Of a stretch of DNA of 64,000 nt, positions 1 to 64,000 are shown piece by piece. Position numbers and translations under genes: made by a program. The notes below the pieces were generated by a model, which saw only the letters and a program-made list of their open reading frames with translations, was not told the origin of the DNA and made no database searches. How positions within the stretch are numbered: position 1 is the first letter of the stretch; every line of letters begins with the position of its first letter. This DNA is from a virus, in the IMG/VR virus record IMGVR_UViG_3300009034_000014, positions 1-64,000 of that record; one strand, 5' to 3'.

Positions 1-564
1 TCCGGATCAGCTTCCGGCAAAATGTTCTGTTGGCGGCGTGGCCGGCGGCCCTGGCGTACCCGGCGGCCCTGGCGTACCTGGCGGCGTACCCGGCGGCGTC
101 CCCGGCGGCCCTGGCGGCGTCCCCGGCGGCGGCGGCCCAGGCGGCGTCCCCGGCGGCCCTGGCGGCGACAACTGCCCCGAGGACCCCGGCGGCGGCCAAC
201 TCTTCATCTGTAGCCTCGCCTCGCAACCAAGCGCGCTTCACGCGGATCGCGTCCCAACTCCGCTTGTCCGGCTCACGCCCGGCCTTGCGCTCTCGCTTCA
301 GCGCCCACTCGGCGCACCAGCACGCAAACTCGTGTAGGATCGGGGCCGGAATCATCTCCTCACGAAGCACCACCCAAGCACCACCCAGAACCGATCCACA
401 ATCGGTACTCGCCGCATTCGCAAAATTTCCAGGGCGGTTAGATACTTCTTCCTGCCAAACAGCTCTCGGATATATCTCTCGTTGTAGGGTCCATGCGTCT
501 GCTTGCGCAAACCGCAGGGTTTCCAAGAAATCACATCCGTGACCGTGCAACGTAGCTTCTTCAT
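1..564 (-). pseudogene. Frameshifted paralog of the Ala-rich (Imm5-like) protein at 2825..3415; runs off the window edge
   Basis: Starts MKKLRCTVTDVISW like the 3415 copy. An 11-nt tandem duplication (aagcaccaccc at 365-375 and 376-386) shifts the frame; removing it restores WVVLREEMIPAPILHEFACWCAEW...RTFCRKLIR. Confidence 0.75.
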
Positions 565-620
565 TTTCCCTCCAGCCTCCGGATCAGCTTCTGGCAAAAA
601 AAAGTACGGTCCGTTTCCAT
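561..620 (-). CDS. 19-aa mini-ORF METDRTFFCQKLIRRLEGK, remnant carrying the C-terminal tail of the same family
   Basis: GGGAGG RBS; tail matches FCRKLIRMLEG of 2825..3415; stop overlaps the next ATG (ATGA). Confidence 0.5.
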   Translation of the reverse strand: METDRTFFCQKLIRRLEGK

Positions 621-630
621 CCTCCCACCA

Positions 631-828
631 CTAGAACAGCCTTCCTTGTCCCAGCTTCGGCGTAAATTCGTCGCAGACCTCGTCATCCTCAATGCGGACC
701 TTACTAGTTGTGGAACACACGCCTATCTGTATTCGTTTACCACCCTCAGTGTGGGTCCCGTAATTATGCTCAAACCCATCGTCCTCAATCATGGTATCTT
801 TCCATGCTTTGCAATCGCCGCAAGTCAA
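631..828 (-). CDS. Small Cys-containing hypothetical protein
   Basis: CGDC...C...C; ATGA coupling to the upstream gene. Confidence 0.65.
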   Translation of the reverse strand: MTCGDCKAWKDTMIEDDGFEHNYGTHTEGGKRIQIGVCSTTSKVRIEDDEVCDEFTPKLGQGRLF

Positions 829-1046
829 CTTTGCCGCTCCTCCTCTTCCTGCGCGACAATCAGTTCCACGGGCACAACGCCGTAGTCCTTTCTGCTCCCA
901 GGAGCGAGTAGAAGCAGATAGTCAGACATCGCCATCTTGCGTTCTGGGTACAGCATCAAGGTCCCCCGATACCCGAGAGAATCTAGCGGATCGGTGGAGT
1001 CAATTTTCCCGATCATCCACCAGGTTTTTTTGTTGGCTCCGCTCAT
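825..1046 (-). CDS. Hypothetical protein
   Basis: Tightly packed minus-strand ORF. Confidence 0.6.
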   Translation of the reverse strand: MSGANKKTWWMIGKIDSTDPLDSLGYRGTLMLYPERKMAMSDYLLLLAPGSRKDYGVVPVELIVAQEEEERQS

Positions 1047-1050
1047 GACT

Positions 1051-1272
1051 TCACTTGCTCGGCTCGCGCTTTGCTTTCTTCCGCAACGAACGCGGTTGAG
1101 GTCCGATGAACTGCTTCACGTCGATCCGGAAGTCATCGAGGCCGACCTTTCGCCCAAGATGCTTCTCCGCGACGCGCAGCGCGTCTTCTTTCGCCTCCTT
1201 TGCCGTACGACCAACGCCGGAGTACATGGTTTTGCGATCATAGAGCCTGCAGTTCCAGTACTTAGTTCTCAT
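1051..1272 (-). CDS. Basic hypothetical protein
   Basis: Tightly packed, coupled ORF. Confidence 0.6.
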   Translation of the reverse strand: MRTKYWNCRLYDRKTMYSGVGRTAKEAKEDALRVAEKHLGRKVGLDDFRIDVKQFIGPQPRSLRKKAKREPSK

Positions 1273-1499
1273 TCCCTTACGACCTCCGCGCGTACGATTC
1301 GCGCAACGTCAACGACCTTCTCCGGATCGTTGTCAAGCTGTAGTTCCTGTACACAGTTCACTTCCCGTCCATCCAGTTCGAAATGGGATTCCTTCGTGCC
1401 AGTGAACTCACCGGACAAGTAAACGCCGTCCTTCGTCTCGATGTTCATGTGCCTACCTTGCAGCGGCTTCAGATTCACGTTCCATGCCCATCGTGCCAT
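1269..1499 (-). CDS. Hypothetical protein
   Basis: Start chosen at MARWAW after a GGAG RBS; coupled to the next gene. Confidence 0.6.
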   Translation of the reverse strand: MARWAWNVNLKPLQGRHMNIETKDGVYLSGEFTGTKESHFELDGREVNCVQELQLDNDPEKVVDVARIVRAEVVRE

Positions 1500-1522
1500 G
1501 ATAGTTTCTCCTTCCCTGTGGG

Positions 1523-1756
1523 TTAATAGTCGCCAAGGCTTGACAGAAAGAGCGCTATGCTCTCGCATGCCTTGGCGTACTGATCGTAGCATTTCTTGTT
1601 ACAGTAGCGCTTCGGTTTCGGAATCTCCGCGCCACATACCGCGCAGCGATCGCAGCCGAAGAAGGTAATCTCACCGCGCGAACGCAGGCGCTTGAAGAGT
1701 GCGGCTTCCGCAGGATTCATGTACAGACTATCTGATTTTATGAAGCTGTCCATCAT
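1523..1756 (-). CDS. Zn-ribbon protein (CAVCG...YCNKKC)
   Basis: CxxC / CxxxC motifs. Confidence 0.6.
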   Translation of the reverse strand: MMDSFIKSDSLYMNPAEAALFKRLRSRGEITFFGCDRCAVCGAEIPKPKRYCNKKCYDQYAKACESIALFLSSLGDY

Positions 1757-1761
1757 TTACC

Positions 1762-2097
1762 TCAGTCGTTCGCGTAGATCTTCTCCTGGTATCTTCTTTT
1801 CCAGTGCGCGGCCATATCCACCGCGGTGGCCAACTTTCGCTCCACGTTCTCGATCCATTCTACCAAGGTTTCAGATTCGGGATCGTAGTTATGTTTGGCG
1901 GCCGCCTCCTCGATGGATCTCAAGGTTCGCTGTTCTTCGTTCAAGGCAGTGCGGGCTCGATCCAGACTGCGGGCCAAGAACACCATGTAGTCGTGCGCGT
2001 GATTCAGTCCGTCGCGGAGCCCAGGATCCTCCGACCTGCGCTCGGCCTCCTCCGCGCACCAGTCGACTATGCTCATTTTTGGGTCGTCTCCCATCAC
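1762..2097 (-). CDS. Hypothetical coiled-coil protein
   Basis: Packed ORF. Confidence 0.6.
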   Translation of the reverse strand: MMGDDPKMSIVDWCAEEAERRSEDPGLRDGLNHAHDYMVFLARSLDRARTALNEEQRTLRSIEEAAAKHNYDPESETLVEWIENVERKLATAVDMAAHWKRRYQEKIYAND

Positions 2098-2192
2098 TCA
2101 CTCCTTTTCTGTTTCCCGCCTGATCTCTTCACGTAGATCGTCCAGAAGCGAACAATGTGTTTCTTCGCCCATTCGATCTTGGTCTGGCTCAT
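2094..2192 (-). pseudogene. 32-aa mini-ORF starting MSQTKIEW; possible stub of a Gp37Gp68/DUF5131 gene
   Basis: GGAGGAG RBS; coupled on both sides; N-terminus recalls the TKIEW start of that family. Confidence 0.4.
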
Positions 2193-2365
2193 GACTCCTC
2201 CCTCCTGAATGCTAGGCGGGGATTCCCCTCGCTCTCTGAAAGAATCATGTAGCCGCAATCACACTCGACGGGCGCGACTCCTCCAGGGGGTAATTCATCC
2301 GCCCAGATCCAGCGCGTCTTGTTCTTGCGCCCACACTCCGGGCAAGTGACTATGTAGGTTGGCAT
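2189..2365 (-). CDS. 58-aa Zn-ribbon protein (MPTYIVTCPECG...CDCG)
   Basis: Hand translation, below the ORF-track cutoff; CxxC and CxC motifs. Confidence 0.65.
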   Translation of the reverse strand: MPTYIVTCPECGRKNKTRWIWADELPPGGVAPVECDCGYMILSESEGNPRLAFRREES

Positions 2366-2439
2366 TTCTTCGTCCCGTCGATAACTTCCAGCAGTTCGCC
2401 AACACTGTTAGCCCAACTGCTAGCAATATAGATTTTCAT
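2350..2439 (-). pseudogene. 29-aa mini-ORF MKIYIASSWANSVGELLEVI...; possible internally deleted nucleoside-deoxyribosyltransferase-like gene
   Basis: Hand translation; MKIY(I/V)ASSW start recalls that family; ATGA coupling. Confidence 0.4.
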
Positions 2440-2825
2440 ATCCTCATCTCCTGTTGACCGTCGTTTTCCAGTCGGTAGCTGGTATGGCTGAGCAACCCAT
2501 CGCTCTCCACCGTGGTCCAGATCGTACTTATCCCGATCAGTAGCCGCCGGGCCTGGGCCACGTAGGTGCTGACCGTCTTGGCCCGAACCCCCAAGGCTTC
2601 CGCGAGTTCCGACAGGTACATGTACCTGTTTTTTCTCAGAAGCCAGATTAGCCGTTCACTTGGTATTCCTGTCCGCTTCCTGGCCTCTGCGATCTGGCCG
2701 GACTTGAATCCGCGCTCCATGAGCTGCACGTTGTCAAGAGAAGGATCGCTCTGGATCAGAACGGCAATCCGCTCAATCTTCGACTCGCGTTCACGCTTTC
2801 GACAACTTTTATCTTTACCGGCCAT
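2436..2825 (-). CDS. HTH DNA-binding protein; N-terminal half paralogous to 3441..3650
   Basis: LSELAEALGVRAKTVSTYVAQAR HTH; shared IERIAxL...NVQLMERGF(K/R)SGQI; TGATG coupling. Confidence 0.75.
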   Translation of the reverse strand: MAGKDKSCRKRERESKIERIAVLIQSDPSLDNVQLMERGFKSGQIAEARKRTGIPSERLIWLLRKNRYMYLSELAEALGVRAKTVSTYVAQARRLLIGISTIWTTVESDGLLSHTSYRLENDGQQEMRI

Positions 2826-3415
2826 CAATTCCTCCCCCGCGGCGGGGAAGGATCCAGCCCGCCGGTTCCCTCCAGCATCCGGATCAGCTTCCGGCAAAAT
2901 GTTCTGTTGGCGGCGTCCCTGGCGGCGTCCGCATCCTCCACCGTCGCCCTCGCCGCCCTCGCCGCCCAAATCGCCGCCATCGCCGCCGGGTCCTCCTCCA
3001 GGGCCGGAGCCGCCGCCAGGGCCGCCGCAACCGCCGCCGCCCTCGCCTCCGCCAACGCCTCCGCCGCCTCCGCCTCCGCCTCCGCCTCCGCCAACTCCTC
3101 GTTGGTAGCAGCCCCGCACAACCAAGCGCGCTTCACGCGGATCGCGTCCCAGCTCCGCTTGTCCGGCTCACGCCCGGCCTTGCGCTCTCGCTTCAGCGCC
3201 CACTCGGCGCACCAGCACGCAAACTCGTGTAGGATCGGGGCCGGAATCATCTCCTCACGAAGCACCACCCACAAAATTTCCAGGGCGGTCAGGTATTTCC
3301 GCCGACCGAACATCTCTCGGATGTACTTTTCATTGTAAGGACCTTCCGCTGGATAGTGTAGCCCGCAGGGTTCCCAGGAAATCACGTCCGTGACCGTGCA
3401 ACGTAGCTTCTTCAT
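2825..3415 (-). CDS. Imm5-like Ala-rich phage protein
   Basis: FACWCAEWAL...PDKRSWDAIRVKRAWLxGxAT followed by an Ala-rich tract; GGAGG RBS. Confidence 0.75.
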   Translation of the reverse strand: MKKLRCTVTDVISWEPCGLHYPAEGPYNEKYIREMFGRRKYLTALEILWVVLREEMIPAPILHEFACWCAEWALKRERKAGREPDKRSWDAIRVKRAWLCGAATNEELAEAEAEAEAAEALAEARAAAVAAALAAAPALEEDPAAMAAIWAARAARATVEDADAARDAANRTFCRKLIRMLEGTGGLDPSPPRGRN

Positions 3416-3440
3416 TTTCCCTCCTCTGAACCGCACCTCT

Positions 3441-3650
3441 TCATGCTGCACCATCCATTTCCTCCCGCGTTAACAAAACCGATTGGGGAGGTCTGACTCC
3501 CGTTCGTTGCCTCGCTTCTTCGATCTGCCCGGATCTGAACCCGCGTTCCATGAGCTGCACATTGGTCAGCGAGTGATCACCACGAAGCAGATCAGCAATC
3601 CGCTCGATCCGCTTCTCGCGCTCCTGCTTTCTCCAACTATGATCGGTCAT
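3441..3650 (-). CDS. Small protein, paralog of the 2436..2825 N-terminus
   Basis: Visible alignment of the two translations. Confidence 0.7.
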   Translation of the reverse strand: MTDHSWRKQEREKRIERIADLLRGDHSLTNVQLMERGFRSGQIEEARQRTGVRPPQSVLLTREEMDGAA

Positions 3651-3692
3651 GCGCTCCTCTACTCGCACCATTCGGATTGATGATCTCGTAAA

Positions 3693-4319
3693 TCATTTTA
3701 CCTCCTCCAGTTTGAAAGCCATTCTGACTAACTCTGGATTGTCCTCGACTCGCTCTCCTGGTTTGCGGTGTAGTTCAGCCCACAGGGAAAAAAAGAATTC
3801 GCGGAATGTCCAATCCTTCGGCACATAGCGCGCGGTTACTGGAATCATCGGTTTTTTGTTTTGGTTTACGATGAGCCGCACTCCTTCTGCTTTCGCCTCT
3901 TCCTCCGTTATATCGTGCAAATGCTCAAGCCTCGCGTCCTCGGTTGCGCGCAGCCAGATACGTGCGTATTTCTTGAACATGAACATAGGTGATCGCCATG
4001 GTCCATGATCGCCTCCGGGTCTGGTCGACCAATAATACTTTGAGAAGTTGTGTGGTGTTTCTCCGCACGGGTAGATCAGTTTCGTTTTTAGTTTGTGTCC
4101 TTGGTGAACTCGATACTCGACGATCCCGCGAACAGTGTGACGACCATAACTTCCCGTACCCTCCTGACACTGGAGCGGACGCCAGGCTTCTTGGATATAG
4201 AGCCTGCGTCCTTTCTTAGTCTTCAGCCATGATCGGTTCAGGCGCCGGGTGACGGTCTTAACCCCATCTAGGATTTCGAGTATCAGGTTATCCCGGAACA
4301 TAATGCCTCGGTCTTTCAT
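3693..4319 (-). CDS. Conserved phage protein, ASCH-like (ILDGVKTVTRR...WRSPMFM...ARIWL...HDITEEEAKAEG)
   Basis: Motif recognition. Confidence 0.75.
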   Translation of the reverse strand: MKDRGIMFRDNLILEILDGVKTVTRRLNRSWLKTKKGRRLYIQEAWRPLQCQEGTGSYGRHTVRGIVEYRVHQGHKLKTKLIYPCGETPHNFSKYYWSTRPGGDHGPWRSPMFMFKKYARIWLRATEDARLEHLHDITEEEAKAEGVRLIVNQNKKPMIPVTARYVPKDWTFREFFFSLWAELHRKPGERVEDNPELVRMAFKLEEVK

Positions 4320-4669
4320 GGCGACCAGTACCTCTCTTCCTCGTACTCGTCGTCTTCGGGCTCTGGCTGTAACCGTTTTCGCTGTTGGTCCACAAAGCGA
4401 TCGATGCTCCAGACAACCATGGGATGCGGGCAGTACTTAGCTGCGGCCACCTTGGCTGTTGCTTCGTCCACGATCGTCAACCTGAAAATCGCGTTCTGGC
4501 CCAGCAGCGAGGTATAGCCCGGAGTTTCGTTTCCAGAGTCCACATCCACGCGCACGAAGCTGCACGCACCGATCGTCTGGCCAGTCACTTTGCCCGCGAT
4601 GGTGCCGTGACCAAAGAGTTCAACAACCGCGTATTCGTCGCAGCTCTGTATCTCGCCGTTCATGCTCAC
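4316..4669 (-). CDS. Conserved phage hypothetical protein (AVVELFGH...AG...FVRVDV)
   Basis: Motif typical of phage accessory proteins; coupled ORF. Confidence 0.7.
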   Translation of the reverse strand: MSMNGEIQSCDEYAVVELFGHGTIAGKVTGQTIGACSFVRVDVDSGNETPGYTSLLGQNAIFRLTIVDEATAKVAAAKYCPHPMVVWSIDRFVDQQRKRLQPEPEDDEYEEERYWSP

Positions 4670-4884
4670 TGTCCTATCACCGGCTGGAGTATGATCCGGC
4701 CAGGTTTTTCGTTCTCGACGTGCGCCACGATCCAGCTACTGCGTTCTGTCCGCCTCGCACTGCCAGGAAGTTTTCGAACCCAGGTGATCTCAACCTGCGT
4801 GCCTACCGATGGTATAGGCAGCCAGCCCCGTGGTATTTCCTTGGCATCCGAGAATTTCTTAATCTCGCCGGTCTTGGGATCCAT
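4666..4884 (-). CDS. Hypothetical protein
   Basis: GAGGT RBS; first gene after leader element 1. Confidence 0.65.
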   Translation of the reverse strand: MDPKTGEIKKFSDAKEIPRGWLPIPSVGTQVEITWVRKLPGSARRTERSSWIVAHVENEKPGRIILQPVIGQ

Positions 4885-4899
4885 TTATGCACCTCGTTC

Positions 4900-5080
4900 C
4901 TAAGCCACTCCACCCCTCTCAACCGGGCCGATGCCCACGGTAGTGGAACCCGGCTGAGAGGGGCTGGTGGCACAAAGTTCCCGAGCTTGACATGCAGACT
5001 CGGAGAGTTGATGCGCGACTTTTTTTTGGATCACCGTGGGCATCGTTTTGAATCCTAAATCATTCGATTAGCGATGTCAA
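4900..5080 (-). promoter_or_regulatory. Leader element 1: sigma70 promoter, leaderless uORF, hairpin with antisense loop
   Basis: TTGACA(5080-5075)-17-TAGGAT; uORF 5043..4900; 5033-5045 is the exact reverse complement of loop 4929-4941; stem 4913-4927/4949-4963. Confidence 0.75.
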
Positions 5081-5364
5081 GCTGAAAAGACCTTGTCCTG
5101 AAAAAAATCGACGGTATGGCAGTATCGGAAAAATGACCATCGCAATCCGGTATCGTCTGTTATGATCTCGGTGCGGATGCGCCAGCCCTCTGGACACAGC
5201 TTCCGCGCCCTGGACAACAACGAGGATAGGCTACGCCCGCGACGACCGAATTCTTTTTCCAGCCTTCGGCGGCCGATGGCTCTACCTGTGTTCCGTTTCC
5301 GCTGGAAGTAGCGGATCATCCGTTCAGGTTTTGATAACTTAGTCTTCGTCGTTACTTTAGCCAT
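5077..5364 (-). CDS. Basic putative HTH protein
   Basis: Helical basic pattern; start coupled to the uORF of leader element 2. Confidence 0.55.
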   Translation of the reverse strand: MAKVTTKTKLSKPERMIRYFQRKRNTGRAIGRRRLEKEFGRRGRSLSSLLSRARKLCPEGWRIRTEIITDDTGLRWSFFRYCHTVDFFQDKVFSA

Positions 5365-5510
5365 TGAAGATCCTAAACCGCCTCTCCCCACTTGGCCGGG
5401 TGACGATCTTGGCAAGGAGCCCCGACCAAGGGGGATCAGCGGAACTGGTTTGAGAATTTGCCAGGATCGTCATCGTTTCGTACCATAGACCACTCAAATG
5501 GTAATGTCAA
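5357..5510 (-). promoter_or_regulatory. Leader element 2 (same architecture)
   Basis: TTGACA(5510-5505)-17-TATGGT; uORF 5473..5357; 5458-5472 complementary (14/15) to loop 5401-5415; stem 5391-5400/5421-5430. Confidence 0.75.
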
Positions 5511-5519
5511 GTCGAAAGT

Positions 5520-5975
5520 TTAACAATTCCTCCACACGTAAGCCCACCACTGAGCGACGAGCACCGCATCCGCTTCGTCGTCTTCCACTTCCTGCCCGCG
5601 GAAGATACGCGCCAGCTTCTTGATCCCTTCCTTGTCCCCACGCTTCAGCATGTAGTACGCTTGCCAAGTTGCGGGATTGACCACAACGATCTCCATCCCG
5701 CGCAGCTTGGCCAAGATCTCCCAGAGGTACCGGCGGTAGAGCAGAGTCTTGATCCCTTTCGGGTTGCGGGGCTTGCGCTGGCCTTTGTGCGTAATGGTCG
5801 TCGCAATGAATTGATCCTCAATCACCAGAGTCTTGACGAACGAGTATTTCTTGAGCACGTTGAGGATCTTTTCGGTTTCGTCACCGTCCACCACGCCGCT
5901 GCGCTTTATGCAGCCTTCGTAGTACAATGCCCAGCCAGCGCGTTTCCCCGGGTCTATTGCAAGACAACCGCTCAT
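5520..5975 (-). CDS. RuvC-like Holliday junction resolvase
   Basis: LAIDPG, VIEDQ, VNPATW, DDEADA acidic catalytic motifs. Confidence 0.85.
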   Translation of the reverse strand: MSGCLAIDPGKRAGWALYYEGCIKRSGVVDGDETEKILNVLKKYSFVKTLVIEDQFIATTITHKGQRKPRNPKGIKTLLYRRYLWEILAKLRGMEIVVVNPATWQAYYMLKRGDKEGIKKLARIFRGQEVEDDEADAVLVAQWWAYVWRNC

Positions 5976-7168
5976 GGTCCAACGGCCAACCCATCCTCGA
6001 TCACAACTGCCACATCTCCGGTAGCGTCAATCCGCTCAAGCCACACCTGAGCATCGGCTTCGGCCGCCATCTTCCAGACCAGTTCCAGATTATCGGCGTC
6101 CAGATCGTTGCCGTTACGGATTAGCAAAACACTCAACTTGGGATTCATCGCTAATCCCATCGCTACCGATACACGGATACGCTCTGAAGTACTGGCCTGC
6201 TCGAATGGGATCCCCTGATAAGTGACACCATCGTCGTTCAAGCCAAGACCCTCGACAGGAAACCGCGCCCCTTTGATTTTCTTCTGCTTCAGCTCGTCGA
6301 ATAGTTGTATCTCTGCGGTGAACCCTTCTGCAGCGGCCTGCAGCGTTTCGAGTTCCTTCTTCTTCTCCATGTTCTCTTCTTTTAGCCGGATCCTCATGCT
6401 GATTTCATGGGCGTCCTTCATCCTCTTGACCAGCGGAGCTGGATCCTCGATAGGCTCCAGTTTACCGCCCAACTCCTTAAGATCTTGCCGCGCTTGTTCC
6501 AAATCCTTTGTCAGGGTTTCGACTCTTGACTTGGCGATGGTGTGCTCGCGTTTCGTTCGTTCCCGCTCGTTGTTGCTACGGTTGATCCTATCGATCTCGG
6601 CAGCTAGCTCATCGACGTTAGCTGGTTCACTCGGGGTATCGCTGAAGTCTCCCGCATCCAGCAGCAGCGCCTTGAGCCTCTTGATTTCCCGGTTGGTCTC
6701 GGTGCGCTGCGCGTACAGACTGGCCCGTTGGTTGTCTTGCTTGGCGAAGTCCAGCCCAGCGAGCTGCTTCAGAGTAGCGAGTTGTTTATCGGCCTCCATA
6801 CGGGAGAACTCCAGAGGATCGAAAGTCAACTCGCCGACTAGTGCATCAAGCACTTTCTGCGGTGAGCTATATTTCAGCCCCTCCCTGTTGCTCACCACGA
6901 GCGTTCCCCCGCCATTAGCGTTGATGACTCGCCTTACCACCAAGTCATCTGTTTCACAGACAATCGTTGCCTTATCCTCCCCTTCGCGGACGGGGCGGGC
7001 ACACTGCGCGGATTTCCCAGCAAAGGCATAAGCGATCGAATCCAAAGCGCTAGATTTTCCTTGGCCGTTCTTCCCCGCGATAACGACCACCGGACTACCG
7101 TCTGGTTCGATATGTATGGCCTTCAACTTCTTTACGTTCTCGGCTCTAAGACTTAATATTTTCGACAT
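5972..7168 (-). CDS. SMC/SbcC-like coiled-coil ATPase
   Basis: LRAENVKKL start, Walker A GKNGQGKS, long coiled coil, C-terminal ASTSE...VLLIR..DLD. Confidence 0.85.
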   Translation of the reverse strand: MSKILSLRAENVKKLKAIHIEPDGSPVVVIAGKNGQGKSSALDSIAYAFAGKSAQCARPVREGEDKATIVCETDDLVVRRVINANGGGTLVVSNREGLKYSSPQKVLDALVGELTFDPLEFSRMEADKQLATLKQLAGLDFAKQDNQRASLYAQRTETNREIKRLKALLLDAGDFSDTPSEPANVDELAAEIDRINRSNNERERTKREHTIAKSRVETLTKDLEQARQDLKELGGKLEPIEDPAPLVKRMKDAHEISMRIRLKEENMEKKKELETLQAAAEGFTAEIQLFDELKQKKIKGARFPVEGLGLNDDGVTYQGIPFEQASTSERIRVSVAMGLAMNPKLSVLLIRNGNDLDADNLELVWKMAAEADAQVWLERIDATGDVAVVIEDGLAVGP

Positions 7169-7194
7169 CGCTTTCACTCCCATTTCCGACCGGA

Positions 7195-7545
7195 TCAGAT
7201 ATTCGCCTGCCGGTCTTCGTCCTTCAACGCACGGGCATGCACGCGCTCGTTCGTATCGCAGCGGAAGATCACCACCACGCCCTTGTCGAAGTCTTGCTCC
7301 TCGTAGCATTCGATCTCCCTGAACTCACGTTTTGAGCGCACGATGTCTGATAGCTTGTCGAGCCGTTCCTTCAGATCCTTGATCTTGGCGCGATGATCCT
7401 TCGCCGACTTCTTCGCCGCTTCCTCCGTCTCGCCCAGCTCCTCGAACAGCTTCCCGAGCGTTCCGGCGCGCTCCACCATCTCAGGGTCAGTCAATTTAAC
7501 CGGACACTCGTGCTTCACTTTCTTGGTCTGAGATTTGTTAGCCAT
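7195..7545 (-). CDS. Hypothetical phage protein
   Basis: Charged helical ORF in the replication operon. Confidence 0.7.
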   Translation of the reverse strand: MANKSQTKKVKHECPVKLTDPEMVERAGTLGKLFEELGETEEAAKKSAKDHRAKIKDLKERLDKLSDIVRSKREFREIECYEEQDFDKGVVVIFRCDTNERVHARALKDEDRQANI

Positions 7546-7768
7546 CTTTCAGCGCCTCCCTTTCAAGTTTATCGTAGTCCTTCTTCCTGTCTTCTGATTC
7601 GCGGATCTTGATCACGAACTTTCTTCTCAGTCCGTCGATGAACGCTTCTTCTTCCTCCGGTGTTTTTCCCGTAGCCTTGGCGCCCATGCGCGCGGCCTTC
7701 TCGAACCCCTCCCACCAGGCCTTTCTCTTCTCCTCGTCTGTCGGTAACTTGAAATCGAAGTCGATCAC
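7538..7768 (-). CDS. Hypothetical protein
   Basis: Coupled ORF. Confidence 0.65.
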   Translation of the reverse strand: MIDFDFKLPTDEEKRKAWWEGFEKAARMGAKATGKTPEEEEAFIDGLRRKFVIKIRESEDRKKDYDKLEREALKDG

Positions 7769-8412
7769 TCTGGAACCTTTCTGTCTCTTGGCGTACCTCT
7801 ATAGCTCTGCCAATCGAATACTACTATATCGCAACCGTCCTCTTTTAGCCGATCTATCAGTCGCTCGCTTACGTAGTCGCGTAGCTCTGTCATGCCCAGA
7901 TTGGACACCAGCAGACTGGATAGTTCAGAACCGTACCGTTCGTTGAGAATGTCGAAGATGATTATATGTTCGCTATCGGTCCCGTACTGGGTGCCAACTT
8001 CGTCCAGGATGAGCAGATCGGCCAGAGTATATTTCTCGTAGACTTCCTTTTCAGACTCTTCCGCGCCATGGTTCCAGGCGGAGCGAAAGTGTTGGATCAT
8101 TTTGATCATGGTGGATGCGACTACAATTTTCTTGGCCAGGATTAGCTCGCGGGTGATGCCAGCTACGAGATGGTTCTTGCCGGTGCCGGGTCGACCAGTG
8201 AAGATCGCATTTCTGGGTCTGGAATTGCCCACCGTCTCGGCTATTTCTCTAGCTGTGCCCAGCGCGTGTTTCTGCCCATCTGTTTTCGCCTCGTAGTTGT
8301 CCAGAGTGCGGTTGACAAAACGCTTGGCAATGCCAAAGTCCTTCATGGTCTGGTCGATGTTTTTGATTCGCATACCAGCGCTGAACTCTTCGGACTGCGA
8401 TAGTTTTTTCAT
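7765..8412 (-). CDS. DnaC/IstB-like helicase-loader ATPase
   Basis: GRPGTGKNH Walker A, LLILDEVG Walker B, SNL, RLIDRL. Confidence 0.9.
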   Translation of the reverse strand: MKKLSQSEEFSAGMRIKNIDQTMKDFGIAKRFVNRTLDNYEAKTDGQKHALGTAREIAETVGNSRPRNAIFTGRPGTGKNHLVAGITRELILAKKIVVASTMIKMIQHFRSAWNHGAEESEKEVYEKYTLADLLILDEVGTQYGTDSEHIIIFDILNERYGSELSSLLVSNLGMTELRDYVSERLIDRLKEDGCDIVVFDWQSYRGTPRDRKVPE

Positions 8413-9242
8413 AACTTCCTACTCTTTCCGTAGTCGACTTTGGAGTAGTCTGGTTCTTTCGCTTTTGATTTTTTTCTTTCCTTCTCCCCCCACGAGGCTT
8501 TAAATCCCTGCCAGCCCATCATACAGCACTCTGCCAGCACTTCTTCCAACGTCCTGCCCGCTTTCTTGGCCTCTCGCTTTAGCCCTTCTATAGCCCTCTG
8601 TGTCAGTTTGGCATGTTTCCCCATCCGGAGTGTCACAAAGTCTTTTGCTGTTTGGTCTGAGATGCCTTCCTGAATCAGAATGGCGATCTGCTCTTTTTTG
8701 GTGAAATCGTTCCGTGTACGTTTTTTTTGTTGTGTACTATTCTTTCTTTTAAGATCTGGATCTGGATCCGGATCTGGATCCGGAAACGGAAACGGAGATG
8801 GAGACGGGGCATACCCGACGCATGCTGCTAGCATGCTCGTCGCGTGCTTATCGCATGCAGCGGGCATAGCGGACCTTTGATTTCCATAGTGTTTTTGTAG
8901 AGCAGCTTGCCGGGCACGTTCAGATCTTTCCTTATGTCCGACAATCCACCGCTGGTGTTCGTCCCAATCGTGGAATCTGAAATGAGGACACTCGCCATCC
9001 GGAGAATCCATCAACCGCAGGTCGACAAAGACCTTTAGCATGGCTTCCGCATCCCCTGGGTAGTCCACTTCGTCGGCCATGTCCAGAGCTGTCATGTTCT
9101 CTAAGATTCCATCCGTCCGCATCTCGGCAGCAAATGACCAGAGATCCTCAAGGGCAAGGACCCCATCGGCACCTAGCAGCTTTCGGAGCCGCTTTCGTTT
9201 TCGGTGTCTGCGCCATGTAGTGCTTATCCTGAAGTCTTCCAA
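8409..9242 (-). CDS. Phage replication initiator protein
   Basis: Directly upstream of the DnaC-like gene; FHDWDEHQ, PSPSP/PDPD linker, C-terminal GWQGF; TTG start with GAGGT RBS. Confidence 0.75.
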   Translation of the reverse strand: MEDFRISTTWRRHRKRKRLRKLLGADGVLALEDLWSFAAEMRTDGILENMTALDMADEVDYPGDAEAMLKVFVDLRLMDSPDGECPHFRFHDWDEHQRWIVGHKERSERARQAALQKHYGNQRSAMPAACDKHATSMLAACVGYAPSPSPFPFPDPDPDPDPDLKRKNSTQQKKRTRNDFTKKEQIAILIQEGISDQTAKDFVTLRMGKHAKLTQRAIEGLKREAKKAGRTLEEVLAECCMMGWQGFKASWGEKERKKSKAKEPDYSKVDYGKSRKL

Positions 9243-9251
9243 TGCACTACC

Positions 9252-9385
9252 TCAAAAAAAACCCCATCCGCCAGTTGGCACGACGCCACAAGGCATCACC
9301 AACGAATGGGGCCACTTCTATCTGTAGTTGGTTTGTGACGACGTGCCATGTTGCCTTTGGTACCACCCACCGAAACCGATGTCAA
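9252..9385 (-). promoter_or_regulatory. Leader element 3 (same architecture, ends in a U8 terminator)
   Basis: TTGACA(9385-9380)-17-TACCAA; uORF 9349..9296; 9333-9348 complementary to loop 9276-9291; stem 9262-9275/9298-9311; U-tract 9254-9261. Confidence 0.7.
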
Positions 9386-9399
9386 GCACTTTTTTTTTC

Positions 9400-10833
9400 T
9401 CACTCCCCATCCCCAGCTAAGTCCGTTTCCCGCTTGTCCAGGATTCTTTCTAGCCGGGAGGCCTGCACCGCGGTCATGCCGTAAACATCCGGCATTGATT
9501 CGCCTTCGCCGAGCACGCGTTCCATCCACTTTCTTGCCTCCTCCTCGTCGTCCCAGCCGATGAGCCCGCTTATTCGCTCAAGGGTACTATCCACGATCTC
9601 CTTCGCTAGGTGCACCACCACGCTCTTGGATTTTTCTTGTTCCGGCGGCGCACTCTCTTCCATTGCCTCCGGTTTCGGCGCATGATCAGCGATCCAGTCC
9701 AGGAGCATGGCGTCAAGGTTGTCCAGCCGTTTCGCTGACTGGGATCGGAGCTGACCATCGTGGATATTCAGGCCCTCCTTCCACTCCGCGATTTGCTCCG
9801 GTGCTATGCCAGCATCGTCGGCGCGGCGCTCGATCTCCACAAGACGCTCCTTCTTTTTGCTGCCAGCGGCGGCGCCTGGCTCCAGCTCCGTCCGGGGAGC
9901 TGTCGCGGGGCTCTGTTCCTCACTCGGTCCCGTTTGCACGGTTTCCGGCATGGCACTCGGGGCAGAGGTGGGCTCTGGAGACGTAGGAACACTCTCAGCG
10001 GCCTTCGGTGTTTGTCCCCCTTTCCCCCGTAGCTTGTCCATGACCGAAGCCGTCCTGGAGCCTCTCTGCGTTTCCGGCGCATCTCCCACGGGTGGGAAGG
10101 CGACCTCGATCTTCACAGAACCTTCGCGAATGGCGTTGAACACACCGCGCAACTTCGAGAGCTCGACGGCCCCTATTTCCTCCGTGCTTTGGATCTCCAA
10201 CGAGGCAAGCAGACTTTCTGTGTCAACGCCGAGTTTATGGAAGGTGTCGAGCATGACGCCTCTGGAATACGCGATGGCCTTCGCGTCCCCGAAAGCCACC
10301 TTCCGAGCCTTTGCGTATACCTCATCCACAATGGAGCGGCTAACGATCACGAAGACAACGTTCCTGTAAGAGATCATGGCCGCGGCATTTCCTGTCATCG
10401 TGATCATGTCGTCAGAGTAGCGGTTGCCACTCCGATCCGTGATTCGACGCCGGACTTCTCGCTGGAATAGGACGTTCTTCTGCATGTCCCACGCAGTCGC
10501 TTGTGCCGTGACGTATTTTTTACCCTCTTCGACAATCCTCGTCTGGCACCGAATGTTGCCCCAACTTGACATAGCGATCTCGGCGAGTCTGACGCTGGCC
10601 CCCTCGATGAGCTTGCCACCTCGCTTGTAGGCGTAGAAGCATGATTCCGCTACTTCTTTGTTCAGGCAGGCCAGGTTTTCCATGTCCTGTTTTACCTGCT
10701 CGATGTTTCTGGGGTAGGCCTTGGCTGTGGCCACCTGCATGTCGAACTCGCTGCGCGAAATCTGGGCAATGACTCCGGCGTCTGCGGCTGGGATGATCTC
10801 GATCTCCGGTCCATTGGTTTGTTCTTCTGTCAT
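9400..10833 (-). CDS. Putative ssDNA-annealing/recombination partner of YqaJ
   Basis: DMQVATAKAYPR...GASVRLAE...WGN conserved N-terminal domain; directly downstream of the exonuclease; function inferred from synteny. Confidence 0.6.
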   Translation of the reverse strand: MTEEQTNGPEIEIIPAADAGVIAQISRSEFDMQVATAKAYPRNIEQVKQDMENLACLNKEVAESCFYAYKRGGKLIEGASVRLAEIAMSSWGNIRCQTRIVEEGKKYVTAQATAWDMQKNVLFQREVRRRITDRSGNRYSDDMITMTGNAAAMISYRNVVFVIVSRSIVDEVYAKARKVAFGDAKAIAYSRGVMLDTFHKLGVDTESLLASLEIQSTEEIGAVELSKLRGVFNAIREGSVKIEVAFPPVGDAPETQRGSRTASVMDKLRGKGGQTPKAAESVPTSPEPTSAPSAMPETVQTGPSEEQSPATAPRTELEPGAAAGSKKKERLVEIERRADDAGIAPEQIAEWKEGLNIHDGQLRSQSAKRLDNLDAMLLDWIADHAPKPEAMEESAPPEQEKSKSVVVHLAKEIVDSTLERISGLIGWDDEEEARKWMERVLGEGESMPDVYGMTAVQASRLERILDKRETDLAGDGE

Positions 10834-10846
10834 GATTATTTCTCCT

Positions 10847-11845
10847 CTATTTGAAATAGGGTTTGAAAGGCCTAGAACCAGGCGAAACTTTCCTGAATTT
10901 TTCCAATGCCTCTGGCTTATTCTGACGGAACCATTCGGCCATTCCATTGGCATCCCATGACTCGCGGTCCTTGCTTAGCCGCCAGAGTATCTTTCCCCAG
11001 TGTCCGGAAACGCCGGAGGAATCACCGATGAATTCCTTGATCGTGTTCTCCTGAAAACGCGTCACCTCCTCCATACTCTTGATCGCGTCCCTGGCTTCCT
11101 GCAATTTTACGGCAGCAACATCTATCTCTGAATTTGATTGCCGTAAGTTTTCGGTAGAATGCCTTGGGTGGGTCTTTGCGAGATAAGCGGCGAAATCCTT
11201 GGACCCGTCGATGGGCGGAGGCTCCTGCTTTATCACGTACTCCCAGAATTTCTCGGTCTTGGCCAGCAGCAGATCGAACATCTCGGGATTGAAACTCAGG
11301 CGGTAGACCCAGAGGTCCCGGCCGATAAGCGGACCTACGAGCCCCTCCTGTTTTTCCAGTGCGCCCATCTGCCATTGCACCTGTGGGAGGTAGTATTCTG
11401 GAACTCCATCGGAAACTTCCAGTGGGCTTATCCAGTCGCGGGCAGTGAATGGCCCCGGGCTCTTGACCTCGGCCACGCACACGGCTTCCGACGCTTTCTC
11501 GCGTAACTCCGAGAAATCCCGAGGCAACTCGCCGTCGAACGCCAGTCCATCTGGCGTAGCTAAGACCAGTTCATGTTTCGGGTTCTGGAAAGTGATCGCT
11601 TTCTTCCCAGTGTTATGAAATATCTTGGTTTCTGTCCGCCGGCCCATCCAATTCAGGAGTGCGTCTTCTAGTTCATTCCCGCGCTCCTGATCGACCGTAG
11701 CCTCCTCGTCTTCCTCTGGCTCCTGAACTTTTTCCTCCCAGACCCTGATCGGGCTCTTCCACGGACTGAGCCCGCAAATAGCTGGGATGTCGCTCGCGGA
11801 TACGCCGCGACGGCGGAATTCTTTCTGCTCCAACGTCAATGACAT
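10847..11845 (-). CDS. YqaJ-like (lambda exonuclease family) recombination nuclease
   Basis: RRRGVSASD..AICGLSPW, G..LE, ATPDG, EVKS, Y.PQVQWQM. Confidence 0.92.
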   Translation of the reverse strand: MSLTLEQKEFRRRGVSASDIPAICGLSPWKSPIRVWEEKVQEPEEDEEATVDQERGNELEDALLNWMGRRTETKIFHNTGKKAITFQNPKHELVLATPDGLAFDGELPRDFSELREKASEAVCVAEVKSPGPFTARDWISPLEVSDGVPEYYLPQVQWQMGALEKQEGLVGPLIGRDLWVYRLSFNPEMFDLLLAKTEKFWEYVIKQEPPPIDGSKDFAAYLAKTHPRHSTENLRQSNSEIDVAAVKLQEARDAIKSMEEVTRFQENTIKEFIGDSSGVSGHWGKILWRLSKDRESWDANGMAEWFRQNKPEALEKFRKVSPGSRPFKPYFK

Positions 11846-11884
11846 GTCTTACCTCCGAGCAATAGAGTAACATCTTGGTCTGAC

Positions 11885-12048
11885 AAAAAAAAACGAGTTG
11901 CAGCCTCGCCCCCGTCGACCCAGGCAATTTGCTCGCGGGGACGAGCGCCCAGGCCTTGTTAGAGAAGGGCTGCAACTCGAACTTCAACTTTTCTGGATTT
12001 CCCGCGAGCATTGAACGGCAGCCTAGCAGGGCTAGAATACCTTGTCAA
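11885..12048 (-). promoter_or_regulatory. Leader element 4 (same architecture, ends in a U9 terminator)
   Basis: TTGACA(12048-12043)-17-TAGGCT; AUG at 12011; 12001-12010 complementary to loop 11930-11939; perfect 12-bp outer stem 11894-11905/11968-11979; U-tract 11885-11893. Confidence 0.75.
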
Positions 12049-12173
12049 GATCTTTTTTTTCGATTTTCTTGAAAGCTCCCACAGAATGAAAATCGTCTGT
12101 GAGGAGGTGTGACAGGAAGGGGGGTCTTCGTGTCACGCTGACCGCCGTTAATAGTGAGTTAATGTCACCTTCC

Positions 12174-12218
12174 AAAAAAAAGGTGGGAGAAACGAACCCT
12201 TGATCCCCGCCTTTTTTC
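12174..12218 (-). terminator. Probable intrinsic (possibly bidirectional) terminator
   Basis: GC-rich imperfect hairpin flanked by A and T runs after 12229..12444. Confidence 0.5.
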
Positions 12219-12228
12219 TCTTTCTCTG

Positions 12229-12444
12229 TCAGTCAGTCCTCGATTTGCTGAGCAGCGTTTCCCGGATCAGCGCTGCCACGGTCTTGCCCATCTTCGCTGC
12301 CTTCTTCTTCAGCTTCTCCCGGTCCTCATCCGTTAGCAGCATGGTGAACTTCGTGCGGTCCGGAGTCTCAGGCGACTGCCGTGTACCGCACTTTTGGCAG
12401 AAAAGTACCTTGCCGCAGATCCGGCATTTTTTTACTCGTCCCAT
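12229..12444 (-). CDS. Zn-ribbon + ribbon-helix-helix regulator
   Basis: CRICG..FCQKCG; FTMLLTDEDREKLKKKAAKMGKTVAALIRE. Confidence 0.75.
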   Translation of the reverse strand: MGRVKKCRICGKVLFCQKCGTRQSPETPDRTKFTMLLTDEDREKLKKKAAKMGKTVAALIRETLLSKSRTD

Positions 12445-12464
12445 GGTGGATACCTCCTTTCTAA

Positions 12465-12779
12465 CTACAGAGTCTTCTTGCTTCTTTTCTTATTCTGTGC
12501 GAGTTTAGTTTTCCTTAACTCCTCATTCAGTTCAGCGACGCGCTTTCTGAGATTATTATTATCCTCGATCCTTTCTTTGATCTCTCTGGTGAATCCATCG
12601 GTCTTGCCCTTCAACCGCTCAACTTCTTTCTCAAGTTGTTGCGTCTTTCTCAGTAGAGTTGCTACCATCATTGCAAGTGACTCGGGGATCATTTCTCCCC
12701 ATGCTGAAAACGGAATTCCGCACATCATCAGTTTTCTCCTTTCTTTAGAATGGTACGTCCGGATCCTCTTCGTTTTCAT
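12465..12779 (-). CDS. Coiled-coil hypothetical protein
   Basis: Packed ORF. Confidence 0.55.
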   Translation of the reverse strand: MKTKRIRTYHSKERRKLMMCGIPFSAWGEMIPESLAMMVATLLRKTQQLEKEVERLKGKTDGFTREIKERIEDNNNLRKRVAELNEELRKTKLAQNKKRSKKTL

Positions 12780-13338
12780 TACCAGGATGTTTTGGGGGTG
12801 GAAAACGAAAGGCTCGGCGTACTTTCTCTCGGTTCATCTCACTGAAGTCTTGATTCATCTCATCAGCTTTCGGGACGAACATTGTCCCTTTGGCCAGTCT
12901 CTCCAGCGTGACTTCCGCTACGATCTTATCAATCCACTTTTGTTGCTGGCGCAGGATTTCAAGTGCGGCACGGCGTCTTCCCTCTGCTCGCTTCTCACAC
13001 CACGCAATCACGGCGTTGATCTGCCGGATCATCCGCCAGACCCGACGTGGCTGGTCACCGGTCCAATTGAGCAACGAAGAAATTGCCTCTTCGAAAGGGA
13101 GCGGAGTGAGATAGACAGTTCTAACATTATTTGGCCACGGAATGTCTGCGAGCGAACACGGGACCAGAGATCCGGGTGCGCCTCCGCGCACCGGCCAGTA
13201 GAGCCTTCCGATCTTGAAGACCCGTGGCCTTCCGAGCGGAACATGCGGAGTGGTTGGAAAGTGGAAGCGAGCTTCTGCTGCTCGCAATCGTTCGAATGCG
13301 ATCTCCAGCACTTTCCAATTGTTGTCTTTGATTGACAT
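12745..13338 (-). CDS. Hypothetical protein
   Basis: TGATG-coupled to the vWA gene. Confidence 0.65.
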   Translation of the reverse strand: MSIKDNNWKVLEIAFERLRAAEARFHFPTTPHVPLGRPRVFKIGRLYWPVRGGAPGSLVPCSLADIPWPNNVRTVYLTPLPFEEAISSLLNWTGDQPRRVWRMIRQINAVIAWCEKRAEGRRRAALEILRQQQKWIDKIVAEVTLERLAKGTMFVPKADEMNQDFSEMNREKVRRAFRFPPPKHPGNENEEDPDVPF

Positions 13339-14663
13339 CAGTCCACGATCACCTTCCGCGCCCATTCGGGCACGTCGTCAGTGTTTCGATCCTCGCCCAC
13401 GAGTGCCACGATGACTTTGAACCCGCGCGGCTTCTCCTCTGGGTAAGGGGTAAATCCATCTGTTAAAATAATCGCGATGTCCGGGCGCGGCCACAACTTC
13501 TCAGCGGCTTTCAGCGCCTCGCGCATATCCGTACCACCACCTCCGATCAGATCCACATCGCGTGCGGAGGCAACTTGGCTTGCAGCGGCTGCTGCGGCGT
13601 CGCAGGGCATGAACTTGGTTCTGGCGTGCCCGACGGTGCGGAGTACTCCGCGCAGTTCCCGGATCACGATACCAAGGTCGTGCCCCGACATGCTCCCCGA
13701 GGTATCACCCACCACCAGGACCTCTGGCTGTGGTCTACGCATGGCTGGAAAAATGATCCCGTTGCGGCTCGCGGCCTGCCTCCGACTCGGACGAGAATAA
13801 GAGTAGTCCACGCAACCAGCAACGTGCGACAGCGAGGAACGCACCGCGCCAGCGAGTTGCTTTCGCCAGTCCACTCGCGGAGGCTCGAGCAACTCCTCGG
13901 CCCAGCGGCGAACGCCAGCGGGCATGCTGCCCCTGCTCTTCGCGTACTCGCGCACTTGCCGGGCAACCTCACGGCGTATCAGCCCGGCTTCCGCGGGCTT
14001 GACTGATGGAACCTTGCTACCAGACGGTGGAAGCTCCCACGGCTCCGGCTGTCCGTGCGCGCACGATCCGCAGTTTCCAGCGCCTGGCCGGGGCAGCTCG
14101 GTGTCCGGTGTGCCCTGCGATTGCCCGCTGCCGTCGCCAGCCGAACTCGTAGCCGAAGAGGACGCGGGAGGCTGCGACCCCGAAGCCGCGCCGTCGCAAA
14201 TAGCGCCAGCGTCGCCGCCACCAGATACCGAGCTACTATCTGCCCCGACCAGTCGATGATAGTATTCTTCCGCCAGCAGATCGCGCGGGAAACCGAAATG
14301 ATCTGGAAGCAGCGGATCCGGTAGAGAGATCTCCTCGCGAACCAGATCGTCGTTGATCTCGCAGTCTACGGCCAAACCCCAACGACTGCGCTCCGCGCGT
14401 CCTACACCCGCACGCTTCGCACGCTCCGGATGCTCGCGCAGCAGGTGCCAGACCTCGTGGATCCAGATCCCGGCAAGGTGTGTCGTGGTCTGCGCGGAAA
14501 CGAATTCCGGGTCGTAGTACAGGCGCCAGTGCTGATCCACGCCAAGCTTCCCAACGCGATCACTCTTTACCTGGCTGAGAGCCCAGAGCGCGACAGCGAG
14601 GTACGGCCGTTTTTCCGCCGCGGCGAGCCTCGCGGCCATCAACTTTGTTTCCGCATCGCTCAT
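13338..14663 (-). CDS. DUF2201-type metallopeptidase-like + vWA protein
   Basis: HEVWH zincin motif; DTSGSM MIDAS, GGGTD, LTDG. Confidence 0.9.
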   Translation of the reverse strand: MSDAETKLMAARLAAAEKRPYLAVALWALSQVKSDRVGKLGVDQHWRLYYDPEFVSAQTTTHLAGIWIHEVWHLLREHPERAKRAGVGRAERSRWGLAVDCEINDDLVREEISLPDPLLPDHFGFPRDLLAEEYYHRLVGADSSSVSGGGDAGAICDGAASGSQPPASSSATSSAGDGSGQSQGTPDTELPRPGAGNCGSCAHGQPEPWELPPSGSKVPSVKPAEAGLIRREVARQVREYAKSRGSMPAGVRRWAEELLEPPRVDWRKQLAGAVRSSLSHVAGCVDYSYSRPSRRQAASRNGIIFPAMRRPQPEVLVVGDTSGSMSGHDLGIVIRELRGVLRTVGHARTKFMPCDAAAAAASQVASARDVDLIGGGGTDMREALKAAEKLWPRPDIAIILTDGFTPYPEEKPRGFKVIVALVGEDRNTDDVPEWARKVIVD

Positions 14664-15757
14664 GCCGCACCCTTCGCCAGTTTAAGAATATCCGTGAAGA
14701 TCCGAGCTTCCTCCGGAGCCTCCGCACCCTGGGGACGGAGGCTCGCGAGCCCACGCGCGGCACTCGTCGTAACATCGAGCTGGATCTTCGCCGCACGCGC
14801 AAGCACGCGCCAGCCAGCGTTCCAGCGGTTGATCTGCGCCCGCTTCTTTCCCTCACTCTTCGCGCTGGCGATCATGGCCACCACTGCCCCGAGTGCCGCG
14901 AAAAGTCGATCCCCACGCTCGGGCAATCTCTCCGAATCCGGATCTTCCAACAGCTTCAGAGGATCGGGGAGATCTTGTTCTTCCACCCATGCGAAATATT
15001 CCAGGGCCGCGGCCTCGCCAACGGATCCAGATAATAATTCAGTACGTACCTCGCCGTTGACACCGCCAGCTATGCACGCGGCAATCAGGCGCGCGGCCAT
15101 CTCCCAACTTCTGGGGCTAGGCCATGCACGACCAGCAGCGCTTTCGTCTGTCGGCTGCTGGAGCAGGAGACCAGGCCGGTGGTGAATGAATGCAGCCACG
15201 AGAGATCTGGACTGCGGCGTAGATCGTTCCCAGTTCACCGGGAGCTGGTTGATCTTCGGGGCAGGCCAACCCGCGATCATGCCCTCTGCCCACGCTTGGG
15301 CATCGAGGTGAAACTGCAGATGCAGGAATCGGTTGGCCAGCTCCGGAGTCAAGTCCCATTTGCCGCTGGATCTCTCCGGTGGATTCGCCATCGCGATCAC
15401 GGCCAGATCCGGAGGCAGCTTGCAATCTCCGACCACTCGCTCCAGCACCACGCGGAGCAGGGCTTGCATTGTTGCCGGGCTGCACGAGTTGATCTCGTCA
15501 AATACTAGAACACCGTCTCCTACCGCCGCTAGACGCTTCGCCCAGTCTGGCGGCGCGAGCTTGACGCCATCGATTTCCAGATATGGCAGTCCACCGAAGT
15601 CCGACGGCTCGCGGATAGACGCGATCACGATCTCGCTATGCAGCTTCATCGCTGAGATCAGCGCCTTGACTGTTTCCGTCTTGCCCACTCCGGGCGGTCC
15701 CCAGATGAGCACGGGAGTCCTCGTCAGTACAGCGATTTGCAGGGCTTGGGTATTCAT
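14660..15757 (-). CDS. MoxR-family AAA+ ATPase
   Basis: GPPGVGKT, VFDEIN, AMANP, LANRF, PSPRSW. Confidence 0.92.
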   Translation of the reverse strand: MNTQALQIAVLTRTPVLIWGPPGVGKTETVKALISAMKLHSEIVIASIREPSDFGGLPYLEIDGVKLAPPDWAKRLAAVGDGVLVFDEINSCSPATMQALLRVVLERVVGDCKLPPDLAVIAMANPPERSSGKWDLTPELANRFLHLQFHLDAQAWAEGMIAGWPAPKINQLPVNWERSTPQSRSLVAAFIHHRPGLLLQQPTDESAAGRAWPSPRSWEMAARLIAACIAGGVNGEVRTELLSGSVGEAAALEYFAWVEEQDLPDPLKLLEDPDSERLPERGDRLFAALGAVVAMIASAKSEGKKRAQINRWNAGWRVLARAAKIQLDVTTSAARGLASLRPQGAEAPEEARIFTDILKLAKGAA

Positions 15758-15807
15758 TCGCGATCTCCTTTATTCTTACATTGAATGTCGAAACTTATCA
15801 TCGGGGC

Positions 15808-16599
15808 TCAATCCAGCCAGCGCGTCAATCGCCAACGTAGTCCCTGTCGCTTGCCCGCCTCCGGCGGGCGTATTATCGCAGTGCAATCGTACACATCGTA
15901 GCCCTTGCCTTGGCGCACTGCGCGGATCAGTAAGGCATTTGCTGGCACCTTGTGCTTCGCTCGGCAATCACGTTCTTCGTATTCGTTTAAGATCTCTAGC
16001 ACAACACGATTTTCGCCACGCTCCGTTACGTGTCGACCGAGTTTATGCTGAGCCATCAAAAACCTTGCGGGTTGCACGATCAGATTCCACGTTATCTGCT
16101 GGGCAGACCAAGGCTTTTTCTCGTGCCATACTTTTTCCACGGTCGCAGATGCCGAGCCGAAGTTCACTTCCCAATCGACTTCAACGCTACACCTGCCGGA
16201 ATTTTCCACCCAACTAGAACCGCCCTCGCGGTAGTCTGCTGATATCATAACTCCGCGAGCCCGGTTCGTCGCACGCTGGCCCATTTGACCGTGGAAAGTA
16301 GGTGGCGGTCTGCGATTTCTTTCCGCTCGTCGCCTCTTGTGCTTATTGCCAGCAACTATCGCACTGTCCGTGAGCATGCTCGGCAGTTCTGAACTGTGTA
16401 GTTGCGTCCTGCACGCAACCCGCCACAGATTCAGCACCTCCCAACACCGGCAACCTGCGCCATCCAACTGGACCAACGCCTCCTCTCGACTTAGCCACCC
16501 TCTGGCATGATCCGGGAAGTGCAGGCGTCCTCGCCCGTCAAGTTCTATCCGGTGCATGTGCCCACTGCAGCGGACGCGGCATGTGGCAATCGCAGTCAT
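15808..16599 (-). CDS. Hypothetical protein (Cys/His-rich N-terminus) preceding MoxR
   Basis: VRCSG..HRI...H...CRC. Confidence 0.65.
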   Translation of the reverse strand: MTAIATCRVRCSGHMHRIELDGRGRLHFPDHARGWLSREEALVQLDGAGCRCWEVLNLWRVACRTQLHSSELPSMLTDSAIVAGNKHKRRRAERNRRPPPTFHGQMGQRATNRARGVMISADYREGGSSWVENSGRCSVEVDWEVNFGSASATVEKVWHEKKPWSAQQITWNLIVQPARFLMAQHKLGRHVTERGENRVVLEILNEYEERDCRAKHKVPANALLIRAVRQGKGYDVYDCTAIIRPPEAGKRQGLRWRLTRWLD

Positions 16600-16787
16600 T
16601 CCGCAGGGCGAATCCACGGCTCCAGAAGCCGCAGGATCGCATTATCGATGATCTCCACATCGGCGTCCGAACAAGTGTTTCGATCTATATATAATTGATC
16701 AACCGCCGGGATAATGCACTCCGGTACTCCGTAGTCTGCCTCGCGTCCTGGCTGCGGGACGCGGAGATCCAATATGGTCCTGACCAT
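16596..16787 (-). CDS. Hypothetical protein
   Basis: GGAGG RBS; coupled. Confidence 0.5.
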   Translation of the reverse strand: MVRTILDLRVPQPGREADYGVPECIIPAVDQLYIDRNTCSDADVEIIDNAILRLLEPWIRPAE

Positions 16788-16788
16788 C

Positions 16789-16968
16789 TCACACCTCCTC
16801 TCGGACGTATTCTGCCTCTGTGCGCTCCTCCGCACTCGGGACGGTACCATGACGCACCACGATCCCCTCACAGTCGCACTCTGCTCGGAGGCATTCCCAC
16901 CACTGATTGCCCATTTCGTCTTCGCATTCTCGGCCATCCGCCTCTCGAATCCAATATCTGATTTTCAT
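16789..16968 (-). CDS. 59-aa hypothetical protein (MKIRYWIRE...)
   Basis: Hand translation; fills the gap with ATGA coupling. Confidence 0.5.
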   Translation of the reverse strand: MKIRYWIREADGRECEDEMGNQWWECLRAECDCEGIVVRHGTVPSAEERTEAEYVREEV

Positions 16969-19121
16969 TTCGAGACTCCTTTCAGTTCGGCGATCAACTT
17001 CTCGCCGATCTGTCTGTGGTATTTCGGCAAAATCCTACGAGCCAGCCAGACCTGGCCATCGGTCAGCGGATCGGTCAATGATTTCTCGGCCAGTTCCTTG
17101 CCCACTCTGGTGTCGATCTTGTTGAATCCGCAGCCGTCCAGCGCCCGCGCGCCGTCACAACCTTCAGCTAGCATCTGTAGACCTTTCGCTGCGGCCTCTC
17201 GCTGAGCGTCCGTGGCTTTCGGGTAACTCTTCGGCCGCGCCGCACGCTTCCGATCATCGGTCGGTACCACGATGTCGGTCGAGTTGTCCAGCGCAGCGTC
17301 GGCCACCTCCTGTTTCTCGACCAGGACGTGGGCCATCCTTGCGTCGAGGCTGCCGTCCACCACCAGGTGCTGCACGAGCACCGACTCGGTCTGACCGATC
17401 CGGTGCGTCCGGTCCTCAGCCTGCGTCACATTCGCCGGCACCCAATCCAGCTCCGCGAATACCACATGGCTGGCTGCCGTGAGAGTGAGCCCTACGCCAG
17501 CGGCCGTGATCGACCCGATGAAAACCTTCACCGCCGAATCACTCTGGAATCGATCCACCGCGGTCTGCCGATCGGCTTGGCTCGTGTCTCCGGTCAGCCG
17601 CACGGCGCTGTCGCCGTAGTGCTCGGCCAGCGCCGCGATCACGTCCTTGTGGTGCGCGAAGGCCACGATCTTCTCGACGCCGGATTCTAGCGCGCCGTCG
17701 ATGTGGTCAATGACGGCCGGGATCTTGGCCACGGCCACGGCGTGCCGCAGTTTCGAGATCTCGGTGAAGGCTGCCTTCGCCGCCTCGCTCAGTTTCCCGA
17801 CCGCGGCCCGGTACGATTTGTCATCCCCCGCCGCGTGCGCGAGGTCAGCCTCGTCCCGTAGCTCGGCCAGCCGGTCCTCGTGCTGACGGAAGGCCTTCTG
17901 CTCCGCGCGCACTGCCGCGCCAGCGCCATTCGGCGCCAGCTCGACCACCTGGCGTCGCTTCGCCGGCAGCTCTGAGAGCACGTCTTTTTTCAACCGCCTC
18001 ACCATCACCAGCGCCCGGAGCCGCGCCTGTAGCTCGTCGAGATGAGACGCGCCGCTGAAGGACCAGCCGAATCGATTCTGCTGCGCGTCGCAGTAGCGTT
18101 TCGCGAAGCGAAAGAAGTTTCCAAACTCGCTCGGCAGCATCGCCGCCAGCACGGGCTGGATCTCAATCGGCCGATTCAGGAGGGGCGTCCCCGTAAGAAA
18201 GAGCTTGCGCTTGCAGCGGTCGACCAGACCGGGCTTGCGCTCATCGTCCTTCTTGCGGGGCGGCACTCCGAGCACGCGCTTCGTCCGCTGTGCTTTCTGA
18301 GATTTTACCTTGTGGGCCTCGTCCACGATCAAGAGATCCCACTCCCGCGCCATCAGCGCGTCAAAAACCTTGCCCTTCACGCGATCATAATTGCAGATCA
18401 CGATCTGGGCGTCGTCCGGGATCGGGTTGCCGTTCTCGACGACGTGGATCCGGAATTCCCGGACCAGCCACTTCTCCGCCTCGCGCCGCCAGTTGATCCG
18501 GAGGCTGGCGGGGACGATGACCAGCACCGTCCGAATTTCAGGACTGGCATTAATGACGCCAAGAGCCTGGATCGTCTTACCAAGTCCCATGGTATCGGCC
18601 AGGAGTGTCGATTCTCGCGCCATCGCATAGGCGATTCCAGCGCGCTGAAATGGCAGATACTCCAGCCCCTCTGGCGCGGGCACGTCGATCTCTGCGTCAG
18701 CGGCTCTGGACTGCTCGACAGCCTGCTCAGTCTCGGATAGCCGATCTCGCACGGCATCGACAGCGTACTGTATCAGCCGGACAGCGATAGCGCGATCAGA
18801 GGTCCACCACCGCTTCTTGTCGCGATCCCACCGGAATCCGGCCTGTTTCGGAATCTCACGGTGATCGTAGTCACAGCGGCAGACGTAGCGATCACCGTCC
18901 AGCACGATCCGCGCCACAGGGGCCAGCACGCAGAGGAAGCTCTCCACTCCATCGGCCGCGCCCTTCTCTTCGTCAGACAGCTCCGGGCCGTCCTGTGGCG
19001 CGGTCTGCGGGCACGACACGTGCCGTGCGGGCTGGCCACGGCTCCACTCGATCTCCGCACCGACCGCGATCTCCTCTCCGCAGTCGGCGCAAACACCGCT
19101 ATATTTCGCGCGGATGACCAT
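16965..19121 (-). CDS. SNF2/SMARCAL1-like helicase with N-terminal Zn module
   Basis: LADTMGLGKT, DEAH, LTGTP, QAEDRTHRIGQ. Confidence 0.93.
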   Translation of the reverse strand: MVIRAKYSGVCADCGEEIAVGAEIEWSRGQPARHVSCPQTAPQDGPELSDEEKGAADGVESFLCVLAPVARIVLDGDRYVCRCDYDHREIPKQAGFRWDRDKKRWWTSDRAIAVRLIQYAVDAVRDRLSETEQAVEQSRAADAEIDVPAPEGLEYLPFQRAGIAYAMARESTLLADTMGLGKTIQALGVINASPEIRTVLVIVPASLRINWRREAEKWLVREFRIHVVENGNPIPDDAQIVICNYDRVKGKVFDALMAREWDLLIVDEAHKVKSQKAQRTKRVLGVPPRKKDDERKPGLVDRCKRKLFLTGTPLLNRPIEIQPVLAAMLPSEFGNFFRFAKRYCDAQQNRFGWSFSGASHLDELQARLRALVMVRRLKKDVLSELPAKRRQVVELAPNGAGAAVRAEQKAFRQHEDRLAELRDEADLAHAAGDDKSYRAAVGKLSEAAKAAFTEISKLRHAVAVAKIPAVIDHIDGALESGVEKIVAFAHHKDVIAALAEHYGDSAVRLTGDTSQADRQTAVDRFQSDSAVKVFIGSITAAGVGLTLTAASHVVFAELDWVPANVTQAEDRTHRIGQTESVLVQHLVVDGSLDARMAHVLVEKQEVADAALDNSTDIVVPTDDRKRAARPKSYPKATDAQREAAAKGLQMLAEGCDGARALDGCGFNKIDTRVGKELAEKSLTDPLTDGQVWLARRILPKYHRQIGEKLIAELKGVSK

Positions 19122-19321
19122 CACACCGCGCCGCAACGAGGGCATTCCCAGCCCTCATCTGTGGAGAGCCACAGCTCCCCGCAATACGCACATGTGCCAT
19201 CTGCGGGGACCACTGTCCATCGCCCCCCACACGGACAGTGCATCTCTTGTAGACCGGGAGAAAACCCGGCATCGATGTCCAAGATCTCGTCACCACATTT
19301 GTCACATCTTGATTTCGCCAT
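19121..19321 (-). CDS. Multi-CxxC zinc-ribbon protein
   Basis: CDKC, CPC, CAYC, CPRC. Confidence 0.65.
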   Translation of the reverse strand: MAKSRCDKCGDEILDIDAGFSPGLQEMHCPCGGRWTVVPADGTCAYCGELWLSTDEGWECPRCGAV

Positions 19322-19367
19322 CGTACACCTCCCGCGCCCTCCAGGGCGCAAAGTCTGGGGCACTCGG

Positions 19368-19616
19368 TCAGCACCCGCAGTAGCTATCCGACCATTCCCC
19401 ATCCGGGGTCATGTCGGAAAATGTGAAATTCCGGCCGCACTCCCAGCAGTTTTTCGTCTCTGCTGAACGCCGGCGGGGAGCGCGGGTGGTCGTACTCGAT
19501 CCGGCGCAGTCTACGTGCCGAGCACCGCCGCTCTTGCTCCACTCGATCCGGTCACCGACGCTGATCGCGCCGCCGCACACTCGGCAGGTCCCTCGATATT
19601 TCGCCGTGATCGTCAT
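19368..19616 (-). CDS. Small Zn-binding protein sharing the helicase N-terminal module
   Basis: ITAKYRGTCRVCG..I.VGDRIEWSK...RHVDC. Confidence 0.7.
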   Translation of the reverse strand: MTITAKYRGTCRVCGGAISVGDRIEWSKSGGARHVDCAGSSTTTRAPRRRSAETKNCWECGRNFTFSDMTPDGEWSDSYCGC

Positions 19617-19852
19617 GACTCCTCCTCGTCGTCGTCCAGCCCGTCCTCGCGGTACAGATCCAGCTCGCACCGCGGAGCGCAGTCACCGCAGAGCCATCCC
19701 GCCGTACTCCCGTCTTCTCTAAGGATCCGGCGAAAAGCCTCGCGGCGGCCTTCGGCCCGGCCGCACGACATGCAGACGACGACGGGGTGAGATGACACGT
19801 GAGTGTCCCCGCCGCCGCCTGCAATTTGAGTTTTTTTGCTTGTCCGTGTCAT
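19613..19852 (-). CDS. Small Zn-finger protein, first gene of the sigma54 operon
   Basis: CMSC...CGDC. Confidence 0.6.
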   Translation of the reverse strand: MTRTSKKTQIAGGGGDTHVSSHPVVVCMSCGRAEGRREAFRRILREDGSTAGWLCGDCAPRCELDLYREDGLDDDEEES

Positions 19853-19868
19853 CTCGGTTTATTATTAC

Positions 19869-19913
19869 TGCAAATAACGTGCCGTAGCAAATCTGTGTAG
19901 AATCAATGACTTA
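19869..19913 (-). promoter_or_regulatory. Sigma54 (-24/-12) promoter with upstream IHF site
   Basis: Minus strand CGGCACG-TTAT-TTGCA (19884-19869) versus consensus TGGCACG-N4-TTGCW; AATCAAtgacTTA (19901-19913) matches WATCAR-N4-TTR. Confidence 0.8.
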
Positions 19914-20299
19914 TGCGGCGCTCACTGTCCCCATTTAGACACACACCTATGCAAGCTTTTCACTTATGTAATGATTTCACTGAACTTAGCTGCTATGCAG
20001 TATTTTACCATATACGAAATTATTACATAGTTTTTCGAAGCGTTTACAGGCCGCGTGAGCCTCTGTTTCGGATCGAGGCATAGTCTACTATTCATCGACC
20101 GAAACGCGCGCGCTGTGGGCGCCGCTATCGATTCAGTATGTACCTGATATCTGTAGCGTTTTTCGGCCTATCGCGAACAGAGGCATTCTGGTGCTTCTCT
20201 CTGGTGATCCGGCGAAATGAGGTGATTTGTAAACCACTAATATTACGTAGGTATTTCTGATGCGTAGGATTATGATTTGGAGGGGGATGGGGAGGGCTA

Positions 20300-20680
20300 T
20301 CAGGTCAAGGAGTCCAGCCTCGCCTGGTAGGCGTCGATCACGGCCTGGAGCATGAGCACGTTCCGGATGACCAAGGCCTGGCCTTGCTTGAAGCGCATAA
20401 ATTCCTCGGTTGCTTCCAGTTGACTGCGGATCTTCCACTCGGAAATTTTCCGATCCCGATCTAGCAGCGCGCTGGAATACACAGCTCGCCACTGTCGATA
20501 CTCGGCATCGATCAGGATCTCCTGCTCGCGTGCTCCCGCGAGCGCGAGGCCGAAGGAGAGTATCTCGCCAGCCAACGCTTCCGGATTTTTCTCCCGCGCG
20601 ATCTCCAGCGGGAACGGAATCCGGATATCCTTTTCTCCGATTCGGATAACGATTTCGGAGCTACTCTTGTCAGCCTTCAT
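20300..20680 (-). CDS. Hypothetical helical protein
   Basis: Last ORF of the late operon. Confidence 0.65.
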   Translation of the reverse strand: MKADKSSSEIVIRIGEKDIRIPFPLEIAREKNPEALAGEILSFGLALAGAREQEILIDAEYRQWRAVYSSALLDRDRKISEWKIRSQLEATEEFMRFKQGQALVIRNVLMLQAVIDAYQARLDSLT

Positions 20681-20933
20681 CCTCGCATACCTTTCTCTTA
20701 TCGCGGTTATTGCGTGAGCAGATCTTGTTTTTCAAAGTTTTTAATTTCTGGATCTGCGCGTCGATGTCGTCGAGGCACATCTTGCTCTTGCTGTCATGGC
20801 GATGACACTGCTTCGCGCGCTCGCCCCGCACTTTCATGCCGTGATTCTCGTAACGATCCGGGAAGTCTTCGGCGTCGCCGTCACCGTCGTCGCTATTGGA
20901 ACGCTTACGCAGGAAACTCCAGGGCCACCACAT
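20670..20933 (-). CDS. Hypothetical protein
   Basis: Packed ORF; start uncertain. Confidence 0.5.
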   Translation of the reverse strand: MWWPWSFLRKRSNSDDGDGDAEDFPDRYENHGMKVRGERAKQCHRHDSKSKMCLDDIDAQIQKLKTLKNKICSRNNRDKRKVCEDEG

Positions 20934-20937
20934 TGGA

Positions 20938-21153
20938 TCACTCCCCTTCTCCGACGGCATCGGTCAGCGCCGCTATCGTCTCGTTCAGCTCGGTGGATAG
21001 CGAAGTGTACTTCGCCAGATACTTTTCTGTCTTTGCCTCTAGACGATCATATAGCCGGGTTACCTGCCGATCTTTTCGGATAGCGAACCAGATCGCGATT
21101 ACGGCTATTCCCGCGAGCCCCGTCTGTCTGAGGATTTCAAGCAGAGTGTTCAT
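20938..21153 (-). CDS. Holin-like protein with one TM segment
   Basis: TM segment then coiled coil, within the lysis cluster. Confidence 0.55.
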   Translation of the reverse strand: MNTLLEILRQTGLAGIAVIAIWFAIRKDRQVTRLYDRLEAKTEKYLAKYTSLSTELNETIAALTDAVGEGE

Positions 21154-21536
21154 CTCAGCGCCTTGGTGAGCTCGGCGCCAGCGAAGAACACGGCGACCGT
21201 GACGCCAACACCAACGATGAAACCGAGAAGACGATTGAACTCAGACGTTGCATACCATTTCTCCGGTCGGGTTGCCGCCTCCAACTTCGTAGTATAAACC
21301 TTCTCCACTTCGAGAACAAGGTTCTCCTGAATGCGAAGTCGCGCCTCCAACTCTTCGATCTGTAGCTCTAGATCCAGATACTCGGTGAAGCGGCTCTCTG
21401 GCACGAGTATGCCAGAAAATGGCGCGGGCTGTTTCTTCAGTATCGGAGCGTTGTCCTGTGGTGGTGTGGCGAGGTCCTGCGCGAAGATCGGGGCGGAGAG
21501 CAGCAACGCGATCAGGATCATGGCGATCAACTTCAT
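21150..21536 (-). CDS. Secreted/membrane lysis-cluster protein (spanin-like)
   Basis: Signal peptide, APFSGILV, coiled coil, C-terminal TM. Confidence 0.6.
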   Translation of the reverse strand: MKLIAMILIALLLSAPIFAQDLATPPQDNAPILKKQPAPFSGILVPESRFTEYLDLELQIEELEARLRIQENLVLEVEKVYTTKLEAATRPEKWYATSEFNRLLGFIVGVGVTVAVFFAGAELTKALR

Positions 21537-21832
21537 CGCGCCCTCCGTCTGTTCGAGAACATGGACAAGGCATGAAGACGTGTTGCCTCATCGGGGATTG
21601 CTTTGATCCCATCCAACTCCTTTCGACGTTGCCGCATTTCTCGGCTGAGCTTTTGGTACTTGGTCTCCGCCGCATCCTTGAGTCTGGCCGCTTCCCTCTT
21701 CGCTTGGACGAAGAGATCGCGCTTGCTCTTCCTCGGGAGAATCCTGGTTAGCAGGTAGAGCCCCGCAGCCAGGATCAAGAGGATCCACAAACCCCAGCGT
21801 CGTACCCAGTCGCAGAAGGAGTTGGCTGCCAT
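21533..21832 (-). CDS. Membrane-anchored coiled-coil protein (i-spanin-like)
   Basis: N-terminal TM plus coiled coil. Confidence 0.55.
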   Translation of the reverse strand: MAANSFCDWVRRWGLWILLILAAGLYLLTRILPRKSKRDLFVQAKREAARLKDAAETKYQKLSREMRQRRKELDGIKAIPDEATRLHALSMFSNRRRAR

Positions 21833-22425
21833 CAAACCATCCCAGGCTTCTTCTTGTCCGCGTTTCCGGCCGTGAGAAGATTGTGCAGCCCGACCGACGC
21901 CAGCGCGGTGACCGCAGCGAAGACGCCGGCGATCACAGCCTTCCACCATTCGGTTCCTGCGGCGAGCGCGGTGAGGCAAGCCAGGATCCCGCCGAGTCCA
22001 GCCGCGACCCAGGGCTTGTACTTCTTCCACCCCTTCTTCTCAAGCCACGCGTTCAGGGGCTTGAACCGGAGCACGAGCATCAGCAGACCGATCAGGGAAA
22101 TGAATCCAGCGAGCAGACCAACACCGCGGAAATCGGTCACGACCTTCTCCAGCGACTTGAACAGCTCGTCAAGTGTGACTTCTCCCTCTTCTGCCGAACT
22201 GCCCTCTCCGCTCGATTCCGAGCCCTCTGAGGCGTTCCCTTCTCCGGACGGTTCAGCCATCGCAGACGTAGCCTCCGGTTCATCCTGCGTGGCTAGAGCG
22301 AGCATGGCATGTGTTTCTGTGCCTGTGGCGTGCGCAAGATCTGTCGACTCCGCTAAAGCCAGACCGCCGAGAGCGAGAAGTGTGCATAATCCCAGGATCA
22401 GCGCTACGGTTTTTGATTGTCTCAT
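21832..22425 (-). CDS. Multi-TM membrane protein (holin candidate)
   Basis: Signal sequence plus three hydrophobic segments; follows the endolysin. Confidence 0.6.
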   Translation of the reverse strand: MRQSKTVALILGLCTLLALGGLALAESTDLAHATGTETHAMLALATQDEPEATSAMAEPSGEGNASEGSESSGEGSSAEEGEVTLDELFKSLEKVVTDFRGVGLLAGFISLIGLLMLVLRFKPLNAWLEKKGWKKYKPWVAAGLGGILACLTALAAGTEWWKAVIAGVFAAVTALASVGLHNLLTAGNADKKKPGMV

Positions 22426-22452
22426 GATATGTCTCCTTTTTTTTAAAAGAGG

Positions 22453-23148
22453 TTAAATTCCAGTCGCTAGCTGAAAATGCATGGGATCCAGAATCCGCCA
22501 GCGGCCCCCCCACTTCCAGCCGTGGCGCTCGAAGACATCCACGATGCCGGGGTGGAGGTTGCCGCGTGTGCCCGGCTGGTTCGTCGCTTGGTTGATGTCC
22601 ACAGCCACTCCATACGAGTGCAGGGACAGTCCCCATCGCGGGTCATGGAACTTATGGCGCGGGCACCAGGACCCGAACTGGAGGATATCGCGGTCGAGGC
22701 CCCGCTTCTCGATCTCCACCAGCACCGAGGTCAGGACAGGCTCTAGTTTCTGGTGCAGGAGCTGCCGGCCAACGACCGGGAAGTTGAACTCAGATATGTA
22801 GTCCGCGAAGTTGTTCACGATGCGCACGTACCCGCCTTCGGTATCTTCGAACTCGATGTGGCCGAACTGCTTCTCCACCTCGGCCAGACCGTGAGGAACA
22901 GGTAGCAGTATGTTCTCGTCACGATTCGCCCACGCAGCTACAGCCTCGGTCACAGCACACTCCGTCTTCTCGTCAACGATCCCATCGCAAAAGTAACGCT
23001 CCTGGAACGCGAACACAGCATCACGCGTGCGCCACCCGAACTCGCCGTCCACCAGGTGAGGATAGAACCCTAGAGCCTTGAGGTTCTCCTGCAGCCTGCG
23101 GACGGGCTCGCCGCGACTGCCGATCGTCGCTGGCTTGATCAGGCTCAC
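22453..23148 (-). CDS. Endolysin: PG-binding domain + M15 peptidase
   Basis: GSRGEPVRRLQ...DGEFG..T..AV..FQ; SLHSYGVAVDIN; WGGRW..DPMHFQ. Confidence 0.92.
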   Translation of the reverse strand: MSLIKPATIGSRGEPVRRLQENLKALGFYPHLVDGEFGWRTRDAVFAFQERYFCDGIVDEKTECAVTEAVAAWANRDENILLPVPHGLAEVEKQFGHIEFEDTEGGYVRIVNNFADYISEFNFPVVGRQLLHQKLEPVLTSVLVEIEKRGLDRDILQFGSWCPRHKFHDPRWGLSLHSYGVAVDINQATNQPGTRGNLHPGIVDVFERHGWKWGGRWRILDPMHFQLATGI

Positions 23149-23561
23149 TCTTTCACCTCGCCTTTTTCTTCCGGCTCCGTGGTGTCCAGGAGATTACCAT
23201 CGTTGTCCACAGCCTCGATCTTGTCCGCTTTGAACGACTCTTTCAGCTCGTTCAGATTCATACCCACAGATTCGTCGCCTGGCACCACCTTCAGCTCCGG
23301 AGTCGTCGCGCGTGCTTCCTCAGCCGAGATCAGGATCTGTGCGAACGCGTCGCGCTGGCCACTCATGCGCAATAGCTGCGCCTTCAGCGCTTCAAGCTGC
23401 TGGGCCGATGTCTGTACCTTCTGCTGAGTCTGCGTGACTTGCTGGTTTACCTCGTTGAATTTCTTCAACGCCATGGTCTCCAGCTCGGTCGGTAGCGCGC
23501 GCTTGCCAGCCAGCACTCCTTGCAGGTACTCGTTGATTTCCTTCTCGTTCATTTTCCTCAT
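23145..23561 (-). CDS. Coiled-coil protein, possible tail-fiber chaperone
   Basis: Position after the fiber gene; GGAGG RBS. Confidence 0.55.
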   Translation of the reverse strand: MRKMNEKEINEYLQGVLAGKRALPTELETMALKKFNEVNQQVTQTQQKVQTSAQQLEALKAQLLRMSGQRDAFAQILISAEEARATTPELKVVPGDESVGMNLNELKESFKADKIEAVDNDGNLLDTTEPEEKGEVKE

Positions 23562-23622
23562 GGGCTTCGTGCCTCCTTTCTCTTGGACTAGATAGTAACA
23601 ATCCTGGATCATGAAAGCAAGA

Positions 23623-26028
23623 TCAAGGCGCGTTCGTAGTCCAGAAAGGCATCCATCTCGTGTCCGTAGCGACAAAGATCTTCAGCCAGCCTATAGAATC
23701 CGCGTTGTTCGCCGTATCCATTTTCACAGTCCCGGTCCCTGATGACACTGCAGATGTTGTTACGCCGGTGAAGGTGACTGATGAACTTGAACCGCTACCG
23801 GGATCGGCAGATACTCGGGCTTGCGAAGCAATCATGTTCCCGGATAGATTCGCATTACCCCACCGATTGCCAGTGGTTCCGAGATCCCCACCGCCGTCAC
23901 TGCCACAGTGCAGATTCCCATATACCAGGAGCGAGGCAAACGCAGTGCCAGAACCGCGGATGAATTTCAGAACGTCGGCGCCAGCTCCCGCAGCATCCGT
24001 CAGCGTTACTAACTTGAGATCCCCACCGCCATCGTCCGTGGTCGTCAACCTCCAGCGGCCCTCGTTTGTGCCTATCCCAGTTTCGAAAGTGATCATATCC
24101 AAGAAGAAGGTATTACCTGAAGATCCTTCTATTATTAGCGGTAGCGCTGAGATCGTCAGTAGCGGGACAAAAAACTGCACATCGTGCACCGTATAGACAT
24201 CTCCTGTATCGCGATGAATGTGTATCGCTGGATTAGAATCACTTTTGTCGTTGTTATATGCGGAGATGATTAGATCCCCAATTGACGCAGCAATGCCCCA
24301 GTTTTCTCTTGCATCCGACTGATCTAATTCCTCTAGGTAGACTCTTGGGACGCCAGAAGTTATGCGTGCGCGAATCTCCTGCCCGATTATCTCTCCCCAC
24401 GGTCGATCGCTGGCTCCCAATGAATAGTTGCCTCCACCAGCTACGCGTTCTACGATGGACTGCGCGAACAGCGAGTCGTTGAGGTAAGTCGGTTCGTAAA
24501 TATCGATCTGCGTTACTGCTGTTGCCGTTCCGCGCGTAACTTTCATGAATACTGAACCAGTGGCACCGATGTCTGTGAGTGTCGTGAATTCCAGATCATC
24601 ACCGGTATCCACGCGAATTGCCCAGAGCTTCTCATTGGATGCCGCGCCCGTATCGTAGATTTGAATCGTCGGCGCCGCGCTTCGTACGGATAACTTCTCG
24701 CCGTAAATCGCCTGGAAGAGATCTGTCGTTGATCCAATATCCACTGAACCGATGGGCAGCAGATTTCCAGTCATACCCATGCTGCCCGTTACCTTCAGCG
24801 CATTGGTTCCATCATAAGCACCACCTATTCCGATCCGGCCCGTATCGCCGTCTATAGCGAAGGCCGTAGCGACTCCACCATCGGTGCTGTGCGTCCACTC
24901 GCCTTGAATAGCGTGCGTATCCGTGTCCGCATCGCCCGCCGTGAGGTTATCTGTGATGGTCTCGGACGAATTAACCTGTACCACGTCCTCCTGCGTGGTC
25001 GTGCCTTTTACCGTCAAGTCACCTTCCATGGTGACATCCCCGGCTTCGTTGACCTTGAACATAACGCCGGTCCCGAGCTTCGTGACTCGGATCTGATCAA
25101 CTCCGGACTCACCGGCAAGTGCTTGCACGTCAATTTTGAGCCTGTCTGGAGGAACGCTTTCATACCTTGTGATCTGTGTTAGATCGGAAAGCGGGATGGC
25201 CATGAGATTTTGTTCCGTGGTGTCGAATGTAGACGGTGGGTTGCCAGCCCCAGCCCCGGTCACATTCCCGACGTAACACCATGCGGGTAAAGTCCTCAGA
25301 TCCGTGCCACGGCTTACGCGCGGGCCGATCAGAACCACTACGTAGTCCCCCGTGGTTGTCGATGGTGAGTCCTGTCCGAAATCACCAGCGCCGCCCGTGG
25401 CCCACGTAGTGGTAGTAATCTTGTTATCCGTAGCGTCCCAGACCACGGTGCAGATCTCCAGGGCCTTGGCGTAGACTACCGCGGATTTCTCCAGCACTTT
25501 CTTGTACACCGCGACTTTCCGCCCCGCATTGGATATGTTTGGCGTACCATCCTCCGTAACGCGGTTGACCTTGAACGTCATCGTCCCGTTTAAGTTGTCT
25601 ACAACACCGTCTGGCGTGCCCTCCCAGCCAACAACCTCCTCCATTCGATCCCAGTGCGGCACTCCGTCCGCTGGTGAGACAGCGAGGCTCTCGGGTAGTA
25701 TCTCTGCCTTCATACCAACGTGGTAAGTCACAGTGACTTGGTTCTCAAACTTGATATCCACGAAATCAGCGGAACGCGCATCGAGATCCAGGAAGTTGCC
25801 TGCACCATCGATCCCCACGATCCCCTTGCCCGAAAATCCGGAGATATCGAATTCATCCGCCCCGCTCGCTATGAGAGTAAGCGCGTCGAAGACACCAGAG
25901 CTGGCGAAGACGGAAGCCACGATGTCTTTATCGTGGTTGCGCAGGAAGTCCAGGAACTCGGTTTTGAACCGGTCAACGCCAAGAATTCGATTGACCGAGA
26001 GGTTCACGTACTTGTCAGCGGTAGCCAT
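23623..26028 (-). CDS. Tail fiber protein
   Basis: Position after the baseplate; Gly/Thr-rich beta repeats (GRIGIG, DLG...W) and internal repeated modules. Confidence 0.8.
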   Translation of the reverse strand: MATADKYVNLSVNRILGVDRFKTEFLDFLRNHDKDIVASVFASSGVFDALTLIASGADEFDISGFSGKGIVGIDGAGNFLDLDARSADFVDIKFENQVTVTYHVGMKAEILPESLAVSPADGVPHWDRMEEVVGWEGTPDGVVDNLNGTMTFKVNRVTEDGTPNISNAGRKVAVYKKVLEKSAVVYAKALEICTVVWDATDNKITTTTWATGGAGDFGQDSPSTTTGDYVVVLIGPRVSRGTDLRTLPAWCYVGNVTGAGAGNPPSTFDTTEQNLMAIPLSDLTQITRYESVPPDRLKIDVQALAGESGVDQIRVTKLGTGVMFKVNEAGDVTMEGDLTVKGTTTQEDVVQVNSSETITDNLTAGDADTDTHAIQGEWTHSTDGGVATAFAIDGDTGRIGIGGAYDGTNALKVTGSMGMTGNLLPIGSVDIGSTTDLFQAIYGEKLSVRSAAPTIQIYDTGAASNEKLWAIRVDTGDDLEFTTLTDIGATGSVFMKVTRGTATAVTQIDIYEPTYLNDSLFAQSIVERVAGGGNYSLGASDRPWGEIIGQEIRARITSGVPRVYLEELDQSDARENWGIAASIGDLIISAYNNDKSDSNPAIHIHRDTGDVYTVHDVQFFVPLLTISALPLIIEGSSGNTFFLDMITFETGIGTNEGRWRLTTTDDGGGDLKLVTLTDAAGAGADVLKFIRGSGTAFASLLVYGNLHCGSDGGGDLGTTGNRWGNANLSGNMIASQARVSADPGSGSSSSVTFTGVTTSAVSSGTGTVKMDTANNADSIGWLKIFVATDTRWMPFWTTNAP

Positions 26029-26046
26029 TATTCTCACTCCTCAAAG

Positions 26047-27225
26047 CTAGTAGTTGATTTCCACCGTCTCGGTCTCCACCGGAAGACCAAGGACCTCGAT
26101 CTCATCGAACTCTGCCTTTACAGTCCCGCCGTAGGGACCCACTGAGCCCTTTGTCCACGTTGCGTCCGTCGTGTTGATCAATTCCATTCCGTTCCAATAG
26201 ACCACGATCCTGTTCGTTGCGCCCCCGGGTGAGCCCTCGGGCGAGATCTGAATACGCAGGCCATACCAAACATTTTCTTGCAGTGCGTAGGGCATGCCGC
26301 TGAAGTCGTAGGTAACGAGCGTCGCTGGCGTTCCGCCAGTCAGCTTATAGAGACGTAGCCGATTCTGTGCAACATTCAGCGCGGCATAGTACCCATCTTT
26401 CAGCGTTGCGTCTAAGTAGAACAGAAGCCCGAAGTCTCCAGCGGTGCCAATACAGCGTGTCCGAGTGAACGCGACGTAACTGTCCCAGTCAGCACTACCA
26501 GCGACATTCGCTGCCAGATACTGCTCTTGCGTTGCGTTCTGCAGCTTCAGTGCGCCGTCTGCGACGATGGGCGAATCGCCTACCACGGAATCCCACTGGC
26601 TCCAATCGCCTAGGATGTTGAATAAATCCAGGAGTGCAAGATACACGATCCTGTAGCGCTCCCCGCACGGACGCATGAGGTTCAGGATGTCTTTAACCAT
26701 CGTTCGGTCGGCAGTGCCTGTGTCCACGATGCGCACATTAGACCAGTACTCCCGACCCTCGGTCGGACCCGGGAAGTACACCATCCACGGATCGCGGCCC
26801 TGATGTTCTTCCGAAAGTATCGTCTCGTTCGTCACCCACCGGAAGTCAAACCAGTTCCAGATCCGGCTACGACCCGGCACAAGCAGGCTCACCACGCGGA
26901 TGATCGAGTCCTCGGTACTCCGCGCTTTCCAGATGGGAATCGATGCGGCGATCAGTCTTCGCAGAGTCTCCGCGTCCATTTCGGCAGTTATCCCGTCCAG
27001 ATCTGGCGTCCAGCCGACAATCAGCTTCAGGTACTTGAGGTAATCGTCCGGGCAGTCGGTCACGGACCACAGATTCTTTATCGACTCAATCTTGTCGATG
27101 ATCGTCTGCCAGACTGCCTGCCCGCCTTGCAGGAGACGGCGGACGAACTCGTTGCCCTTCTGCACGTCCTGATCCCTGATCGGTTTGATCAGGAAATCAT
27201 ACATATCGAGATCCAAGGTCGGCAT
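26047..27225 (-). CDS. Baseplate wedge/tail protein (P2 gpI-like) with C-terminal lectin-like domain
   Basis: CPDDYLKYL..IVGW...RRLI..SIPIWKARST. Confidence 0.75.
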   Translation of the reverse strand: MPTLDLDMYDFLIKPIRDQDVQKGNEFVRRLLQGGQAVWQTIIDKIESIKNLWSVTDCPDDYLKYLKLIVGWTPDLDGITAEMDAETLRRLIAASIPIWKARSTEDSIIRVVSLLVPGRSRIWNWFDFRWVTNETILSEEHQGRDPWMVYFPGPTEGREYWSNVRIVDTGTADRTMVKDILNLMRPCGERYRIVYLALLDLFNILGDWSQWDSVVGDSPIVADGALKLQNATQEQYLAANVAGSADWDSYVAFTRTRCIGTAGDFGLLFYLDATLKDGYYAALNVAQNRLRLYKLTGGTPATLVTYDFSGMPYALQENVWYGLRIQISPEGSPGGATNRIVVYWNGMELINTTDATWTKGSVGPYGGTVKAEFDEIEVLGLPVETETVEINY

Positions 27226-27229
27226 CTTA

Positions 27230-29800
27230 TTAGCTCACTATAGTGATGCTTACCGTTCCAAGCTTCGGCAGCTCTCTGGCCGCGAGAACAACATCCGAGG
27301 CCGGGGCAGTGAGAACAACTTTCGTTATATCTTCGTCCGCCTCGAATATCTCATGGCTTATGCGGGACACAGGCACATCGGCGCCGAACTCCCACTCCCA
27401 GCTTACCCCGTCTTCCTTAAGCGCCTCGGGCTGGATCACCGTCGCCAGCCTCGCTTCGATAGCGGCAGCCGCGACCTCACCATAGACGGTAGCGGTTATA
27501 TCGATCGTTTTCGGCACGAAGTTCACGGCCGTGACTTCCTGGTTCGCTACAAGATGCTTTTCCTTCACGGGATATGAATAGGGATCTCCGTTGAAGTGCT
27601 CTTCGATCTCCGCGAGCTGAGAAGCGGTAGCCTGCGCGCCGCCCTTCGCGACAACAACCAACTCAATCGTCTTCGGTCCGAAACCTTCTTCTATAGCTTT
27701 CGCGCGAGAGAACGGCTTTGACCCGGCCGCGTCGACGTAGCTCTTCGCCAAGGTCTCTACGTCACTTGGCCCAAGTGCGATGTCCTTGACCCTCAGTGTA
27801 GCCGGTCCAGCGATCTTCGCCTGCTCCAGGCTCGCCTCGTCCGCGCCTTCCGCCTTCGACCACCCAGAGGCGGGGCGCGGGTTCCAGATCCTGTTCACGT
27901 ACGTGAGACTAGTTTTGTCCACGGTGATCGTATCCGCACCGACATTGCCATCGAGGTCCGCACCATAACGATAGTCAGCCGCAACGTTGTCAACGCCCAC
28001 GGGTGGGATCTTGCCCTTGATTCCGTCACCGGTCACGACCGTAGCCCGATCATCTTCACCGATTTCCACGATGCAATGTTTGTCCGTTGGAGCAGAGAAC
28101 AAGAAGTTGTCCACCTCCGCCCACAGCTCTCCTTCTACCTCGAACTCCATTGTGCCCGAGATGTAGTTGTCCCTCGTGGTCTCGAATCGCTGGTCTGCTG
28201 TCCCGTCCGATGACGCTAGAGGATCGTCGCTCTGCGTGCGGCCCTGGGTAGAAGTTGCCAGAGCGTACTGCTTGCCCTGGTCAAGCCGGCCGTACTGGAA
28301 GGTGGGGAGATCCACAACTGCGTCCACGCTTATTACCCTATAGCGCAACCATTGGGCATCGACTCCGTTCACGGTACCGATTTTCCAATCGCGAGTTAGC
28401 GTCTGCGGGAGAGAGAACTCGACGTTACCGTCCTGGGAGAGCAGCGCCGATCCGTCAACAAGATCCTGAACCTCCTCCCAATCGCTTCCCACTGTGTAGT
28501 CAGAAGTAACAGTGCTCGGCGTTGTCTGCCCGAGATAGGAATCTACCACGCAGTAATTCTTCGCCACAGAAAAACCGCTACCGCTAGGAATACCGAAAGC
28601 ACTTTCAACATCCGAGTATGCCGCTGAGACATTCAAGCGTACACGAATCTGCGTTCCGCTCTTAACAGCGCTGCCGAGATAGTCGGTAAGATCGAAAAGG
28701 AGCTTCCCCGCCGATGGCACATCGATCTTCACTTCCGTCGGTTCCGTTTTATCGAAGTTCCCGTCGTAGTACTCCCAGATACCCTTGATACCATCGGTAC
28801 CACCGGACATGCCCGCTACTGTAAAATTCACATTAGTCACGTTCTCGGTGACCGCCTTGTTGCCCTCAGTGCCGAAATTGTCATGCGTCAGTGTAACCAC
28901 GTTACCGGAACCGCTCGCTGTAATGAGTAGACTGGCACCAACACCGTTGATTGCCGTCCTGACCGTGGTGGCAACCTCGCTCGAAGTGGTATCACCGGAT
29001 ATGTCCACCTCGATGTTCGTCGAATTGTAACCGCCCGGAGGTGTGTAAATGCCAGTCACATTGAACCAGAAATTAACAGCCGGGTTCGTGCCGTCGTCCA
29101 GCGTGAAGTAGTCGCCATCGCCCATCCAACTCTGGATAATGCAGTTTATAGTTCCGGTTGGCTTCGTGCCAGCCATGGGCGTCGTGAACCACAGCCCGAG
29201 CTTATCCCACATGATGTGCTTGTGGCCGAAGTAGATCGCGTCCTTCGTAGCCACCGCACCGGTCCACGGTGTCCAGTCGTCGGCTGGTGTCGTCTGTGAG
29301 TTTGCCTTGTCCGTGTAGTCCGTGTACGTCGATCCCTCCAGACCGAATACGTAGGAGAATTGATCCGTGCGGTCGATTGTCACCGCCGTGGGCCGCTCGA
29401 AGATCACTGGATCAACGCCGGTCTCCCGCTCGGTGGAAGTGAGTGCGCCCTCTGGAATCAACTCGTATGCGGAGGTAAAGACCTTGCTGAGTTCGTAGAC
29501 GATATCCGCTGAGGCCGGGCTCGCGGTTGCCAGCTCGTAGTCGATGAGACGGAGCATGTTCCTCACGCTTTCCGTTAACTGCGCGGTTGGAAGCGTGGCT
29601 TCATTGGCCACCAGATCCAGAAGGCAGTTGTTGATGTGCCCGACCAGAGCCTGCATGCGCAGGAACTGCATGAAGGGATCGTACTCGCTCTCATCCGTGT
29701 GCTCCGGTAAATTCTGTCTCTTATAGGTGGTCAGCGCATCAAGGATTTTCGCGTAGTAGAAAGCGGAAAATTCAAAATCTGGGATCTGTATGGTTGTCAT
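27230..29800 (-). CDS. Baseplate J-like wedge protein with insertions
   Basis: EATLPTAQ..SV.....LIDY; SDGTADQRF; GDGIKGKIPP; GADEASLE. Confidence 0.85.
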   Translation of the reverse strand: MTTIQIPDFEFSAFYYAKILDALTTYKRQNLPEHTDESEYDPFMQFLRMQALVGHINNCLLDLVANEATLPTAQLTESVRNMLRLIDYELATASPASADIVYELSKVFTSAYELIPEGALTSTERETGVDPVIFERPTAVTIDRTDQFSYVFGLEGSTYTDYTDKANSQTTPADDWTPWTGAVATKDAIYFGHKHIMWDKLGLWFTTPMAGTKPTGTINCIIQSWMGDGDYFTLDDGTNPAVNFWFNVTGIYTPPGGYNSTNIEVDISGDTTSSEVATTVRTAINGVGASLLITASGSGNVVTLTHDNFGTEGNKAVTENVTNVNFTVAGMSGGTDGIKGIWEYYDGNFDKTEPTEVKIDVPSAGKLLFDLTDYLGSAVKSGTQIRVRLNVSAAYSDVESAFGIPSGSGFSVAKNYCVVDSYLGQTTPSTVTSDYTVGSDWEEVQDLVDGSALLSQDGNVEFSLPQTLTRDWKIGTVNGVDAQWLRYRVISVDAVVDLPTFQYGRLDQGKQYALATSTQGRTQSDDPLASSDGTADQRFETTRDNYISGTMEFEVEGELWAEVDNFLFSAPTDKHCIVEIGEDDRATVVTGDGIKGKIPPVGVDNVAADYRYGADLDGNVGADTITVDKTSLTYVNRIWNPRPASGWSKAEGADEASLEQAKIAGPATLRVKDIALGPSDVETLAKSYVDAAGSKPFSRAKAIEEGFGPKTIELVVVAKGGAQATASQLAEIEEHFNGDPYSYPVKEKHLVANQEVTAVNFVPKTIDITATVYGEVAAAAIEARLATVIQPEALKEDGVSWEWEFGADVPVSRISHEIFEADEDITKVVLTAPASDVVLAARELPKLGTVSITIVS

Positions 29801-29814
29801 GGGGATAGCTCCTT

Positions 29815-30186
29815 CTACTTGCTCGTAAACGTCCGCGCAAACGGGCGATCCTCATCGCTCTCGATATCGTGGTAAATGAATTCCAACGTCAGTTCGCCTT
29901 CGTCCGTAGTCCAGCGGAGAGTATCCGTCAGAAGCCGGAAGCGGTGCAGCGCTTCAAAGCGGTCGAAGATGGATCTAACTTTCCGCAGGATTCTGGCCCG
30001 TGAAATGGGATCGCTGATGTCGAATATCATATCCACGCCGAGCCCGATATCCTGCTGAAAAGCGTGGTCGTTGTCGCAGTCGGAGAGCGCTGCCATGATA
30101 ACCTGCTTGTTATCGTCTTCTCCCTCCACCATCGCCGCCCCGCCCATCGAGTCAACACCCACCGGAAGTTTCAGACCCTTGGCCAT
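29815..30186 (-). CDS. gp25/GPW-like baseplate protein
   Basis: Size, position and the pattern F..DIG....IFD. Confidence 0.7.
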   Translation of the reverse strand: MAKGLKLPVGVDSMGGAAMVEGEDDNKQVIMAALSDCDNDHAFQQDIGLGVDMIFDISDPISRARILRKVRSIFDRFEALHRFRLLTDTLRWTTDEGELTLEFIYHDIESDEDRPFARTFTSK

Positions 30187-30203
30187 TGATCAGCACCTCT
30201 CTC

Positions 30204-30530
30204 TCAATCCAGCGCACACGGTGGAATGAGTGGCAATGCGGGCAGCGCGGGCACAGCCGGTACCCCGGGCGGTATCGGGATCGGAAGTTTCAAAGTCGGT
30301 AGTGGGGGCACCACCAGCACATCCGGAAGCTGGGGAAGTGCGGGCAACTTTGGTATCGCCGGAATACCTGGTGGTACAGGAAACGGAAGTTTCAGCGGAG
30401 GCAGTGGAGGCACTACCAGCACATCTGGAAGCTTGGGTAGCGGCGGTAGCTTCGGAATCGCGGGCACGCCCGGAGGTATGGGGAAAGGCAGCTTCGGAAT
30501 CGGTATCTCTGGGAATATGCATTTGCTCAT
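30204..30530 (-). CDS. Proline-rich repeat protein
   Basis: Two and a half copies of a 34-aa unit; terminal Cys residues. Confidence 0.7.
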   Translation of the reverse strand: MSKCIFPEIPIPKLPFPIPPGVPAIPKLPPLPKLPDVLVVPPLPPLKLPFPVPPGIPAIPKLPALPQLPDVLVVPPLPTLKLPIPIPPGVPAVPALPALPLIPPCALD

Positions 30531-30534
30531 AGTC

Positions 30535-31410
30535 TCATTTCGTTTTCACCACTGTACTCAATGAGGTCGGTGGTGGTGTAACTGTCGGAGGAGAAGACGG
30601 CGAACCAGAACCGCCAGAGGTGTGTATATGCGTCTCTGCCCAAGCGTACCATTCTGTTCCGCGAATTATCGGCTGATCCGCACCGTCGCCCAAGTTCACA
30701 GAACCGGCCTTTAAGTCGCAGTTCTTGCAACTAACGGTCACCGCTTTCTGTCCCAGAATCTGGATCGCGCCCTGCTTCATGTCGATAATATTTCCGTGCT
30801 TGTCGATCAGCCGAAGTCCTACTTCATCTGAAGCAATCAGATTCCCGTTCTCGTCAACGATCGTTATCGCCCCGTTCTTCGCGTCAATATAGACTAGCGA
30901 GCCAGTCTTGTTCTGCATGACGACGGATCCATCGGCATCGAACGCGATATAGGAATACTTATCCTCGTTGTCCTCCTTTGCGTGCCAGGTGAGACGGACT
31001 TGCTGCGCTCCATCAGTATCGTCGAACATTAGAATATGACCATTGGGTGTGGCGAATCCACGGCGCTTGCCGTAGGTAGTCTCCTGTTTGAAATCATCAT
31101 GTACAGGAGTCGGTGCCTCTTCAGCTTCGTGGTAAAATCTTTTTCCTCTCCAAGTGATCTGCGGGTTCATGATCATGCTCTGTCCCGGCACCTCATCGTC
31201 GTCTGTAGAGACCACCCCCTCTATCTCCACATGCTCGTCCACATCTGGAACGTAGAACCAACCCCAGTCCAGAAGCGGCTCAATCCATCCCGGGAGCACG
31301 GCTTCTGGATCGCCTGTCAGATCGGCGCAGGTGACCTTAATTCTTCCTCTGAACTCGGAATCGTTGTTCGCTACGACTTTCGCGATGTACTTCTCTATGA
31401 CATTCGGCAT
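30535..31410 (-). CDS. Baseplate spike (gpV/gp5-like)
   Basis: GRIKV, FYVPDVDEHV, TPNGHILMFDD, C-terminal HIH. Confidence 0.85.
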   Translation of the reverse strand: MPNVIEKYIAKVVANNDSEFRGRIKVTCADLTGDPEAVLPGWIEPLLDWGWFYVPDVDEHVEIEGVVSTDDDEVPGQSMIMNPQITWRGKRFYHEAEEAPTPVHDDFKQETTYGKRRGFATPNGHILMFDDTDGAQQVRLTWHAKEDNEDKYSYIAFDADGSVVMQNKTGSLVYIDAKNGAITIVDENGNLIASDEVGLRLIDKHGNIIDMKQGAIQILGQKAVTVSCKNCDLKAGSVNLGDGADQPIIRGTEWYAWAETHIHTSGGSGSPSSPPTVTPPPTSLSTVVKTK

Positions 31411-31415
31411 CCGAA

Positions 31416-32657
31416 CTAACCCTCCAGTATCTTTCTGGCCGAAAACTGGCAACGATAACCAGACTCAGTTTCCATGATATGGCGAACCTTGGAAAAGTAG
31501 TACTTTCCGTCGTAGGGAATCCCCATCCCTTCAAGACGATGCACTTGTCTTGCAAGCAGACTCTCCATACCGATGACTGTTCCGCTGCCGACTATGAATT
31601 GCTCTCGCATTCGCCGGTACCACTGGGACGCCCATACTTCCAAATCCTTTTTGTTTCGGAATACCACATTTGTTTTTGTGGTAAAGCTAAAATTGCCGAT
31701 GAAAAACTTTACAGCCTCGGCGCTTTCTGGTGCTTTTTCCATCTCCTCTATTGCGCCGGTGTGCTGGAGATCCGCTTCGAGACCAAGTTCTTCATGAATT
31801 TCCGCTTCCAAGGGCCAGCCAAAACGAAGGCCAGCGGGGTGTCTATTCGCAGTTTGAACCCGTATGCTCGTAAAGTGTTCCCGAAAAACCATCTCGGGTA
31901 CAAAGTTCAGGAGAGTAGTTTTATCACCTTGATTATATCGAAAAGTATATACACGATCCTGGACACCAAGGGGTTCTGTAGGATCCCTGAAGTGTAGTGT
32001 CCAACCAGTTTCGTAGTCGTAGTCCACCCAAAAAAGATAACCTGTCAAGTTCGCTAGCCCTTGCACAAGCTGATAGTCCGACATCATTGAAGGTTGCTGG
32101 ATCTCGCCCTTTATGAACGGCGTGGGGTCGATATCTGGATAAAACTGATACCCTGACGATCGTTCATCGACGACTTTATCGACCGTCGTGTCTCTGAAAA
32201 CAATAGTACCTCGTGCCCGTTTGAGCACGGCCTTCCATCTTAGTTTCTCTTCCCACTTCTTGGCTCGGCTGAGTCTCGCTTCGATCTCCTTGATTCGTTT
32301 TTTCCCACCTGGATCGGGTTTCTGCTCCTGCATCAGATAGTCTTTGGTATAGCCGGTTACCTCCACAATAGGTATACCATCGGTAGGAAATGAGACTCTT
32401 GGAGTCATGAGAATAACACGCCCAACTCTGCTAACGAGTCCACCATAACCCATCCAAATATCCATCTCATTCCCGGGAGCAAGCACCTTGGATTTGGACA
32501 GCAAAAAATCCGGATTAAAAGCCGTAATCCTGGCCGTATCGACAATTCCATCCGCACTCTCGTATTCTACTCGTTGAATGAACTGGGTGATATCGGATCG
32601 AAGTTCATGGCCCGCAACTTCCAAGCTATAATGCGGCGCTAAATCCTCACCTGCCAT
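31416..32657 (-). CDS. Baseplate hub (late control D-like)
   Basis: MGYG, SDYQLV..LA...GY, G...YDGKYY..KVRH. Confidence 0.8.
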   Translation of the reverse strand: MAGEDLAPHYSLEVAGHELRSDITQFIQRVEYESADGIVDTARITAFNPDFLLSKSKVLAPGNEMDIWMGYGGLVSRVGRVILMTPRVSFPTDGIPIVEVTGYTKDYLMQEQKPDPGGKKRIKEIEARLSRAKKWEEKLRWKAVLKRARGTIVFRDTTVDKVVDERSSGYQFYPDIDPTPFIKGEIQQPSMMSDYQLVQGLANLTGYLFWVDYDYETGWTLHFRDPTEPLGVQDRVYTFRYNQGDKTTLLNFVPEMVFREHFTSIRVQTANRHPAGLRFGWPLEAEIHEELGLEADLQHTGAIEEMEKAPESAEAVKFFIGNFSFTTKTNVVFRNKKDLEVWASQWYRRMREQFIVGSGTVIGMESLLARQVHRLEGMGIPYDGKYYFSKVRHIMETESGYRCQFSARKILEG

Positions 32658-32662
32658 CTTTT

Positions 32663-33421
32663 CTACTCCAGAACAACGTGCGAAGTGCTCTCCACATTCA
32701 GCCTGTCGAATGCTTCAACACGCAGATCCCTCTGAGGTGTAGCCTTTCTACCATAGGCGGTCCTCAGTGCAATTGATGTGGGCTGTGCCCTTTCTTTCCT
32801 CAGTGTTTCAGCGCTTGGAAGCTTCACGACATCACCAGCCTCAAGCAGCGCCTGATCCGGATGTCTGCTTCTGATCACGACGCCCATTAGCGGATTGTCG
32901 TACTCCCGCTGACATAGCCATTCGTAGTAGTCGTGATCTCGCGCACGGTGGTACCGGGTCTCGCCCCCGGCTTCGACTAGAAGAGAGAACGGTACATATT
33001 CGCGGAGATGCACGGTGAAGCTAATATCCCTAGGGCTTCCATCACTGCGGAAGCTAGCATAGGAAATGTCTGATAGTGCTTCGAGAAGACACTGGTCCAC
33101 TTTCAAGGTAGAGTCCCCAACCCAGAAATGCAGAATCGGTGGGCGGAACAGATCGGGATCTCGCTTTGTCCAGGATTGAAGTAACCTAAGTGGTTTGGTC
33201 AGATCGTCGGTTATGACCTCTGCGTAGAGCCTGCCACGAAAGCTAACTGTCTCCGCATTGCCGTGCAGGAACTGCGTGATCGGGTGCTGGCGATTCAGTG
33301 GGCTTTCCGCTGCGTAGGCCGCGCTCAGCTCCTGAGTCGTGTCCTCGGGTGGGAACTGTCCCTCGATCTTATCGTCGGTATCCAGATTGTACAGGAACCA
33401 TGAAACTTGCTTTCCAGCCAT
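32663..33421 (-). CDS. Tube-initiator protein with LysM-like C-terminus
   Basis: QFPPE, QF..G..ETVSF, RPP...F, GSPR, C-terminal L.AGDVVKLP. Confidence 0.75.
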   Translation of the reverse strand: MAGKQVSWFLYNLDTDDKIEGQFPPEDTTQELSAAYAAESPLNRQHPITQFLHGNAETVSFRGRLYAEVITDDLTKPLRLLQSWTKRDPDLFRPPILHFWVGDSTLKVDQCLLEALSDISYASFRSDGSPRDISFTVHLREYVPFSLLVEAGGETRYHRARDHDYYEWLCQREYDNPLMGVVIRSRHPDQALLEAGDVVKLPSAETLRKERAQPTSIALRTAYGRKATPQRDLRVEAFDRLNVESTSHVVLE

Positions 33422-33423
33422 TA

Positions 33424-35505
33424 TCAGGAACCTCTCACCGTAGCGGGCATTGCGCCGTGTTCCAAAACCATTCTCCGCTGCCACGGCGTGGACTTGAAAC
33501 CAGCGCGTTCTTTGACTTCTTGTTGGTGTCTGGACATCCTCTGGCTCACCTCGCGGCCATCGATGTCAACACGATTACGGATGTCGATACTAAACTTGGG
33601 TCTAGGCGGTACAGCGGCGGCGGTTTCCTTCGCTGCTCTTGCTGCCTCTGTAGCCGCTTTGGCTGGAGCAACGCCGACCTCGGTCTGTGCCTGCCCTAGT
33701 TTGTTGATTTCTTCCAGCCTTGCATGGAATGCTTCTCGCTCCTTCCGCCTTTTTTCCTTAATAAGTCTATCAGCAAACGTCGCCGCTCTTACCTCACGGG
33801 CTGCAGTCTCCTCGCTAATGATCCCAAGCGCCGCTAGGCCTTTAGCCCCCGTTGCATGAGCCGAGGCAATTCCCCTCTCGAAAGAACTGCGCCACTCTTC
33901 CATCGCAGTGCGCAGAAGTTCAAAGACGAAGGCCAAACCCTTGATTATAGTTGTCAGCATTTTTGCTACCATTGAACCAAAAGCTCTGAAATAACTCATC
34001 GACTCACCGGTTGCTGATTTGGTCGCGGGACCAAGCCAGCCAAAAAGCGTCTCGAATAGTTGACCAAGCGTGTTAACCAAAGTCTCAATAGCCGATCTCA
34101 ACGGCGCAAAGTAATCCATGAATCCCCTGAAGTACTCGCCTATCGTAGCGTCCAGAAATGCAAACACCGTCCCGACTACAGTCTTCAATGCTGTCCACGC
34201 CGCTTTAATAATGTCGATCGCTCCTGATACCCATTGCGCAACTCTCACCGTGTCTTTACCGTACTTCTTGGTCAGTTCCGTAACCCTTCGTTGCGCTTGC
34301 TCCGCATCGCTCCAGTCCACATCCAAGACCTCATCCAAAGCCTGACGGAAGTTTGAGATACTGCCCGCGAGATCATCGAAGGTGCCATCAAAAGATTTCA
34401 GCAACCGCAGACCTAGCTGCTTGCCCAAATTCGCGACCGAAGTGGTCATCCTCTTCCACTGATGCGTCGAGGTCTCTGACGCTTTTCGGAACGCTTCTTC
34501 TGTGGCTCCCGCGCCCTGCCGCATTCCTTCCATGGCCTCCGTAAAATTAGCGAAACCTTCCTGGCTAACCAGGTTGAGAATCGTGTTCCCCGCTTCCACT
34601 GAACCAAATAATTTATCGATAGCTACTTTGTCGCCTTTGGTTATTTCTACCAGATCAGCGAGGAACTTCGCCCAGCCCTTCGTCTGGACAGCGGCTGTGC
34701 TAAAATCTTTTTCAAGATCCCCGATCACCTCCTCAGCAGCTTTTGTCGGATGAGCTATTCCCGCAAGCACTGCCTTGAGCCCACTCATGGTTTCTGCCGT
34801 GACAACGCCACCCTTGGTAACAGCCACGATCGTGGAGAGCAGTTCGTCATAACTCAGTCCAGCTCCCTTGGCAACGGCTGCTGCGCGCCCCACGGAACGC
34901 GAGACCTCTTCGAATGTGGTTACGCCCTTTTTATTTGCGATGTTTATTGAATCAGCAACGCGCAATGCTTCTGGTGCCGTCTTCAAACCCCAGACATTCA
35001 TGACCGTGGTGAGTCCGGATACAGCCGTCTTCACATCAGTGTAGCCTCCTACAGCGGCTTTCGACGCAACTTCCATGAAACCCAGTGACTCTTCCTGCTT
35101 CACACCTGCGGATATCGCCTGAAACGTCGCATCGGTCATATCCTTCGTCGCCATGCCGTATTTGTCGGACAAGCGGAGAATATCCTTCGTCATCATCTGC
35201 ATCTGACCAGGCACGACATCCAGCAAGGTGCTGATCCGCGCCATGCCGGTTTCCAACTCCCCAGCGGACGTTATCATCTTCTTGAACGCAGCTGCTATGC
35301 CGGTTACTACCGCAGCTATACCCAACGTCGGCAAAAGCTTTCCAAAACTGCTGAACGCGTTTCCGGTCCGCCGCATCGCTGGTTGGACTTTATCGCTCGA
35401 CTCCACGAAGCGGTTAAATGAACCTTGGGCTTTCTTCAAGCCACCAACGGCAGGTTTCTCGTCGAACGTAAGAATTCCACCGAGACCAAGGCGTTCGAAA
35501 GCCAT
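33424..35505 (-). CDS. Tape measure protein (TP901-like core)
   Basis: Ala-rich helical protein; SAG...G.TTF motifs; position. Confidence 0.9.
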   Translation of the reverse strand: MAFERLGLGGILTFDEKPAVGGLKKAQGSFNRFVESSDKVQPAMRRTGNAFSSFGKLLPTLGIAAVVTGIAAAFKKMITSAGELETGMARISTLLDVVPGQMQMMTKDILRLSDKYGMATKDMTDATFQAISAGVKQEESLGFMEVASKAAVGGYTDVKTAVSGLTTVMNVWGLKTAPEALRVADSINIANKKGVTTFEEVSRSVGRAAAVAKGAGLSYDELLSTIVAVTKGGVVTAETMSGLKAVLAGIAHPTKAAEEVIGDLEKDFSTAAVQTKGWAKFLADLVEITKGDKVAIDKLFGSVEAGNTILNLVSQEGFANFTEAMEGMRQGAGATEEAFRKASETSTHQWKRMTTSVANLGKQLGLRLLKSFDGTFDDLAGSISNFRQALDEVLDVDWSDAEQAQRRVTELTKKYGKDTVRVAQWVSGAIDIIKAAWTALKTVVGTVFAFLDATIGEYFRGFMDYFAPLRSAIETLVNTLGQLFETLFGWLGPATKSATGESMSYFRAFGSMVAKMLTTIIKGLAFVFELLRTAMEEWRSSFERGIASAHATGAKGLAALGIISEETAAREVRAATFADRLIKEKRRKEREAFHARLEEINKLGQAQTEVGVAPAKAATEAARAAKETAAAVPPRPKFSIDIRNRVDIDGREVSQRMSRHQQEVKERAGFKSTPWQRRMVLEHGAMPATVRGS

Positions 35506-35511
35506 CCGTCA

Positions 35512-35706
35512 TCACCTCTTGGGTTTAATTGCTGCCCTCTCCTTCTCGTACTGTTTGACCAATCGCTTCATAAGCCATGACCGATCACTCCAAGTCAGAT
35601 CCTCGACCTCGCTCCAGGTGAGCCCGCCTTTCATCCCGTATGTCAATAAGAAAGCTTCCTCCCTTAAGATCGCATCGCTGTCGATCGGGAGGACACTCCG
35701 AAAAAA
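35512..35706 (-). CDS. Tail assembly chaperone GT extension (-1 frame)
   Basis: Overlaps the end of the chaperone gene at slippery T-TTT-TTC (35706-35700). Confidence 0.65.
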   Translation of the reverse strand, partial: FFRSVLPIDSDAILREEAFLLTYGMKGGLTWSEVEDLTWSDRSWLMKRLVKQYEKERAAIKPKR

Positions 35707-36536
35707 TCTTCTGATGCCCATTCTATGGAAGTTCGTATTTGCCTACTGCAAGCAGAACAATCCAGTTCCACCATTAGATCCGGACCCACCGACTGGGCAT
35801 CGATATCTGCGGTCAACGTCTCGAAATCCAACTTCGTTAGCTCATCGAATTCGTGCGGGGCTAACGGCAATGGCTCCATATCACCGGCTGCGTAGACCGA
35901 ACTATGGATCATAGATGCCTTCAACTCGCCGAAGTTACCACCGTCACTGCCAGCACTCTTCAACGCAGACCAGCGAGGCGGCCTGATTAGGAGATCTACT
36001 ATCTCTTGATTCCGGATCTCGATCGGGGTTGCAAGCTTGTAACGCCATTCCGAGTCCTCAACTCTATCAACGGATCTAACTTCCAAGCTATCGAGGTCCG
36101 CTTTGAAGGGGATTTTCTCGCGACAGCGGGGACAGCTCAGTTGGATCGGTAATTCCGTACCCATGGACTGAACGCGAAGCCATAGGTAAGCGAACAGCAC
36201 GTCGCCCATGTACATATCGTTGACAATCGCCAGTCTCTCCGAAAGAAGTTTCTTGTTGACGATCTTGTCCTTTACCACTTTGGATCCGAAATCATGGTGA
36301 CCCAACTGTGTGCACATATGCGCGAGGACGATCGCTACGTACTGCCCGAATCTGGCGCTCTGCTGATGTTTTACCAGCGTGCCAAGTTCGCGTTCCTCTC
36401 TCAATTTCCACGCCCGCACCAAAATATCTTTGTGATATTTACCACTGGTATCGATCATACCAATGGGCAGGTGCGGACCCTGATCGATCAGAGGAACTTT
36501 TCGTAGTCCGTTATTTTTGGTTTCCGAGTCTTCCAC
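35664..36536 (-). CDS. Tail assembly chaperone (T4 gp26/51-like, CxxC motifs)
   Basis: GD..F.Y..LR..S.G, CPRC, CSAC; between tube and tape measure genes. Confidence 0.75.
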   Translation of the reverse strand: MEDSETKNNGLRKVPLIDQGPHLPIGMIDTSGKYHKDILVRAWKLREERELGTLVKHQQSARFGQYVAIVLAHMCTQLGHHDFGSKVVKDKIVNKKLLSERLAIVNDMYMGDVLFAYLWLRVQSMGTELPIQLSCPRCREKIPFKADLDSLEVRSVDRVEDSEWRYKLATPIEIRNQEIVDLLIRPPRWSALKSAGSDGGNFGELKASMIHSSVYAAGDMEPLPLAPHEFDELTKLDFETLTADIDAQSVGPDLMVELDCSACSRQIRTSIEWASEDFFGVSSRSTAMRS

Positions 36537-36618
36537 GGTTCACCTCCAGTCGGTTCCGGTAACAATCGAAACCCTGTTAGGCCCAACCACTGGGCAGAGG
36601 TTAGAATTGCATTACTAC

Positions 36619-37056
36619 TCAACCAAGCCAGAGTATCTCGTCTGCCTTGAACGTCCACTCCATGACGGCCAGCTCGCCTTCGTTCTCCATCGAGAGATCG
36701 GGCAATCCGCGCTTGAAGGGGTAAGTGCCGAGGACAGAGTACGAACGCAGGATATTTCCCGAGATACTCTGCAAGAGGAGCGTGCCAACTTTCTTGGACA
36801 GTGGATCCCCGGCCTTACAAAGTTGAAACCAGAGTTCAAGCGCGGCGATCTGCACCGTTTCGTGTAACGGAATTTTAATGGAGTATTCCGTGGGCATGCT
36901 GTCGCCTGTGGTAGCAGTCGTCTTGTCCGGGAGTTCCGTGGTCTGCAGTTCCTCCTCGATTCCGGAGATCTCCGTGATCGTGAGCGGAGGCAGTCCAAGG
37001 AACAGGAGCTGGTACTCACTGACTGGGATGTGATCCGCTGATATAACGCCTTTCAT
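36619..37056 (-). CDS. Tail tube protein
   Basis: EISGI, K.GTL.L, YP.K...PDL. Confidence 0.8.
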   Translation of the reverse strand: MKGVISADHIPVSEYQLLFLGLPPLTITEISGIEEELQTTELPDKTTATTGDSMPTEYSIKIPLHETVQIAALELWFQLCKAGDPLSKKVGTLLLQSISGNILRSYSVLGTYPFKRGLPDLSMENEGELAVMEWTFKADEILWLG

Positions 37057-37101
37057 AGTTCACCTTCCTTTAGGTTCTACAGCGTCATCGAAAGCCGGAT
37101 G

Positions 37102-37821
37102 CTAGTTGCCATACGCTTCCCACACGACGTAATCTGTGGCCGCTAGCGTGGAGGTGGCGTCGAAGTCGAACTCCAGATAGTCCCCGTTGATCACGCACTC
37201 CCCCTTGCCAGCGATGGGTAACCCAGATGCGTTGAACGCAGACCAGGCAAGTACCGCTGGGGTGAACGGCAATTCTAGCGTGAACAATGACGCAAGGCTC
37301 TCGGCCGTGATCACGATAACGCCGCGAGCGACTTGTTTGTACGCCGGTGCCCCAGACTCGTTTAAGTTCGCGACGTTCCAAACATCTGCCGCATCGGCCA
37401 GCGTCTCGGAGACGGCAATGCTCGTTCCCGCCCCGATCTGCGGTGTGCCGCCTGTCCGGTCGGCGGGCTGGATGCGGACGCTGGTCGCTGGCGTGGTTGG
37501 CTGATCAGCCACCACCAGCTCGGTGCCCTCGTTGTTGATCGCGATGACGAGATTCGCCCGCGACTCGGCCGCGCTCGCGCCCTTCAGCACGTTGATGTTC
37601 GCGCCGACGCCCTCGAACTCATACACGTCCGATCCGATGGTCACGGTGTTGGTGTCCGTCGGCAACGTCGCGAGGAACAGACACGCCTGCGCGACGTGCC
37701 CTGTGTCCTCCGGCAGCTTGTTCACCTGCGTCACGATCGCGTTGATGCGATCGATGTTCCGCTTGTTGTGCGCATCGACGAGGTCCGTTCCCGGTTTCTG
37801 TTCCAATGCTAGTAAAGTCAT
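37102..37821 (-). CDS. Probable virion structural/decoration protein
   Basis: Beta-rich; TVTIGSDVYEF...NLVIAIN motif. Confidence 0.6.
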   Translation of the reverse strand: MTLLALEQKPGTDLVDAHNKRNIDRINAIVTQVNKLPEDTGHVAQACLFLATLPTDTNTVTIGSDVYEFEGVGANINVLKGASAAESRANLVIAINNEGTELVVADQPTTPATSVRIQPADRTGGTPQIGAGTSIAVSETLADAADVWNVANLNESGAPAYKQVARGVIVITAESLASLFTLELPFTPAVLAWSAFNASGLPIAGKGECVINGDYLEFDFDATSTLAATDYVVWEAYGN

Positions 37822-37833
37822 GTTTGCTACCTC

Positions 37834-38544
37834 CTATGAGATTGAAAGGTTTGAATTACGTCTCTTGCAAGTATTTGCCCGCGTCAAAATGATGCGTTCG
37901 GCTTCGCCCTCTGCTAATTCATGCTCCCAAATTCGAAGCACACTCCAGCCCTCTTTCTCAGCAGCAGCGTCGTAGAGTCGGTGCTTATGGCCTAATCGTG
38001 CCCATCGCCGACGATTACGCTCCGCTTGCTTCTCTCGCTCACCCGGACGCTCGAAACGACGCTTCTGGGCCGCTCGCATTTTCTGCTTGGTCGCCTCGGA
38101 GCGTTTGCGGCCTTTGTTGTGCTTACCATGGCCGATGCGTTTCAGAGTCTCGGAACGCTTTCGACGGGTCTCGGCAGATTGTTTTCTTCCAAGACTTATC
38201 TCGCGGAGTTTCTGTCGGTGCGCCCTGCTTTTGGGTCTGCCCTTATGAGCCTTAGAAATTTTTGCCTTGTGCTCTTCCGAGAGCCAACCTCTCCTGCTAG
38301 ATGCCATATCAAGACAGGCTAAGATCTTCTTCCGCTCTTCGGGATTCTGCATCCGGCGTTGAACAATCGTTGCGCGCTTTTCGCAAAGCTCATCAGATTC
38401 CTTTAGCCCGCGACGAGTCTCCCAAGCCTTTGCAGCAGCACGCCGAAGTTGCTTACGCCCCTCTGGTGTAGCCAGACGGCGATGCGCCGCTTCACACATC
38501 TTGCATTTCGTCGCTTCAGAAAGCTTACTGCCCTTTATCGACAT
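37834..38544 (-). CDS. NUMOD3-repeat homing-endonuclease-like protein with truncated Vsr-like nuclease tail
   Basis: SEEHKAKISKAHKG-type repeats; C-terminal GWSVLRIWEHE without the upstream catalytic segment. Confidence 0.7.
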   Translation of the reverse strand: MSIKGSKLSEATKCKMCEAAHRRLATPEGRKQLRRAAAKAWETRRGLKESDELCEKRATIVQRRMQNPEERKKILACLDMASSRRGWLSEEHKAKISKAHKGRPKSRAHRQKLREISLGRKQSAETRRKRSETLKRIGHGKHNKGRKRSEATKQKMRAAQKRRFERPGEREKQAERNRRRWARLGHKHRLYDAAAEKEGWSVLRIWEHELAEGEAERIILTRANTCKRRNSNLSIS

Positions 38545-38552
38545 CGGTACTC

Positions 38553-40847
38553 CTATGCTGTGACCGACTCAAAAATTCCTCTTTTCGACATGACGATTAT
38601 GAAACGTTCAATCGTGTCCGCGAGCCAGAGTGATAGCTGCGCGTACGCATCTCCTGCTGCCGTTGTGACCGGGGTGTTGATCTCCGAATCCACCTTGATT
38701 ATGGCGGCTTCGTCTAACGACCTACCCTGGAGGGCGCGCTTTCTCCACTCGGGCAGGAAGTAAGCTTTCAGCGTTGTGAGCGCCTTCTTCCACTCGATTG
38801 GATCGTTGATTGCGTAGATGATCCAATCGAAGTTCTCACGCAACACGTTCTCTGTATGGCACATGTACTCTCGCTGATGCTTCCACTTCCACTCCGGGCT
38901 CAGGTTCGCGGTGCGGTCTCCCCAGATCACGAAGTTGCCCTTCACCTTCTTGATGATCGCTACGCCCAGCGGGTTCAGTATCTCGTGGTCGAGAATGGCC
39001 TCGCCCGTCGGGATCTTCAGGATCGCTGGCAAGATCTGATCTTCGCCCGCCTCTGCTTTGTGGTATCCGCCCCAGTCATTTGCGGTACGGGCTTCGCGCC
39101 CGTGGATCATCCCCGTGTTGGATACCAGCTTCAGCCTGCCCTGGCCCTGGCCCTCTGGATCAGTCACGTAAGCATAGGACGGAAAAGCGTAGACCGAGAA
39201 CTCGCTACGGCCGATCGTGTCGTTCACGTAAGTCTGAACCGCGTCTTCTGTAACCGTAGCGCTCGGGATCTCAACGCGGTACTGATGGTTCTTGGCATCC
39301 GCGTACGCGATACCCGCCTTCTGCACCGCTGTCGACGTAACGCCCGGCGTGGCCATCTTGACCAGTCCGAGGTTGCGGCCGAGAATGCGGTCGAATGGCG
39401 AACTGCCTAAGTTCCAAGCCTGCTGGTTGTAGTCCGCATCCGTGAGATCCGCGATACCGTCCTTTCCTTCCTCCATCTCCAGCGGAGCCTGGAGCATGAA
39501 GAAGTCGTCAATGGCACCGGCTGTGGTCAGATCCGAGCCCGGCGCTGCGGTCACTGTCTTGTGATCGTTGTCCACGATACGGTATTTCTCACGCGGAGAG
39601 TTCACCTTGTCTGGCCAGACGTAGCCGTTGATCAAGGCGTCTTTGACGAACGGGCGATAGACCAGCGTTGCCACGTCGCTGACCTCCCAAGCGGTGCTTC
39701 CGGCTGTGAGAGTGAACGGCGGAGACCAGTCGTTGTTCGGCGTATACAGCACCCCGACCGTACCATCCGCGCCCAACGATCCAAACTTGTCGCTGACGAC
39801 GGTGAATGTCGTGGGTGCAGTGAACGTGAGAGTGATGGTCTGATCTACCATATCGTCGGTGGTGGTACCCAGCGCGCAGGTTCCGTTACCATCGCCCACT
39901 ACATCCGGATCGAAGTCGTTGATGTAACAGGTTAGCACCGTGGCGGTCACGGCCGAGATTTTCCCGTAGTAGTTCGCGGGCCGATCATCGGCGGTGAGCG
40001 CTCCGGACAGGAGGTCTTCTACTACTACCTCGTCGTTGTTGCCATCGTTGTTTATGATGTTTTCCCAGAATCGAGAGTCTGTCGGTTCAACGGAAAGATT
40101 CGTCCATGAATTAACCAGCGCGCCATCCACGTAAACGAAGATCCCGAACTCCGTGTCCGGCTTCTCCTCGCCGTCCCGCACTTCCACGGAAAGCGCCTTG
40201 CTCTCGTTCTCCAGATAGACGTAAAAGCGCTTGTTCGCGTAGGTGGGGTCCGCTGCCGTCCAGTCGTCTTTCATGGTGGAATTGGAAGCCACGGTGATCA
40301 CGCCGAGAGCTGTATTGCTCACGATGGGGTACAGTGTGTTTGCGACGGCGTCGAGCCTGATCCACCCACCCTTCCATTGATCCTTCGTGAAGTCCGTGGT
40401 GTTCTCGGTATCAAGGGTTGTGTTCGTGACCTTGGTATCCGATGTCACATCGTCGGTGTACTTCCGCTGCTTGCCGCCCCATCGACCGCCGTTCTTGGCC
40501 TTGATGGTTCCCATCGCTGCGCGGGGAACGCGGCGGCTGTACAGATTCATGACGGCCTGTTCCTCGTTCCCGTCCGTGATGCGCGTGAGCAGGAGCCCAC
40601 CACGGCCCTGTGCCAGGCCGTAGTAATCGAGACACGCATCCGGAAGCAGGCTGTCCGGGAGGTAGCTCCCGCACTTCTTCAGAAACCGCGTTCGGTTCTG
40701 AGCTACAATCAACTCACCGACTTCGCCCTTCTCCAGAATCCCGGCGTAGCCAGCCCAGCCCAGTGCACCAGGTTCGATCTGTGGTTGACCTTCCAACTCC
40801 TCAATAACGGTTCCGGCTCCTCTCACCGGTCCTATTCTGCGTACCAT
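38553..40847 (-). CDS. Tail sheath protein
   Basis: AKNGGRWG, GREAR.....G.HKA.AG, LNPLGV, IWGDRT. Confidence 0.92.
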   Translation of the reverse strand: MVRRIGPVRGAGTVIEELEGQPQIEPGALGWAGYAGILEKGEVGELIVAQNRTRFLKKCGSYLPDSLLPDACLDYYGLAQGRGGLLLTRITDGNEEQAVMNLYSRRVPRAAMGTIKAKNGGRWGGKQRKYTDDVTSDTKVTNTTLDTENTTDFTKDQWKGGWIRLDAVANTLYPIVSNTALGVITVASNSTMKDDWTAADPTYANKRFYVYLENESKALSVEVRDGEEKPDTEFGIFVYVDGALVNSWTNLSVEPTDSRFWENIINNDGNNDEVVVEDLLSGALTADDRPANYYGKISAVTATVLTCYINDFDPDVVGDGNGTCALGTTTDDMVDQTITLTFTAPTTFTVVSDKFGSLGADGTVGVLYTPNNDWSPPFTLTAGSTAWEVSDVATLVYRPFVKDALINGYVWPDKVNSPREKYRIVDNDHKTVTAAPGSDLTTAGAIDDFFMLQAPLEMEEGKDGIADLTDADYNQQAWNLGSSPFDRILGRNLGLVKMATPGVTSTAVQKAGIAYADAKNHQYRVEIPSATVTEDAVQTYVNDTIGRSEFSVYAFPSYAYVTDPEGQGQGRLKLVSNTGMIHGREARTANDWGGYHKAEAGEDQILPAILKIPTGEAILDHEILNPLGVAIIKKVKGNFVIWGDRTANLSPEWKWKHQREYMCHTENVLRENFDWIIYAINDPIEWKKALTTLKAYFLPEWRKRALQGRSLDEAAIIKVDSEINTPVTTAAGDAYAQLSLWLADTIERFIIVMSKRGIFESVTA

Positions 40848-40861
40848 TGGCTAACCTCCTC

Positions 40862-42106
40862 TTACGGTGGAACAATAACGTCCATATCTCCAGTTAGGTG
40901 GAACTTCTTGATCCCATATCCGTCCACGGCGTCCCGTAGGTAGTAGCGTACGCCCACGATGCTAAATCGAAGGCGGCCCGTGTGGATGTCTCCACGGTTC
41001 GCGGCGGTTGTCATATCGAATTCATCCAGCACCCATAGTCTGTACTCTTCGTCCGTGCCAACCGAACGTAGGAGCGGGTTGTTTGCGAAGAAGCGTTTTA
41101 CCTCCGTCGCCAACCGCTGGAGATCCACGCCCTTATCTGTCAATAGATGCATGAGAATTTCCAGATCTCCAACAAGTGGGCGCTGGAGAGTTACCGCTGT
41201 GCCGTCATTGCGATTGACCACACTTTCCTTCTGACCGCGAACCGAAGCATCCACCAGATTTATGTCGTCGAGTACGATTGCCGGAACCTTCTCGACCTCG
41301 GAATAGTCCTGACTGGTTGTGACCGCCACTTCCGGTTCCCACAGGAAATCAACCCACACGGTCTTGCCCTGCGCGATGGTGGATGTGAGCGTGATCACCT
41401 TCGTGCTCGGGGTGTAGGTGTCCAGCAGATCCGTGAGGTGGTTCGGATCATCCGTGTCGTTGAACACGGCGTCCACATCTACGATATTGTACGGCGTCTC
41501 GATTCCAAGATCGTCGAGGTCGAAGGTATCCGTTGTGGTGGCTGCGGTGAACGGCACACGCGCTCTCGGTCGGACACCATCGCGCAGCGCTGGAACCAGA
41601 GAGCGATAGATGATATCCTCCTGGAACTCGATCGCCGAAGCGTAGAGTACCTTGATGGCCAGGACCTTCGGCGTAGCCACTTTATCGGTGGTCTTCAGAT
41701 TCAGGATCACCTGCAACTTGCGTTCCGTAACCGGATAGGTCCCGATATTGGCTGCGACTTCCTCCTCCGTGTTCCAGTCGCTAGCTCCGGCAGCGACCCA
41801 CGCAGCCCCGCTCCAGTACCGGTCTGTCGTCCCGTCAGATATCTGGTAGCCGACGCTAGTGACCTGCACCGTGTTCACTTTCGTGTGCAGTACTTCAGCC
41901 TCGAATCCGATCCACTGCTTGACGCTCTCCGGATTAGAAACCCATGTCTTCGCGTAGAGATCCGAGGTCAGCGGATACCCATCGGAGCCAGCTTTCAACT
42001 GTAGCCAGTGCTCGTCCGGGTTCAGGCGCACGTCTGTCCCGAGCGTGATCTTCGCCCTCACGTCCTCTGAGAAACGGAACTCCTTGATGAGCTTAAGCAA
42101 CCTCAT
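40862..42106 (-). CDS. Tail completion/terminator protein
   Basis: Position upstream of the sheath gene; KVPAIVL. Confidence 0.6.
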   Translation of the reverse strand: MRLLKLIKEFRFSEDVRAKITLGTDVRLNPDEHWLQLKAGSDGYPLTSDLYAKTWVSNPESVKQWIGFEAEVLHTKVNTVQVTSVGYQISDGTTDRYWSGAAWVAAGASDWNTEEEVAANIGTYPVTERKLQVILNLKTTDKVATPKVLAIKVLYASAIEFQEDIIYRSLVPALRDGVRPRARVPFTAATTTDTFDLDDLGIETPYNIVDVDAVFNDTDDPNHLTDLLDTYTPSTKVITLTSTIAQGKTVWVDFLWEPEVAVTTSQDYSEVEKVPAIVLDDINLVDASVRGQKESVVNRNDGTAVTLQRPLVGDLEILMHLLTDKGVDLQRLATEVKRFFANNPLLRSVGTDEEYRLWVLDEFDMTTAANRGDIHTGRLRFSIVGVRYYLRDAVDGYGIKKFHLTGDMDVIVPP

Positions 42107-42711
42107 CTCGCCAACTCCCGGAGTGTCTTTGCTATAGCCACTTCCCAGTTACGTTGCGCTTGCTTATGCAGCGCTGGATCGTCAAACGCGATCTCGATGA
42201 ACGGCCGTTTCGGGTTGATGATCGCTGGCTTCTCAAGCCTTCGCCACGGACCCTTGAAACGCTCCCACAACTCGGCAGCGCGACCAGTAAGATTCAAATC
42301 CGGGCGGTGCTGTTTGAGCCAGAGATAGTAGAACATCGCACGCATCTTCTTAGTGACTGTGATGACTACCCGTTCGTGCACTGTCATCGCAATGTTGTAC
42401 AGCTTGTCCATCTTGAGCACACCGACGAACGCTGTGAAATCGTCGATCAGTTTGTGCGTGATTGCCTGCCTCATGTCGCCGGTGTCGACAAGCGGTCTCT
42501 TACCCGCGCCCTTGATTGCCACGGATAGCTCGGCGTTCGGCTTGACATCGCCTTTTGTAATCGCTTGACGGATGCCACGCACGGCCAGCAGCGCGTTGAT
42601 GCCCGTGGCACGACGCATGTGTTTGCGTGAGGTGGCACGAAATACCCGTGGATCCAGTGCCCTCTTGAACTCCTTCCACTTACCAGTCTTTTTGAAACGA
42701 GTGCGCGCCAT
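42103..42711 (-). CDS. Neck/virion morphogenesis protein
   Basis: PNA......KG...PLVDTG, VHE, P.RPFI. Confidence 0.75.
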   Translation of the reverse strand: MARTRFKKTGKWKEFKRALDPRVFRATSRKHMRRATGINALLAVRGIRQAITKGDVKPNAELSVAIKGAGKRPLVDTGDMRQAITHKLIDDFTAFVGVLKMDKLYNIAMTVHERVVITVTKKMRAMFYYLWLKQHRPDLNLTGRAAELWERFKGPWRRLEKPAIINPKRPFIEIAFDDPALHKQAQRNWEVAIAKTLRELAR

Positions 42712-42712
42712 C

Positions 42713-43126
42713 TCAAGCCACCCCGCGCGTTTGCTTCGCTGGCTGCCTGTCCGAAAAGTGGGCCTTGACCAGAGTCGGTCCGCCCGCAGAGGGATAGTGT
42801 GAATTAAATTCCAAGCGATCAACGTACAAATCGCAGTCAACATCGCCGAGCTGCTTGAAGCAATCGTTATCCTGTAATGTCACACCAGCGGCTTCCAGAT
42901 CAACACGCCGGAACAGCACGTAACCGACTGCGCCCTCGCGCGGTCCACCCTTAGACGGCTCCAAGCCCAACTGTGTTCCCCATTTCACCTGACCGGGTAT
43001 GACTACGATGGTTTTCCTGGCGGCGCCCTGCGCGGGCTCTCTAGCGTCCTCGTCGTAGTACGTACCAGCCCTGTCTATTTTTTCTACGTACACATCCACG
43101 GGGTGTAGCAAGCGAGGCAGGGTCAT
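42713..43126 (-). CDS. Head closure protein
   Basis: Size and position; YYDEDAREP. Confidence 0.6.
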   Translation of the reverse strand: MTLPRLLHPVDVYVEKIDRAGTYYDEDAREPAQGAARKTIVVIPGQVKWGTQLGLEPSKGGPREGAVGYVLFRRVDLEAAGVTLQDNDCFKQLGDVDCDLYVDRLEFNSHYPSAGGPTLVKAHFSDRQPAKQTRGVA

Positions 43127-43974
43127 GACTTTCTCCTCGCATTGTAACGCAGAAGCCCTTCTCGAATTTTTGTCTTGCTTTCCGCACTGTGCCGTTTCCC
43201 TCTGTGAGACAGGCTCATTTTCTTTCGCGTCGCGTCGCTGTGCTTCTTTCCTAAATGTGCTCTGCGGATTTTTTCCCGCGTCTCGGTGGAGGTCTCGTGA
43301 GTCAGGCCCATGTGAGCAGCAGCCATATTGGCCCGGGCTTCTTCTGAATGTTTCCTACCGAGATTGGATTGCCGCAGCTTTTCGATGGTCTCGGGGCTTA
43401 CGATCTTGCCCCGATGAGCGTCGCCGATTTTTCTTTTGGTGGCATCCGTGTGTTTACGCCCACGATGAATTTTGCTTAGCTTCGCCTTTGTCTCCGCGCT
43501 GTATTTTTTACCCAGATTGGCTTGGCGCAACTTCTCGCGTGTGGCCGCAGTGACTTCATGACCCATCTGCGATGCACGAAGTTTTTCACAAGATTCCTTG
43601 GACCATTTGGTACCCTTGAATCTTCCCTTGATCTTAGCCTTTTGTTCCTTAGTCCACTTGTAGCCTCGACTCCCGATCTGCCCGCCCTCCACTGCGTTGG
43701 TCAATTTGTTACCGATCTCTTTTTTGAGATAGGCGATCCATGCCCTTTCGGCATCTCCAAGTGTTGAGGGACTGAGATGTTCTTCGAGAACCTCAATCCC
43801 GTACTTCAACCCAGCATCGCGGAGGTTTTGGATCCAGCAGCTTTTGTGGTCCTGTCCCTTGCGGTACCAATGGGCACGGGCGCGTACGTGTCCAGTCGTG
43901 CTCATACCAATATACCGGATCAATCCGCTACGAGGATCGGTCAGACCGTAAACTATGTATTTGCTCATGCTCAT
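43123..43974 (-). CDS. Free-standing GIY-YIG homing endonuclease with many NUMOD3 repeats
   Basis: IVYGL.DPR....RYIGMS, E..WI, LTN...GG; repeated (H)S.ET..K(I/L)..A..G. Confidence 0.88.
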   Translation of the reverse strand: MSMSKYIVYGLTDPRSGLIRYIGMSTTGHVRARAHWYRKGQDHKSCWIQNLRDAGLKYGIEVLEEHLSPSTLGDAERAWIAYLKKEIGNKLTNAVEGGQIGSRGYKWTKEQKAKIKGRFKGTKWSKESCEKLRASQMGHEVTAATREKLRQANLGKKYSAETKAKLSKIHRGRKHTDATKRKIGDAHRGKIVSPETIEKLRQSNLGRKHSEEARANMAAAHMGLTHETSTETREKIRRAHLGKKHSDATRKKMSLSHRGKRHSAESKTKIREGLLRYNARRKS

Positions 43975-45071
43975 GTGTACGACCATGCGACTGGCGACGC
44001 CACCCCGAGTGGCGCACGATATAGAGTAATGATGTCCAAAATCTCCGGATCGCTCGTGATGCCGCTCAGCCCCGGCTTGCGCTCTCCGAACCCGCCGCCA
44101 GCCGGCTGATAGCGGATTTCATGTCCGTCAGTTTTTTCGCTCAAGATTGCACCCAGCGCCGACGGGGATGGCGTTACAGCACCGCCACCATACATCGGGC
44201 TCGTCAGCTTCTCGATAACCAGTTTGATCAGGGCGCGTACGATTGCGTACGGAACGCCACCACCGACCATTCCATAAGCAGCGAATCCAGTATCGGCTAC
44301 TGTCTCCGTGATCGCCTGGTTCCCGGTGGTGCCGCCCGCGTCGTTCTCCAAGCGAAGAAGCCCGCCGGTCTCGATGGTGCCCGCCGTGATGTCCAGCGCA
44401 GCGGCCCCGTTGATCGCGGTCTTAGCCGTGGCCGCGACTTCGTCCGCCGTGGTATCGCCAGACACATCCACGCGCACGTTCGTTGCATCGTATCCGCTAG
44501 GCGGTACGTAAGATCCAGAGACATCGAAATAGAACGTGACTGCCGGATTCGTGCCGTCGGGGAGCACGAAGGTCTCGCCATCGACTAGTTCCGCCTTCGT
44601 AACGAACTGAACGGCACCATGCGCCGGGATACCGTCTTCCACGTAACCGAACGCGCCTTTCACTTCCTGGTTCTTTCGGCCGAGATGAAACTTCAGACGT
44701 CCGTAAGTGAGTGGAGCTGTATAGATGTCTCGCACAGCATCAGGGCTAACCAGCGAGATCTTGGGATTCCTACGATTGTCTGGGTAGGACTTTTCGGAGT
44801 AGACCTTGTACAGGCTGGCGTCAAGCGCGGCGGTAGAGCCGTTCAGTTTCAGATGCTCTACCGAGATGATCGGCACGCCGAAGAAGAGGGTATCAGAATC
44901 GTTGCCATCGAGCAGGAGAGTGAGCGTTCGTGACTCAAACCACTGCCGACATGCTCTGTCCAGCAATTCCTGCCAGGTTCGGATGTAGTCCACGACCTTC
45001 TTGTCCGGATACTTCGTGATATCCGTCAAGCCCTCGTCGCGAACGTCCTGCACTGTTACGTAGGCGCCCAA
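43971..45071 (-). CDS. Head-tail adaptor with an inserted ~125-aa domain
   Basis: YVTVQDVR, DRACRQWF, GRKN..V...FGY, VP.AI..A, SEKTDGH..Y. Confidence 0.8.
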   Translation of the reverse strand: MGAYVTVQDVRDEGLTDITKYPDKKVVDYIRTWQELLDRACRQWFESRTLTLLLDGNDSDTLFFGVPIISVEHLKLNGSTAALDASLYKVYSEKSYPDNRRNPKISLVSPDAVRDIYTAPLTYGRLKFHLGRKNQEVKGAFGYVEDGIPAHGAVQFVTKAELVDGETFVLPDGTNPAVTFYFDVSGSYVPPSGYDATNVRVDVSGDTTADEVAATAKTAINGAAALDITAGTIETGGLLRLENDAGGTTGNQAITETVADTGFAAYGMVGGGVPYAIVRALIKLVIEKLTSPMYGGGAVTPSPSALGAILSEKTDGHEIRYQPAGGGFGERKPGLSGITSDPEILDIITLYRAPLGVASPVAWSYT

Positions 45072-45467
45072 TCAGACGGCCCCCTTCCAAAAGTCGTCGG
45101 CCAGCCGCTTCCGCAACTCGGCTCTCTTGGTCCATGATGTCTTTCGCTCGACCTCCGTCGCGCCGCCGAAGGTGAACACTCCGTTCGCACCTCGCGTGTA
45201 CGAAAGCTGGTAGTGCGTGCTCGGATCGTGCAGCTCATCCTCTTTCGTGAACCAGTTTATGCAGGCCACGATTCTATCGGCGTAGACTTCGTTGATCCAG
45301 AGATGCCGAGGCTTCTTCGGAAGTTCCAACCCCTTGAAGTGCTCTGTCAGAGCGCGGTCCATCTTCTCGTTGAACTCGCCGATCGATTCCTGATTTCGTA
45401 GAGGTAGGTCAGCCTTCTCGACCATTACCACCGTTCCGACCTGAGCTTTTTCGGTTTCGTCGTTCAC
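45072..45467 (-). CDS. Hypothetical head-module protein
   Basis: WINEVY...Y..SY......FG...EVER. Confidence 0.65.
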   Translation of the reverse strand: MNDETEKAQVGTVVMVEKADLPLRNQESIGEFNEKMDRALTEHFKGLELPKKPRHLWINEVYADRIVACINWFTKEDELHDPSTHYQLSYTRGANGVFTFGGATEVERKTSWTKRAELRKRLADDFWKGAV

Positions 45468-45471
45468 TGCC

Positions 45472-45831
45472 TCACCTCTGTTCCGGATCGAATCTGCGTC
45501 GTCCCGGCTTTGAGAGTGCGATACGCACGTTTGCGATCTGCTCCCGGTGGACCATTACCGACAGCCGCACGTCGTCCGCGAAGCACAGCAGCCTTTCTCC
45601 GCCCTTGTTCCTGCGCCCATTGTTGACGACTGGCTCGGCCGTCAAGACCACCTGACGAAAATCCCCTGGACGCGGAAGCGAGTACGTTATGCCGTTGTGA
45701 GAAACGGTCAGGCCCGTGATGGCCTCCCGAAATGCCGGGTCTTTCAACCTCTCCAACCATGAACGCGCTTGCTCCTCGTCCTCAAGATCGATCTCCACCG
45801 TTCGTCCGTCAGCGCTGTGAACCCGGAGCAC
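45472..45831 (-). CDS. Hypothetical protein
   Basis: Packed ORF. Confidence 0.6.
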   Translation of the reverse strand: MLRVHSADGRTVEIDLEDEEQARSWLERLKDPAFREAITGLTVSHNGITYSLPRPGDFRQVVLTAEPVVNNGRRNKGGERLLCFADDVRLSVMVHREQIANVRIALSKPGRRRFDPEQR

Positions 45832-45875
45832 CTCCGAAGACCTCCAGCCCGTGCTTCAGGCTGTCAGAGCGAGAG

Positions 45876-46238
45876 TCAGTCTTCCTTCTCGCGGTTGCTG
45901 CGCCGACGCCGAGAACGCGGTCTCGCCTCTTCCGGTGTTGGTTCGACTGCCTTGGGCTCCGGATCCTCGGATAAATCCGGAGGTGCGGCTGGTTCGGGCT
46001 CGGACTTTGATGTGGGAACGTCCGCCAGCTTCTTGCTGAGTACTCGGAGGTTTCTGGCCGTGTCCGGACGCTGGTCAAGAATAAAGCGGAACTCGTCGTC
46101 GGTAATCCATGTCGCGGAACCAGGCCGGAAGTGCAGAGCGCCCTTCACGGAACGCTTCGCGCCCGCAGGGAAACCATCCACCTGTTGAGGGAAGGAAGTC
46201 TCTTTCAGTTGTACGAGAACTTCGCCCATTTCGCTCAC
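45876..46238 (-). CDS. Hypothetical protein
   Basis: Packed ORF; GAGGTG RBS. Confidence 0.65.
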   Translation of the reverse strand: MSEMGEVLVQLKETSFPQQVDGFPAGAKRSVKGALHFRPGSATWITDDEFRFILDQRPDTARNLRVLSKKLADVPTSKSEPEPAAPPDLSEDPEPKAVEPTPEEARPRSRRRRSNREKED

Positions 46239-46240
46239 CT

Positions 46241-46507
46241 CTACGGCTTGGCCTTCCTTCTTGGTCTACCGCCCTTGTTCACCGACTCCGGCTTCGTTTC
46301 CGCAGCCTTGGCAGAGGCGGATTCAATCTCCGCTTTCCGCGCCGCCTCCTCCGCTTCAAGATCCGTCATGGTGAAGAACCCACAGTTGCGCACCAGCTTG
46401 ATCAGCTCGGGATCGGTCAAGGTCTGGGGTGTGCCCCTCACGAACGATGGTCCGTTGCGAAAGGAGTACGACGAACCTTCTTTTAACTCTGCTCTCACTC
46501 GTGCCAT
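46241..46507 (-). CDS. Hypothetical protein downstream of the capsid gene
   Basis: GGAGG RBS. Confidence 0.65.
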   Translation of the reverse strand: MARVRAELKEGSSYSFRNGPSFVRGTPQTLTDPELIKLVRNCGFFTMTDLEAEEAARKAEIESASAKAAETKPESVNKGGRPRRKAKP

Positions 46508-46576
46508 CTTGAGAAACCTCCTGTTTCCAATCGATAGCGTTTCAGATTTTCAAAAGCATCCGGTAGCTACTACCTA

Positions 46577-47770
46577 CTAGATGCTGCTGCCGATGTTGAT
46601 CCCCTTGACCAGCGCGGTGTCCTCCTCGAACTCGCAGGCAACCGACGCATGAATGGCGTATTGGTCAAGACGGGCGAAAATTCGGCGGTCACGTTCTATG
46701 GAAATGCTTGTATTTATTGCAGAAATGTAGTTCATATAGTGTGTTAGCACGATCTGCGGGTTCGCCTTGTACGTGACCTTCACGGTCGCACCGGATCCGA
46801 TAGTGCTTCCGCCTGCTCGTGCGATCGTACCTGCGGTGTAGTCCACCACGTAGTCGGTGTCCTCGGTATATGCGTCTTCCGGAGTCGCGCCCAGCGTCGA
46901 AGTCGTCACGACCACGCTGCTAATCGGGCCGTAGCGCAGGGCCGTGGCAGCGGTACCGGTCAGGACCACGTGCTCGACTACCGGCGGCAGGAGGTCCAGC
47001 AGCGGGACTTCCACCAGCGGGATGCCTAGGGGTGCGTGCGGTGCGCCGCCGGCCGTTGCATCGCCGAGCGCGGTCGACCGCGACGCCAGCTTCTCGTAGT
47101 AGAGGCTGGCCAGATCGGGCGAGATGAAAAACCGGAGATCTCGTTTGTTGCGCCGGAACTTCGTCGGCATCTTTCGGACCATTCCGCCGAATACGGAAAT
47201 GCCTATGTTGGCTCCCTGCGCGTCGAACGAGTTCCCGCCGTCGGCCAGACGGAACCAGCCGTCGAACAGCGCCATGAGCGAGTCTTTGCGGTACCTGGTG
47301 GCGTCTGCGCCGCCTGGGTAGTTGCTTTCGAGGATGGCGTGTCCGTTGGTATCGCCGTTGATGTAGAGTTCCTCCCAGTTGTTGGCGAAGGCCTTGGCCA
47401 TCATTTTCACCACATGGTCCGCCACATTCTCCTCGATGCTCCGCTCCTTGAAGAGATCGCCGATCTCGAAGGGCACCATAACCGCCTTGGGGGTCAGAGT
47501 GACCTTGGAAGTCGTGACGCCGATCCTTACGCCCGGATCCGTCGCTTCCGTGAACGGGACCATGACGCGTGCGCCGACTCCGATCTTGTCGATGTCCAGT
47601 GCTTCGTTCCGGAAGCGCTCGATTCTCGCGTTGTTCTTCAGGATCGTCTCGTCCACCACGTAGTCGATGAATCGGTCGGCCTGCTTGGGGTTCAGCTTCC
47701 CAGACGTTGCAAGGGTGTCCAGCAGGATCGCTGCCTTGCGCAACAGTTCTTCGTTTGAAATACCGCCCAT
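46577..47770 (-). CDS. Major capsid protein (HK97 fold) with inserted beta domain
   Basis: G.LNP.QADRFI, IDKIGVG.R, E..YINGD, DGW, MP.KF. Confidence 0.92.
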   Translation of the reverse strand: MGGISNEELLRKAAILLDTLATSGKLNPKQADRFIDYVVDETILKNNARIERFRNEALDIDKIGVGARVMVPFTEATDPGVRIGVTTSKVTLTPKAVMVPFEIGDLFKERSIEENVADHVVKMMAKAFANNWEELYINGDTNGHAILESNYPGGADATRYRKDSLMALFDGWFRLADGGNSFDAQGANIGISVFGGMVRKMPTKFRRNKRDLRFFISPDLASLYYEKLASRSTALGDATAGGAPHAPLGIPLVEVPLLDLLPPVVEHVVLTGTAATALRYGPISSVVVTTSTLGATPEDAYTEDTDYVVDYTAGTIARAGGSTIGSGATVKVTYKANPQIVLTHYMNYISAINTSISIERDRRIFARLDQYAIHASVACEFEEDTALVKGINIGSSI

Positions 47771-47833
47771 GGTCTCCTCCTCCTATTCTTAGAGAAAGTT
47801 TGTTATCCTGTGCTACGAGGCCAGATGAGTCTT

Positions 47834-49021
47834 TCAGATCACGCCGCCCCAGAACCCATCCTCCTCCTTCTTCTCAACTCGTGCGGCTGCGGTGCCGTCT
47901 TCGATACCTGATCCAGCCTTCCGCTCCTTCACCACTTCTTCTAGTTGCTTGGTCACATCGGCGAGCTGCTTGCGCAGCTCCTCGACTTCGGGTTCCAGCT
48001 CCGACTTCTGGGCACCAACGGCCTGGACCCCTTGGGCTGCGGGCTCTGCCGCACCCGTGAGCGCCTTCAGCGCATCACCGAGCGCCTTTCTGGTATCCTC
48101 GTCTCCGACTTCGCCCAGCAGCTTGATCATCTGCAGAGCCGTGTCCTTGATCGCGCCGATTCTTGAAGCGGTGAACTTCTTCCCCTTGCTCACGGCCTGG
48201 CCCTTGACGATCACGCTCCCATCATCCATGACTTGTACCGCGGGGATCTCCGCATCCGCGCCCGGATCAGCCACATCGTCAGACTTCTTGGCAGGCGCTG
48301 GATACCCGCCAGCGCCACCGGCAGCGCCCGGCTTCGGGTACGGATATTGACCGCCCACGACTTTGTTCAGGAAGGACACGACGCGCTTGATCGCCGACGC
48401 GAGATCTGCGGGCACGGCCTTCGCGACCTCGTCCTTTTCCGCTTCCGGGATCGGAAGCTTGCCGTTGGCGGCCTTGGCCATGAACTCCGCGACGCTCTTG
48501 ATCGCCTTCTCCAACTCCTCGGTCAGCGCCTTCTTCGCCTCCTCTTCCGTCGGGATGTCCTCGGCCTTGCCAACCGGCTTCGGGTACGGGTATTTTCCTC
48601 CGACCACCTTGCCCAGGAAAGTCAGAACCCGCGCGATGGCCGGACCGGGCGCGCCCTTCATGCGCGAAAGGCGCTTCATCCACGCCGATACATCGCGGAT
48701 CGCCTTGGCCAGATCGGCTGGTAGCGCTTTTGTGATCTCCTCGTTGTCCGACTCCCAGAACGATCCTGGATCGCCCTCGGTTTCGGGCAGTGCCTTTTCG
48801 ACTTCGGCGATGCCCTCGAAGATAGGCTTGAAGTCTCCGCCATCCTCGTTCTTCAGCAGTGCGTCCACTTCCGCTTGAAATGCGCCCATTTCTTCCTCCT
48901 TGAGTCGTTTGATGATCAGAAATTTACGGAGGTTCGCTGCGCGATCTACCAGCGATACCTCCCGAACGTCTACGTCGAGAATCCTGCGTGGGTTGTCCTT
49001 ATCGTTTTCCGTCTCGCCCAT
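47834..49021 (-). CDS. Scaffold protein carrying the EVSLVDRAAN protease segment
   Basis: N-terminal DVREVSLVDRAAN; internal repeats ending YPYPKP; coiled coil; C-terminal FWGGVI. Confidence 0.75.
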   Translation of the reverse strand: MGETENDKDNPRRILDVDVREVSLVDRAANLRKFLIIKRLKEEEMGAFQAEVDALLKNEDGGDFKPIFEGIAEVEKALPETEGDPGSFWESDNEEITKALPADLAKAIRDVSAWMKRLSRMKGAPGPAIARVLTFLGKVVGGKYPYPKPVGKAEDIPTEEEAKKALTEELEKAIKSVAEFMAKAANGKLPIPEAEKDEVAKAVPADLASAIKRVVSFLNKVVGGQYPYPKPGAAGGAGGYPAPAKKSDDVADPGADAEIPAVQVMDDGSVIVKGQAVSKGKKFTASRIGAIKDTALQMIKLLGEVGDEDTRKALGDALKALTGAAEPAAQGVQAVGAQKSELEPEVEELRKQLADVTKQLEEVVKERKAGSGIEDGTAAARVEKKEEDGFWGGVI

Positions 49022-49045
49022 CCGACTAACTCCCCTTTGGAACGC

Positions 49046-49076
49046 AAAAACCCCGGACGGCTTATGCCATCCGGGG
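49046..49076 (-). terminator. Intrinsic terminator between polyprotein B and the scaffold gene
   Basis: CCCCGGAUGGC-AUAA-GCCGUCCGGGG-UUUUU. Confidence 0.7.
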
Positions 49077-49112
49077 TCCGGTTTTCTCCGATACCTCGTT
49101 TTTTTGAGTCGT

Positions 49113-49343
49113 CTACTTGTTGCCTAACTCGCTCCCCAGCTCTTCTAGCCGCGTCCAACCGCGACTCTCGTTGACGTAGACGACTTTGCCTGCTTCAAAT
49201 TTCAAAGTAACCTGACCGAAAAAACCACGCTGCTTCAGGCTCTCAAAGTACAAACCTAGAAGATTGCATTGGGTCTTTCCGTTCTCATGCCTCAATTGTG
49301 ACAAACTGTTGTTCTTGCTGTCAAGAGATTTATTTTTGTTCAT
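49113..49343 (-). CDS. Small DUF2292/YezD-like protein (start uncertain)
   Basis: FFGQVTLKFEAGKVVYV motif. Confidence 0.55.
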   Translation of the reverse strand: MNKNKSLDSKNNSLSQLRHENGKTQCNLLGLYFESLKQRGFFGQVTLKFEAGKVVYVNESRGWTRLEELGSELGNK

Positions 49344-52300
49344 ATTACGGTTGCCACTCCCTGAATAGAAAATCCGGTGATTTCCCCCTTCTTCACCTTC
49401 TTCCATAGCGTGTCGTCGTTAATCTTGTTCGACATGAGCCACGTACCCTTTGTCACCTTCTGATCGCCGAGTTTGAAACTCGTTTTTGCTATCCAGGACT
49501 CGACCAACTCCACGCCTATCTCTCCGAACATCGTGTGCAGCACCCCGAGCTGAGTCTCGCGGTTGTAGCTCGCCAGAAACTTGTGTGCTGCGCGCTCGAT
49601 GGCCTCAGCATCGATTGTATCGCCCTGCGCGTCCACCTCGTCCGGTTCTAGGACTATGCCGGTGACGATTCGCTTTTCCTTGTCCACCTTCGCGATCACG
49701 GTCTCGTTGACGAACGCCGCTTTGAATACCTCTGCCATTTCTCCAGCCTCCTTCTTCACCTCCGGACCCGGGACAGAAGGCTGCCACAACCAGTCGCCGT
49801 CCGAGCGCTTAGCCTCGTACAAGCCTTTCAGTAGCTCGCCCTTGATCTGCACCTTCAGAAACTTGTCGCTGTAGGACAGGACCGAGGCTTTTCCGGAATC
49901 CAGGATCTCGATGTTTGAAGGCGTGGCCTTCGTCGGGTTCAGATAGTGACTCGGCTTGATCTCGCCCTCGAATTTCATGCTCTCCTTGTGCGGATCGTCC
50001 TTCACGTCCGCCGCGAGCCGCTTGTTGTCCAGCGGGTTCAAGTACATCTCGACGACGATCAGTTCCGGTCGACCAACATCCAGCCGTAGGTGCCAGAGCG
50101 TTCGGGACGGACCGACGCGGATCTGGATCGGACCTCGCCAGGTCTGCTCTTGAAGCACGAATCGTGCGTCGAGCATGCTGGCCTTCGTGGTTCGCCGCTT
50201 GTACGGCGCGGTGTAGTCGATCTCCACGTCTTTCGCCTTGATCGCCAGTTGCAGCGCGTCACGAGTCTGCTTGGCCTTGGCAGCTGTCTTGCTTTTCCAG
50301 TAGCGGTACTCGACCGGCACCTGCTTGCGGATAGCCTTTGGCAGCGCTGAGATTCCCACCGGAGGCATCCAACCTTTTTTTACGGCGTCGCGGTCGAGCA
50401 CATAGGGAGTCTGATCGTCTGGACGGATACACAGCCAAACAGGTCCAGGCAACTCAGACTCCTCTGAAGGTGGGAGTACCGCTTTACTCAGCACCTCGCC
50501 TTTCAGGTTTTCAGGTAGATCCTCATCGTCTGGAGTGCCGTCTTTCTTCAACCGAAGCTGGCGGAAGAAGATCCGGTAGTTGAGCGCCTTGCCGACCATT
50601 GCATACTCGTGGAGCCAAACTTTTTGAGCCAAGTATTCAGCCTCGCCCTGGTCCACGATCTGGAACACGCCAGGGAACTCTCGCGTCCCTCCCACGGGTG
50701 GCGGCTTGCCCTCCTCAGGCATCTTAGTGGCACCTTCGACATTGAGCCAATCGTACGGCTCCGCTGCCTTCCGAACCGAGTTGATTGAAGTGCGAACTGG
50801 CTCTTTCACACCGCGCTTGCGCCTCTTCGCCCACTCTCCGGTGTTCCAGTTGATCTTGGAAATCTCATCCATGCGCGTTCGGCTCAGCGCCCGAGCCTGC
50901 GATAGCTTGGTGACGGGTTCTTTGATCTCTCCCTTGATGCCGGTGAGCAACGTCCAGCCGATTAGCAGACGCTTCGGTCGCAGTACAATGCGGAGATCCG
51001 AATGCATAGATTTTCCGCGAAAATGATGCTGCACAGAATAGGCATAAGGCGCCTTGTCTTCGTCCGGGATCTCCATGTACGGATCGGCTTGTTTCTCTAC
51101 CGCGCGGGTTGGGAGGTATTCGATGTTCCCTTCTTCGTCGATCTCCTTGACTTGGAGCACGAGGTTGCGCTTCGCGCGTGCCGCAGCCGAATCAACGGTA
51201 TCAGTCTTGTCAGTCCACGGCCCGATCACACGCGGCACCCAGACGGACATGCGCTCGCCCTCTGGCTTGCGCTCGATGTTGATCGTCTCTCCCTCGATCA
51301 GGATGGGATCGCCTTCCGCGAAGTCAAGCTTAGTCGCGAAAGTGTCGCCTACCGGAGTGACTGTCTTCCCCTTCACCTGAACGGTCTTGATCGGCTTCGC
51401 CTTCCCGGGTAGCACGCCATATTGGTAGACCCAGACTCCGCCCTTAGTCTTCTCCCGTCCGAGAACGATCCCGCGCACTATGCTGGAGTTGTGAAATTTG
51501 GTCCAGAGATCGAGCGTCACGACCTTGAGCGGGTATGGGCTGTCCGCCTGCTTCGCGACCACGCCTTCCGACCCTGGCAGCTCGCGGATCTTGCGGACGG
51601 CGCGTTCCAGTTCTTCCAGATCATGGGCCTTGGTTCCTGGTACAGCATTCAGCCTGTGTTTCAGATCCGGAGCACCCATGGTGCTCTGCTCGACTCCCAG
51701 CTTCCCAAGAAGCTCCAGTCTGCGGAACACCGGCCACTTGTGAACGTCGCCGTCCTCGCCGTGGTAGAGCACGTCGAACACGTTGGTCACGACGTTTGAG
51801 TCGTCTGGCTCGTCCTTTGCATGCAGGTAGCCAGCTATCGCCTCGCGCGGGAGGTGCTGGCGTCCCTTCCACAATTCGATCTCACAGTCGAAGACCAACT
51901 TGTCGACCTTGAGTTTTCGGATCTCCTCGACCGTCTGCGGAAGCCTCGCCGTGTTGTCCTCGCCGTCTTCAGAGAAGATCTTGACCGTGTCGCCGTCCTT
52001 GTGGACCTGGTGGCGGGCACCGTCAAATTTTTTCTGGACATGGGTCGGGAGCCATTCATCGGCTCGTTCGCGGTAGAGCGAAAGAAAGCGCTCAATGGTC
52101 TGAAGTTCCTCCGGGAATGCTGGCCGCGTCGGCTTCGGCTGATAGAAGAACTCGCCAAGGGTGAGTTTGTCGTTCTTCTCGGCGCGCTCGGCCTGCACTA
52201 GGAACTTCCCAGTGGGGTCGCGTGACACAAGGGCGACGGACTTCTTCACCGACCGCAGGCTGCTCAGGAAGGCCTTCGCGACGGCTGACGCGAGCGGCAC

Positions 52301-53212
52301 CGGCACGCAGTCGCCGAGCAGCCCCCGGACCCCCGTCCATGTGCTCACGGCGAACTTGTATGAGTCAGGGATGCCCTGGATGCGGGCCGTCTCGCGGAGC
52401 GTGAGCCAGCGCTTCCCACCCCAGTGAATGAACGCGCCCTGCGCGATCAAGGTCGGCGCCGGCTTGTCCGGGCTCCGGATCAGGACGTCGCCCTGATGAA
52501 TGGATGACAGGCGCCCAGCCCGGAGTTCCGCCTCTGGGCTTTTGCCCTCTCGTAGGATCTGGACGAAGAGCTTCAGCCTGTCTGACAGCGGAGGAGGTGC
52601 AGAGTGAAGTCCCTCGCCTCCGGGCGGACCGAGCCCGCTGAGCACGTCACGGACGGAGCGCGGCCGGGAGCGAGGCACCCCGTCCTGCTCTGGTAGCTGA
52701 CCGCCCTTGACCCCAACGAAGAACGCGCGCTGCCTGATCGTCGCGGCACCATGTTCGCTTGCCCTCAGGACCCAGACGGCGGTCTTGTAGCCCAGCCTCT
52801 CAGCGCGCGCCCTAGCCCGCTTCCAGCGCTCTGACTTCACCGCGCCCGGCACGTTCTCAAACACGAAGCCCCGCGCGCCGAGGGCGACCACGAGGTTGAT
52901 CGCATAGTTGATAAGACCCCTCCTAGAGTCGTTCTCCTTCGGGCTGAAGCGGTTGATCGCTGAGAACGGCTCACAGGGCACGCCGCCGACTACGATGTCC
53001 ACGCGCCCGATCGCCTTGCCGATCTCGGGGATGCTGAACTTGCGGCAGTCCCCGAGAAGCACTGCGGCGTCGGGGCGGTTCATTGCGAAAGTGCCCGCGG
53101 CTGGCCTCTCCGATTCAACGCCGAGAACGGAGACGCAGCCCTCCTTCTCGAAGCCGATGGAGAGCGCCCCCATCCCGCAAAAAACGTCCAGCATCCTCAG
53201 TTTTTCTGGCAT
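49340..53212 (-). CDS. Polyprotein B: C5 cytosine MTase + ATP-dependent DNA ligase + two LigD-type 3'-phosphoesterase-like domains + XkdF-like prohead protease
   Basis: FCGMG/GVPC/ENV/RxR; KKFDG, FDCE, FDVL, EGVVAK; QHHFRGKSMHSDLR; VLEPDEVDAQGD...H...GTW...GFSIQG. Confidence 0.88.
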   Translation of the reverse strand: MPEKLRMLDVFCGMGALSIGFEKEGCVSVLGVESERPAAGTFAMNRPDAAVLLGDCRKFSIPEIGKAIGRVDIVVGGVPCEPFSAINRFSPKENDSRRGLINYAINLVVALGARGFVFENVPGAVKSERWKRARARAERLGYKTAVWVLRASEHGAATIRQRAFFVGVKGGQLPEQDGVPRSRPRSVRDVLSGLGPPGGEGLHSAPPPLSDRLKLFVQILREGKSPEAELRAGRLSSIHQGDVLIRSPDKPAPTLIAQGAFIHWGGKRWLTLRETARIQGIPDSYKFAVSTWTGVRGLLGDCVPVPLASAVAKAFLSSLRSVKKSVALVSRDPTGKFLVQAERAEKNDKLTLGEFFYQPKPTRPAFPEELQTIERFLSLYRERADEWLPTHVQKKFDGARHQVHKDGDTVKIFSEDGEDNTARLPQTVEEIRKLKVDKLVFDCEIELWKGRQHLPREAIAGYLHAKDEPDDSNVVTNVFDVLYHGEDGDVHKWPVFRRLELLGKLGVEQSTMGAPDLKHRLNAVPGTKAHDLEELERAVRKIRELPGSEGVVAKQADSPYPLKVVTLDLWTKFHNSSIVRGIVLGREKTKGGVWVYQYGVLPGKAKPIKTVQVKGKTVTPVGDTFATKLDFAEGDPILIEGETINIERKPEGERMSVWVPRVIGPWTDKTDTVDSAAARAKRNLVLQVKEIDEEGNIEYLPTRAVEKQADPYMEIPDEDKAPYAYSVQHHFRGKSMHSDLRIVLRPKRLLIGWTLLTGIKGEIKEPVTKLSQARALSRTRMDEISKINWNTGEWAKRRKRGVKEPVRTSINSVRKAAEPYDWLNVEGATKMPEEGKPPPVGGTREFPGVFQIVDQGEAEYLAQKVWLHEYAMVGKALNYRIFFRQLRLKKDGTPDDEDLPENLKGEVLSKAVLPPSEESELPGPVWLCIRPDDQTPYVLDRDAVKKGWMPPVGISALPKAIRKQVPVEYRYWKSKTAAKAKQTRDALQLAIKAKDVEIDYTAPYKRRTTKASMLDARFVLQEQTWRGPIQIRVGPSRTLWHLRLDVGRPELIVVEMYLNPLDNKRLAADVKDDPHKESMKFEGEIKPSHYLNPTKATPSNIEILDSGKASVLSYSDKFLKVQIKGELLKGLYEAKRSDGDWLWQPSVPGPEVKKEAGEMAEVFKAAFVNETVIAKVDKEKRIVTGIVLEPDEVDAQGDTIDAEAIERAAHKFLASYNRETQLGVLHTMFGEIGVELVESWIAKTSFKLGDQKVTKGTWLMSNKINDDTLWKKVKKGEITGFSIQGVATVI

Positions 53213-53223
53213 GACAAAAGTCC

Positions 53224-53253
53224 TTGACGCCGCGTCTCATGACGCGATAGGTT
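53224..53253 (+). promoter_or_regulatory. Putative vsr promoter with palindromic operator in the spacer
   Basis: TTGACG-18-TAGGTT, 6 nt before the ATG; CGCGTC-TCAT-GACGCG inverted repeat; divergent from the MTase start. Confidence 0.5.
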
Positions 53254-53259
53254 GCGATC

Positions 53260-53688
53260 ATGACCCGTGAGGAGAGATCGAAGCACATGGCAAAGATCAG
53301 GGGCGATGACCTCAGGCCCGAGACGGCGGTCGCCACCGCCTTCCAGAGGCTGCGACGTCGACCAGAACGGAACGTGGCCGACCTGCCTGGCCGCCCTGAC
53401 TTCGTGCTCCGCCGGTCGCGCGTCGCGGTGTTCGTGCACGGCTGCTTCTGGCACGGCTGCCGGGCGCACTACCGGGCACCCAAGTCGAACCGGCCCTTCT
53501 GGCGTCGCAAGCTGAACACGAACCGCCGGCGGGACGCGCGCGTCGAGCGCAGCCTCCGCCGCGCGGGATGGTCCGTGCTCACGGTGTGGGAGCACGACAC
53601 TCGGCAGGGCGTGGGTCACCTGGTCAATCTCCTTTCCTACCGACTCCGCGCCGCTTCAGGAAGGCGCGAAGGTCGTCGACGGACGTGA
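53260..53688 (+). CDS. vsr: Very-short-patch repair endonuclease
   Basis: RSKHMAKIR...PE, LPGRPDF, VFVHGCFWHGC, FW..KL..N..RD, GWSVLTVWEH; adjacent to a C5 MTase. Confidence 0.93.
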   Translation: MTREERSKHMAKIRGDDLRPETAVATAFQRLRRRPERNVADLPGRPDFVLRRSRVAVFVHGCFWHGCRAHYRAPKSNRPFWRRKLNTNRRRDARVERSLRRAGWSVLTVWEHDTRQGVGHLVNLLSYRLRAASGRREGRRRT

Positions 53689-56530
53689 CCACGTTCGGCG
53701 GCAAATCTGCCGCCGCCATCTCCTTCACCTCGTTCTGAGGGTTCACCCGCTCGAAGGTCAGATCGTAGAGCGGCACGTTGTTGGTGAATGGCCCGTGGAA
53801 ATTGTCGAAGTGGATTTCCAACCGCTCTGACAACTCAGGCGGAAGCGCTCGCCCGAGACGGAAGTGCACCACATGCTTGAAGTCCTCTGGCAGTTCCTCG
53901 GTGTCCTTCACAAGGATATCGATGTCCCCTTCCGTAGCGCCGCGGTTCGCGAGTCCGCCTACCAGATAGACGTATGGCTGGCGCAACTTGAACGTCTTGA
54001 AATACGGGAGCACATCGTCCAGCTTGATCTCCGGACCGCGCTTCACTCCAGACGAGTGTATGAAAGCGTAGTCTCGCTTGCTCACCTTCTCCCACGGTGG
54101 GACGTCGTAATCCGGTTGCTTCTCCTCGTGGCGCTCGAAATCCTCTGACACGTCGTCCAGTCCGTCGCCAGGCGGAGGCGGGTGCAGCACCTTTCGCTCG
54201 AACAGCTCGTCTGTGATCAGTGCGTGCAGATTGGAAACGTCCTCTACGCTGAATCCAGCCCGGCGTCGGTCCTCGGCGGGTCCGCGCCAGAGCTTGTGCA
54301 GCCTCCAGTGGGCCTCGGTAAGGTCCGCCGTGGTCATCTCTCCAGCGTCTAGGTCTGGTGCGAGTTCCACGCGCTTGAGCATGACTTCCGGGAGCTTCAC
54401 TTCACGGGCAACGCGTTCCCAGAATTCGCGCACGCTCGGCTTCATGCCCTTGGGGTTGAAGCGAACAACCTCCGGGCCACGGCGAACGGCTTCCTTCAGG
54501 ATCTTGCGCAGCAGCAGTTCAATGGTCTCAAGGTCGTACTTGAAGCCCTTGGGATCTTTCTTCCAGTTGGCGTAGTACGCGAGAGTCAGCCGGTGGTCAT
54601 CGCGGAGCACGGCGTCGGAAACCTTGCTCGCATCGTAGGTCTTCGGGTCGCGGATCTTCTTGGCTTCCTGGACCGTGTAGTTCTGGTAAAGAATCTGCGT
54701 ACTCTCAAGGCCACCAAAGCCCGGCGTAGTGCGGGTAAGTTTGCGCTTAGTCCATCCCGAGCCGAGATCTAGATTGCCTTGGTACGAAAGCAGAACCCGG
54801 CCCTTTAGTTTCTTCACAGCATCAAGGAACTTATCCGCATCAAAATTTTTCCAGTGATCCGTTTTGCTTTCTGCCTTCCATGGCGGATCGAGGTAGAAGA
54901 AAGTTGCCGTCGAATCCAATTTTTTGATTAGTTTTAGCGCATCGCCCTCAACAATTTTCGTATTGCTCAGCCGCTCTCGGAATTTCTCAAGATTGTCGAG
55001 AAACCGCTTGCCGGTTACCGTCTGAGCGCCTGAGAATTCAGTCGCCCGGCCGCGTTGGCTGTGCAGATTAAGATACTTATGGCGAAAGGCACGGGCTCTG
55101 AGAGAGTTTGGCTTCAATTCCAACAAGCGCGCAAATCGTTCAGGACTCCCCCTCCATTCCTGTTGCCGGATCCATTTAAAATCGGCATCGCTACCAGTTT
55201 TCAGGAAACGGTACACAGCAATGATCTCAGGATCGATATCGCAGAGAACTTCCTGCTCCGAGGGCTCTTTTGCCCAAAACAAGGTCGCTCCACCTGCATA
55301 CGGCTCTACATAGACCTTATGCTTCGGTACACGCTTCAATAGGTCATCTGCCCAAGGATCCTTGCCACCAGGGGATCTAAATGGTTTCGCCACCCGCTTC
55401 TCGGTGCCGCGCAGGCCAAGCTCATTGATATCCGAGTGTACGAGTTCGATCTTCTCGATCTTGAACGCGGCATCGAGCACCGGTAACTTATCGATCCTGG
55501 CTCCGACAGGTAAGTAGGCGAGTGTGGCGTGCGGGACGAAGCCGTGTGTCTGGTCCTCGATTTCCGTGAACCCGGCCTTGCTCAGCACCGCCTTGATCTC
55601 GGTGTGCAGTTCTGCGAGCCCAGGTGCGTCTACCAGCGCGACCAGAGCAGTCGCAGCCTCTCCATCCTTGCTTGCGCCGTCGAAGAAGCCCCACCCCTGG
55701 AACTTCGCGTCGATAGGCTTTGCCTTGTCGAGCACCTTCTGCACAGCACTTAGCGCGTCTTCCTTGTCGCTCTCCGAGTACTCGCCTTTGCTCGGCACGT
55801 ATAAAACGGTGATGTGGTCCGCGTCGTCGGCCTCGGCGAAGTCTACGCCCTTCAGTAGCTCGCCGGATAGCTCCATCAACTTCTTCCTGATCTCATCTGG
55901 AAGCCTAGCGCAGAAAAACAGGTGCGTCGGGTCGGTGTGGATCTGTTTCTCTACCGATTTCAGCTCCACATCCCGGGCCAACACCTGCGGACCGGGACCG
56001 ATGTTGGTCTCAGCCGGCGCATCGAACTTGCTTTCCATTTTAACGGGCCAGGCGTAGAACGGTCCTTTCTTCCAGCCCTTCTGCGCCTTGGCCCACTCCG
56101 AACGCAGATCCTCGGAAATGAGATGTTGATCGATTGTGCGCTTCAGCTCGTCCAGATCCACATCCCGCAGCTTGCCAAGAGTCACGACGCCCAATGCCTT
56201 GCGCTCACTGATCAACAAGTAGCGCTTGCCCGCGATCTCAAATGGCCGCGTCTTCACGATCAGGGTCTTGCGGCCATCCAGCACGGCCTCGGCCATCCAC
56301 GCCGGCGACACGATCAACCCGTCGGTCGGTAGCTCCGCCTCGCCGCTGTAGTCCTCGATGCGCGGCAGTCTTGGTTCCTTCTCGTCAAGTGGGATCCCGC
56401 TCTCTCCAAACCCGGCTGGGTAGAGTTTACCACCGTCCTCCAGTTCTGGAAGACCGATTGCTTTTCTGACCGGAGTGCTTTGCTCGCCCTTTGGAACCAT
56501 ACTGCATGGTGGTCTTTTACGTGGCATCAT
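53624..56530 (-). CDS. Polyprotein A: ASCH-like + 2H phosphoesterase + Dam/D12-type adenine MTase + helical domains + Pol-beta-like nucleotidyltransferase
   Basis: AEAVLDGRKT; HITV/HATL; PGGK, EPYAGG, FYLDPPW; YLVGGLA..G...GDIDIL. Start at ATG 56530 after a GGGAG RBS. Confidence 0.85.
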   Translation of the reverse strand: MMPRKRPPCSMVPKGEQSTPVRKAIGLPELEDGGKLYPAGFGESGIPLDEKEPRLPRIEDYSGEAELPTDGLIVSPAWMAEAVLDGRKTLIVKTRPFEIAGKRYLLISERKALGVVTLGKLRDVDLDELKRTIDQHLISEDLRSEWAKAQKGWKKGPFYAWPVKMESKFDAPAETNIGPGPQVLARDVELKSVEKQIHTDPTHLFFCARLPDEIRKKLMELSGELLKGVDFAEADDADHITVLYVPSKGEYSESDKEDALSAVQKVLDKAKPIDAKFQGWGFFDGASKDGEAATALVALVDAPGLAELHTEIKAVLSKAGFTEIEDQTHGFVPHATLAYLPVGARIDKLPVLDAAFKIEKIELVHSDINELGLRGTEKRVAKPFRSPGGKDPWADDLLKRVPKHKVYVEPYAGGATLFWAKEPSEQEVLCDIDPEIIAVYRFLKTGSDADFKWIRQQEWRGSPERFARLLELKPNSLRARAFRHKYLNLHSQRGRATEFSGAQTVTGKRFLDNLEKFRERLSNTKIVEGDALKLIKKLDSTATFFYLDPPWKAESKTDHWKNFDADKFLDAVKKLKGRVLLSYQGNLDLGSGWTKRKLTRTTPGFGGLESTQILYQNYTVQEAKKIRDPKTYDASKVSDAVLRDDHRLTLAYYANWKKDPKGFKYDLETIELLLRKILKEAVRRGPEVVRFNPKGMKPSVREFWERVAREVKLPEVMLKRVELAPDLDAGEMTTADLTEAHWRLHKLWRGPAEDRRRAGFSVEDVSNLHALITDELFERKVLHPPPPGDGLDDVSEDFERHEEKQPDYDVPPWEKVSKRDYAFIHSSGVKRGPEIKLDDVLPYFKTFKLRQPYVYLVGGLANRGATEGDIDILVKDTEELPEDFKHVVHFRLGRALPPELSERLEIHFDNFHGPFTNNVPLYDLTFERVNPQNEVKEMAAADLPPNVVTSVDDLRAFLKRRGVGRKGD

Positions 56531-57588
56531 ATCTCCCAGGAGCCCGCCTCGACCGAGACGTCGACAGTGCAACGTCAGCGGAAATGGTAACTCGGCAAAG
56601 CCACGCCAGCGCCTGCCAGCGCCGCTGACTCCTTCATAGGTCCGCGTCCCTTGGTCGGCGATAGCGATCTCAACCAGCCGAGTCTTTCCTTTGATTCTCC
56701 AATGAACGGGTGCGCACGCTTTACGCCCTCTGGTGATCGCGCTCTGAGTTCCCGTTGCATCACGCCCATCCCTTGCTCGACCGTGAACACTTTTCCATCC
56801 ATATGCGAGCAGATCTGACACGTCCTAGCGTCCATCACGGCTGAAATCTCGTATCGCACCGCACCGTAATCCGCCATGCTCCTGATCTGCCCGAACGCCC
56901 TCGCAGTCGTCGCAGCATTCGCAGCCACGCCCTCGAAGTACTGCGCAGCCGACCCGTGCCAGCCTCCGGGAGTGGAGAACACGCCGAGCGATTCAGTAAG
57001 ACGTTCCCTAATTAGCGAACCAGCGAGTCGGCGATCCGTCCCCGCTTCAACCATGGTCTCCTTCGCTGTGTTCGCTATTGTGCTACCTATGTTCTCGTCG
57101 TAGTGTTCACCGATCCAGAAAGTCTGGTGATCGGCGAGTGTGGCTGCCGCCTCTTCGTCCACGAGATCAAAAGCGGGCATGACCTCGGAGAATACCGGCT
57201 CTGCCTTGGCCACCTCCGCTTGTAGGTTGGCCGTCGAGTACGCCAGTGGTGCGCGGGTGTGCTTGGTGGCCTTCTTCCACCCCGCGATGCGCGCTAATCG
57301 GTAGATCTTTTGCTGCGTCTCGATGTGACGGGGCAAGACTTCTTTCGCCCATTTATCCATCTCGCGCTCGACGGCCTTGGCGATCACCGAAGCGGGCTTC
57401 AGTTGTGCGGCGAGTGCGGTAGCTTGCTTGACGGCCTTGCGGGAGTGCGCGTTCCACTTGGCCAGCAGGTAGCGTCTGAGTTGAGTTTCGAGCCGGGCGA
57501 TGCGTGCGACTTCGGATAGCCGAAGGGCTTTGGTCAGCAGGTCATCGACGGCCATGACTCCGTCGTAGTATGTGTCCAGCGCAGTCAT
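56527..57588 (-). CDS. MuF/SPP1-gp7-like minor head protein with in-frame UGA at 56577-56575
   Basis: D.RTCQIC...DGK and P.YHFR*RCT. Reading through gives a stop at 56529-56527 that overlaps the next start. Confidence 0.85.
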
Positions 57589-57599
57589 CTAGTCTTGCC

Positions 57600-57905
57600 T
57601 CAGACTTCAGCCGATTCAAGCATTCCGATTTCCAACAGCGACTTGCCGAAATGTTTACGTGCCAAACCGTCAAGATGCCGCAATACCCGCTCGAGGCTCC
57701 CGAAGAGAATCCAGTAGCCCGGAAAGTGCTCAGCAACGCCATGAGTGGTCATCCGGTCCTCCATCTCCCGCAGCAGATCGAACCGGTAAGACGCCGATTC
57801 CGTGAAGCGCACGATCTGTCTGATGCCGAGCCATTCGGATCGTGGTTCTTCTTCGGAGATTTCAACGCCGATCCGTGCCAGAGCTTTCGTTTCGATCTCG
57901 TCCAT
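57600..57905 (-). CDS. Hypothetical protein
   Basis: Between portal and MuF. Confidence 0.6.
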   Translation of the reverse strand: MDEIETKALARIGVEISEEEPRSEWLGIRQIVRFTESASYRFDLLREMEDRMTTHGVAEHFPGYWILFGSLERVLRHLDGLARKHFGKSLLEIGMLESAEV

Positions 57906-57906
57906 C

Positions 57907-59694
57907 TCAGCCTTCCTCGGTCGCTTCCTCAACCTCTTTCCGCCAGCGCTCCTCCATCTCGTCGCGCATCTTCATCAGCCGTTCCACAAGCTCCTCATCG
58001 CTGGCTCCGCGATCGAATAGCGGGATGTCGGCGCTGGTCAACTTCTCTATAACCTCAAGAGCTTTCAGCGCAGTTACAGTTTGTCCCGGCTCAGATGCGT
58101 CACCTAAGTTTTTCACACGTTCTGCCATGGTCAGGCTGAATGGCACGTCCTGCGGGAAATCATCCGGGAATGGTGGGAGCTCAATACCGAAGATGTCCTC
58201 TAGAGCTTTGCGTGCGATCCTTGGCGTCATGCCTCCGGTTTTCTCCGCACCGGCCAGAATGCGTACCAGCTCCGTGTTGTCCGTGGTGTTCGGGCTGTTG
58301 CTCTTGAATAAGTGGTAGCGCACGTCCATTGCCGGAAAGATCCTCCGATTAATTAACCTATCGAACTCGTCTCGCTCGGGTGCGAAGACCTGTTCATCGG
58401 CCAACCTCCGTGATACTTCAGCCGTAGCGCGATTGAAAGTTTCCATTGCTCCGAGGAATAGTTGCGAAAGCCTGAATGCCCGCCGGATCTTCTCGCGGTT
58501 GTTCTTGCTGTACTCCTGGAACAAGGCGTCCTTAATCTGAGCCTGTGTGAGCGGCTTCGCTTCGAGCTTCACCTGGCCAGGCTGCTCGCCATCTGTATCT
58601 GGAGATTCGGCCTCGACCACGATGAACTTAGAATAATTATCCGATCCCTGAACATGGCTCTGGGCGAAATCAGTGAGTCGATCTATGCTCGCCTGCGTCA
58701 ACTGCCCACCTGAGACTAGGACAAACATGCTCGGCATATTGTTGTTCCGAATCGTCACGAAGTTAATTTCCTCCCCAGCGCGATCTCCGAAGATGGAAAG
58801 AAGATTCCCGATGGTATGCGGTAGCCCGTAGGGGCTGCGCGGGGAGTAGAGCTTCAGGTGAACTACCTCGTTCGCTCGGCGATCTTCAGGAATCGGTGTT
58901 TTGCCGCTTACCAGCTTGCCTGTCTCGTCCTGTATCAGCTCGCCGTTCTCGTTGTCGTAGATCCGGGGATCCCCGAATTCCTTGAACCAGCGCGTCTCCA
59001 GGCTTCCGGTAACAGAGAGGTTGCGCCGCGTAGTTAGCCGCGTCTGCACAAAGCGCCGGAAGCGCTTCCAGGTTGGAACGGTCTCGATATCCACAGCGCC
59101 GTTGCCGAGGATGCGGTAGATTGGGATCCTGACCTTTATGGGATCTCGATCTTCCGGGCTAAGGTGCATCTGGTAGCTCGGGAGGTGGTTGAATGCCTGG
59201 ATCTTGCCCGCTACGTTCCGTATGATCTCGAACTCCGCGTTGCCAGTGGTTTCGAGATCTACGCGTAGCTTCCTTCGGAACATGACGAAAGAGTCGTCAC
59301 CGGCCGCGTACAGAAAGAAGTTCTCCAACTCAAGCCGTTCCTTCTCGATCTTCTTGGCAAGATCCTTGGCATCGCTGATCTGCTCCGGCTTCAGGCGCGA
59401 CACCAGACGGTGACCGAAGCCCTCGATATTCACTTCCATGGCGGAGATACACGGTCCTAGCTCCGTGTTCGTCTCCAGGAGCATGGCGAGCTGTAGCAAG
59501 TCGAAAGGCGGCTCTACGATCTGCCCGGCGTCTATCAGCGACTCGATGTAGTCCTCGGGCAACTCCTTGGTCTTGCCCGGCTCGGTTTCTCGTTCCTGCT
59601 TCACCATCGGGATCACCAGGGCGCGGATCTTCGTTAGATTCTGCTCCGCGCTCTCGTTCACGAACTCTCGAACTTGCGCTTTGGATTCAGTCAT
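57907..59694 (-). CDS. Portal protein
   Basis: DLETTGNA, NEVVH, SPYGLP, N..P, IR.AF.L. Confidence 0.9.
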   Translation of the reverse strand: MTESKAQVREFVNESAEQNLTKIRALVIPMVKQERETEPGKTKELPEDYIESLIDAGQIVEPPFDLLQLAMLLETNTELGPCISAMEVNIEGFGHRLVSRLKPEQISDAKDLAKKIEKERLELENFFLYAAGDDSFVMFRRKLRVDLETTGNAEFEIIRNVAGKIQAFNHLPSYQMHLSPEDRDPIKVRIPIYRILGNGAVDIETVPTWKRFRRFVQTRLTTRRNLSVTGSLETRWFKEFGDPRIYDNENGELIQDETGKLVSGKTPIPEDRRANEVVHLKLYSPRSPYGLPHTIGNLLSIFGDRAGEEINFVTIRNNNMPSMFVLVSGGQLTQASIDRLTDFAQSHVQGSDNYSKFIVVEAESPDTDGEQPGQVKLEAKPLTQAQIKDALFQEYSKNNREKIRRAFRLSQLFLGAMETFNRATAEVSRRLADEQVFAPERDEFDRLINRRIFPAMDVRYHLFKSNSPNTTDNTELVRILAGAEKTGGMTPRIARKALEDIFGIELPPFPDDFPQDVPFSLTMAERVKNLGDASEPGQTVTALKALEVIEKLTSADIPLFDRGASDEELVERLMKMRDEMEERWRKEVEEATEEG

Positions 59695-59738
59695 TGCCGA
59701 ACGCCTCCTCCTCGGCTATTGCAGTTGATCATACGATA

Positions 59739-61220
59739 TCATATCAAGCCGGGTTCTGTCTCGCGAACTTTTTTTCTTCTTCCCTTCTTCTTTCTTGCCC
59801 GGTTGGCCAAGTCAAATGCGTCAAGCCCGTCCCGGTAACGGTAGCCAGGAAACAAGACGAACTGGTCGATCAGTGGATCCATGTTCTTACGGAAGAAAAC
59901 GCGCTTCTCATCGAACAACGGCGTGAGCTTCAGAGCGCGTGTCATCTTGTCCTTGTCGGTGTGGATCGGCACGAAACGGTAGTCCTTGTCCAAGTGCTTC
60001 ACCTGCTGGTAGAACGCCTTCTGGTACGCGTTGGACTCCACGCCGGCGCGTATAGGATCGTGCTTCTCGTACATCTTGATCCCGCGTTCTATTTGCTTCG
60101 GGAATCCGATGTGCTTTAGGTAGTAGTCCAGTACGTAGATGTTCCCGGCCTTGTCCTCGCCGATAGTCACGTTCGCGTACTGCGCGTTGTCCCGTTGGTC
60201 TGTCTCGCTCACGGCCAGATCGTTGCCCTGGAAAATCATCAGGTCGTCTGGTATCTGGGAATCATCGATCTGCTGGCAATCGTCATAGTGGAATACCTCG
60301 CCCTTCATTGCGTCGGTGTCGTTTTGATATTGGGAGTTGAATACGATCAAGCCAGACTTCCGACGCTTTTCATCAAACCATGTAGGTGGATGTTTCTCCG
60401 GCCACGGAGATCTTCCCTTCGCGTCAAGTCCTAGAATAATCTGATGGTGAACAGCCAGTTCATTGCAGATCAGATGTCCATACAGATCGTCGTAGTGGTA
60501 GCGCGTGCCGAGTCGATGGTGCTCACCTCGATGAGGAACGCTTGGGTCTGGAGGCTCCAGACAGGGATCTAGCGTCTTATAGTACCAGGTCCGAACTTTG
60601 TCCCGCATGTACTTCGTGCGACTATTCTCATCGTCCACCAGATCGTCAGATATAATTACGTCGTAGTGCTTGGAAACGATGGTGCCGTCGACGCCCGCGC
60701 AGGTGATGGAAGCTTCTTTCGCCGCGATCGTACGCGGGACGACCTCTATTTCCGATTCGTCCCACTTCGCGACCTTCTGCGGATTATAGTATTCGCCGAA
60801 GACTTCCAGCAGCCGCTTGTTGTTCTCGAAGTGAGCCTTCACCTCCTTGAGAAAACCCTTGCTGTTAGTCGTGGTCTTGCTCGCGAAAAGAATTCTCAGA
60901 TTGGGATTTTTCAAAAGGTAGTGAATTGTTTTCGCGATCGTGCAAGTGGTGGTTTTTCCAGAGCCACGATACGAAAGTTGCAGGCTGTCTGGGTGCCTGA
61001 ACTGGAACTTCTGCATCGCGAGGTGGAAGGGCTGCACCTCGTAGCCCAGCACCTCGGTGGACAGCAGATCTATCCGGTTGTGATCGACGATCGCCCGGCG
61101 TAGGACCTCATTACCTATCGAACGGTAGTGCTGGTAGATCTCGACTAGCTGTTCCCGGTCTGCATTCTGGAGAGCAGCCGGATCCCCGGAGATCAGCGGA
61201 GCGGCGGATTCCGATACCAC
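59739..61220 (-). CDS. terL: Terminase large subunit
   Basis: RGSGKTT, IISDDLVD, GTRYH..DLYG, QYQN, VESNAYQ, DK..RA, DGLDA. Confidence 0.93.
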   Translation of the reverse strand: MVSESAAPLISGDPAALQNADREQLVEIYQHYRSIGNEVLRRAIVDHNRIDLLSTEVLGYEVQPFHLAMQKFQFRHPDSLQLSYRGSGKTTTCTIAKTIHYLLKNPNLRILFASKTTTNSKGFLKEVKAHFENNKRLLEVFGEYYNPQKVAKWDESEIEVVPRTIAAKEASITCAGVDGTIVSKHYDVIISDDLVDDENSRTKYMRDKVRTWYYKTLDPCLEPPDPSVPHRGEHHRLGTRYHYDDLYGHLICNELAVHHQIILGLDAKGRSPWPEKHPPTWFDEKRRKSGLIVFNSQYQNDTDAMKGEVFHYDDCQQIDDSQIPDDLMIFQGNDLAVSETDQRDNAQYANVTIGEDKAGNIYVLDYYLKHIGFPKQIERGIKMYEKHDPIRAGVESNAYQKAFYQQVKHLDKDYRFVPIHTDKDKMTRALKLTPLFDEKRVFFRKNMDPLIDQFVLFPGYRYRDGLDAFDLANRARKKKGRRKKVRETEPGLI

Positions 61221-61234
61221 AGGGAATAGACCTG

Positions 61235-61618
61235 CTACTTACGCCGCTCATTGAAGCCCGATACGTAGATCCGGCAGTCCTGGGTCGCCGCCACTCCAGC
61301 GATCACGGAAACGAACATGACTCGCCCGTTGCATTCCACCGTAACCTCGTAGGGCTCGCCCGCGCCCTTGCCCGCGAAGGCCAGAGCCGAGTGCTCGCTG
61401 ACGAATGCCGCCGCCTTCTCGCTCCAGAAAAAGACTTCGATCGACGGATTAGGATCATTCGCGTCCGGGATGACTTGGATATTCGCGCTCTGGAATCCAT
61501 GCATGTTGATTCCGTGAGCCTTGACCGTTTCCGGCGGGGTATCGTTCGCGTCCTTCACGTACCGATGGAGAGCGTAGTCCGGCGCGTGCGAAGGTGACCT
61601 CTTGGTTTCTTCTGACAT
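61235..61618 (-). CDS. Hypothetical beta-rich protein
   Basis: GGAGG RBS. Confidence 0.65.
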   Translation of the reverse strand: MSEETKRSPSHAPDYALHRYVKDANDTPPETVKAHGINMHGFQSANIQVIPDANDPNPSIEVFFWSEKAAAFVSEHSALAFAGKGAGEPYEVTVECNGRVMFVSVIAGVAATQDCRIYVSGFNERRK

Positions 61619-61657
61619 GTCTTGAACCTCCTACCTAGTGAGTCACCGAGGCTCACC

Positions 61658-61719
61658 GAGACGGACTGGCGCGGGGAAGAGAAAGAAAGCCGCAAAGAAA
61701 CCCCACGCCAGCCCGTCTC
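61658..61719 (-). other. 19-bp intergenic hairpin with 24-nt pyrimidine-rich loop
   Basis: Arms 61658-61676 and 61701-61719 pair with G-U on the minus strand. Confidence 0.55.
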
Positions 61720-61737
61720 CCCGAGCCAGGGTCGCTG

Positions 61738-62046
61738 CTACTCGTGCGCCTCGTAGTGGCACAGTTCGCCAGCCACATTCAGATCCGTGTCTGCCCCGAA
61801 CGTGAAGCCGTTGGCCCGCGGCGTGATGCCCAGCGAGGTCAGTACGCTGATGTCGCCGTCGACCGAGGTCTTGACGCCTGCTGCGTCGGCCATGCCGCGG
61901 AACCACTCGATCCGGACCTTGCCACCGGACGCCACATTGACCACGCGCACCAACTTGGGCCTGAAGCCCACCTTGTCGATGTTGAGAGCGGCCCCCGTGC
62001 CGTGGAATGCGCCTTGCGCGACTCTGTTTATTCCGGAACCCATCAT
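61738..62046 (-). CDS. Small putative virion protein, tandem paralog 2
   Basis: Aligns end to end with 62061..62366. Confidence 0.8.
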   Translation of the reverse strand: MMGSGINRVAQGAFHGTGAALNIDKVGFRPKLVRVVNVASGGKVRIEWFRGMADAAGVKTSVDGDISVLTSLGITPRANGFTFGADTDLNVAGELCHYEAHE

Positions 62047-62060
62047 ACACCTCCTACGCC

Positions 62061-62366
62061 CTACTCGTGGGCCTCGTAGTAGATGATCTCACCGGAAATG
62101 TTCACGTTCGCATCCGCTCCGATCGTGAACCCCCGAGCCCTCGGCGTGATTCCGTCTGCGGCAATCACGCTGATGGTTCCGTTGGTGACTGTCTTCACCG
62201 CCGCGGCGTCGGCCATGCCCGCGAACCACTCGAAGCGCGACAGTCCGGTCGCTCCCGCGTTCACGACACGGACAAGCTTCGGGCGGAAACCCACCGTATC
62301 AACGTTCATGGCCGAACCAGTACCGATCACGGCACCCACTACGATCCTGTTTACTCCTGAACCCAT
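62061..62366 (-). CDS. Small putative virion protein, tandem paralog 1
   Basis: GTG...VGFRPKLVRVVN...EWF.GMADAA...GITP...GFT.GAD...YEAHE. Confidence 0.8.
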   Translation of the reverse strand: MGSGVNRIVVGAVIGTGSAMNVDTVGFRPKLVRVVNAGATGLSRFEWFAGMADAAAVKTVTNGTISVIAADGITPRARGFTIGADANVNISGEIIYYEAHE

Positions 62367-62469
62367 CGTTCACCTCCTATTAGTGAATCGCCCTCTTGAC
62401 AGCGTTGACACTGGGTATCAGATGCCAAGCCTGTGCCCACATGAGCACTGGAGGACTGGTTAACAAACA

Positions 62470-64000
62470 TCAATACGGCCTCCCATTCTGATTACAATTA
62501 CACGGAGGTTGCCCCGAGCTGAAGCCTTTATTCGGCCACACGAAAGCGCCGGACGGATATGGACTCAGATGGATCTCTGAATTGTGTCCATCGATAGCCC
62601 CGCTATACCCGACTAGAATCTCGCTTCCAGCCCCATCCTGCACACTGGCACCTGCTACGCTCCAGTCGTACCAAGTGTCGTTGGCCCTGTTGTAGTGGTG
62701 CCCAATGGCGGTGCTCGCATTATCATGACAAACCTCTATATATTTCCAATCACCAGCCGTAAATTCTGTATTTGTCACTGCTAGTACGGATTGCACCGAT
62801 ACGCCGAGGCTATTATACACACGAAACCTCAGAACATTATCAGGTGCATCTCGGATAAACCACAGGTTGTTGTTCCCGGCAGTCCCTACCGCATATAAGA
62901 AATATGTGGTTGCTCCCGGCTCCCACCAATCAGTGTACGCCCATATCGCTGCACAGAACCCGTTCTCCCACCCGTACTCTGCGTCGATATCCGACCAACG
63001 AGCCAGAGGATTATCAAACCGGTAGTCGCGAGCATTGTATGTCGTCGTCCCAGCACCTGTCGGGTTCTCGACCCAAGGGGTGTGATACAGCGCTGCCTTC
63101 AACGAAAAACTATCCACCAGTATGTCTGCCGCGCCGACGGACAAGACTACCAGTCGGCAACCGACGGTGCTAGCGTCTGTCGTGAATCCGCCTCCGTAGT
63201 AGTTCCAGATCGCCTCGGGGATGTCTTTGTCTTGAAAAATGTAGTTCGTGGTCACCAACGTCGTGCACGATGCGCCGCTGTATTCCTGTACCGCGAAATC
63301 CACGCTGGAAACATTCTTCCTCATCTCCTTGAAATCCGCGTACGCGAAGTACGCCGTGGATCCCGAGCAAGCCACGCACTGATCTATTTGAGCGTTGGAA
63401 GTGGTGCCCGTGGTCTTCAATCGGAACGCGAGATCTCCGTGCTTCGTGTCGGCGCGGTACGCGGAGATCGCGCTCGTCCCGTCTCCCGCGACTTCCGTCT
63501 CCGTCCAGTCCGGCCAGTCTGGCGCGTCGTCTCCGCCAGATGGAGACTCCCCTGAGTTGTCCACGATGGTCTCGGTGTACTGCCCGTACGTCGCCATCGT
63601 GCCCGTGCCCTCGGCTTGGCAAGCTACGGGTGTTCCCGAGCGACATTTCTGCGTTGAGCAGGTAGAGTGAGATGCTGCCTGGGTGCAAGTGCTGACATAA
63701 AATCCATCGCCATGAGATGTGCCGGGAAAATACGGGTTGTTCCATTTGTTAGACTCAACGTCAGTAAGAGGTTTGTCCCAATAGGCGCATTCAAGATAAT
63801 CGCCATATCCTGGATTAGCACCATTGCTTTCAGCACCAACCACGAGTGCGAGACTACTATCCCGTATAGGCCCCTGACCAACCAGGTCAGAACCTACCGC
63901 TGCGTTATTCATATACAAGTACACATTGCTCGATCCATCCCCCAAAAACTTATAGGTGCCCACAAATGATGTTAGTGCATTTTGTACCAGAACATTACTA
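62470..64000 (-). CDS. LamG/ConA-like lectin-domain virion protein; 5' end lies outside the window
   Basis: Frame open to the window edge; YLYMN...L.VGA...AYWDKPLT LamG-like ending; Trp/Cys-rich beta domains. Confidence 0.7.
   Translation of the reverse strand, partial: SNVLVQNALTSFVGTYKFLGDGSSNVYLYMNNAAVGSDLVGQGPIRDSSLALVVGAESNGANPGYGDYLECAYWDKPLTDVESNKWNNPYFPGTSHGDGFYVSTCTQAASHSTCSTQKCRSGTPVACQAEGTGTMATYGQYTETIVDNSGESPSGGDDAPDWPDWTETEVAGDGTSAISAYRADTKHGDLAFRLKTTGTTSNAQIDQCVACSGSTAYFAYADFKEMRKNVSSVDFAVQEYSGASCTTLVTTNYIFQDKDIPEAIWNYYGGGFTTDASTVGCRLVVLSVGAADILVDSFSLKAALYHTPWVENPTGAGTTTYNARDYRFDNPLARWSDIDAEYGWENGFCAAIWAYTDWWEPGATTYFLYAVGTAGNNNLWFIRDAPDNVLRFRVYNSLGVSVQSVLAVTNTEFTAGDWKYIEVCHDNASTAIGHHYNRANDTWYDWSVAGASVQDGAGSEILVGYSGAIDGHNSEIHLSPYPSGAFVWPNKGFSSGQPPCNCNQNGRPY

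Follow-up and report, generated by a model that had tools for sequence, protein, structure and literature searches.

Five leaders of one viral genome with a hairpin loop complementary to their own 5' end, a probable RNA control device

Five units in the genome of an uncultured phage (here E1 to E5), all of which head early, replication or recombination operons, share one layout, i.e., a strong sigma-70-type promoter is followed by an ATG near the 5' end and by a GC-rich hairpin whose loop is complementary, over 10-16 nt, to the first transcribed bases. This anatomy recurs with no sequence common to all five hairpins, and it is conserved by covariation among relatives. The design persists in two relatives although its letters differ there, and we therefore think it likely that this is a genuine RNA control device that has not been described; our literature searches found no description of it. 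What we infer from the sequence are the transcription start sites, the folding into a pseudoknot, the reading of the 5' ORFs by ribosomes and all functional consequences.

Common layout of the five leaders

The window, i.e., the whole stretch of DNA analysed, comprises 64,000 nt of an 83-kb record, and all features of the five units are given in its coordinates and lie on the minus strand. The original prediction had described four regions of the same layout and unrelated sequence; all four are present on that strand in gaps between genes, and a fifth unit (E5, 19890-19771) lies beyond the span 4900-12048 it had covered. As it had stated, TTGACA, 17 nt and a -10 box precede an AUG by 7-8 nt at all four sites. 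These are the only four matches of TTGACA-N16-18-TA in the window, all of them minus-strand and intergenic: E1 with TTGACA-17-TAGGAT (5052-5080; 10/12 consensus positions, the -35 box overlapping the 3' end of an upstream 95-aa gene), E2 with TTGACA-17-TATGGT (5482-5510), E3 with an A9 tract and TTGACA-17-TACCAA (9357-9385), and E4 with an A8 tract and TTGACA-17-TAGGCT (12020-12048). The count itself is not unusual, given 2.24 expected matches and at least 4 in 15/100 shuffles. The E5 promoter, TTGCTA-18-AATAAT (19861-19890), lies at the margin of a non-coding, AT-rich region.

For E1 to E4, the ATG is found 8, 8, 7 and 8 nt past the -10 box, and the distance is 7-8 nt in all five units. The claim of a leaderless AUG thus agrees with an ATG at the predicted transcript start in 5/5 units, that of E5 being apparently a true protein start. 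At a sixth consensus promoter (plus strand, genome position 79535), an ATG likewise stands 7 nt past the -10 box, followed by two codons only, and no pairing partner was found for the 5' segment. By comparison with this promoter, the ATG may be linked to the promoter rather than being a start codon.

The predicted complementarity between loop and AUG region (13/13, 14/15, 15/16 with G-U, and 10/10) was reproduced throughout. In E1, the 5' segment A (13 nt, 5033-5045, starting 7 nt past the -10 box) contains the ATG 5043-5041 and pairs 13/13 with A', the last 13 nt (4941-4929) of a 19-nt loop, which is closed by a 17-bp stem (4964-4948 with 4928-4912; hairpin 4912-4964). Segment A of E2 (15 nt, 5458-5472) begins at the U of the ATG 5473-5471 and pairs 14/15, with one C.A mismatch, with A' at 5415-5401 in the 20-nt loop of hairpin 5385-5435 (stem 5435-5421 with 5400-5385). 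E3 likewise starts its segment A (16 nt, 9333-9348) at the U of the ATG 9349-9347; pairing with the loop part A' (9291-9276) is 15/16 including one G.U, with one U.U mismatch, and a portion of A' lies within an inner helix in the unconstrained fold. The hairpin (9254-9313; stem 9313-9298 with 9275-9260) ends in a U8 tract (9261-9254). For E4, segment A (10 nt, 12001-12010, from the U of the ATG 12011-12009) pairs 10/10 with the apical loop (A', 11939-11930) of a hairpin at 11885-11979, which has an outer stem (11979-11968 with 11905-11894), an inner stem (11955-11946 with 11926-11917) and a U9 tract (11893-11885). The hairpin of E5 (19771-19823; 17-bp stem, 19823-19807 with 19787-19771) is located within coding sequence, and its loop part A' (19799-19789) pairs 11/11 with segment A (11 nt, 19845-19855), which starts 6 nt past the -10 box and contains the ATG 19852-19850.

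The U8 and U9 tracts named in the original prediction are thus those of E3 and E4, whose hairpins double as predicted intrinsic terminators, and no U-tract follows the hairpins of E1, E2 and E5. The hairpins of E1 to E4 are minimum-energy folds with z-scores of -4.65, -3.18, -3.19 and -2.32, respectively. Loop geometry is uniform in 5/5 units, i.e., a linker of 5-7 nt lies 5' of A' and 0-3 nt lie 3' of it. Segment A starts 6-10 nt past the -10 box in 5/5 units and never upstream of the expected start site, such that the A:A' pairing ends 0-3 nt from the predicted 5' end and never past it. With B and B' denoting the stem arms, the elements follow in the interleaved order A, B, A', B', which is that of a pseudoknot and not of nested DNA palindromes.

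Each 5' ORF enters or traverses its hairpin, as had been predicted. The E1 ORF (47 codons, 4900-5043) runs through it and its stop ends 16 nt before the ATG of the gene at 4666-4884; the stop of the E2 ORF (38 codons, 5357-5473) overlaps the start of the gene at 5077-5364; and the E3 ORF (17 codons, 9296-9349) stops just past the 5' arm of the hairpin, in a TGATG overlap with another ATG. Such stop positions relative to the next start are not unusual, being equally close in 6% and 12% of shuffles, and the 5' ORFs of E1 to E4 are not conserved as peptides. At E5, a zinc-ribbon ORF of 79 aa (19613-19852) begins at the 5' ATG. This ATG is probably a real start that lacks a Shine-Dalgarno site, because the ORF has two homologs, one of which shares the N-terminal motif M.T.KKT.I. 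Residues ~11-24, which correspond to the hairpin, form an insertion relative to both homologs, and a GTG further inside the ORF, preceded by a purine-rich stretch, may serve as an alternative start.

Chance controls and orthologous leaders

We scored the ungapped pairing of the first 32 nt past the -10 box with the next 150 nt. E1 to E4 reach 17.8, 15.0, 16.3 and 14.0, compared to a 99th percentile of 14.4 for random positions; of 3000 positions drawn at random from the genome, fractions of 0.0003, 0.006, 0.004 and 0.016 score at least 18, 15, 16 and 14, respectively. A looser RNAduplex-based measure is weaker (0.0055, 0.136, 0.049 and 0.10 for E1 to E4, 4000 random positions). We also surveyed 721 promoter-like sites in 1.21 Mb of other phage DNA plus this genome. 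Complementarity close to the 5' end was found at 10/721 sites, and only E1 to E4 have the enclosing stem and the ATG as well.

The original prediction had looked to related phages for compensatory changes between the 5' segment and the loop, and the two close relatives compared (L031 and L013), at the leader of the RecE-like gene and thus at orthologs of E4, bear this out. In L031 (RecE 62% identical), the flanks align to E4, and both the A:A' pair (10/10) and the stem of the leader are of another sequence; the segment A of L031 is without an ATG and has just a GTG, 3 nt inside. In L013 (RecE 41% identical), another 11/11 pair is found within a different 18-bp stem, the -10 box is poor and an ATG lies just beyond the paired bases. 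That is, the letters of the E4 pairing and stem are wholly different in both orthologs with the design kept, which is covariation. Judged by these sequences, the pairing of 5' segment and loop is a selected RNA feature, although the comparative support, two orthologs of E4, is thin. The design is absent from 15 more distant RecE loci and from 80 replication-initiator loci.

Proposed mechanism and rival explanations

Our preferred reading, held tentatively and at slightly less than an even chance, is an intramolecular pseudoknot between 5' end and loop that would close the 5'-terminal AUG shortly after its transcription and in this way control leaderless translation and protect the 5' end. A sigma-70-type host RNA polymerase would start the RNA at the AUG or within ~3 nt of it, so that the first 10-16 bases (A) complement the 3' part (A') of the loop of a strong hairpin (B:B'), which is transcribed 40-90 nt further on. 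Until A' emerges, the AUG would be free and a ribosome could load without a Shine-Dalgarno site. Once A' is transcribed, A would pair with it within the same molecule, A:A' would stack on B:B' and the RNA 5' end would abut the top of the stem, closing the start codon and hiding the 5' end from 5'-end-dependent RNases. A timely ribosome would read through and melt the hairpin, which for E3 and E4 would also avert intrinsic termination ahead of the replication initiator and the RecE-like gene, i.e., the genes behind these two terminators. Operon output would be set by the speed at which a ribosome captures the nascent 5' end, with a private pairing sequence for each leader.

Loops of such uniform geometry are more in keeping with an intramolecular pseudoknot than with free antisense loops; in a pseudoknot, a short linker could cross the A:A' groove while A' runs on into B'. 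On top of the hairpin fold, A:A' contributes about -9 to -13 kcal/mol if no pseudoknot penalty is counted, and a nested A:A' fold in place of the hairpin costs 7 to 17 kcal/mol. This energy argument is approximate since ViennaRNA cannot score pseudoknots. As a counterpoint to the pseudoknot reading, a simple 5' hairpin would be a cheaper way of protecting a 5' end.

The original prediction instead had the terminated hairpin RNA pair in cis or trans with the AUG of new transcripts, by analogy with P4 CI, P1 C4 and N15 CA RNA. In the antisense form of this idea, akin to P4 CI, P1 c4 or IsrK, a hairpin set free by termination or processing would accumulate as a small RNA, and its loop would pair in trans with the 5' ends of new transcripts from the same promoter. 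The leader ORF would thereby be blocked and termination promoted, which would provide five private negative-feedback or immunity channels. We regard this as rather doubtful, and the immunity idea as weaker than the pseudoknot reading. Promoter, target and complementary-loop hairpin on one transcript follow the P4 seqA/seqB order (PMC4825925), and c4 RNA likewise shows complementary sequences in loops (PMC12197685). Terminated RNAs of ~90-125 nt would come from E3 and E4. The predicted absence of cross-talk is reflected in the pairing energies, i.e., cognate pairs (-21 to -29 kcal/mol) beat all non-cognate ones (-5 to -18.5 kcal/mol), and in the cross-pairing table no row or column has a stronger pair than the cognate one. 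On the other hand, three of the five hairpins have no terminator, the asymmetric, fixed position of A' would be of no evident benefit to a loop that acts in trans, and a released RNA would hold both A and A' and therefore should pair with itself unless processed. A search for exact copies of at least 8 nt found no second target near ribosome-binding sites (of the P4 seqC or c4 a1/b1 kind), and no tyrosine or serine recombinase or integrase was found in the 83-kb record (83% complete). c4 is a defined Rfam family, and the leaders have no match in Rfam, be it to a C4-type or a related model, even at E up to 10. What stands of that interpretation is the selected pairing of A with the loop and the recurrent 5' ATG; termination cannot be the mechanism common to all units, because only 2/5 hairpins carry a U-tract.

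A pure stabiliser, in which A:A' buries the 5' triphosphate against pyrophosphohydrolase, RNase E or RNase J, is unlikely. Here, the ATG would be incidental or promoter-related and control of translation or termination absent. Bacterial mRNAs are known to be stabilised by 5'-terminal pairing; the pairing leaves only 0-3 nt free at the predicted 5' end, A' adjoins the 3' arm, which would let the 5' end stack on the stem, and the promoter at 79535 has its ATG with no real ORF. Yet an ATG at 7-8 nt in 5/5 units is improbable by chance and needless for stabilisation, that of E5 seems to start a conserved protein, and a local 5' hairpin would suffice, as is present at another promoter of L013. Quite unlikely is a factor that reads shape, be it RNase III acting on the stacked A:A' and B:B' helix (~25-30 bp) or a phage antiterminator on promoter-proximal RNA, for which the 5' pairing would merely lengthen the double-stranded target. 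The stacked helices would reach the length needed by RNase III (~20 bp), units of promoter then terminator are typical of antitermination-dependent operons such as lambda PR'-tR', and the product of the first gene behind E2 is a highly basic protein of 95 aa. However, the five hairpins offer a specific protein no shared sequence to read, and the 95-aa protein resembles a winged-helix DNA binder (a lead only; scores <0.9, TM ~0.6). A chance or DNA-level origin (inverted-repeat operators, recombination scars) with no RNA function is already disfavoured and highly improbable. Matches of 10 nt are indeed not rare, with 21 perfect inverted repeats of at least 10 nt at a spacing of 30-160 nt in the 83-kb genome, and a loose scanner reports 14-19 matches in shuffled DNA versus 21 in real DNA. 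Nevertheless, promoter, ATG, stem and loop complement occur together at five sites with uniform spacing, the order is interleaved and the orthologs covary; the sequence differs at each site, which rules out one DNA-binding protein.

Relation to known systems

Pairing of a loop or distant segment with the 5' end or start region, which shuts translation, is known from IS10 RNA-OUT/RNA-IN and the hok mRNA fold-back. RNA-OUT is a separate antisense transcript, unlike here, and the 5'-with-3' pairing of hok masks a Shine-Dalgarno site rather than a leaderless AUG. P4 CI RNA (seqA/seqB/seqC) and IsrK/STnc1160 of Gifsy-1 likewise have target and then complementary hairpin from one promoter, with read-through into downstream phage genes as the outcome (PMC4825925). 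Compared to P4 CI RNA, the present leaders have a single target at the extreme 5' end with the start codon, occur as five sequence-unrelated copies per genome with terminators in two only, show no processing signals, lysogeny genes or Rfam match in our searches, and have a geometry that suggests cis action. The c4 RNA of P1/P7 also presents its antisense in loops and is co-transcribed with its target, and its specificity sequences differ between heteroimmune phages as those here differ between units and relatives; unlike here, it acts in trans and occludes the ribosome-binding site of ant, the antirepressor gene (PMC12197685).

In MS2/Levivirus RNA, the region where translation starts pairs with a segment that lies upstream in its own molecule, and therefore only a brief interval is left for ribosomes to load on the growing chain. 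The MS2 maturation gene can be translated only as long as this long-distance pairing has yet to form, which makes it a precedent for a folding time window (PMC4615214). There, an upstream complement and a kinetic trap mask the Shine-Dalgarno site (PMC4615214), whereas in the present leaders the AUG at the 5' terminus would be masked by a loop located downstream, in mRNAs of a DNA phage and five times. Mycobacterial leaderless attenuators likewise place a short ORF with a 5' AUG first to govern the operon and sense cysteine via Cys codons (bioRxiv 10.1101/834739; PMC4633059), while sensor codons are not evident in our units, which have a loop dedicated to pairing with their own 5' end. For icaR, a distant segment of the same mRNA also shuts translation, but by pairing of the 5' with the 3' UTR that masks a Shine-Dalgarno site, in place of the leaderless AUG considered here (PMC3868564).

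Layout of the five leader units

Each of the minus-strand leader units E1-E5 combines a promoter, an ATG at the predicted 5' end of the transcript and a downstream hairpin. We denote by A the first 10-16 transcribed nucleotides, by A' their complement in the hairpin loop, and by B:B' the hairpin stem. The original prediction covered E1 (~5080-4900), E2 (~5510-5357), E3 (~9385-9252) and E4 (~12048-11885), and its account of their layout holds. That is, all four promoters consist of TTGACA, a spacer of exactly 17 bp and TAnnnN, for which these are the only matches in the window. The ATGs follow the -10 box by 8, 8, 7 and 8 nt, the downstream hairpins are GC-rich and present in the minimum-energy fold (z from -2.3 to -4.7), and the loops are reverse complementary to the first transcribed nucleotides at 13/13, 14/15, 15/16 (with one G.U) and 10/10 positions, respectively. 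The two reported U-tracts were also found, i.e., U8 after E3 and U9 after E4, with none after E1 and E2. In E3 and E4, the -35 box is moreover preceded by an A8-9 tract at a distance of 4 nt.

Scanning the whole record yielded a fifth unit, E5 (19890-19771, minus strand), with the promoter TTGCTA-18-AATAAT, an ATG 8 nt after the -10 box, an 11/11 loop complement and a 17-bp stem (fold z -4.1). It borders AT-rich non-coding DNA and stands at the head of the helicase operon. In every unit, 7-8 nt downstream of the -10 box, there is an ATG, which would thus be at or within a few nt of the transcript start predicted from the promoter, and in each a hairpin of the same primary transcript presents a segment A' that can pair with A over 10-16 nt. 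The loop layout is nearly constant, with 5-7 nt before A' and 0-3 nt between A' and the 3' arm. An intrinsic terminator, i.e., hairpin plus U-tract, precedes the downstream gene in E3 and E4 and is absent from E1, E2 and E5.

For E5, the reading frame opened by the 5' ATG encodes a 79-aa zinc-ribbon protein, for which searching the full library yielded two homologs, each of 71 aa, one of them sharing its N-terminal motif. Residues ~11-24 are exactly those encoded by the hairpin and are missing from both homologs. Given this evidence, and since the sole internal ATG comes after the first Cys of the CxxC motif, translation of E5 most likely starts at the 5' ATG without a Shine-Dalgarno site, with an internal GTG as the alternative. 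The corresponding frames of E1-E4 (47, 38, 17 and 112 codons) show no conservation, and the positions of the uORF stops relative to the next gene are not unusual in a shuffle test covering E1-E3.

Two further pairings were noted around E1 and E2. A perfect 10-bp inverted repeat (window 4984-4993 / 5074-5083) connects the E1 -35 region (AGCTTGACAT) with a position in the E1 leader 80 nt further downstream, and the E1 5' segment could become enclosed by it in RNA that reads through from E2. In the unconstrained fold of E2 (window 5365-5480, minus strand), the AGGA ribosome-binding region of the gene at 5077-5364 is the pairing partner of the 5' segment (about 11 bp, two G.U), such that the loop A' and this ribosome-binding site may compete for the E2 5' segment. 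Plus-strand promoter-like sites inside E2 and E4 were rejected as antisense promoters; E1 and E3 hold no counterpart.

Pairing relative to chance and in related phages

Perfect 10-nt inverted repeats are common (21 in the genome), and a loose scanner for inverted repeats plus stems did not discriminate, with 21 matches in the real DNA vs. 14-19 in shuffles. In its place, we adopted a promoter-anchored test. It scores the pairings of E1-E5 at 17.8, 15.0, 16.3, 14.0 and 14.0, respectively, compared to 14.4 as the 99th percentile among 3000 random positions. In each of the five, the paired segment begins 6-10 nt downstream of the -10 box. Among 721 promoter-like sites from 1.21 Mb of phage DNA plus this genome, ten show 5'-proximal complementarity, and E1-E4 alone among these ten also have an enclosing stem and an ATG. 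E5 fails this filter on its promoter, and the related locus L031 drops out with a branched hairpin and no ATG.

The RecE-like protein encoded behind E4 has 12 relatives at 43-62% identity (P0002-P0012 among this range). We compared the gene context in two relatives, L031 and L013, whose loci carry the orthologous gene. In L031 (RecE 62% identity), the A-tract, the promoter TTGACA-17-TATGGT and the flanks can be aligned with E4. The two loci disagree at most positions of the 5' segment and of the loop segment matching it (10/10 in L031), and the outer stem is a different one. In L013 (RecE 41% identity), the pair is again another one (11/11), and the 18-bp stem that closes its loop differs as well. 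That is, E4 and the two relatives present at the orthologous site three different A:A' pairs and three different stems. The compensatory changes that the original prediction proposed to seek in related phages were thus observed in these two, the pairing being kept with changed letters, and as read from the sequences this is compensatory evolution at the E4 site. A chance origin of the pairings is hardly credible, since the covariation in the two relatives excludes it. The L031 segment contains GTG only and no ATG, and the -10 box of L013 is poor. L013 also holds, at 5869-5960, a promoter-like TTGACT-17-GAATAG followed by a plain 5'-terminal stem-loop, which is not of the loop-pairing design.

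The design was absent from 15 more distant RecE loci, from the upstream regions of 80 replication-initiator loci and from the rest of the relative G001; it seems confined to a small clade. Using tblastn with the RecE-like protein, 178 records were obtained, all below 60% identity, the best among the matches listed reaching 23-28%. A RecE alignment scan gave 18 loci in IMG/VR, with L013 as the sole close one, and the scan of JGI metagenomes gave one locus, L031. Nothing resulted from single-protein scans of IMG/VR with RecE and with the SbcC-like ATPase, from the GTDB genome scan, or from an alignment scan with the E5 zinc-ribbon protein. A pattern scan of IMG/VR for the promoter plus AAACGATG returned 11 loci, none related by tblastn.

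Proposed closure of the 5' end and alternative readings

We also compared the energies of alternative folds. In E1-E5, the hairpin fold is stronger by 7-17 kcal/mol than a fold in which a nested A:A' helix replaces it, while A:A' formed on top of the intact hairpin contributes about -9 to -13 kcal/mol, not counting the pseudoknot penalty. That is, A:A' adds to the hairpin and does not replace it, and the mutually exclusive antiterminator fold of leader-peptide attenuators was not found in any of the five units. The position of A' next to the 3' arm, together with the 5-7-nt linker, would, judging from general pseudoknot geometry, suit a pseudoknot with A:A' stacked on the stem and the 5' end at the junction. 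Because of these energies and this loop geometry, we favor, tentatively and at somewhat less than even confidence, an intramolecular pseudoknot that would close the 5' end and its AUG. Ribosomes could then initiate on the leaderless AUG just as long as A' has not yet been transcribed, and in E3 and E4 timely loading of a ribosome would additionally keep the terminator from forming. The A:A' structure would in addition shield the 5' end from nucleases. The closest precedent is found in MS2, where, according to PMC4615214, long-distance pairing shuts the start of the maturation gene on the finished RNA.

The layout also resembles the P4 CI, c4 and IsrK-like systems as described in PMC4825925 and PMC12197685. 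In this respect the P4/c4 analogy of the original prediction stands, a hairpin-presented complement being present in all five units, but a trans mechanism of this kind is unlikely, since several of its defining features fail. The terminator is missing in three of five units. Rfam, whose c4-type models had been suggested for comparison, gives no match at gathering score across the window; at E-values up to 10, span 4800-12200 shows six weak unrelated matches (mir-320, snoRNAs, DUF805b, UCA1) and 19600-20200 none. Nor is there a second target (ribosome-binding site or seqC-like) near any unit, i.e., no other copy of at least 8 nt of any A was found near its unit; copies of 8-10 nt are scattered elsewhere in the genome. 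For the E4 loop, a 6-nt match seen by eye close to the ribosome-binding site of recE is missing from L031 and was rejected as chance. Recombinase genes were not found either (no PF00589 or PF00239 match in the 83-kb record, itself 83% complete). If the structure were purely a stabilizer of the 5' end, the ATG would be left unexplained, and we regard this as quite unlikely. Still less probable is that the hairpins serve recognition by a factor or by RNase III.

Intramolecular closure of the AUG could extend to a new class of cis-regulatory RNAs, defined by architecture and not by sequence, which we consider possible yet doubtful. Here, a programmable "anti-5'-end loop" would shut a leaderless start codon about one second after it has been transcribed, and the timing or metering of every early operon would fall to five orthogonal copies. 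The hairpins, once terminated or processed, could also act in trans as private repressors in a feedback. Both the long-range masking of start regions and antisense loops borne by leaders are already known. The present combination of a 5'-terminal AUG with a private anti-5' loop, in five sequence-unrelated copies heading all early operons, was not found in Rfam or in the literature searched, in which subscription journals were thinly covered. Little is understood about how leaderless mRNAs are regulated. Should the pairing act in the proposed way, it would provide simple, protein-free control of leaderless translation and of the fate of the mRNA 5' end, for which a 10-16-nt address and a loop that mirrors it would suffice. 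Re-programming such a device would be easy, which would make it useful as a synthetic part, and the near-consensus sigma-70 promoters make it directly testable in laboratory E. coli. The device would further show that an entire early phage programme can run through parallel RNA switches without common sequence, and for lack of that common sequence, catalogues based on sequence, such as Rfam, would miss them.

Genome setting and operons

The window covers the first 64 kb of an IMG/VR virus record that is linear, comprises 83,438 bp and is estimated to be 83% complete. Its long ORFs lie almost all on the minus strand, with the early, replication and recombination genes in the span from 20 kb to 1. 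E5 is followed by the helicase and an ATPase, E4 by the RecE-like exonuclease (PHROG E 3.7e-64; Pfam YqaJ 2.6e-20) and a phrog_3657 protein, and E3 by an O-like replication initiator, a DnaC-like loader, the SbcC-like ATPase and a Holliday-junction resolvase. Behind E2 and E1 lie small ORFs of 95 and 72 aa, respectively. For this region, blastn found no DNA-level likeness to GenBank phages.

The AT-rich non-coding stretch upstream of E5 (window 19900-20130, ~230 bp) contains further promoter-like sequences and lies at the boundary between structural and early genes. The helicase (window 16965-19145, minus strand) has its best GenBank matches in the Thermus phages MN1 (39%) and phiLo (37%), and also matches Rhodothermus phage RM378; its likeness to Thermus phages gives a weak hint at the host lineage. 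The first gene after E2 (window 5077-5364, minus strand) encodes the 95-aa protein, which is very basic. Its Atlas model resembles winged-helix DNA-binding proteins, which at scores under 0.9 is no more than a lead. The protein is a possible early regulator.

Outside the window, the record's best consensus promoter, TTGACA-17-TATACT (genome 79535-79573, plus strand), has an ATG 7 nt after its -10 box, but the ORF comprises two codons and there is no pairing partner. A LAGLIDADG homing-endonuclease ORF (Pfam E 4e-11) is located at genome 79608-80282, plus strand (L113 15608-16282). It lies on the opposite strand to, and within the open frame of, a 608-aa DNA methyltransferase with family matches on both of its sides, and may be an intron- or intein-like insertion.

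What the first reader, a model, noticed from the sequence alone, without database searches (positions are those of the whole stretch)
49340..56530. Head-module polyproteins: candidate protease-processed, capsid-packaged DNA-protection and repair toolkit
Seen: between MuF and scaffold, where a small prohead protease normally sits, are 968-aa and 1290-aa ORFs. They string together ASCH-like (~55960-56325), 2H phosphoesterase (~55410-55925), adenine MTase (~54680-55390), nucleotidyltransferase (~53730-54060), C5 MTase (~52260-53212), ATP-dependent ligase (~51100-52170), two LigD-PE-like domains (~50560-51050, ~49780-50170) and an XkdF-like protease (~49340-49700). Known: polyvalent proteins and MuF fusions deliver enzymes with phage DNA. 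Inference: these enzymes are loaded into the prohead, cut apart, and act on packaged or freshly injected DNA against restriction, nuclease breaks and nucleotide-signal defences.
Basis: partly seen in the sequence, partly recalled or inferred. Interest (0 to 1): 0.85.

Follow-up and report, generated by a model that had tools for sequence, protein, structure and literature searches.

The report
Phage head polyproteins carrying DNA-repair enzymes
An uncultured tailed virus has fused its capsid-maturation protease to a chain of DNA-methylating, DNA-end-cleaning and DNA-sealing enzymes, which suggests that it packs a DNA repair and protection kit into the virus head.

Summary
Two ORFs of 968 and 1290 aa lie between the MuF gene and the scaffold and capsid genes of an 83-kb IMG/VR virus record. 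Profile searches support eight of the nine claimed domains. The nucleotidyltransferase rests only on an invariant GG..DxD..D motif. It belongs to a GC-rich vsr-dcm cassette that splits what is one ORF of 1873 aa in an 80%-identical relative. The same split layout occurs in a complete 91.6-kb relative.

The XkdF domain is the only prohead protease found in the record. It is the last domain wherever it occurs. Relatives of the ligase-PE-PE core turned up on 114 viral contigs. In five of five sampled lineages without XkdF, a different head protease gene follows directly.

The best reading is a polyvalent-protein-type capsid cargo with a LigD-like end-repair core (confidence 0.55). Packaging, cleavage and injection are inferred, not shown. 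An EKQ tripeptide enriched at domain junctions is a candidate cleavage mark.

The general concept is published (PMC5512222); the ligase/PE cargo is not in the text I read. Novelty: new variant of a known kind. Earlier notes of this scan cover the same genome only.

The parts
53624..56530 (-). Polyprotein A (968 aa from the ATG at 56530): N-terminal leader, ASCH-like, 2H, Dam, helical A4a, NTase-like A4b, and a short tail read from the cassette
55946..56350 (-). ASCH-like (PUA-like) domain, A residues 61-195
   Evidence: Family profile A5 hits PDB 1wk2/2dp9 at E 1e-8. Pfam ASCH reaches only E 0.08-0.18.
55433..55900 (-). 2H phosphoesterase (LigT-like). Both HxT motifs (HIT, HAT) are visible in the translation.
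   Evidence: Pfam PF13563 E 2e-11 and PF02834 E 2e-4; sequence
54812..55372 (-). D12-class N6-adenine DNA methyltransferase (EPYAGG and DPPW motifs)
   Evidence: Pfam PF02086 E 2e-16; PDB Dam hits at 5e-6
54071..54664 (-). A4a: conserved helical module with no known relative
   Evidence: Alignment A4; no PDB or Pfam hit; 17 stand-alone homologues, 16 without any Pfam family
53711..54070 (-). A4b: Pol-beta-type nucleotidyltransferase-like module (G858, D869, D871, D909)
   Evidence: Motif invariant in 12 of 12 sequences; no profile support; weak Atlas lead
53260..53688 (+). vsr (very-short-patch-repair endonuclease). It is divergent from dcm and overlaps the 3' end of polyprotein A in antisense.
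   Evidence: Pfam PF03852 E 1.7e-19; 61%-identical Vsr at the same place in G001
52225..53713 (.). GC-rich vsr-dcm cassette (GC 0.665 against 0.57 in the flanks). It replaces the A4b|ligase junction of the undivided relatives.
49340..53212 (-). Polyprotein B (1290 aa): Dcm, ligase, PE1, conserved segment, PE2, XkdF
52226..53212 (-). C5 cytosine DNA methyltransferase (FCGMG, PCEPFS and ENV motifs)
   Evidence: Pfam PF00145 E 6.6e-39; PDB hits at 1e-21
51113..52225 (-). ATP-dependent DNA ligase, adenylation domain plus a probable OB domain (KFDG motif I)
   Evidence: Pfam PF01068 E 2.7e-22 and 1.4e-23; archaeal ligase PDB hits 3gde and 3rr5
50513..51112 (-). PE1: LigD-type 3'-phosphoesterase fold with H730, R732, H737, D739 and R741 invariant, and an insert of about 55 aa
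50183..50512 (-). Strongly conserved segment of unknown function. It holds W[MI]PPxGxSALP, one of the two patterns the scan picked from alignment A1.
49709..50182 (-). PE2: second PE-fold domain that lacks the His/His/Asp metal site in the window
49343..49708 (-). XkdF-type (Peptidase_S78_2) prohead protease domain, at the extreme C-terminus
   Evidence: Pfam 111 bits against a cut-off of 24; phrog_3017 head maturation protease; only protease family found in the record
55943..55951 (-). EKQ junction motif (VEKQ, A194-196) at the ASCH|2H boundary
54116..54124 (-). EKQ motif (EEKQ, A803-805) at the A4a|A4b boundary
51089..51097 (-). EKQ motif (VEKQ, B706-708) at the ligase|PE1 boundary
56575..57588 (-). 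MuF-like minor head protein, directly upstream
   Evidence: Pfam E 2.6e-4, below the cut-off; PHROG minor head protein families
47834..49021 (-). Scaffold-like protein, directly downstream
   Evidence: Conserved position in relatives; its N-terminus hits phrog_3017 positions 2-48
46577..47770 (-). Major capsid protein candidate
   Evidence: phrog_1623 E 1.2e-63

Best explanation
The two ORFs are the halves of a head-module 'polyvalent' cargo polyprotein. Its C-terminal XkdF domain is the virus's own prohead protease.

Proposed mechanism:
1. The polyprotein is made late, together with portal, MuF, scaffold and capsid protein.
2. The protease end takes it into the assembling prohead (inferred).
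3. The activated protease cuts the chain at inter-domain junctions, some of them marked h-E-K-Q (inferred).
4. The freed enzymes stay with the packaged DNA and enter the next cell with it (inferred).

The conserved core resembles a LigD-like end-healing and sealing unit. It consists of an NTase-like module, an ATP-dependent DNA ligase, an active PE domain and a degenerate PE domain. The NTase-like module stands in for LigD's primase-type polymerase.

Accessory modules are swapped between lineages: Dam, Dcm (here with its partner Vsr), 2H and ASCH-like in the window; UDG and InPase in relatives. The likely job is to seal or tidy nicks and ends, and to methylate the genome, before or without new viral gene expression.

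Shown: the domain identities, the fusion to the only protease, the position, the conservation and the modular shuffling. Inferred: packaging, cleavage, injection and the substrates.
For: - Domains.
- One ORF in close relatives: P0004 (1873 aa, 80% identity) is collinear with A plus B minus Dcm.
- Only protease: XkdF is found once in the 83-kb record, and S78, ClpP, S49 and S77 give no match.
- XkdF is a head protease in the same slot in cultured viruses: PaP1, RHph_I4, PhiCh1 and Colwellia 9A, 4 of 4 inspected.
- Position of XkdF: it lies within 25 aa of the C-terminus in 147 of 173 pooled XkdF-bearing proteins, 143 of them with more than 250 aa in front. It is the last domain in 31 of 31 XkdF-bearing blocks among the 80 3'-complete blocks at 86 loci.
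- Head-module position: 44 of 63 loci with visible upstream DNA show a portal, MuF or TerL homologue. 37 of 75 with visible downstream DNA show a scaffold or MCP homologue.
- Lineages without XkdF: in 5 of 5 sampled loci the next ORF is another head maturation protease family, followed by the major head protein.
- Breadth: 114 viral contigs encode relatives of the PE-PE region.
- Junction motif: 27 of 49 EKQ tripeptides fall in linker windows that make up 7,864 of 86,657 residues, at many different boundary types.
- Published framework: polyvalent proteins carry an assemblin-like peptidase always at the C-terminus (PMC5512222, section 8).
Against: - There is no experimental evidence of any kind. 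No cultured relative with a cargo-XkdF fusion was found among the four I inspected, so no virion proteome applies.
- EKQ is absent from the linker windows of 49 of 69 non-redundant polyproteins.
- EKQ is enriched in lineages with XkdF and in those without it.
- EKQ is absent from the window's scaffold, capsid, MuF and portal proteins. It may therefore not be the protease's recognition site.
- 49 of 80 3'-complete blocks lack XkdF.
- Polyprotein A is not covalently joined to a protease in this genome, so its route into the head has no explanation.
- A cargo of about 130 kDa per protease copy would take much capsid space.
- The NTase call is motif-only.
- No Ku or Gam was found, but the record is only 83% complete.
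- The window sequence itself does not reach Pfam LigD_N.
Confidence: 0.55

Rival explanations
1. A late-expressed enzyme polyprotein that works in the producing cell, not in the next host. The enzymes methylate progeny DNA and seal nicks or trim ends in it just before or during packaging. Fusion to the protease and placement in the head operon would only give timing, stoichiometry and release by proteolysis. Nothing is injected.
For: The same positional and fusion data fit this reading. Dam, Dcm and Vsr are maintenance functions for resident DNA. Polyprotein A has no protease of its own and is separated from B by an antisense gene in two genomes, which shows that covalent linkage to XkdF is dispensable for half of the enzymes.
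Against: From recall, not from a call: prohead proteases are normally inactive until concentrated inside the procapsid. The C-terminal placement of XkdF in 147 of 173 proteins, with cargo always N-terminal, looks like a delivery arrangement rather than mere co-expression. The published reading of such architectures is virion packaging (PMC5512222).
Confidence: 0.25
2. The cargo is mainly an RNA or nucleotide-signal countermeasure. 2H, ASCH-like, NTase-like, PE and ligase would heal and reseal tRNAs or other RNAs cut by host anticodon nucleases, or degrade cyclic or 2'-5' nucleotide signals. DNA would not be the main substrate.
For: 2H and ASCH-type domains are commonly linked to RNA. PMC5512222 section 20 (passages) proposes that 2H domains of polyvalent proteins act as RNases or degrade 2'-5' oligoadenylate-like signals. 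From recall: archaeal PE homologues have 2',3'-cyclic phosphodiesterase activity.
Against: The ligase belongs to PF01068, and its best PDB matches are archaeal and eukaryotic DNA ligases. No polynucleotide kinase domain was detected. The commonest companions are DNA methyltransferases and, in 12 of 87 hits, uracil-DNA glycosylase. 2H and ASCH are accessory and absent from many relatives, whereas ligase-PE-PE is the core.
Confidence: 0.12
3. Chance accretion or artefact: the long ORFs come from mis-assembly, or from neutral gene fusions and mobile-cassette insertions with no joint function.
For: A mobile GC-rich vsr-dcm cassette has indeed inserted here. Homing endonuclease or intein families occur in four relatives' polyproteins.
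Against: The same architectures recur on many independent contigs from different samples at 30-80% identity. The split layout is kept in a complete relative at about 55% identity. Catalytic motifs are intact.
Confidence: 0.03

Closest known systems
Polyvalent proteins of phages and conjugative elements (Iyer, Burroughs, Anand, de Souza, Aravind 2017, PMC5512222; section 8 read in full, other passages)
   Same: Many enzymatic domains sit in one polypeptide. The genes are encoded next to MuF and portal. Domains are shuffled between relatives. DNA methyltransferases, 2H, Pol-beta NTase, InPase and PRTase are among the domains. An assemblin-like peptidase is found only at the C-terminus. The published prediction is packaging in the head and release with the DNA.
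   Different: In the text I could search, the paper has no 'DNA ligase', 'LigD' or 'ASCH'. The conserved core here, NTase-like/ligase/PE/PE, is therefore a cargo type not described there. Its full architecture tables are in supplementary or FTP files that I could not see. The dominant peptidase there is a zincin-like metallopeptidase, not XkdF.
Bacterial LigD (NHEJ ligase: ligase + 3'-phosphoesterase + primase-polymerase, working with Ku)
   Same: An ATP-dependent ligase domain is fused to a PE domain that keeps the His..His-x-Asp-x-Arg site. A nucleotidyl-transferring module may be attached.
   Different: There is no AEP polymerase domain. A Pol-beta-like motif module stands in its place, supported by motif only. 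There are two tandem PE domains, the second degenerate. No Ku or Gam is in the record. The unit is embedded in a head-module polyprotein. The window does not reach Pfam LigD_N.
XkdF-type prohead proteases (Pfam PF14550; PBSX XkdF, PhiCh1 gpB, Pakpunavirus gp048-type)
   Same: Same domain, same slot between portal/MuF and scaffold/capsid genes.
   Different: In the four cultured viruses inspected, the protease stands alone (134-199 aa) or is followed by a scaffold part (PhiCh1 gpB, 628 aa). Here about 1,170 aa of enzymes precede it. The product name 'DNA methyltransferase' on the small proteins of PaP1 and Colwellia 9A has no methyltransferase-sized protein behind it.
T4 internal proteins and Alt, and the P1 Dar proteins (capsid-targeted, protease-trimmed, injected anti-defence proteins) - recalled, no call
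   Same: The proposed logic is the same: enzymes are loaded into the prohead, trimmed by the head protease, and delivered with the DNA to protect it.
   Different: Those are separate small genes with targeting peptides. They are not one polyprotein fused to the protease, and none is a ligase or phosphoesterase.
ANMV-1 virus 'ATP-dependent DNA ligase' AJP62006 (KP703175)
   Same: It matches B residues 360-1151 (ligase-PE1-PE2) at 29% identity. The large terminase is also among the nearest GenBank matches.
   Different: It has no XkdF, and in that record the gene does not lie between portal and capsid genes.

Membership tests
Polyvalent proteins (PMC5512222) | Several unrelated catalytic domains in one polypeptide of a phage or plasmid | tested here: met
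   A has at least 4 and B at least 5 recognisable domains.
Polyvalent proteins (PMC5512222) | Gene neighbourhood with MuF and portal / virion head genes | tested here: met
   Window. Relatives: 44 of 63 loci with visible upstream DNA and 37 of 75 with visible downstream DNA.
Polyvalent proteins (PMC5512222) | Domain shuffling between relatives | tested here: met
   Module order and content differ widely among hits.
Polyvalent proteins (PMC5512222) | Packaged in the virion and delivered with the DNA | not testable with these tools
   The virus is uncultured, and no proteome or run was available (one search listed none).
XkdF / Peptidase_S78_2 prohead protease | Match to PF14550 above the curated cut-off | tested here: met
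   111.2 bits against a cut-off of 24, covering 4-124 of 126 positions; 116.8 bits in the genome search.
XkdF / Peptidase_S78_2 prohead protease | Sits in the head module and is the phage's head protease | tested here: met
   The position is met. No other protease family is in the record, though the record is 83% complete.
XkdF / Peptidase_S78_2 prohead protease | Proteolytic activity on head proteins | not testable with these tools
   Only the conserved GFSI(G/Q)G and H-containing motifs are seen.
LigD (NHEJ ligase) | ATP-dependent ligase domain | tested here: met
   PF01068 E 2.7e-22; KxDG motif present.
LigD (NHEJ ligase) | 3'-phosphoesterase domain with its metal-binding His/His/Asp and Arg | tested here: met
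   PE1: family profile to 3p4h/3p43 at E 1.3e-3 and 7.3e-3, with H730, H737, D739 and R741 invariant in 32 of 32 sequences. Which residues are catalytic is recalled. The window alone does not reach Pfam LigD_N.
LigD (NHEJ ligase) | AEP-type polymerase domain | tested here: not met
   No such Pfam family appears on A or B.
LigD (NHEJ ligase) | Ku partner | tested here: not met
   PF02735 and PF07352 give no match in the 83-kb record. The record is 83% complete.
Pol-beta-fold nucleotidyltransferase | hG[GS] ... [DE]h[DE]h ... third carboxylate | tested here: met
   G858, D869, D871 and D909 are invariant in 12 of 12 sequences. The pattern itself is recalled.
Pol-beta-fold nucleotidyltransferase | Significant profile or fold match to a known NTase | tested here: not met
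   No hit in Pfam, in PDB, or with PF01909 in 5 relatives. The Atlas score of 0.84 is only a lead.
ASCH / PUA-like | Profile match to an ASCH-fold protein | tested here: inconclusive
   Family profile to 1wk2/2dp9 at E 1e-8. Pfam ASCH is matched by only 2 of 26 members, best E 0.078. That TTHA0113 has an ASCH fold is recalled.
Dcm-Vsr pair | C5 methyltransferase next to a Vsr endonuclease | tested here: met
   PF00145 E 6.6e-39 and PF03852 E 1.7e-19. The genes are divergent and 47 bp apart.

The most novel reading that the evidence does not exclude
A LigD-like DNA end-healing and sealing kit rides inside the capsid of a large, uncultured group of tailed viruses. The kit would be an NTase-like module, an ATP-dependent ligase and a 3'-phosphoesterase, joined in some lineages by uracil-DNA glycosylase or methyltransferases. 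The group may include archaeal viruses. The kit is released by the head protease at EKQ-type junctions. It repairs or circularises the incoming genome before any viral gene is expressed, possibly using pre-adenylated ligase and so needing no ATP. Virion-borne genome repair would then be a general strategy for viruses that persist for long periods in sediments.
Probability: 0.3. Interest if true: 0.8.

Novelty: new variant of a known kind. Interest (0 to 1): 0.6.

Why it matters
If the cargo is truly packaged, it would be the first case I know of (recall plus the searches) of a phage carrying a DNA ligase and a LigD-type phosphoesterase in its head.

It would extend injected anti-defence proteins to injected genome repair. 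It would also give a natural system for loading large enzymes into capsids through fusion to the prohead protease.

The family is large: 114 viral contigs with relatives in one scan. It is modular and comes with a concrete, testable junction motif. It also explains why small XkdF proteases of cultured phages are widely mislabelled 'DNA methyltransferase'.

Tried and rejected
I used family profiles against PDB sequences instead.

I used the search for related loci instead.

NTase claim. All of these came back empty: Pfam on the segment, Pfam on 12 family members, the PDB profile, and PF01909 in five relatives' records. Of 17 stand-alone homologues, 16 carry no Pfam family. The claim stays motif-level.

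Pfam LigD_N on the window: no hit. The PE assignment rests on family profiles.

Ku and Gam: none found.

Near-identical DNA in GenBank phages: none found.

Sequencing runs: none was listed, and no RNA holder was listed.

Host domain. Pfam on ten other large ORFs gave SNF2 helicase, DUF2201 metallopeptidase with VWA, MoxR-type AAA, YqaJ and an SbcC-like ATPase. Nothing there decides between a bacterial and an archaeal host. Shine-Dalgarno-like sites and a hairpin followed by a T-run are present.

Cultured phages with a 'DNA methyltransferase' label under XkdF hits. I considered that they might be cargo fusions with proteomes, and rejected this. PaP1 gp048 is 156 aa, Colwellia 9A COPG_00069 is 134 aa and RHph_I4 gp060 is 199 aa.

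EKQ as a strict cleavage code: rejected as stated. It occurs in the linker windows of only 20 of 69 polyproteins, and not in the scaffold or capsid protein.

Literature. One search was uninformative because the terms were too broad. No paper held LigD + phosphoesterase + phage + capsid + packaged.

Full report
WHAT IS THERE

The window is the first 64 kb of a single 83,438-bp IMG/VR virus record. The record is linear and CheckV estimates it at 83% complete.

On the minus strand the head module runs in this order:
- large terminase, 59739-61220;
- portal, 57907-59694;
- MuF-like protein, 56575-57588;
- polyprotein A, 53624-56530;
- polyprotein B, 49340-53212;
- a 76-aa ORF;
- a scaffold-like protein, 47834-49021;
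- a capsid protein, 46577-47770.

An ATG at 56530 has GGGAG just upstream and lies 42 nt after the MuF stop. The longer GTG frame would overlap MuF.

DOMAINS

Pfam confirms five domains directly:
- C5 methyltransferase, E 6.6e-39;
- ATP-dependent ligase, E 2.7e-22;
- XkdF protease, E 4.2e-32;
- D12 adenine methyltransferase, E 2e-16;
- 2H phosphoesterase, E 2e-11.

The translations show the expected catalytic motifs:
- FCGMG, PCEPFS and ENV in Dcm;
- EPYAGG and DPPW in Dam;
- two HxT motifs in 2H;
- KFDG in the ligase;
- GFSIQG in XkdF.

The other four claims needed family profiles, which I built from homologous segments of related viral loci.

- ASCH-like. The 26-sequence profile hits the PDB chains 1wk2/2dp9 (TTHA0113) at E 1e-8 over almost their full length. 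Pfam ASCH stays below threshold.
- PE2. The profile hits the archaeal LigD-phosphoesterase homologues 3p43 (E 1.2e-7) and 3p4h (E 5e-6).
- PE1. The profile hits the same two chains more weakly (E 1.3e-3 and 7.3e-3), but with the active-site stretch aligned. H730, R732, H737, D739 and R741 are invariant in 32 of 32 sequences.
- PE1 against PE2. They are homologous to each other (hhalign 93%, E 2.9e-7). PE1 carries an insert of about 55 residues, and PE2 lacks the His/His/Asp pattern.
- Nucleotidyltransferase. This is the one claim I could not confirm. G858, D869, D871 and D909 are invariant in 12 of 12 aligned sequences. No profile search supports it, and the Atlas gave only a weak lead.

Two parts remain without any relative:
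- the helical module A4a;
- a very conserved segment of about 110 aa between PE1 and PE2. It holds the W[MI]PPxGxSALP motif, one of the two patterns that the scan picked from alignment A1.

WHAT THE FINDING TEXT LEFT OUT

A vsr gene (Pfam E 1.7e-19) lies on the plus strand at 53260-53688. It starts 47 bp from the dcm start and overlaps the last 65 nt of A in antisense.

The stretch 52225-53713 has GC 0.665, against 0.57 on both sides.

In the closest relative, P0004 (1873 aa, 80% identity), A and the ligase-to-XkdF part of B form one continuous ORF. The junction there reads ...NEVKLMRDETTEKQEARAASPALRTQAERAEK.... In the window the middle of that junction is replaced by the tail of A, vsr and dcm. 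The dcm gene is joined in frame to ...QAERAEK...

So a vsr-dcm cassette sits at the A4b|ligase junction.

The insertion is not a fresh accident. A complete 91.6-kb relative with terminal repeats (G001) has the same layout of A-like ORF, antisense vsr and dcm-led B. Its Vsr is 61% identical and its polyprotein about 55% identical. Another lineage carries Dcm as an internal in-frame module (L030).

HOW WIDESPREAD, AND WHERE

A search with B found 87 other proteins. By my count of that table:
- 79 of 87 list XkdF;
- 12 list uracil-DNA glycosylase;
- 10 list Dcm;
- 4 list homing-endonuclease or intein families.
Others carry InPase, PRTase, a metallo-beta-lactamase fold, PALP or AdoMet decarboxylase.

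Module order differs from protein to protein.

Two scans of IMG/VR gave 15 and then 114 relatives, of which 80 were kept. I mapped modules on all ORFs of these loci with jackhmmer seeded from the window. At 86 distinct loci:
- 44 of 63 with visible upstream DNA have a portal, MuF or terminase homologue upstream;
- 37 of 75 with visible downstream DNA have a scaffold or capsid homologue downstream. The rest may have unrelated head proteins;
- 31 of 80 3'-complete blocks contain XkdF, and in all 31 it is the last domain.

I sampled five loci without XkdF. In all five the next ORF is a head maturation protease of another PHROG family, followed by the major head protein.

The ligase-PE-PE unit, usually preceded by A4a/A4b, is therefore a constant neighbour of the head protease, whichever protease that is. 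In one lineage it is fused to the protease.

A survey of longer proteins that contain the XkdF domain, pooled with the earlier hits, gave 173 proteins with the domain:
- 147 have XkdF within 25 aa of the C-terminus, 143 of them with more than 250 aa in front;
- 22 have it at the N-terminus followed by 270-340 aa, the protease-scaffold type;
- 4 have it elsewhere.

IS XkdF THE HEAD PROTEASE?

It is the only match among five prohead protease families searched in the whole record. The record is 83% complete, which limits this.

In four cultured viruses I inspected, the XkdF gene sits in the same slot:
- PaP1, 156 aa;
- RHph_I4, 199 aa;
- Colwellia 9A, 134 aa;
- PhiCh1 gpB, 628 aa, annotated prohead protease.

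None of these is fused to cargo. The product name 'DNA methyltransferase' on the small proteins of PaP1 and 9A therefore has no methyltransferase-sized protein behind it.

JUNCTIONS

In 69 non-redundant polyproteins, linker windows make up 7,864 of 86,657 residues but hold 27 of 49 EKQ tripeptides.

The motif, usually with a hydrophobic residue before it, precedes different modules and follows different ones. Boundary types include ligase|PE1, A4b|ligase, PE1|PE2, A4a|PE1, Dam|ligase and Dcm|PE1.

In the window it marks three boundaries:
- ASCH|2H (A194-196);
- A4a|A4b (A803-805);
- ligase|PE1 (B706-708).
A TEKR sits at the 2H|Dam boundary.

Results against reading it as the XkdF site:
- 49 of 69 proteins have no EKQ in a linker window;
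- the enrichment holds with XkdF (9 of 19) and without it (18 of 30);
- the window's MuF, portal, scaffold and capsid proteins have none;
- related sequences inflate the statistics.

I treat it as a candidate junction mark.

MECHANISM

The most economical reading is the published polyvalent-protein model (PMC5512222; section 8 read in full, other passages). Enzymes are made with the head proteins, enter the prohead, are cut by an embedded peptidase, and travel with the DNA. [quoted passage not shown]

What is new here is the cargo. The text of that paper has no DNA ligase, LigD or ASCH.

The core looks like LigD with its polymerase replaced by another module: a possible NTase, a ligase, an active PE and a degenerate PE. 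The uracil-DNA glycosylase in some relatives and the Dcm-Vsr pair here also point to care of DNA.

I therefore favour sealing and cleaning of nicks or ends, plus methylation of the virus's own genome, either in the head or on entry. Everything after 'the protease domain must reach the prohead' is inference.

The main rival is that the enzymes act in the producing cell on DNA about to be packaged. An RNA-repair or signal-degrading role for 2H and ASCH cannot be excluded.

HOST

Unknown.
- P0007 is deposited under a Thorarchaeota MAG.
- The ANMV-1 virus shares the ligase-PE-PE unit and a distant terminase.
- A preprint on Asgard viruses mentions a 'ligD' with a zinc-finger domain in the Nidhogg viruses (10.1101/2021.07.29.454249, passages). 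I did not test whether it is related.
- The window itself shows Shine-Dalgarno-like sites and a hairpin followed by a T-run.

NOVELTY AND SCORE

The kind is known: polyvalent head cargo with a C-terminal head protease. The variant is not in the texts I could search. That variant is a LigD-like ligase/phosphoesterase core, conserved next to or fused with the prohead protease on more than a hundred viral contigs. Supplementary tables could not be opened.

Interest 0.6: a well-supported, testable extension of a known idea, with no experimental anchor yet.

Noticed in passing
window 49113-49343 (-) and 49040-49100: A 76-aa ORF starts with an ATG that overlaps the TGA stop of polyprotein B (ATGA). 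It has no PHROG match. A hairpin with a T-run follows it, just before the scaffold gene. A sigma-70-like TTGACA-18-CACAAT site lies at 49324-49295.
   Followed up: partly
window 47834-49021 (-): Residues 11-60 of the scaffold-like protein hit positions 2-48 of phrog_3017 (head maturation protease, E 2.4e-7). The XkdF domain of B hits positions 41-154 of the same profile. The scaffold also holds two long internal repeats (KA[LV]PADLA...VVGG.YPYPKP).
   Followed up: partly
window 50183-50512 (-): A segment of about 110 aa between PE1 and PE2 carries W[MI]PPxGxSALP, one of the two patterns the scan picked from alignment A1. It has no PDB or Pfam relative.
   Followed up: partly
L056 713-3244 and 3254-6154; L032 1870-4659: In relatives the terminase (843 aa) and portal (929-966 aa) are split by inserts of about 300-360 aa. 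Several polyproteins list LAGLIDADG or intein families (P0029, P0033, P0036, P0053). Inteins seem common in this virus group.
   Followed up: no
L004 5821-7863, L006 5595-8315, L018 1878-5747, L033 2-3649: The MuF gene of relatives is extended to 680-1289 aa, against 337 aa in the window. This suggests a second, MuF-borne cargo series in the same head modules.
   Followed up: no
L096 (PaP1 gp048), L100 (Colwellia 9A COPG_00069), L097 (RHph_I4 gp060): Small stand-alone XkdF proteases of cultured phages carry the product name 'DNA methyltransferase'. No methyltransferase-sized protein stands behind that name.
   Followed up: yes
window 13338-15757 and 16965-19145 (-): Three other large genes: a DUF2201 metallopeptidase with a VWA domain, a MoxR-type AAA ATPase next to it, and a 726-aa SNF2-family helicase.
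   Followed up: no
L095 (record G007, 156,062 bp): A distant relative of the ligase-PE block lies in a record that IMG/VR classes as a provirus. Its flanks could name a host.
   Followed up: no
P0007; L001 (ANMV-1): One close homologue is deposited under a Thorarchaeota MAG. The archaeal virus ANMV-1 shares the ligase-PE-PE unit and a distant terminase. Some members of the group may infect archaea.
   Followed up: partly
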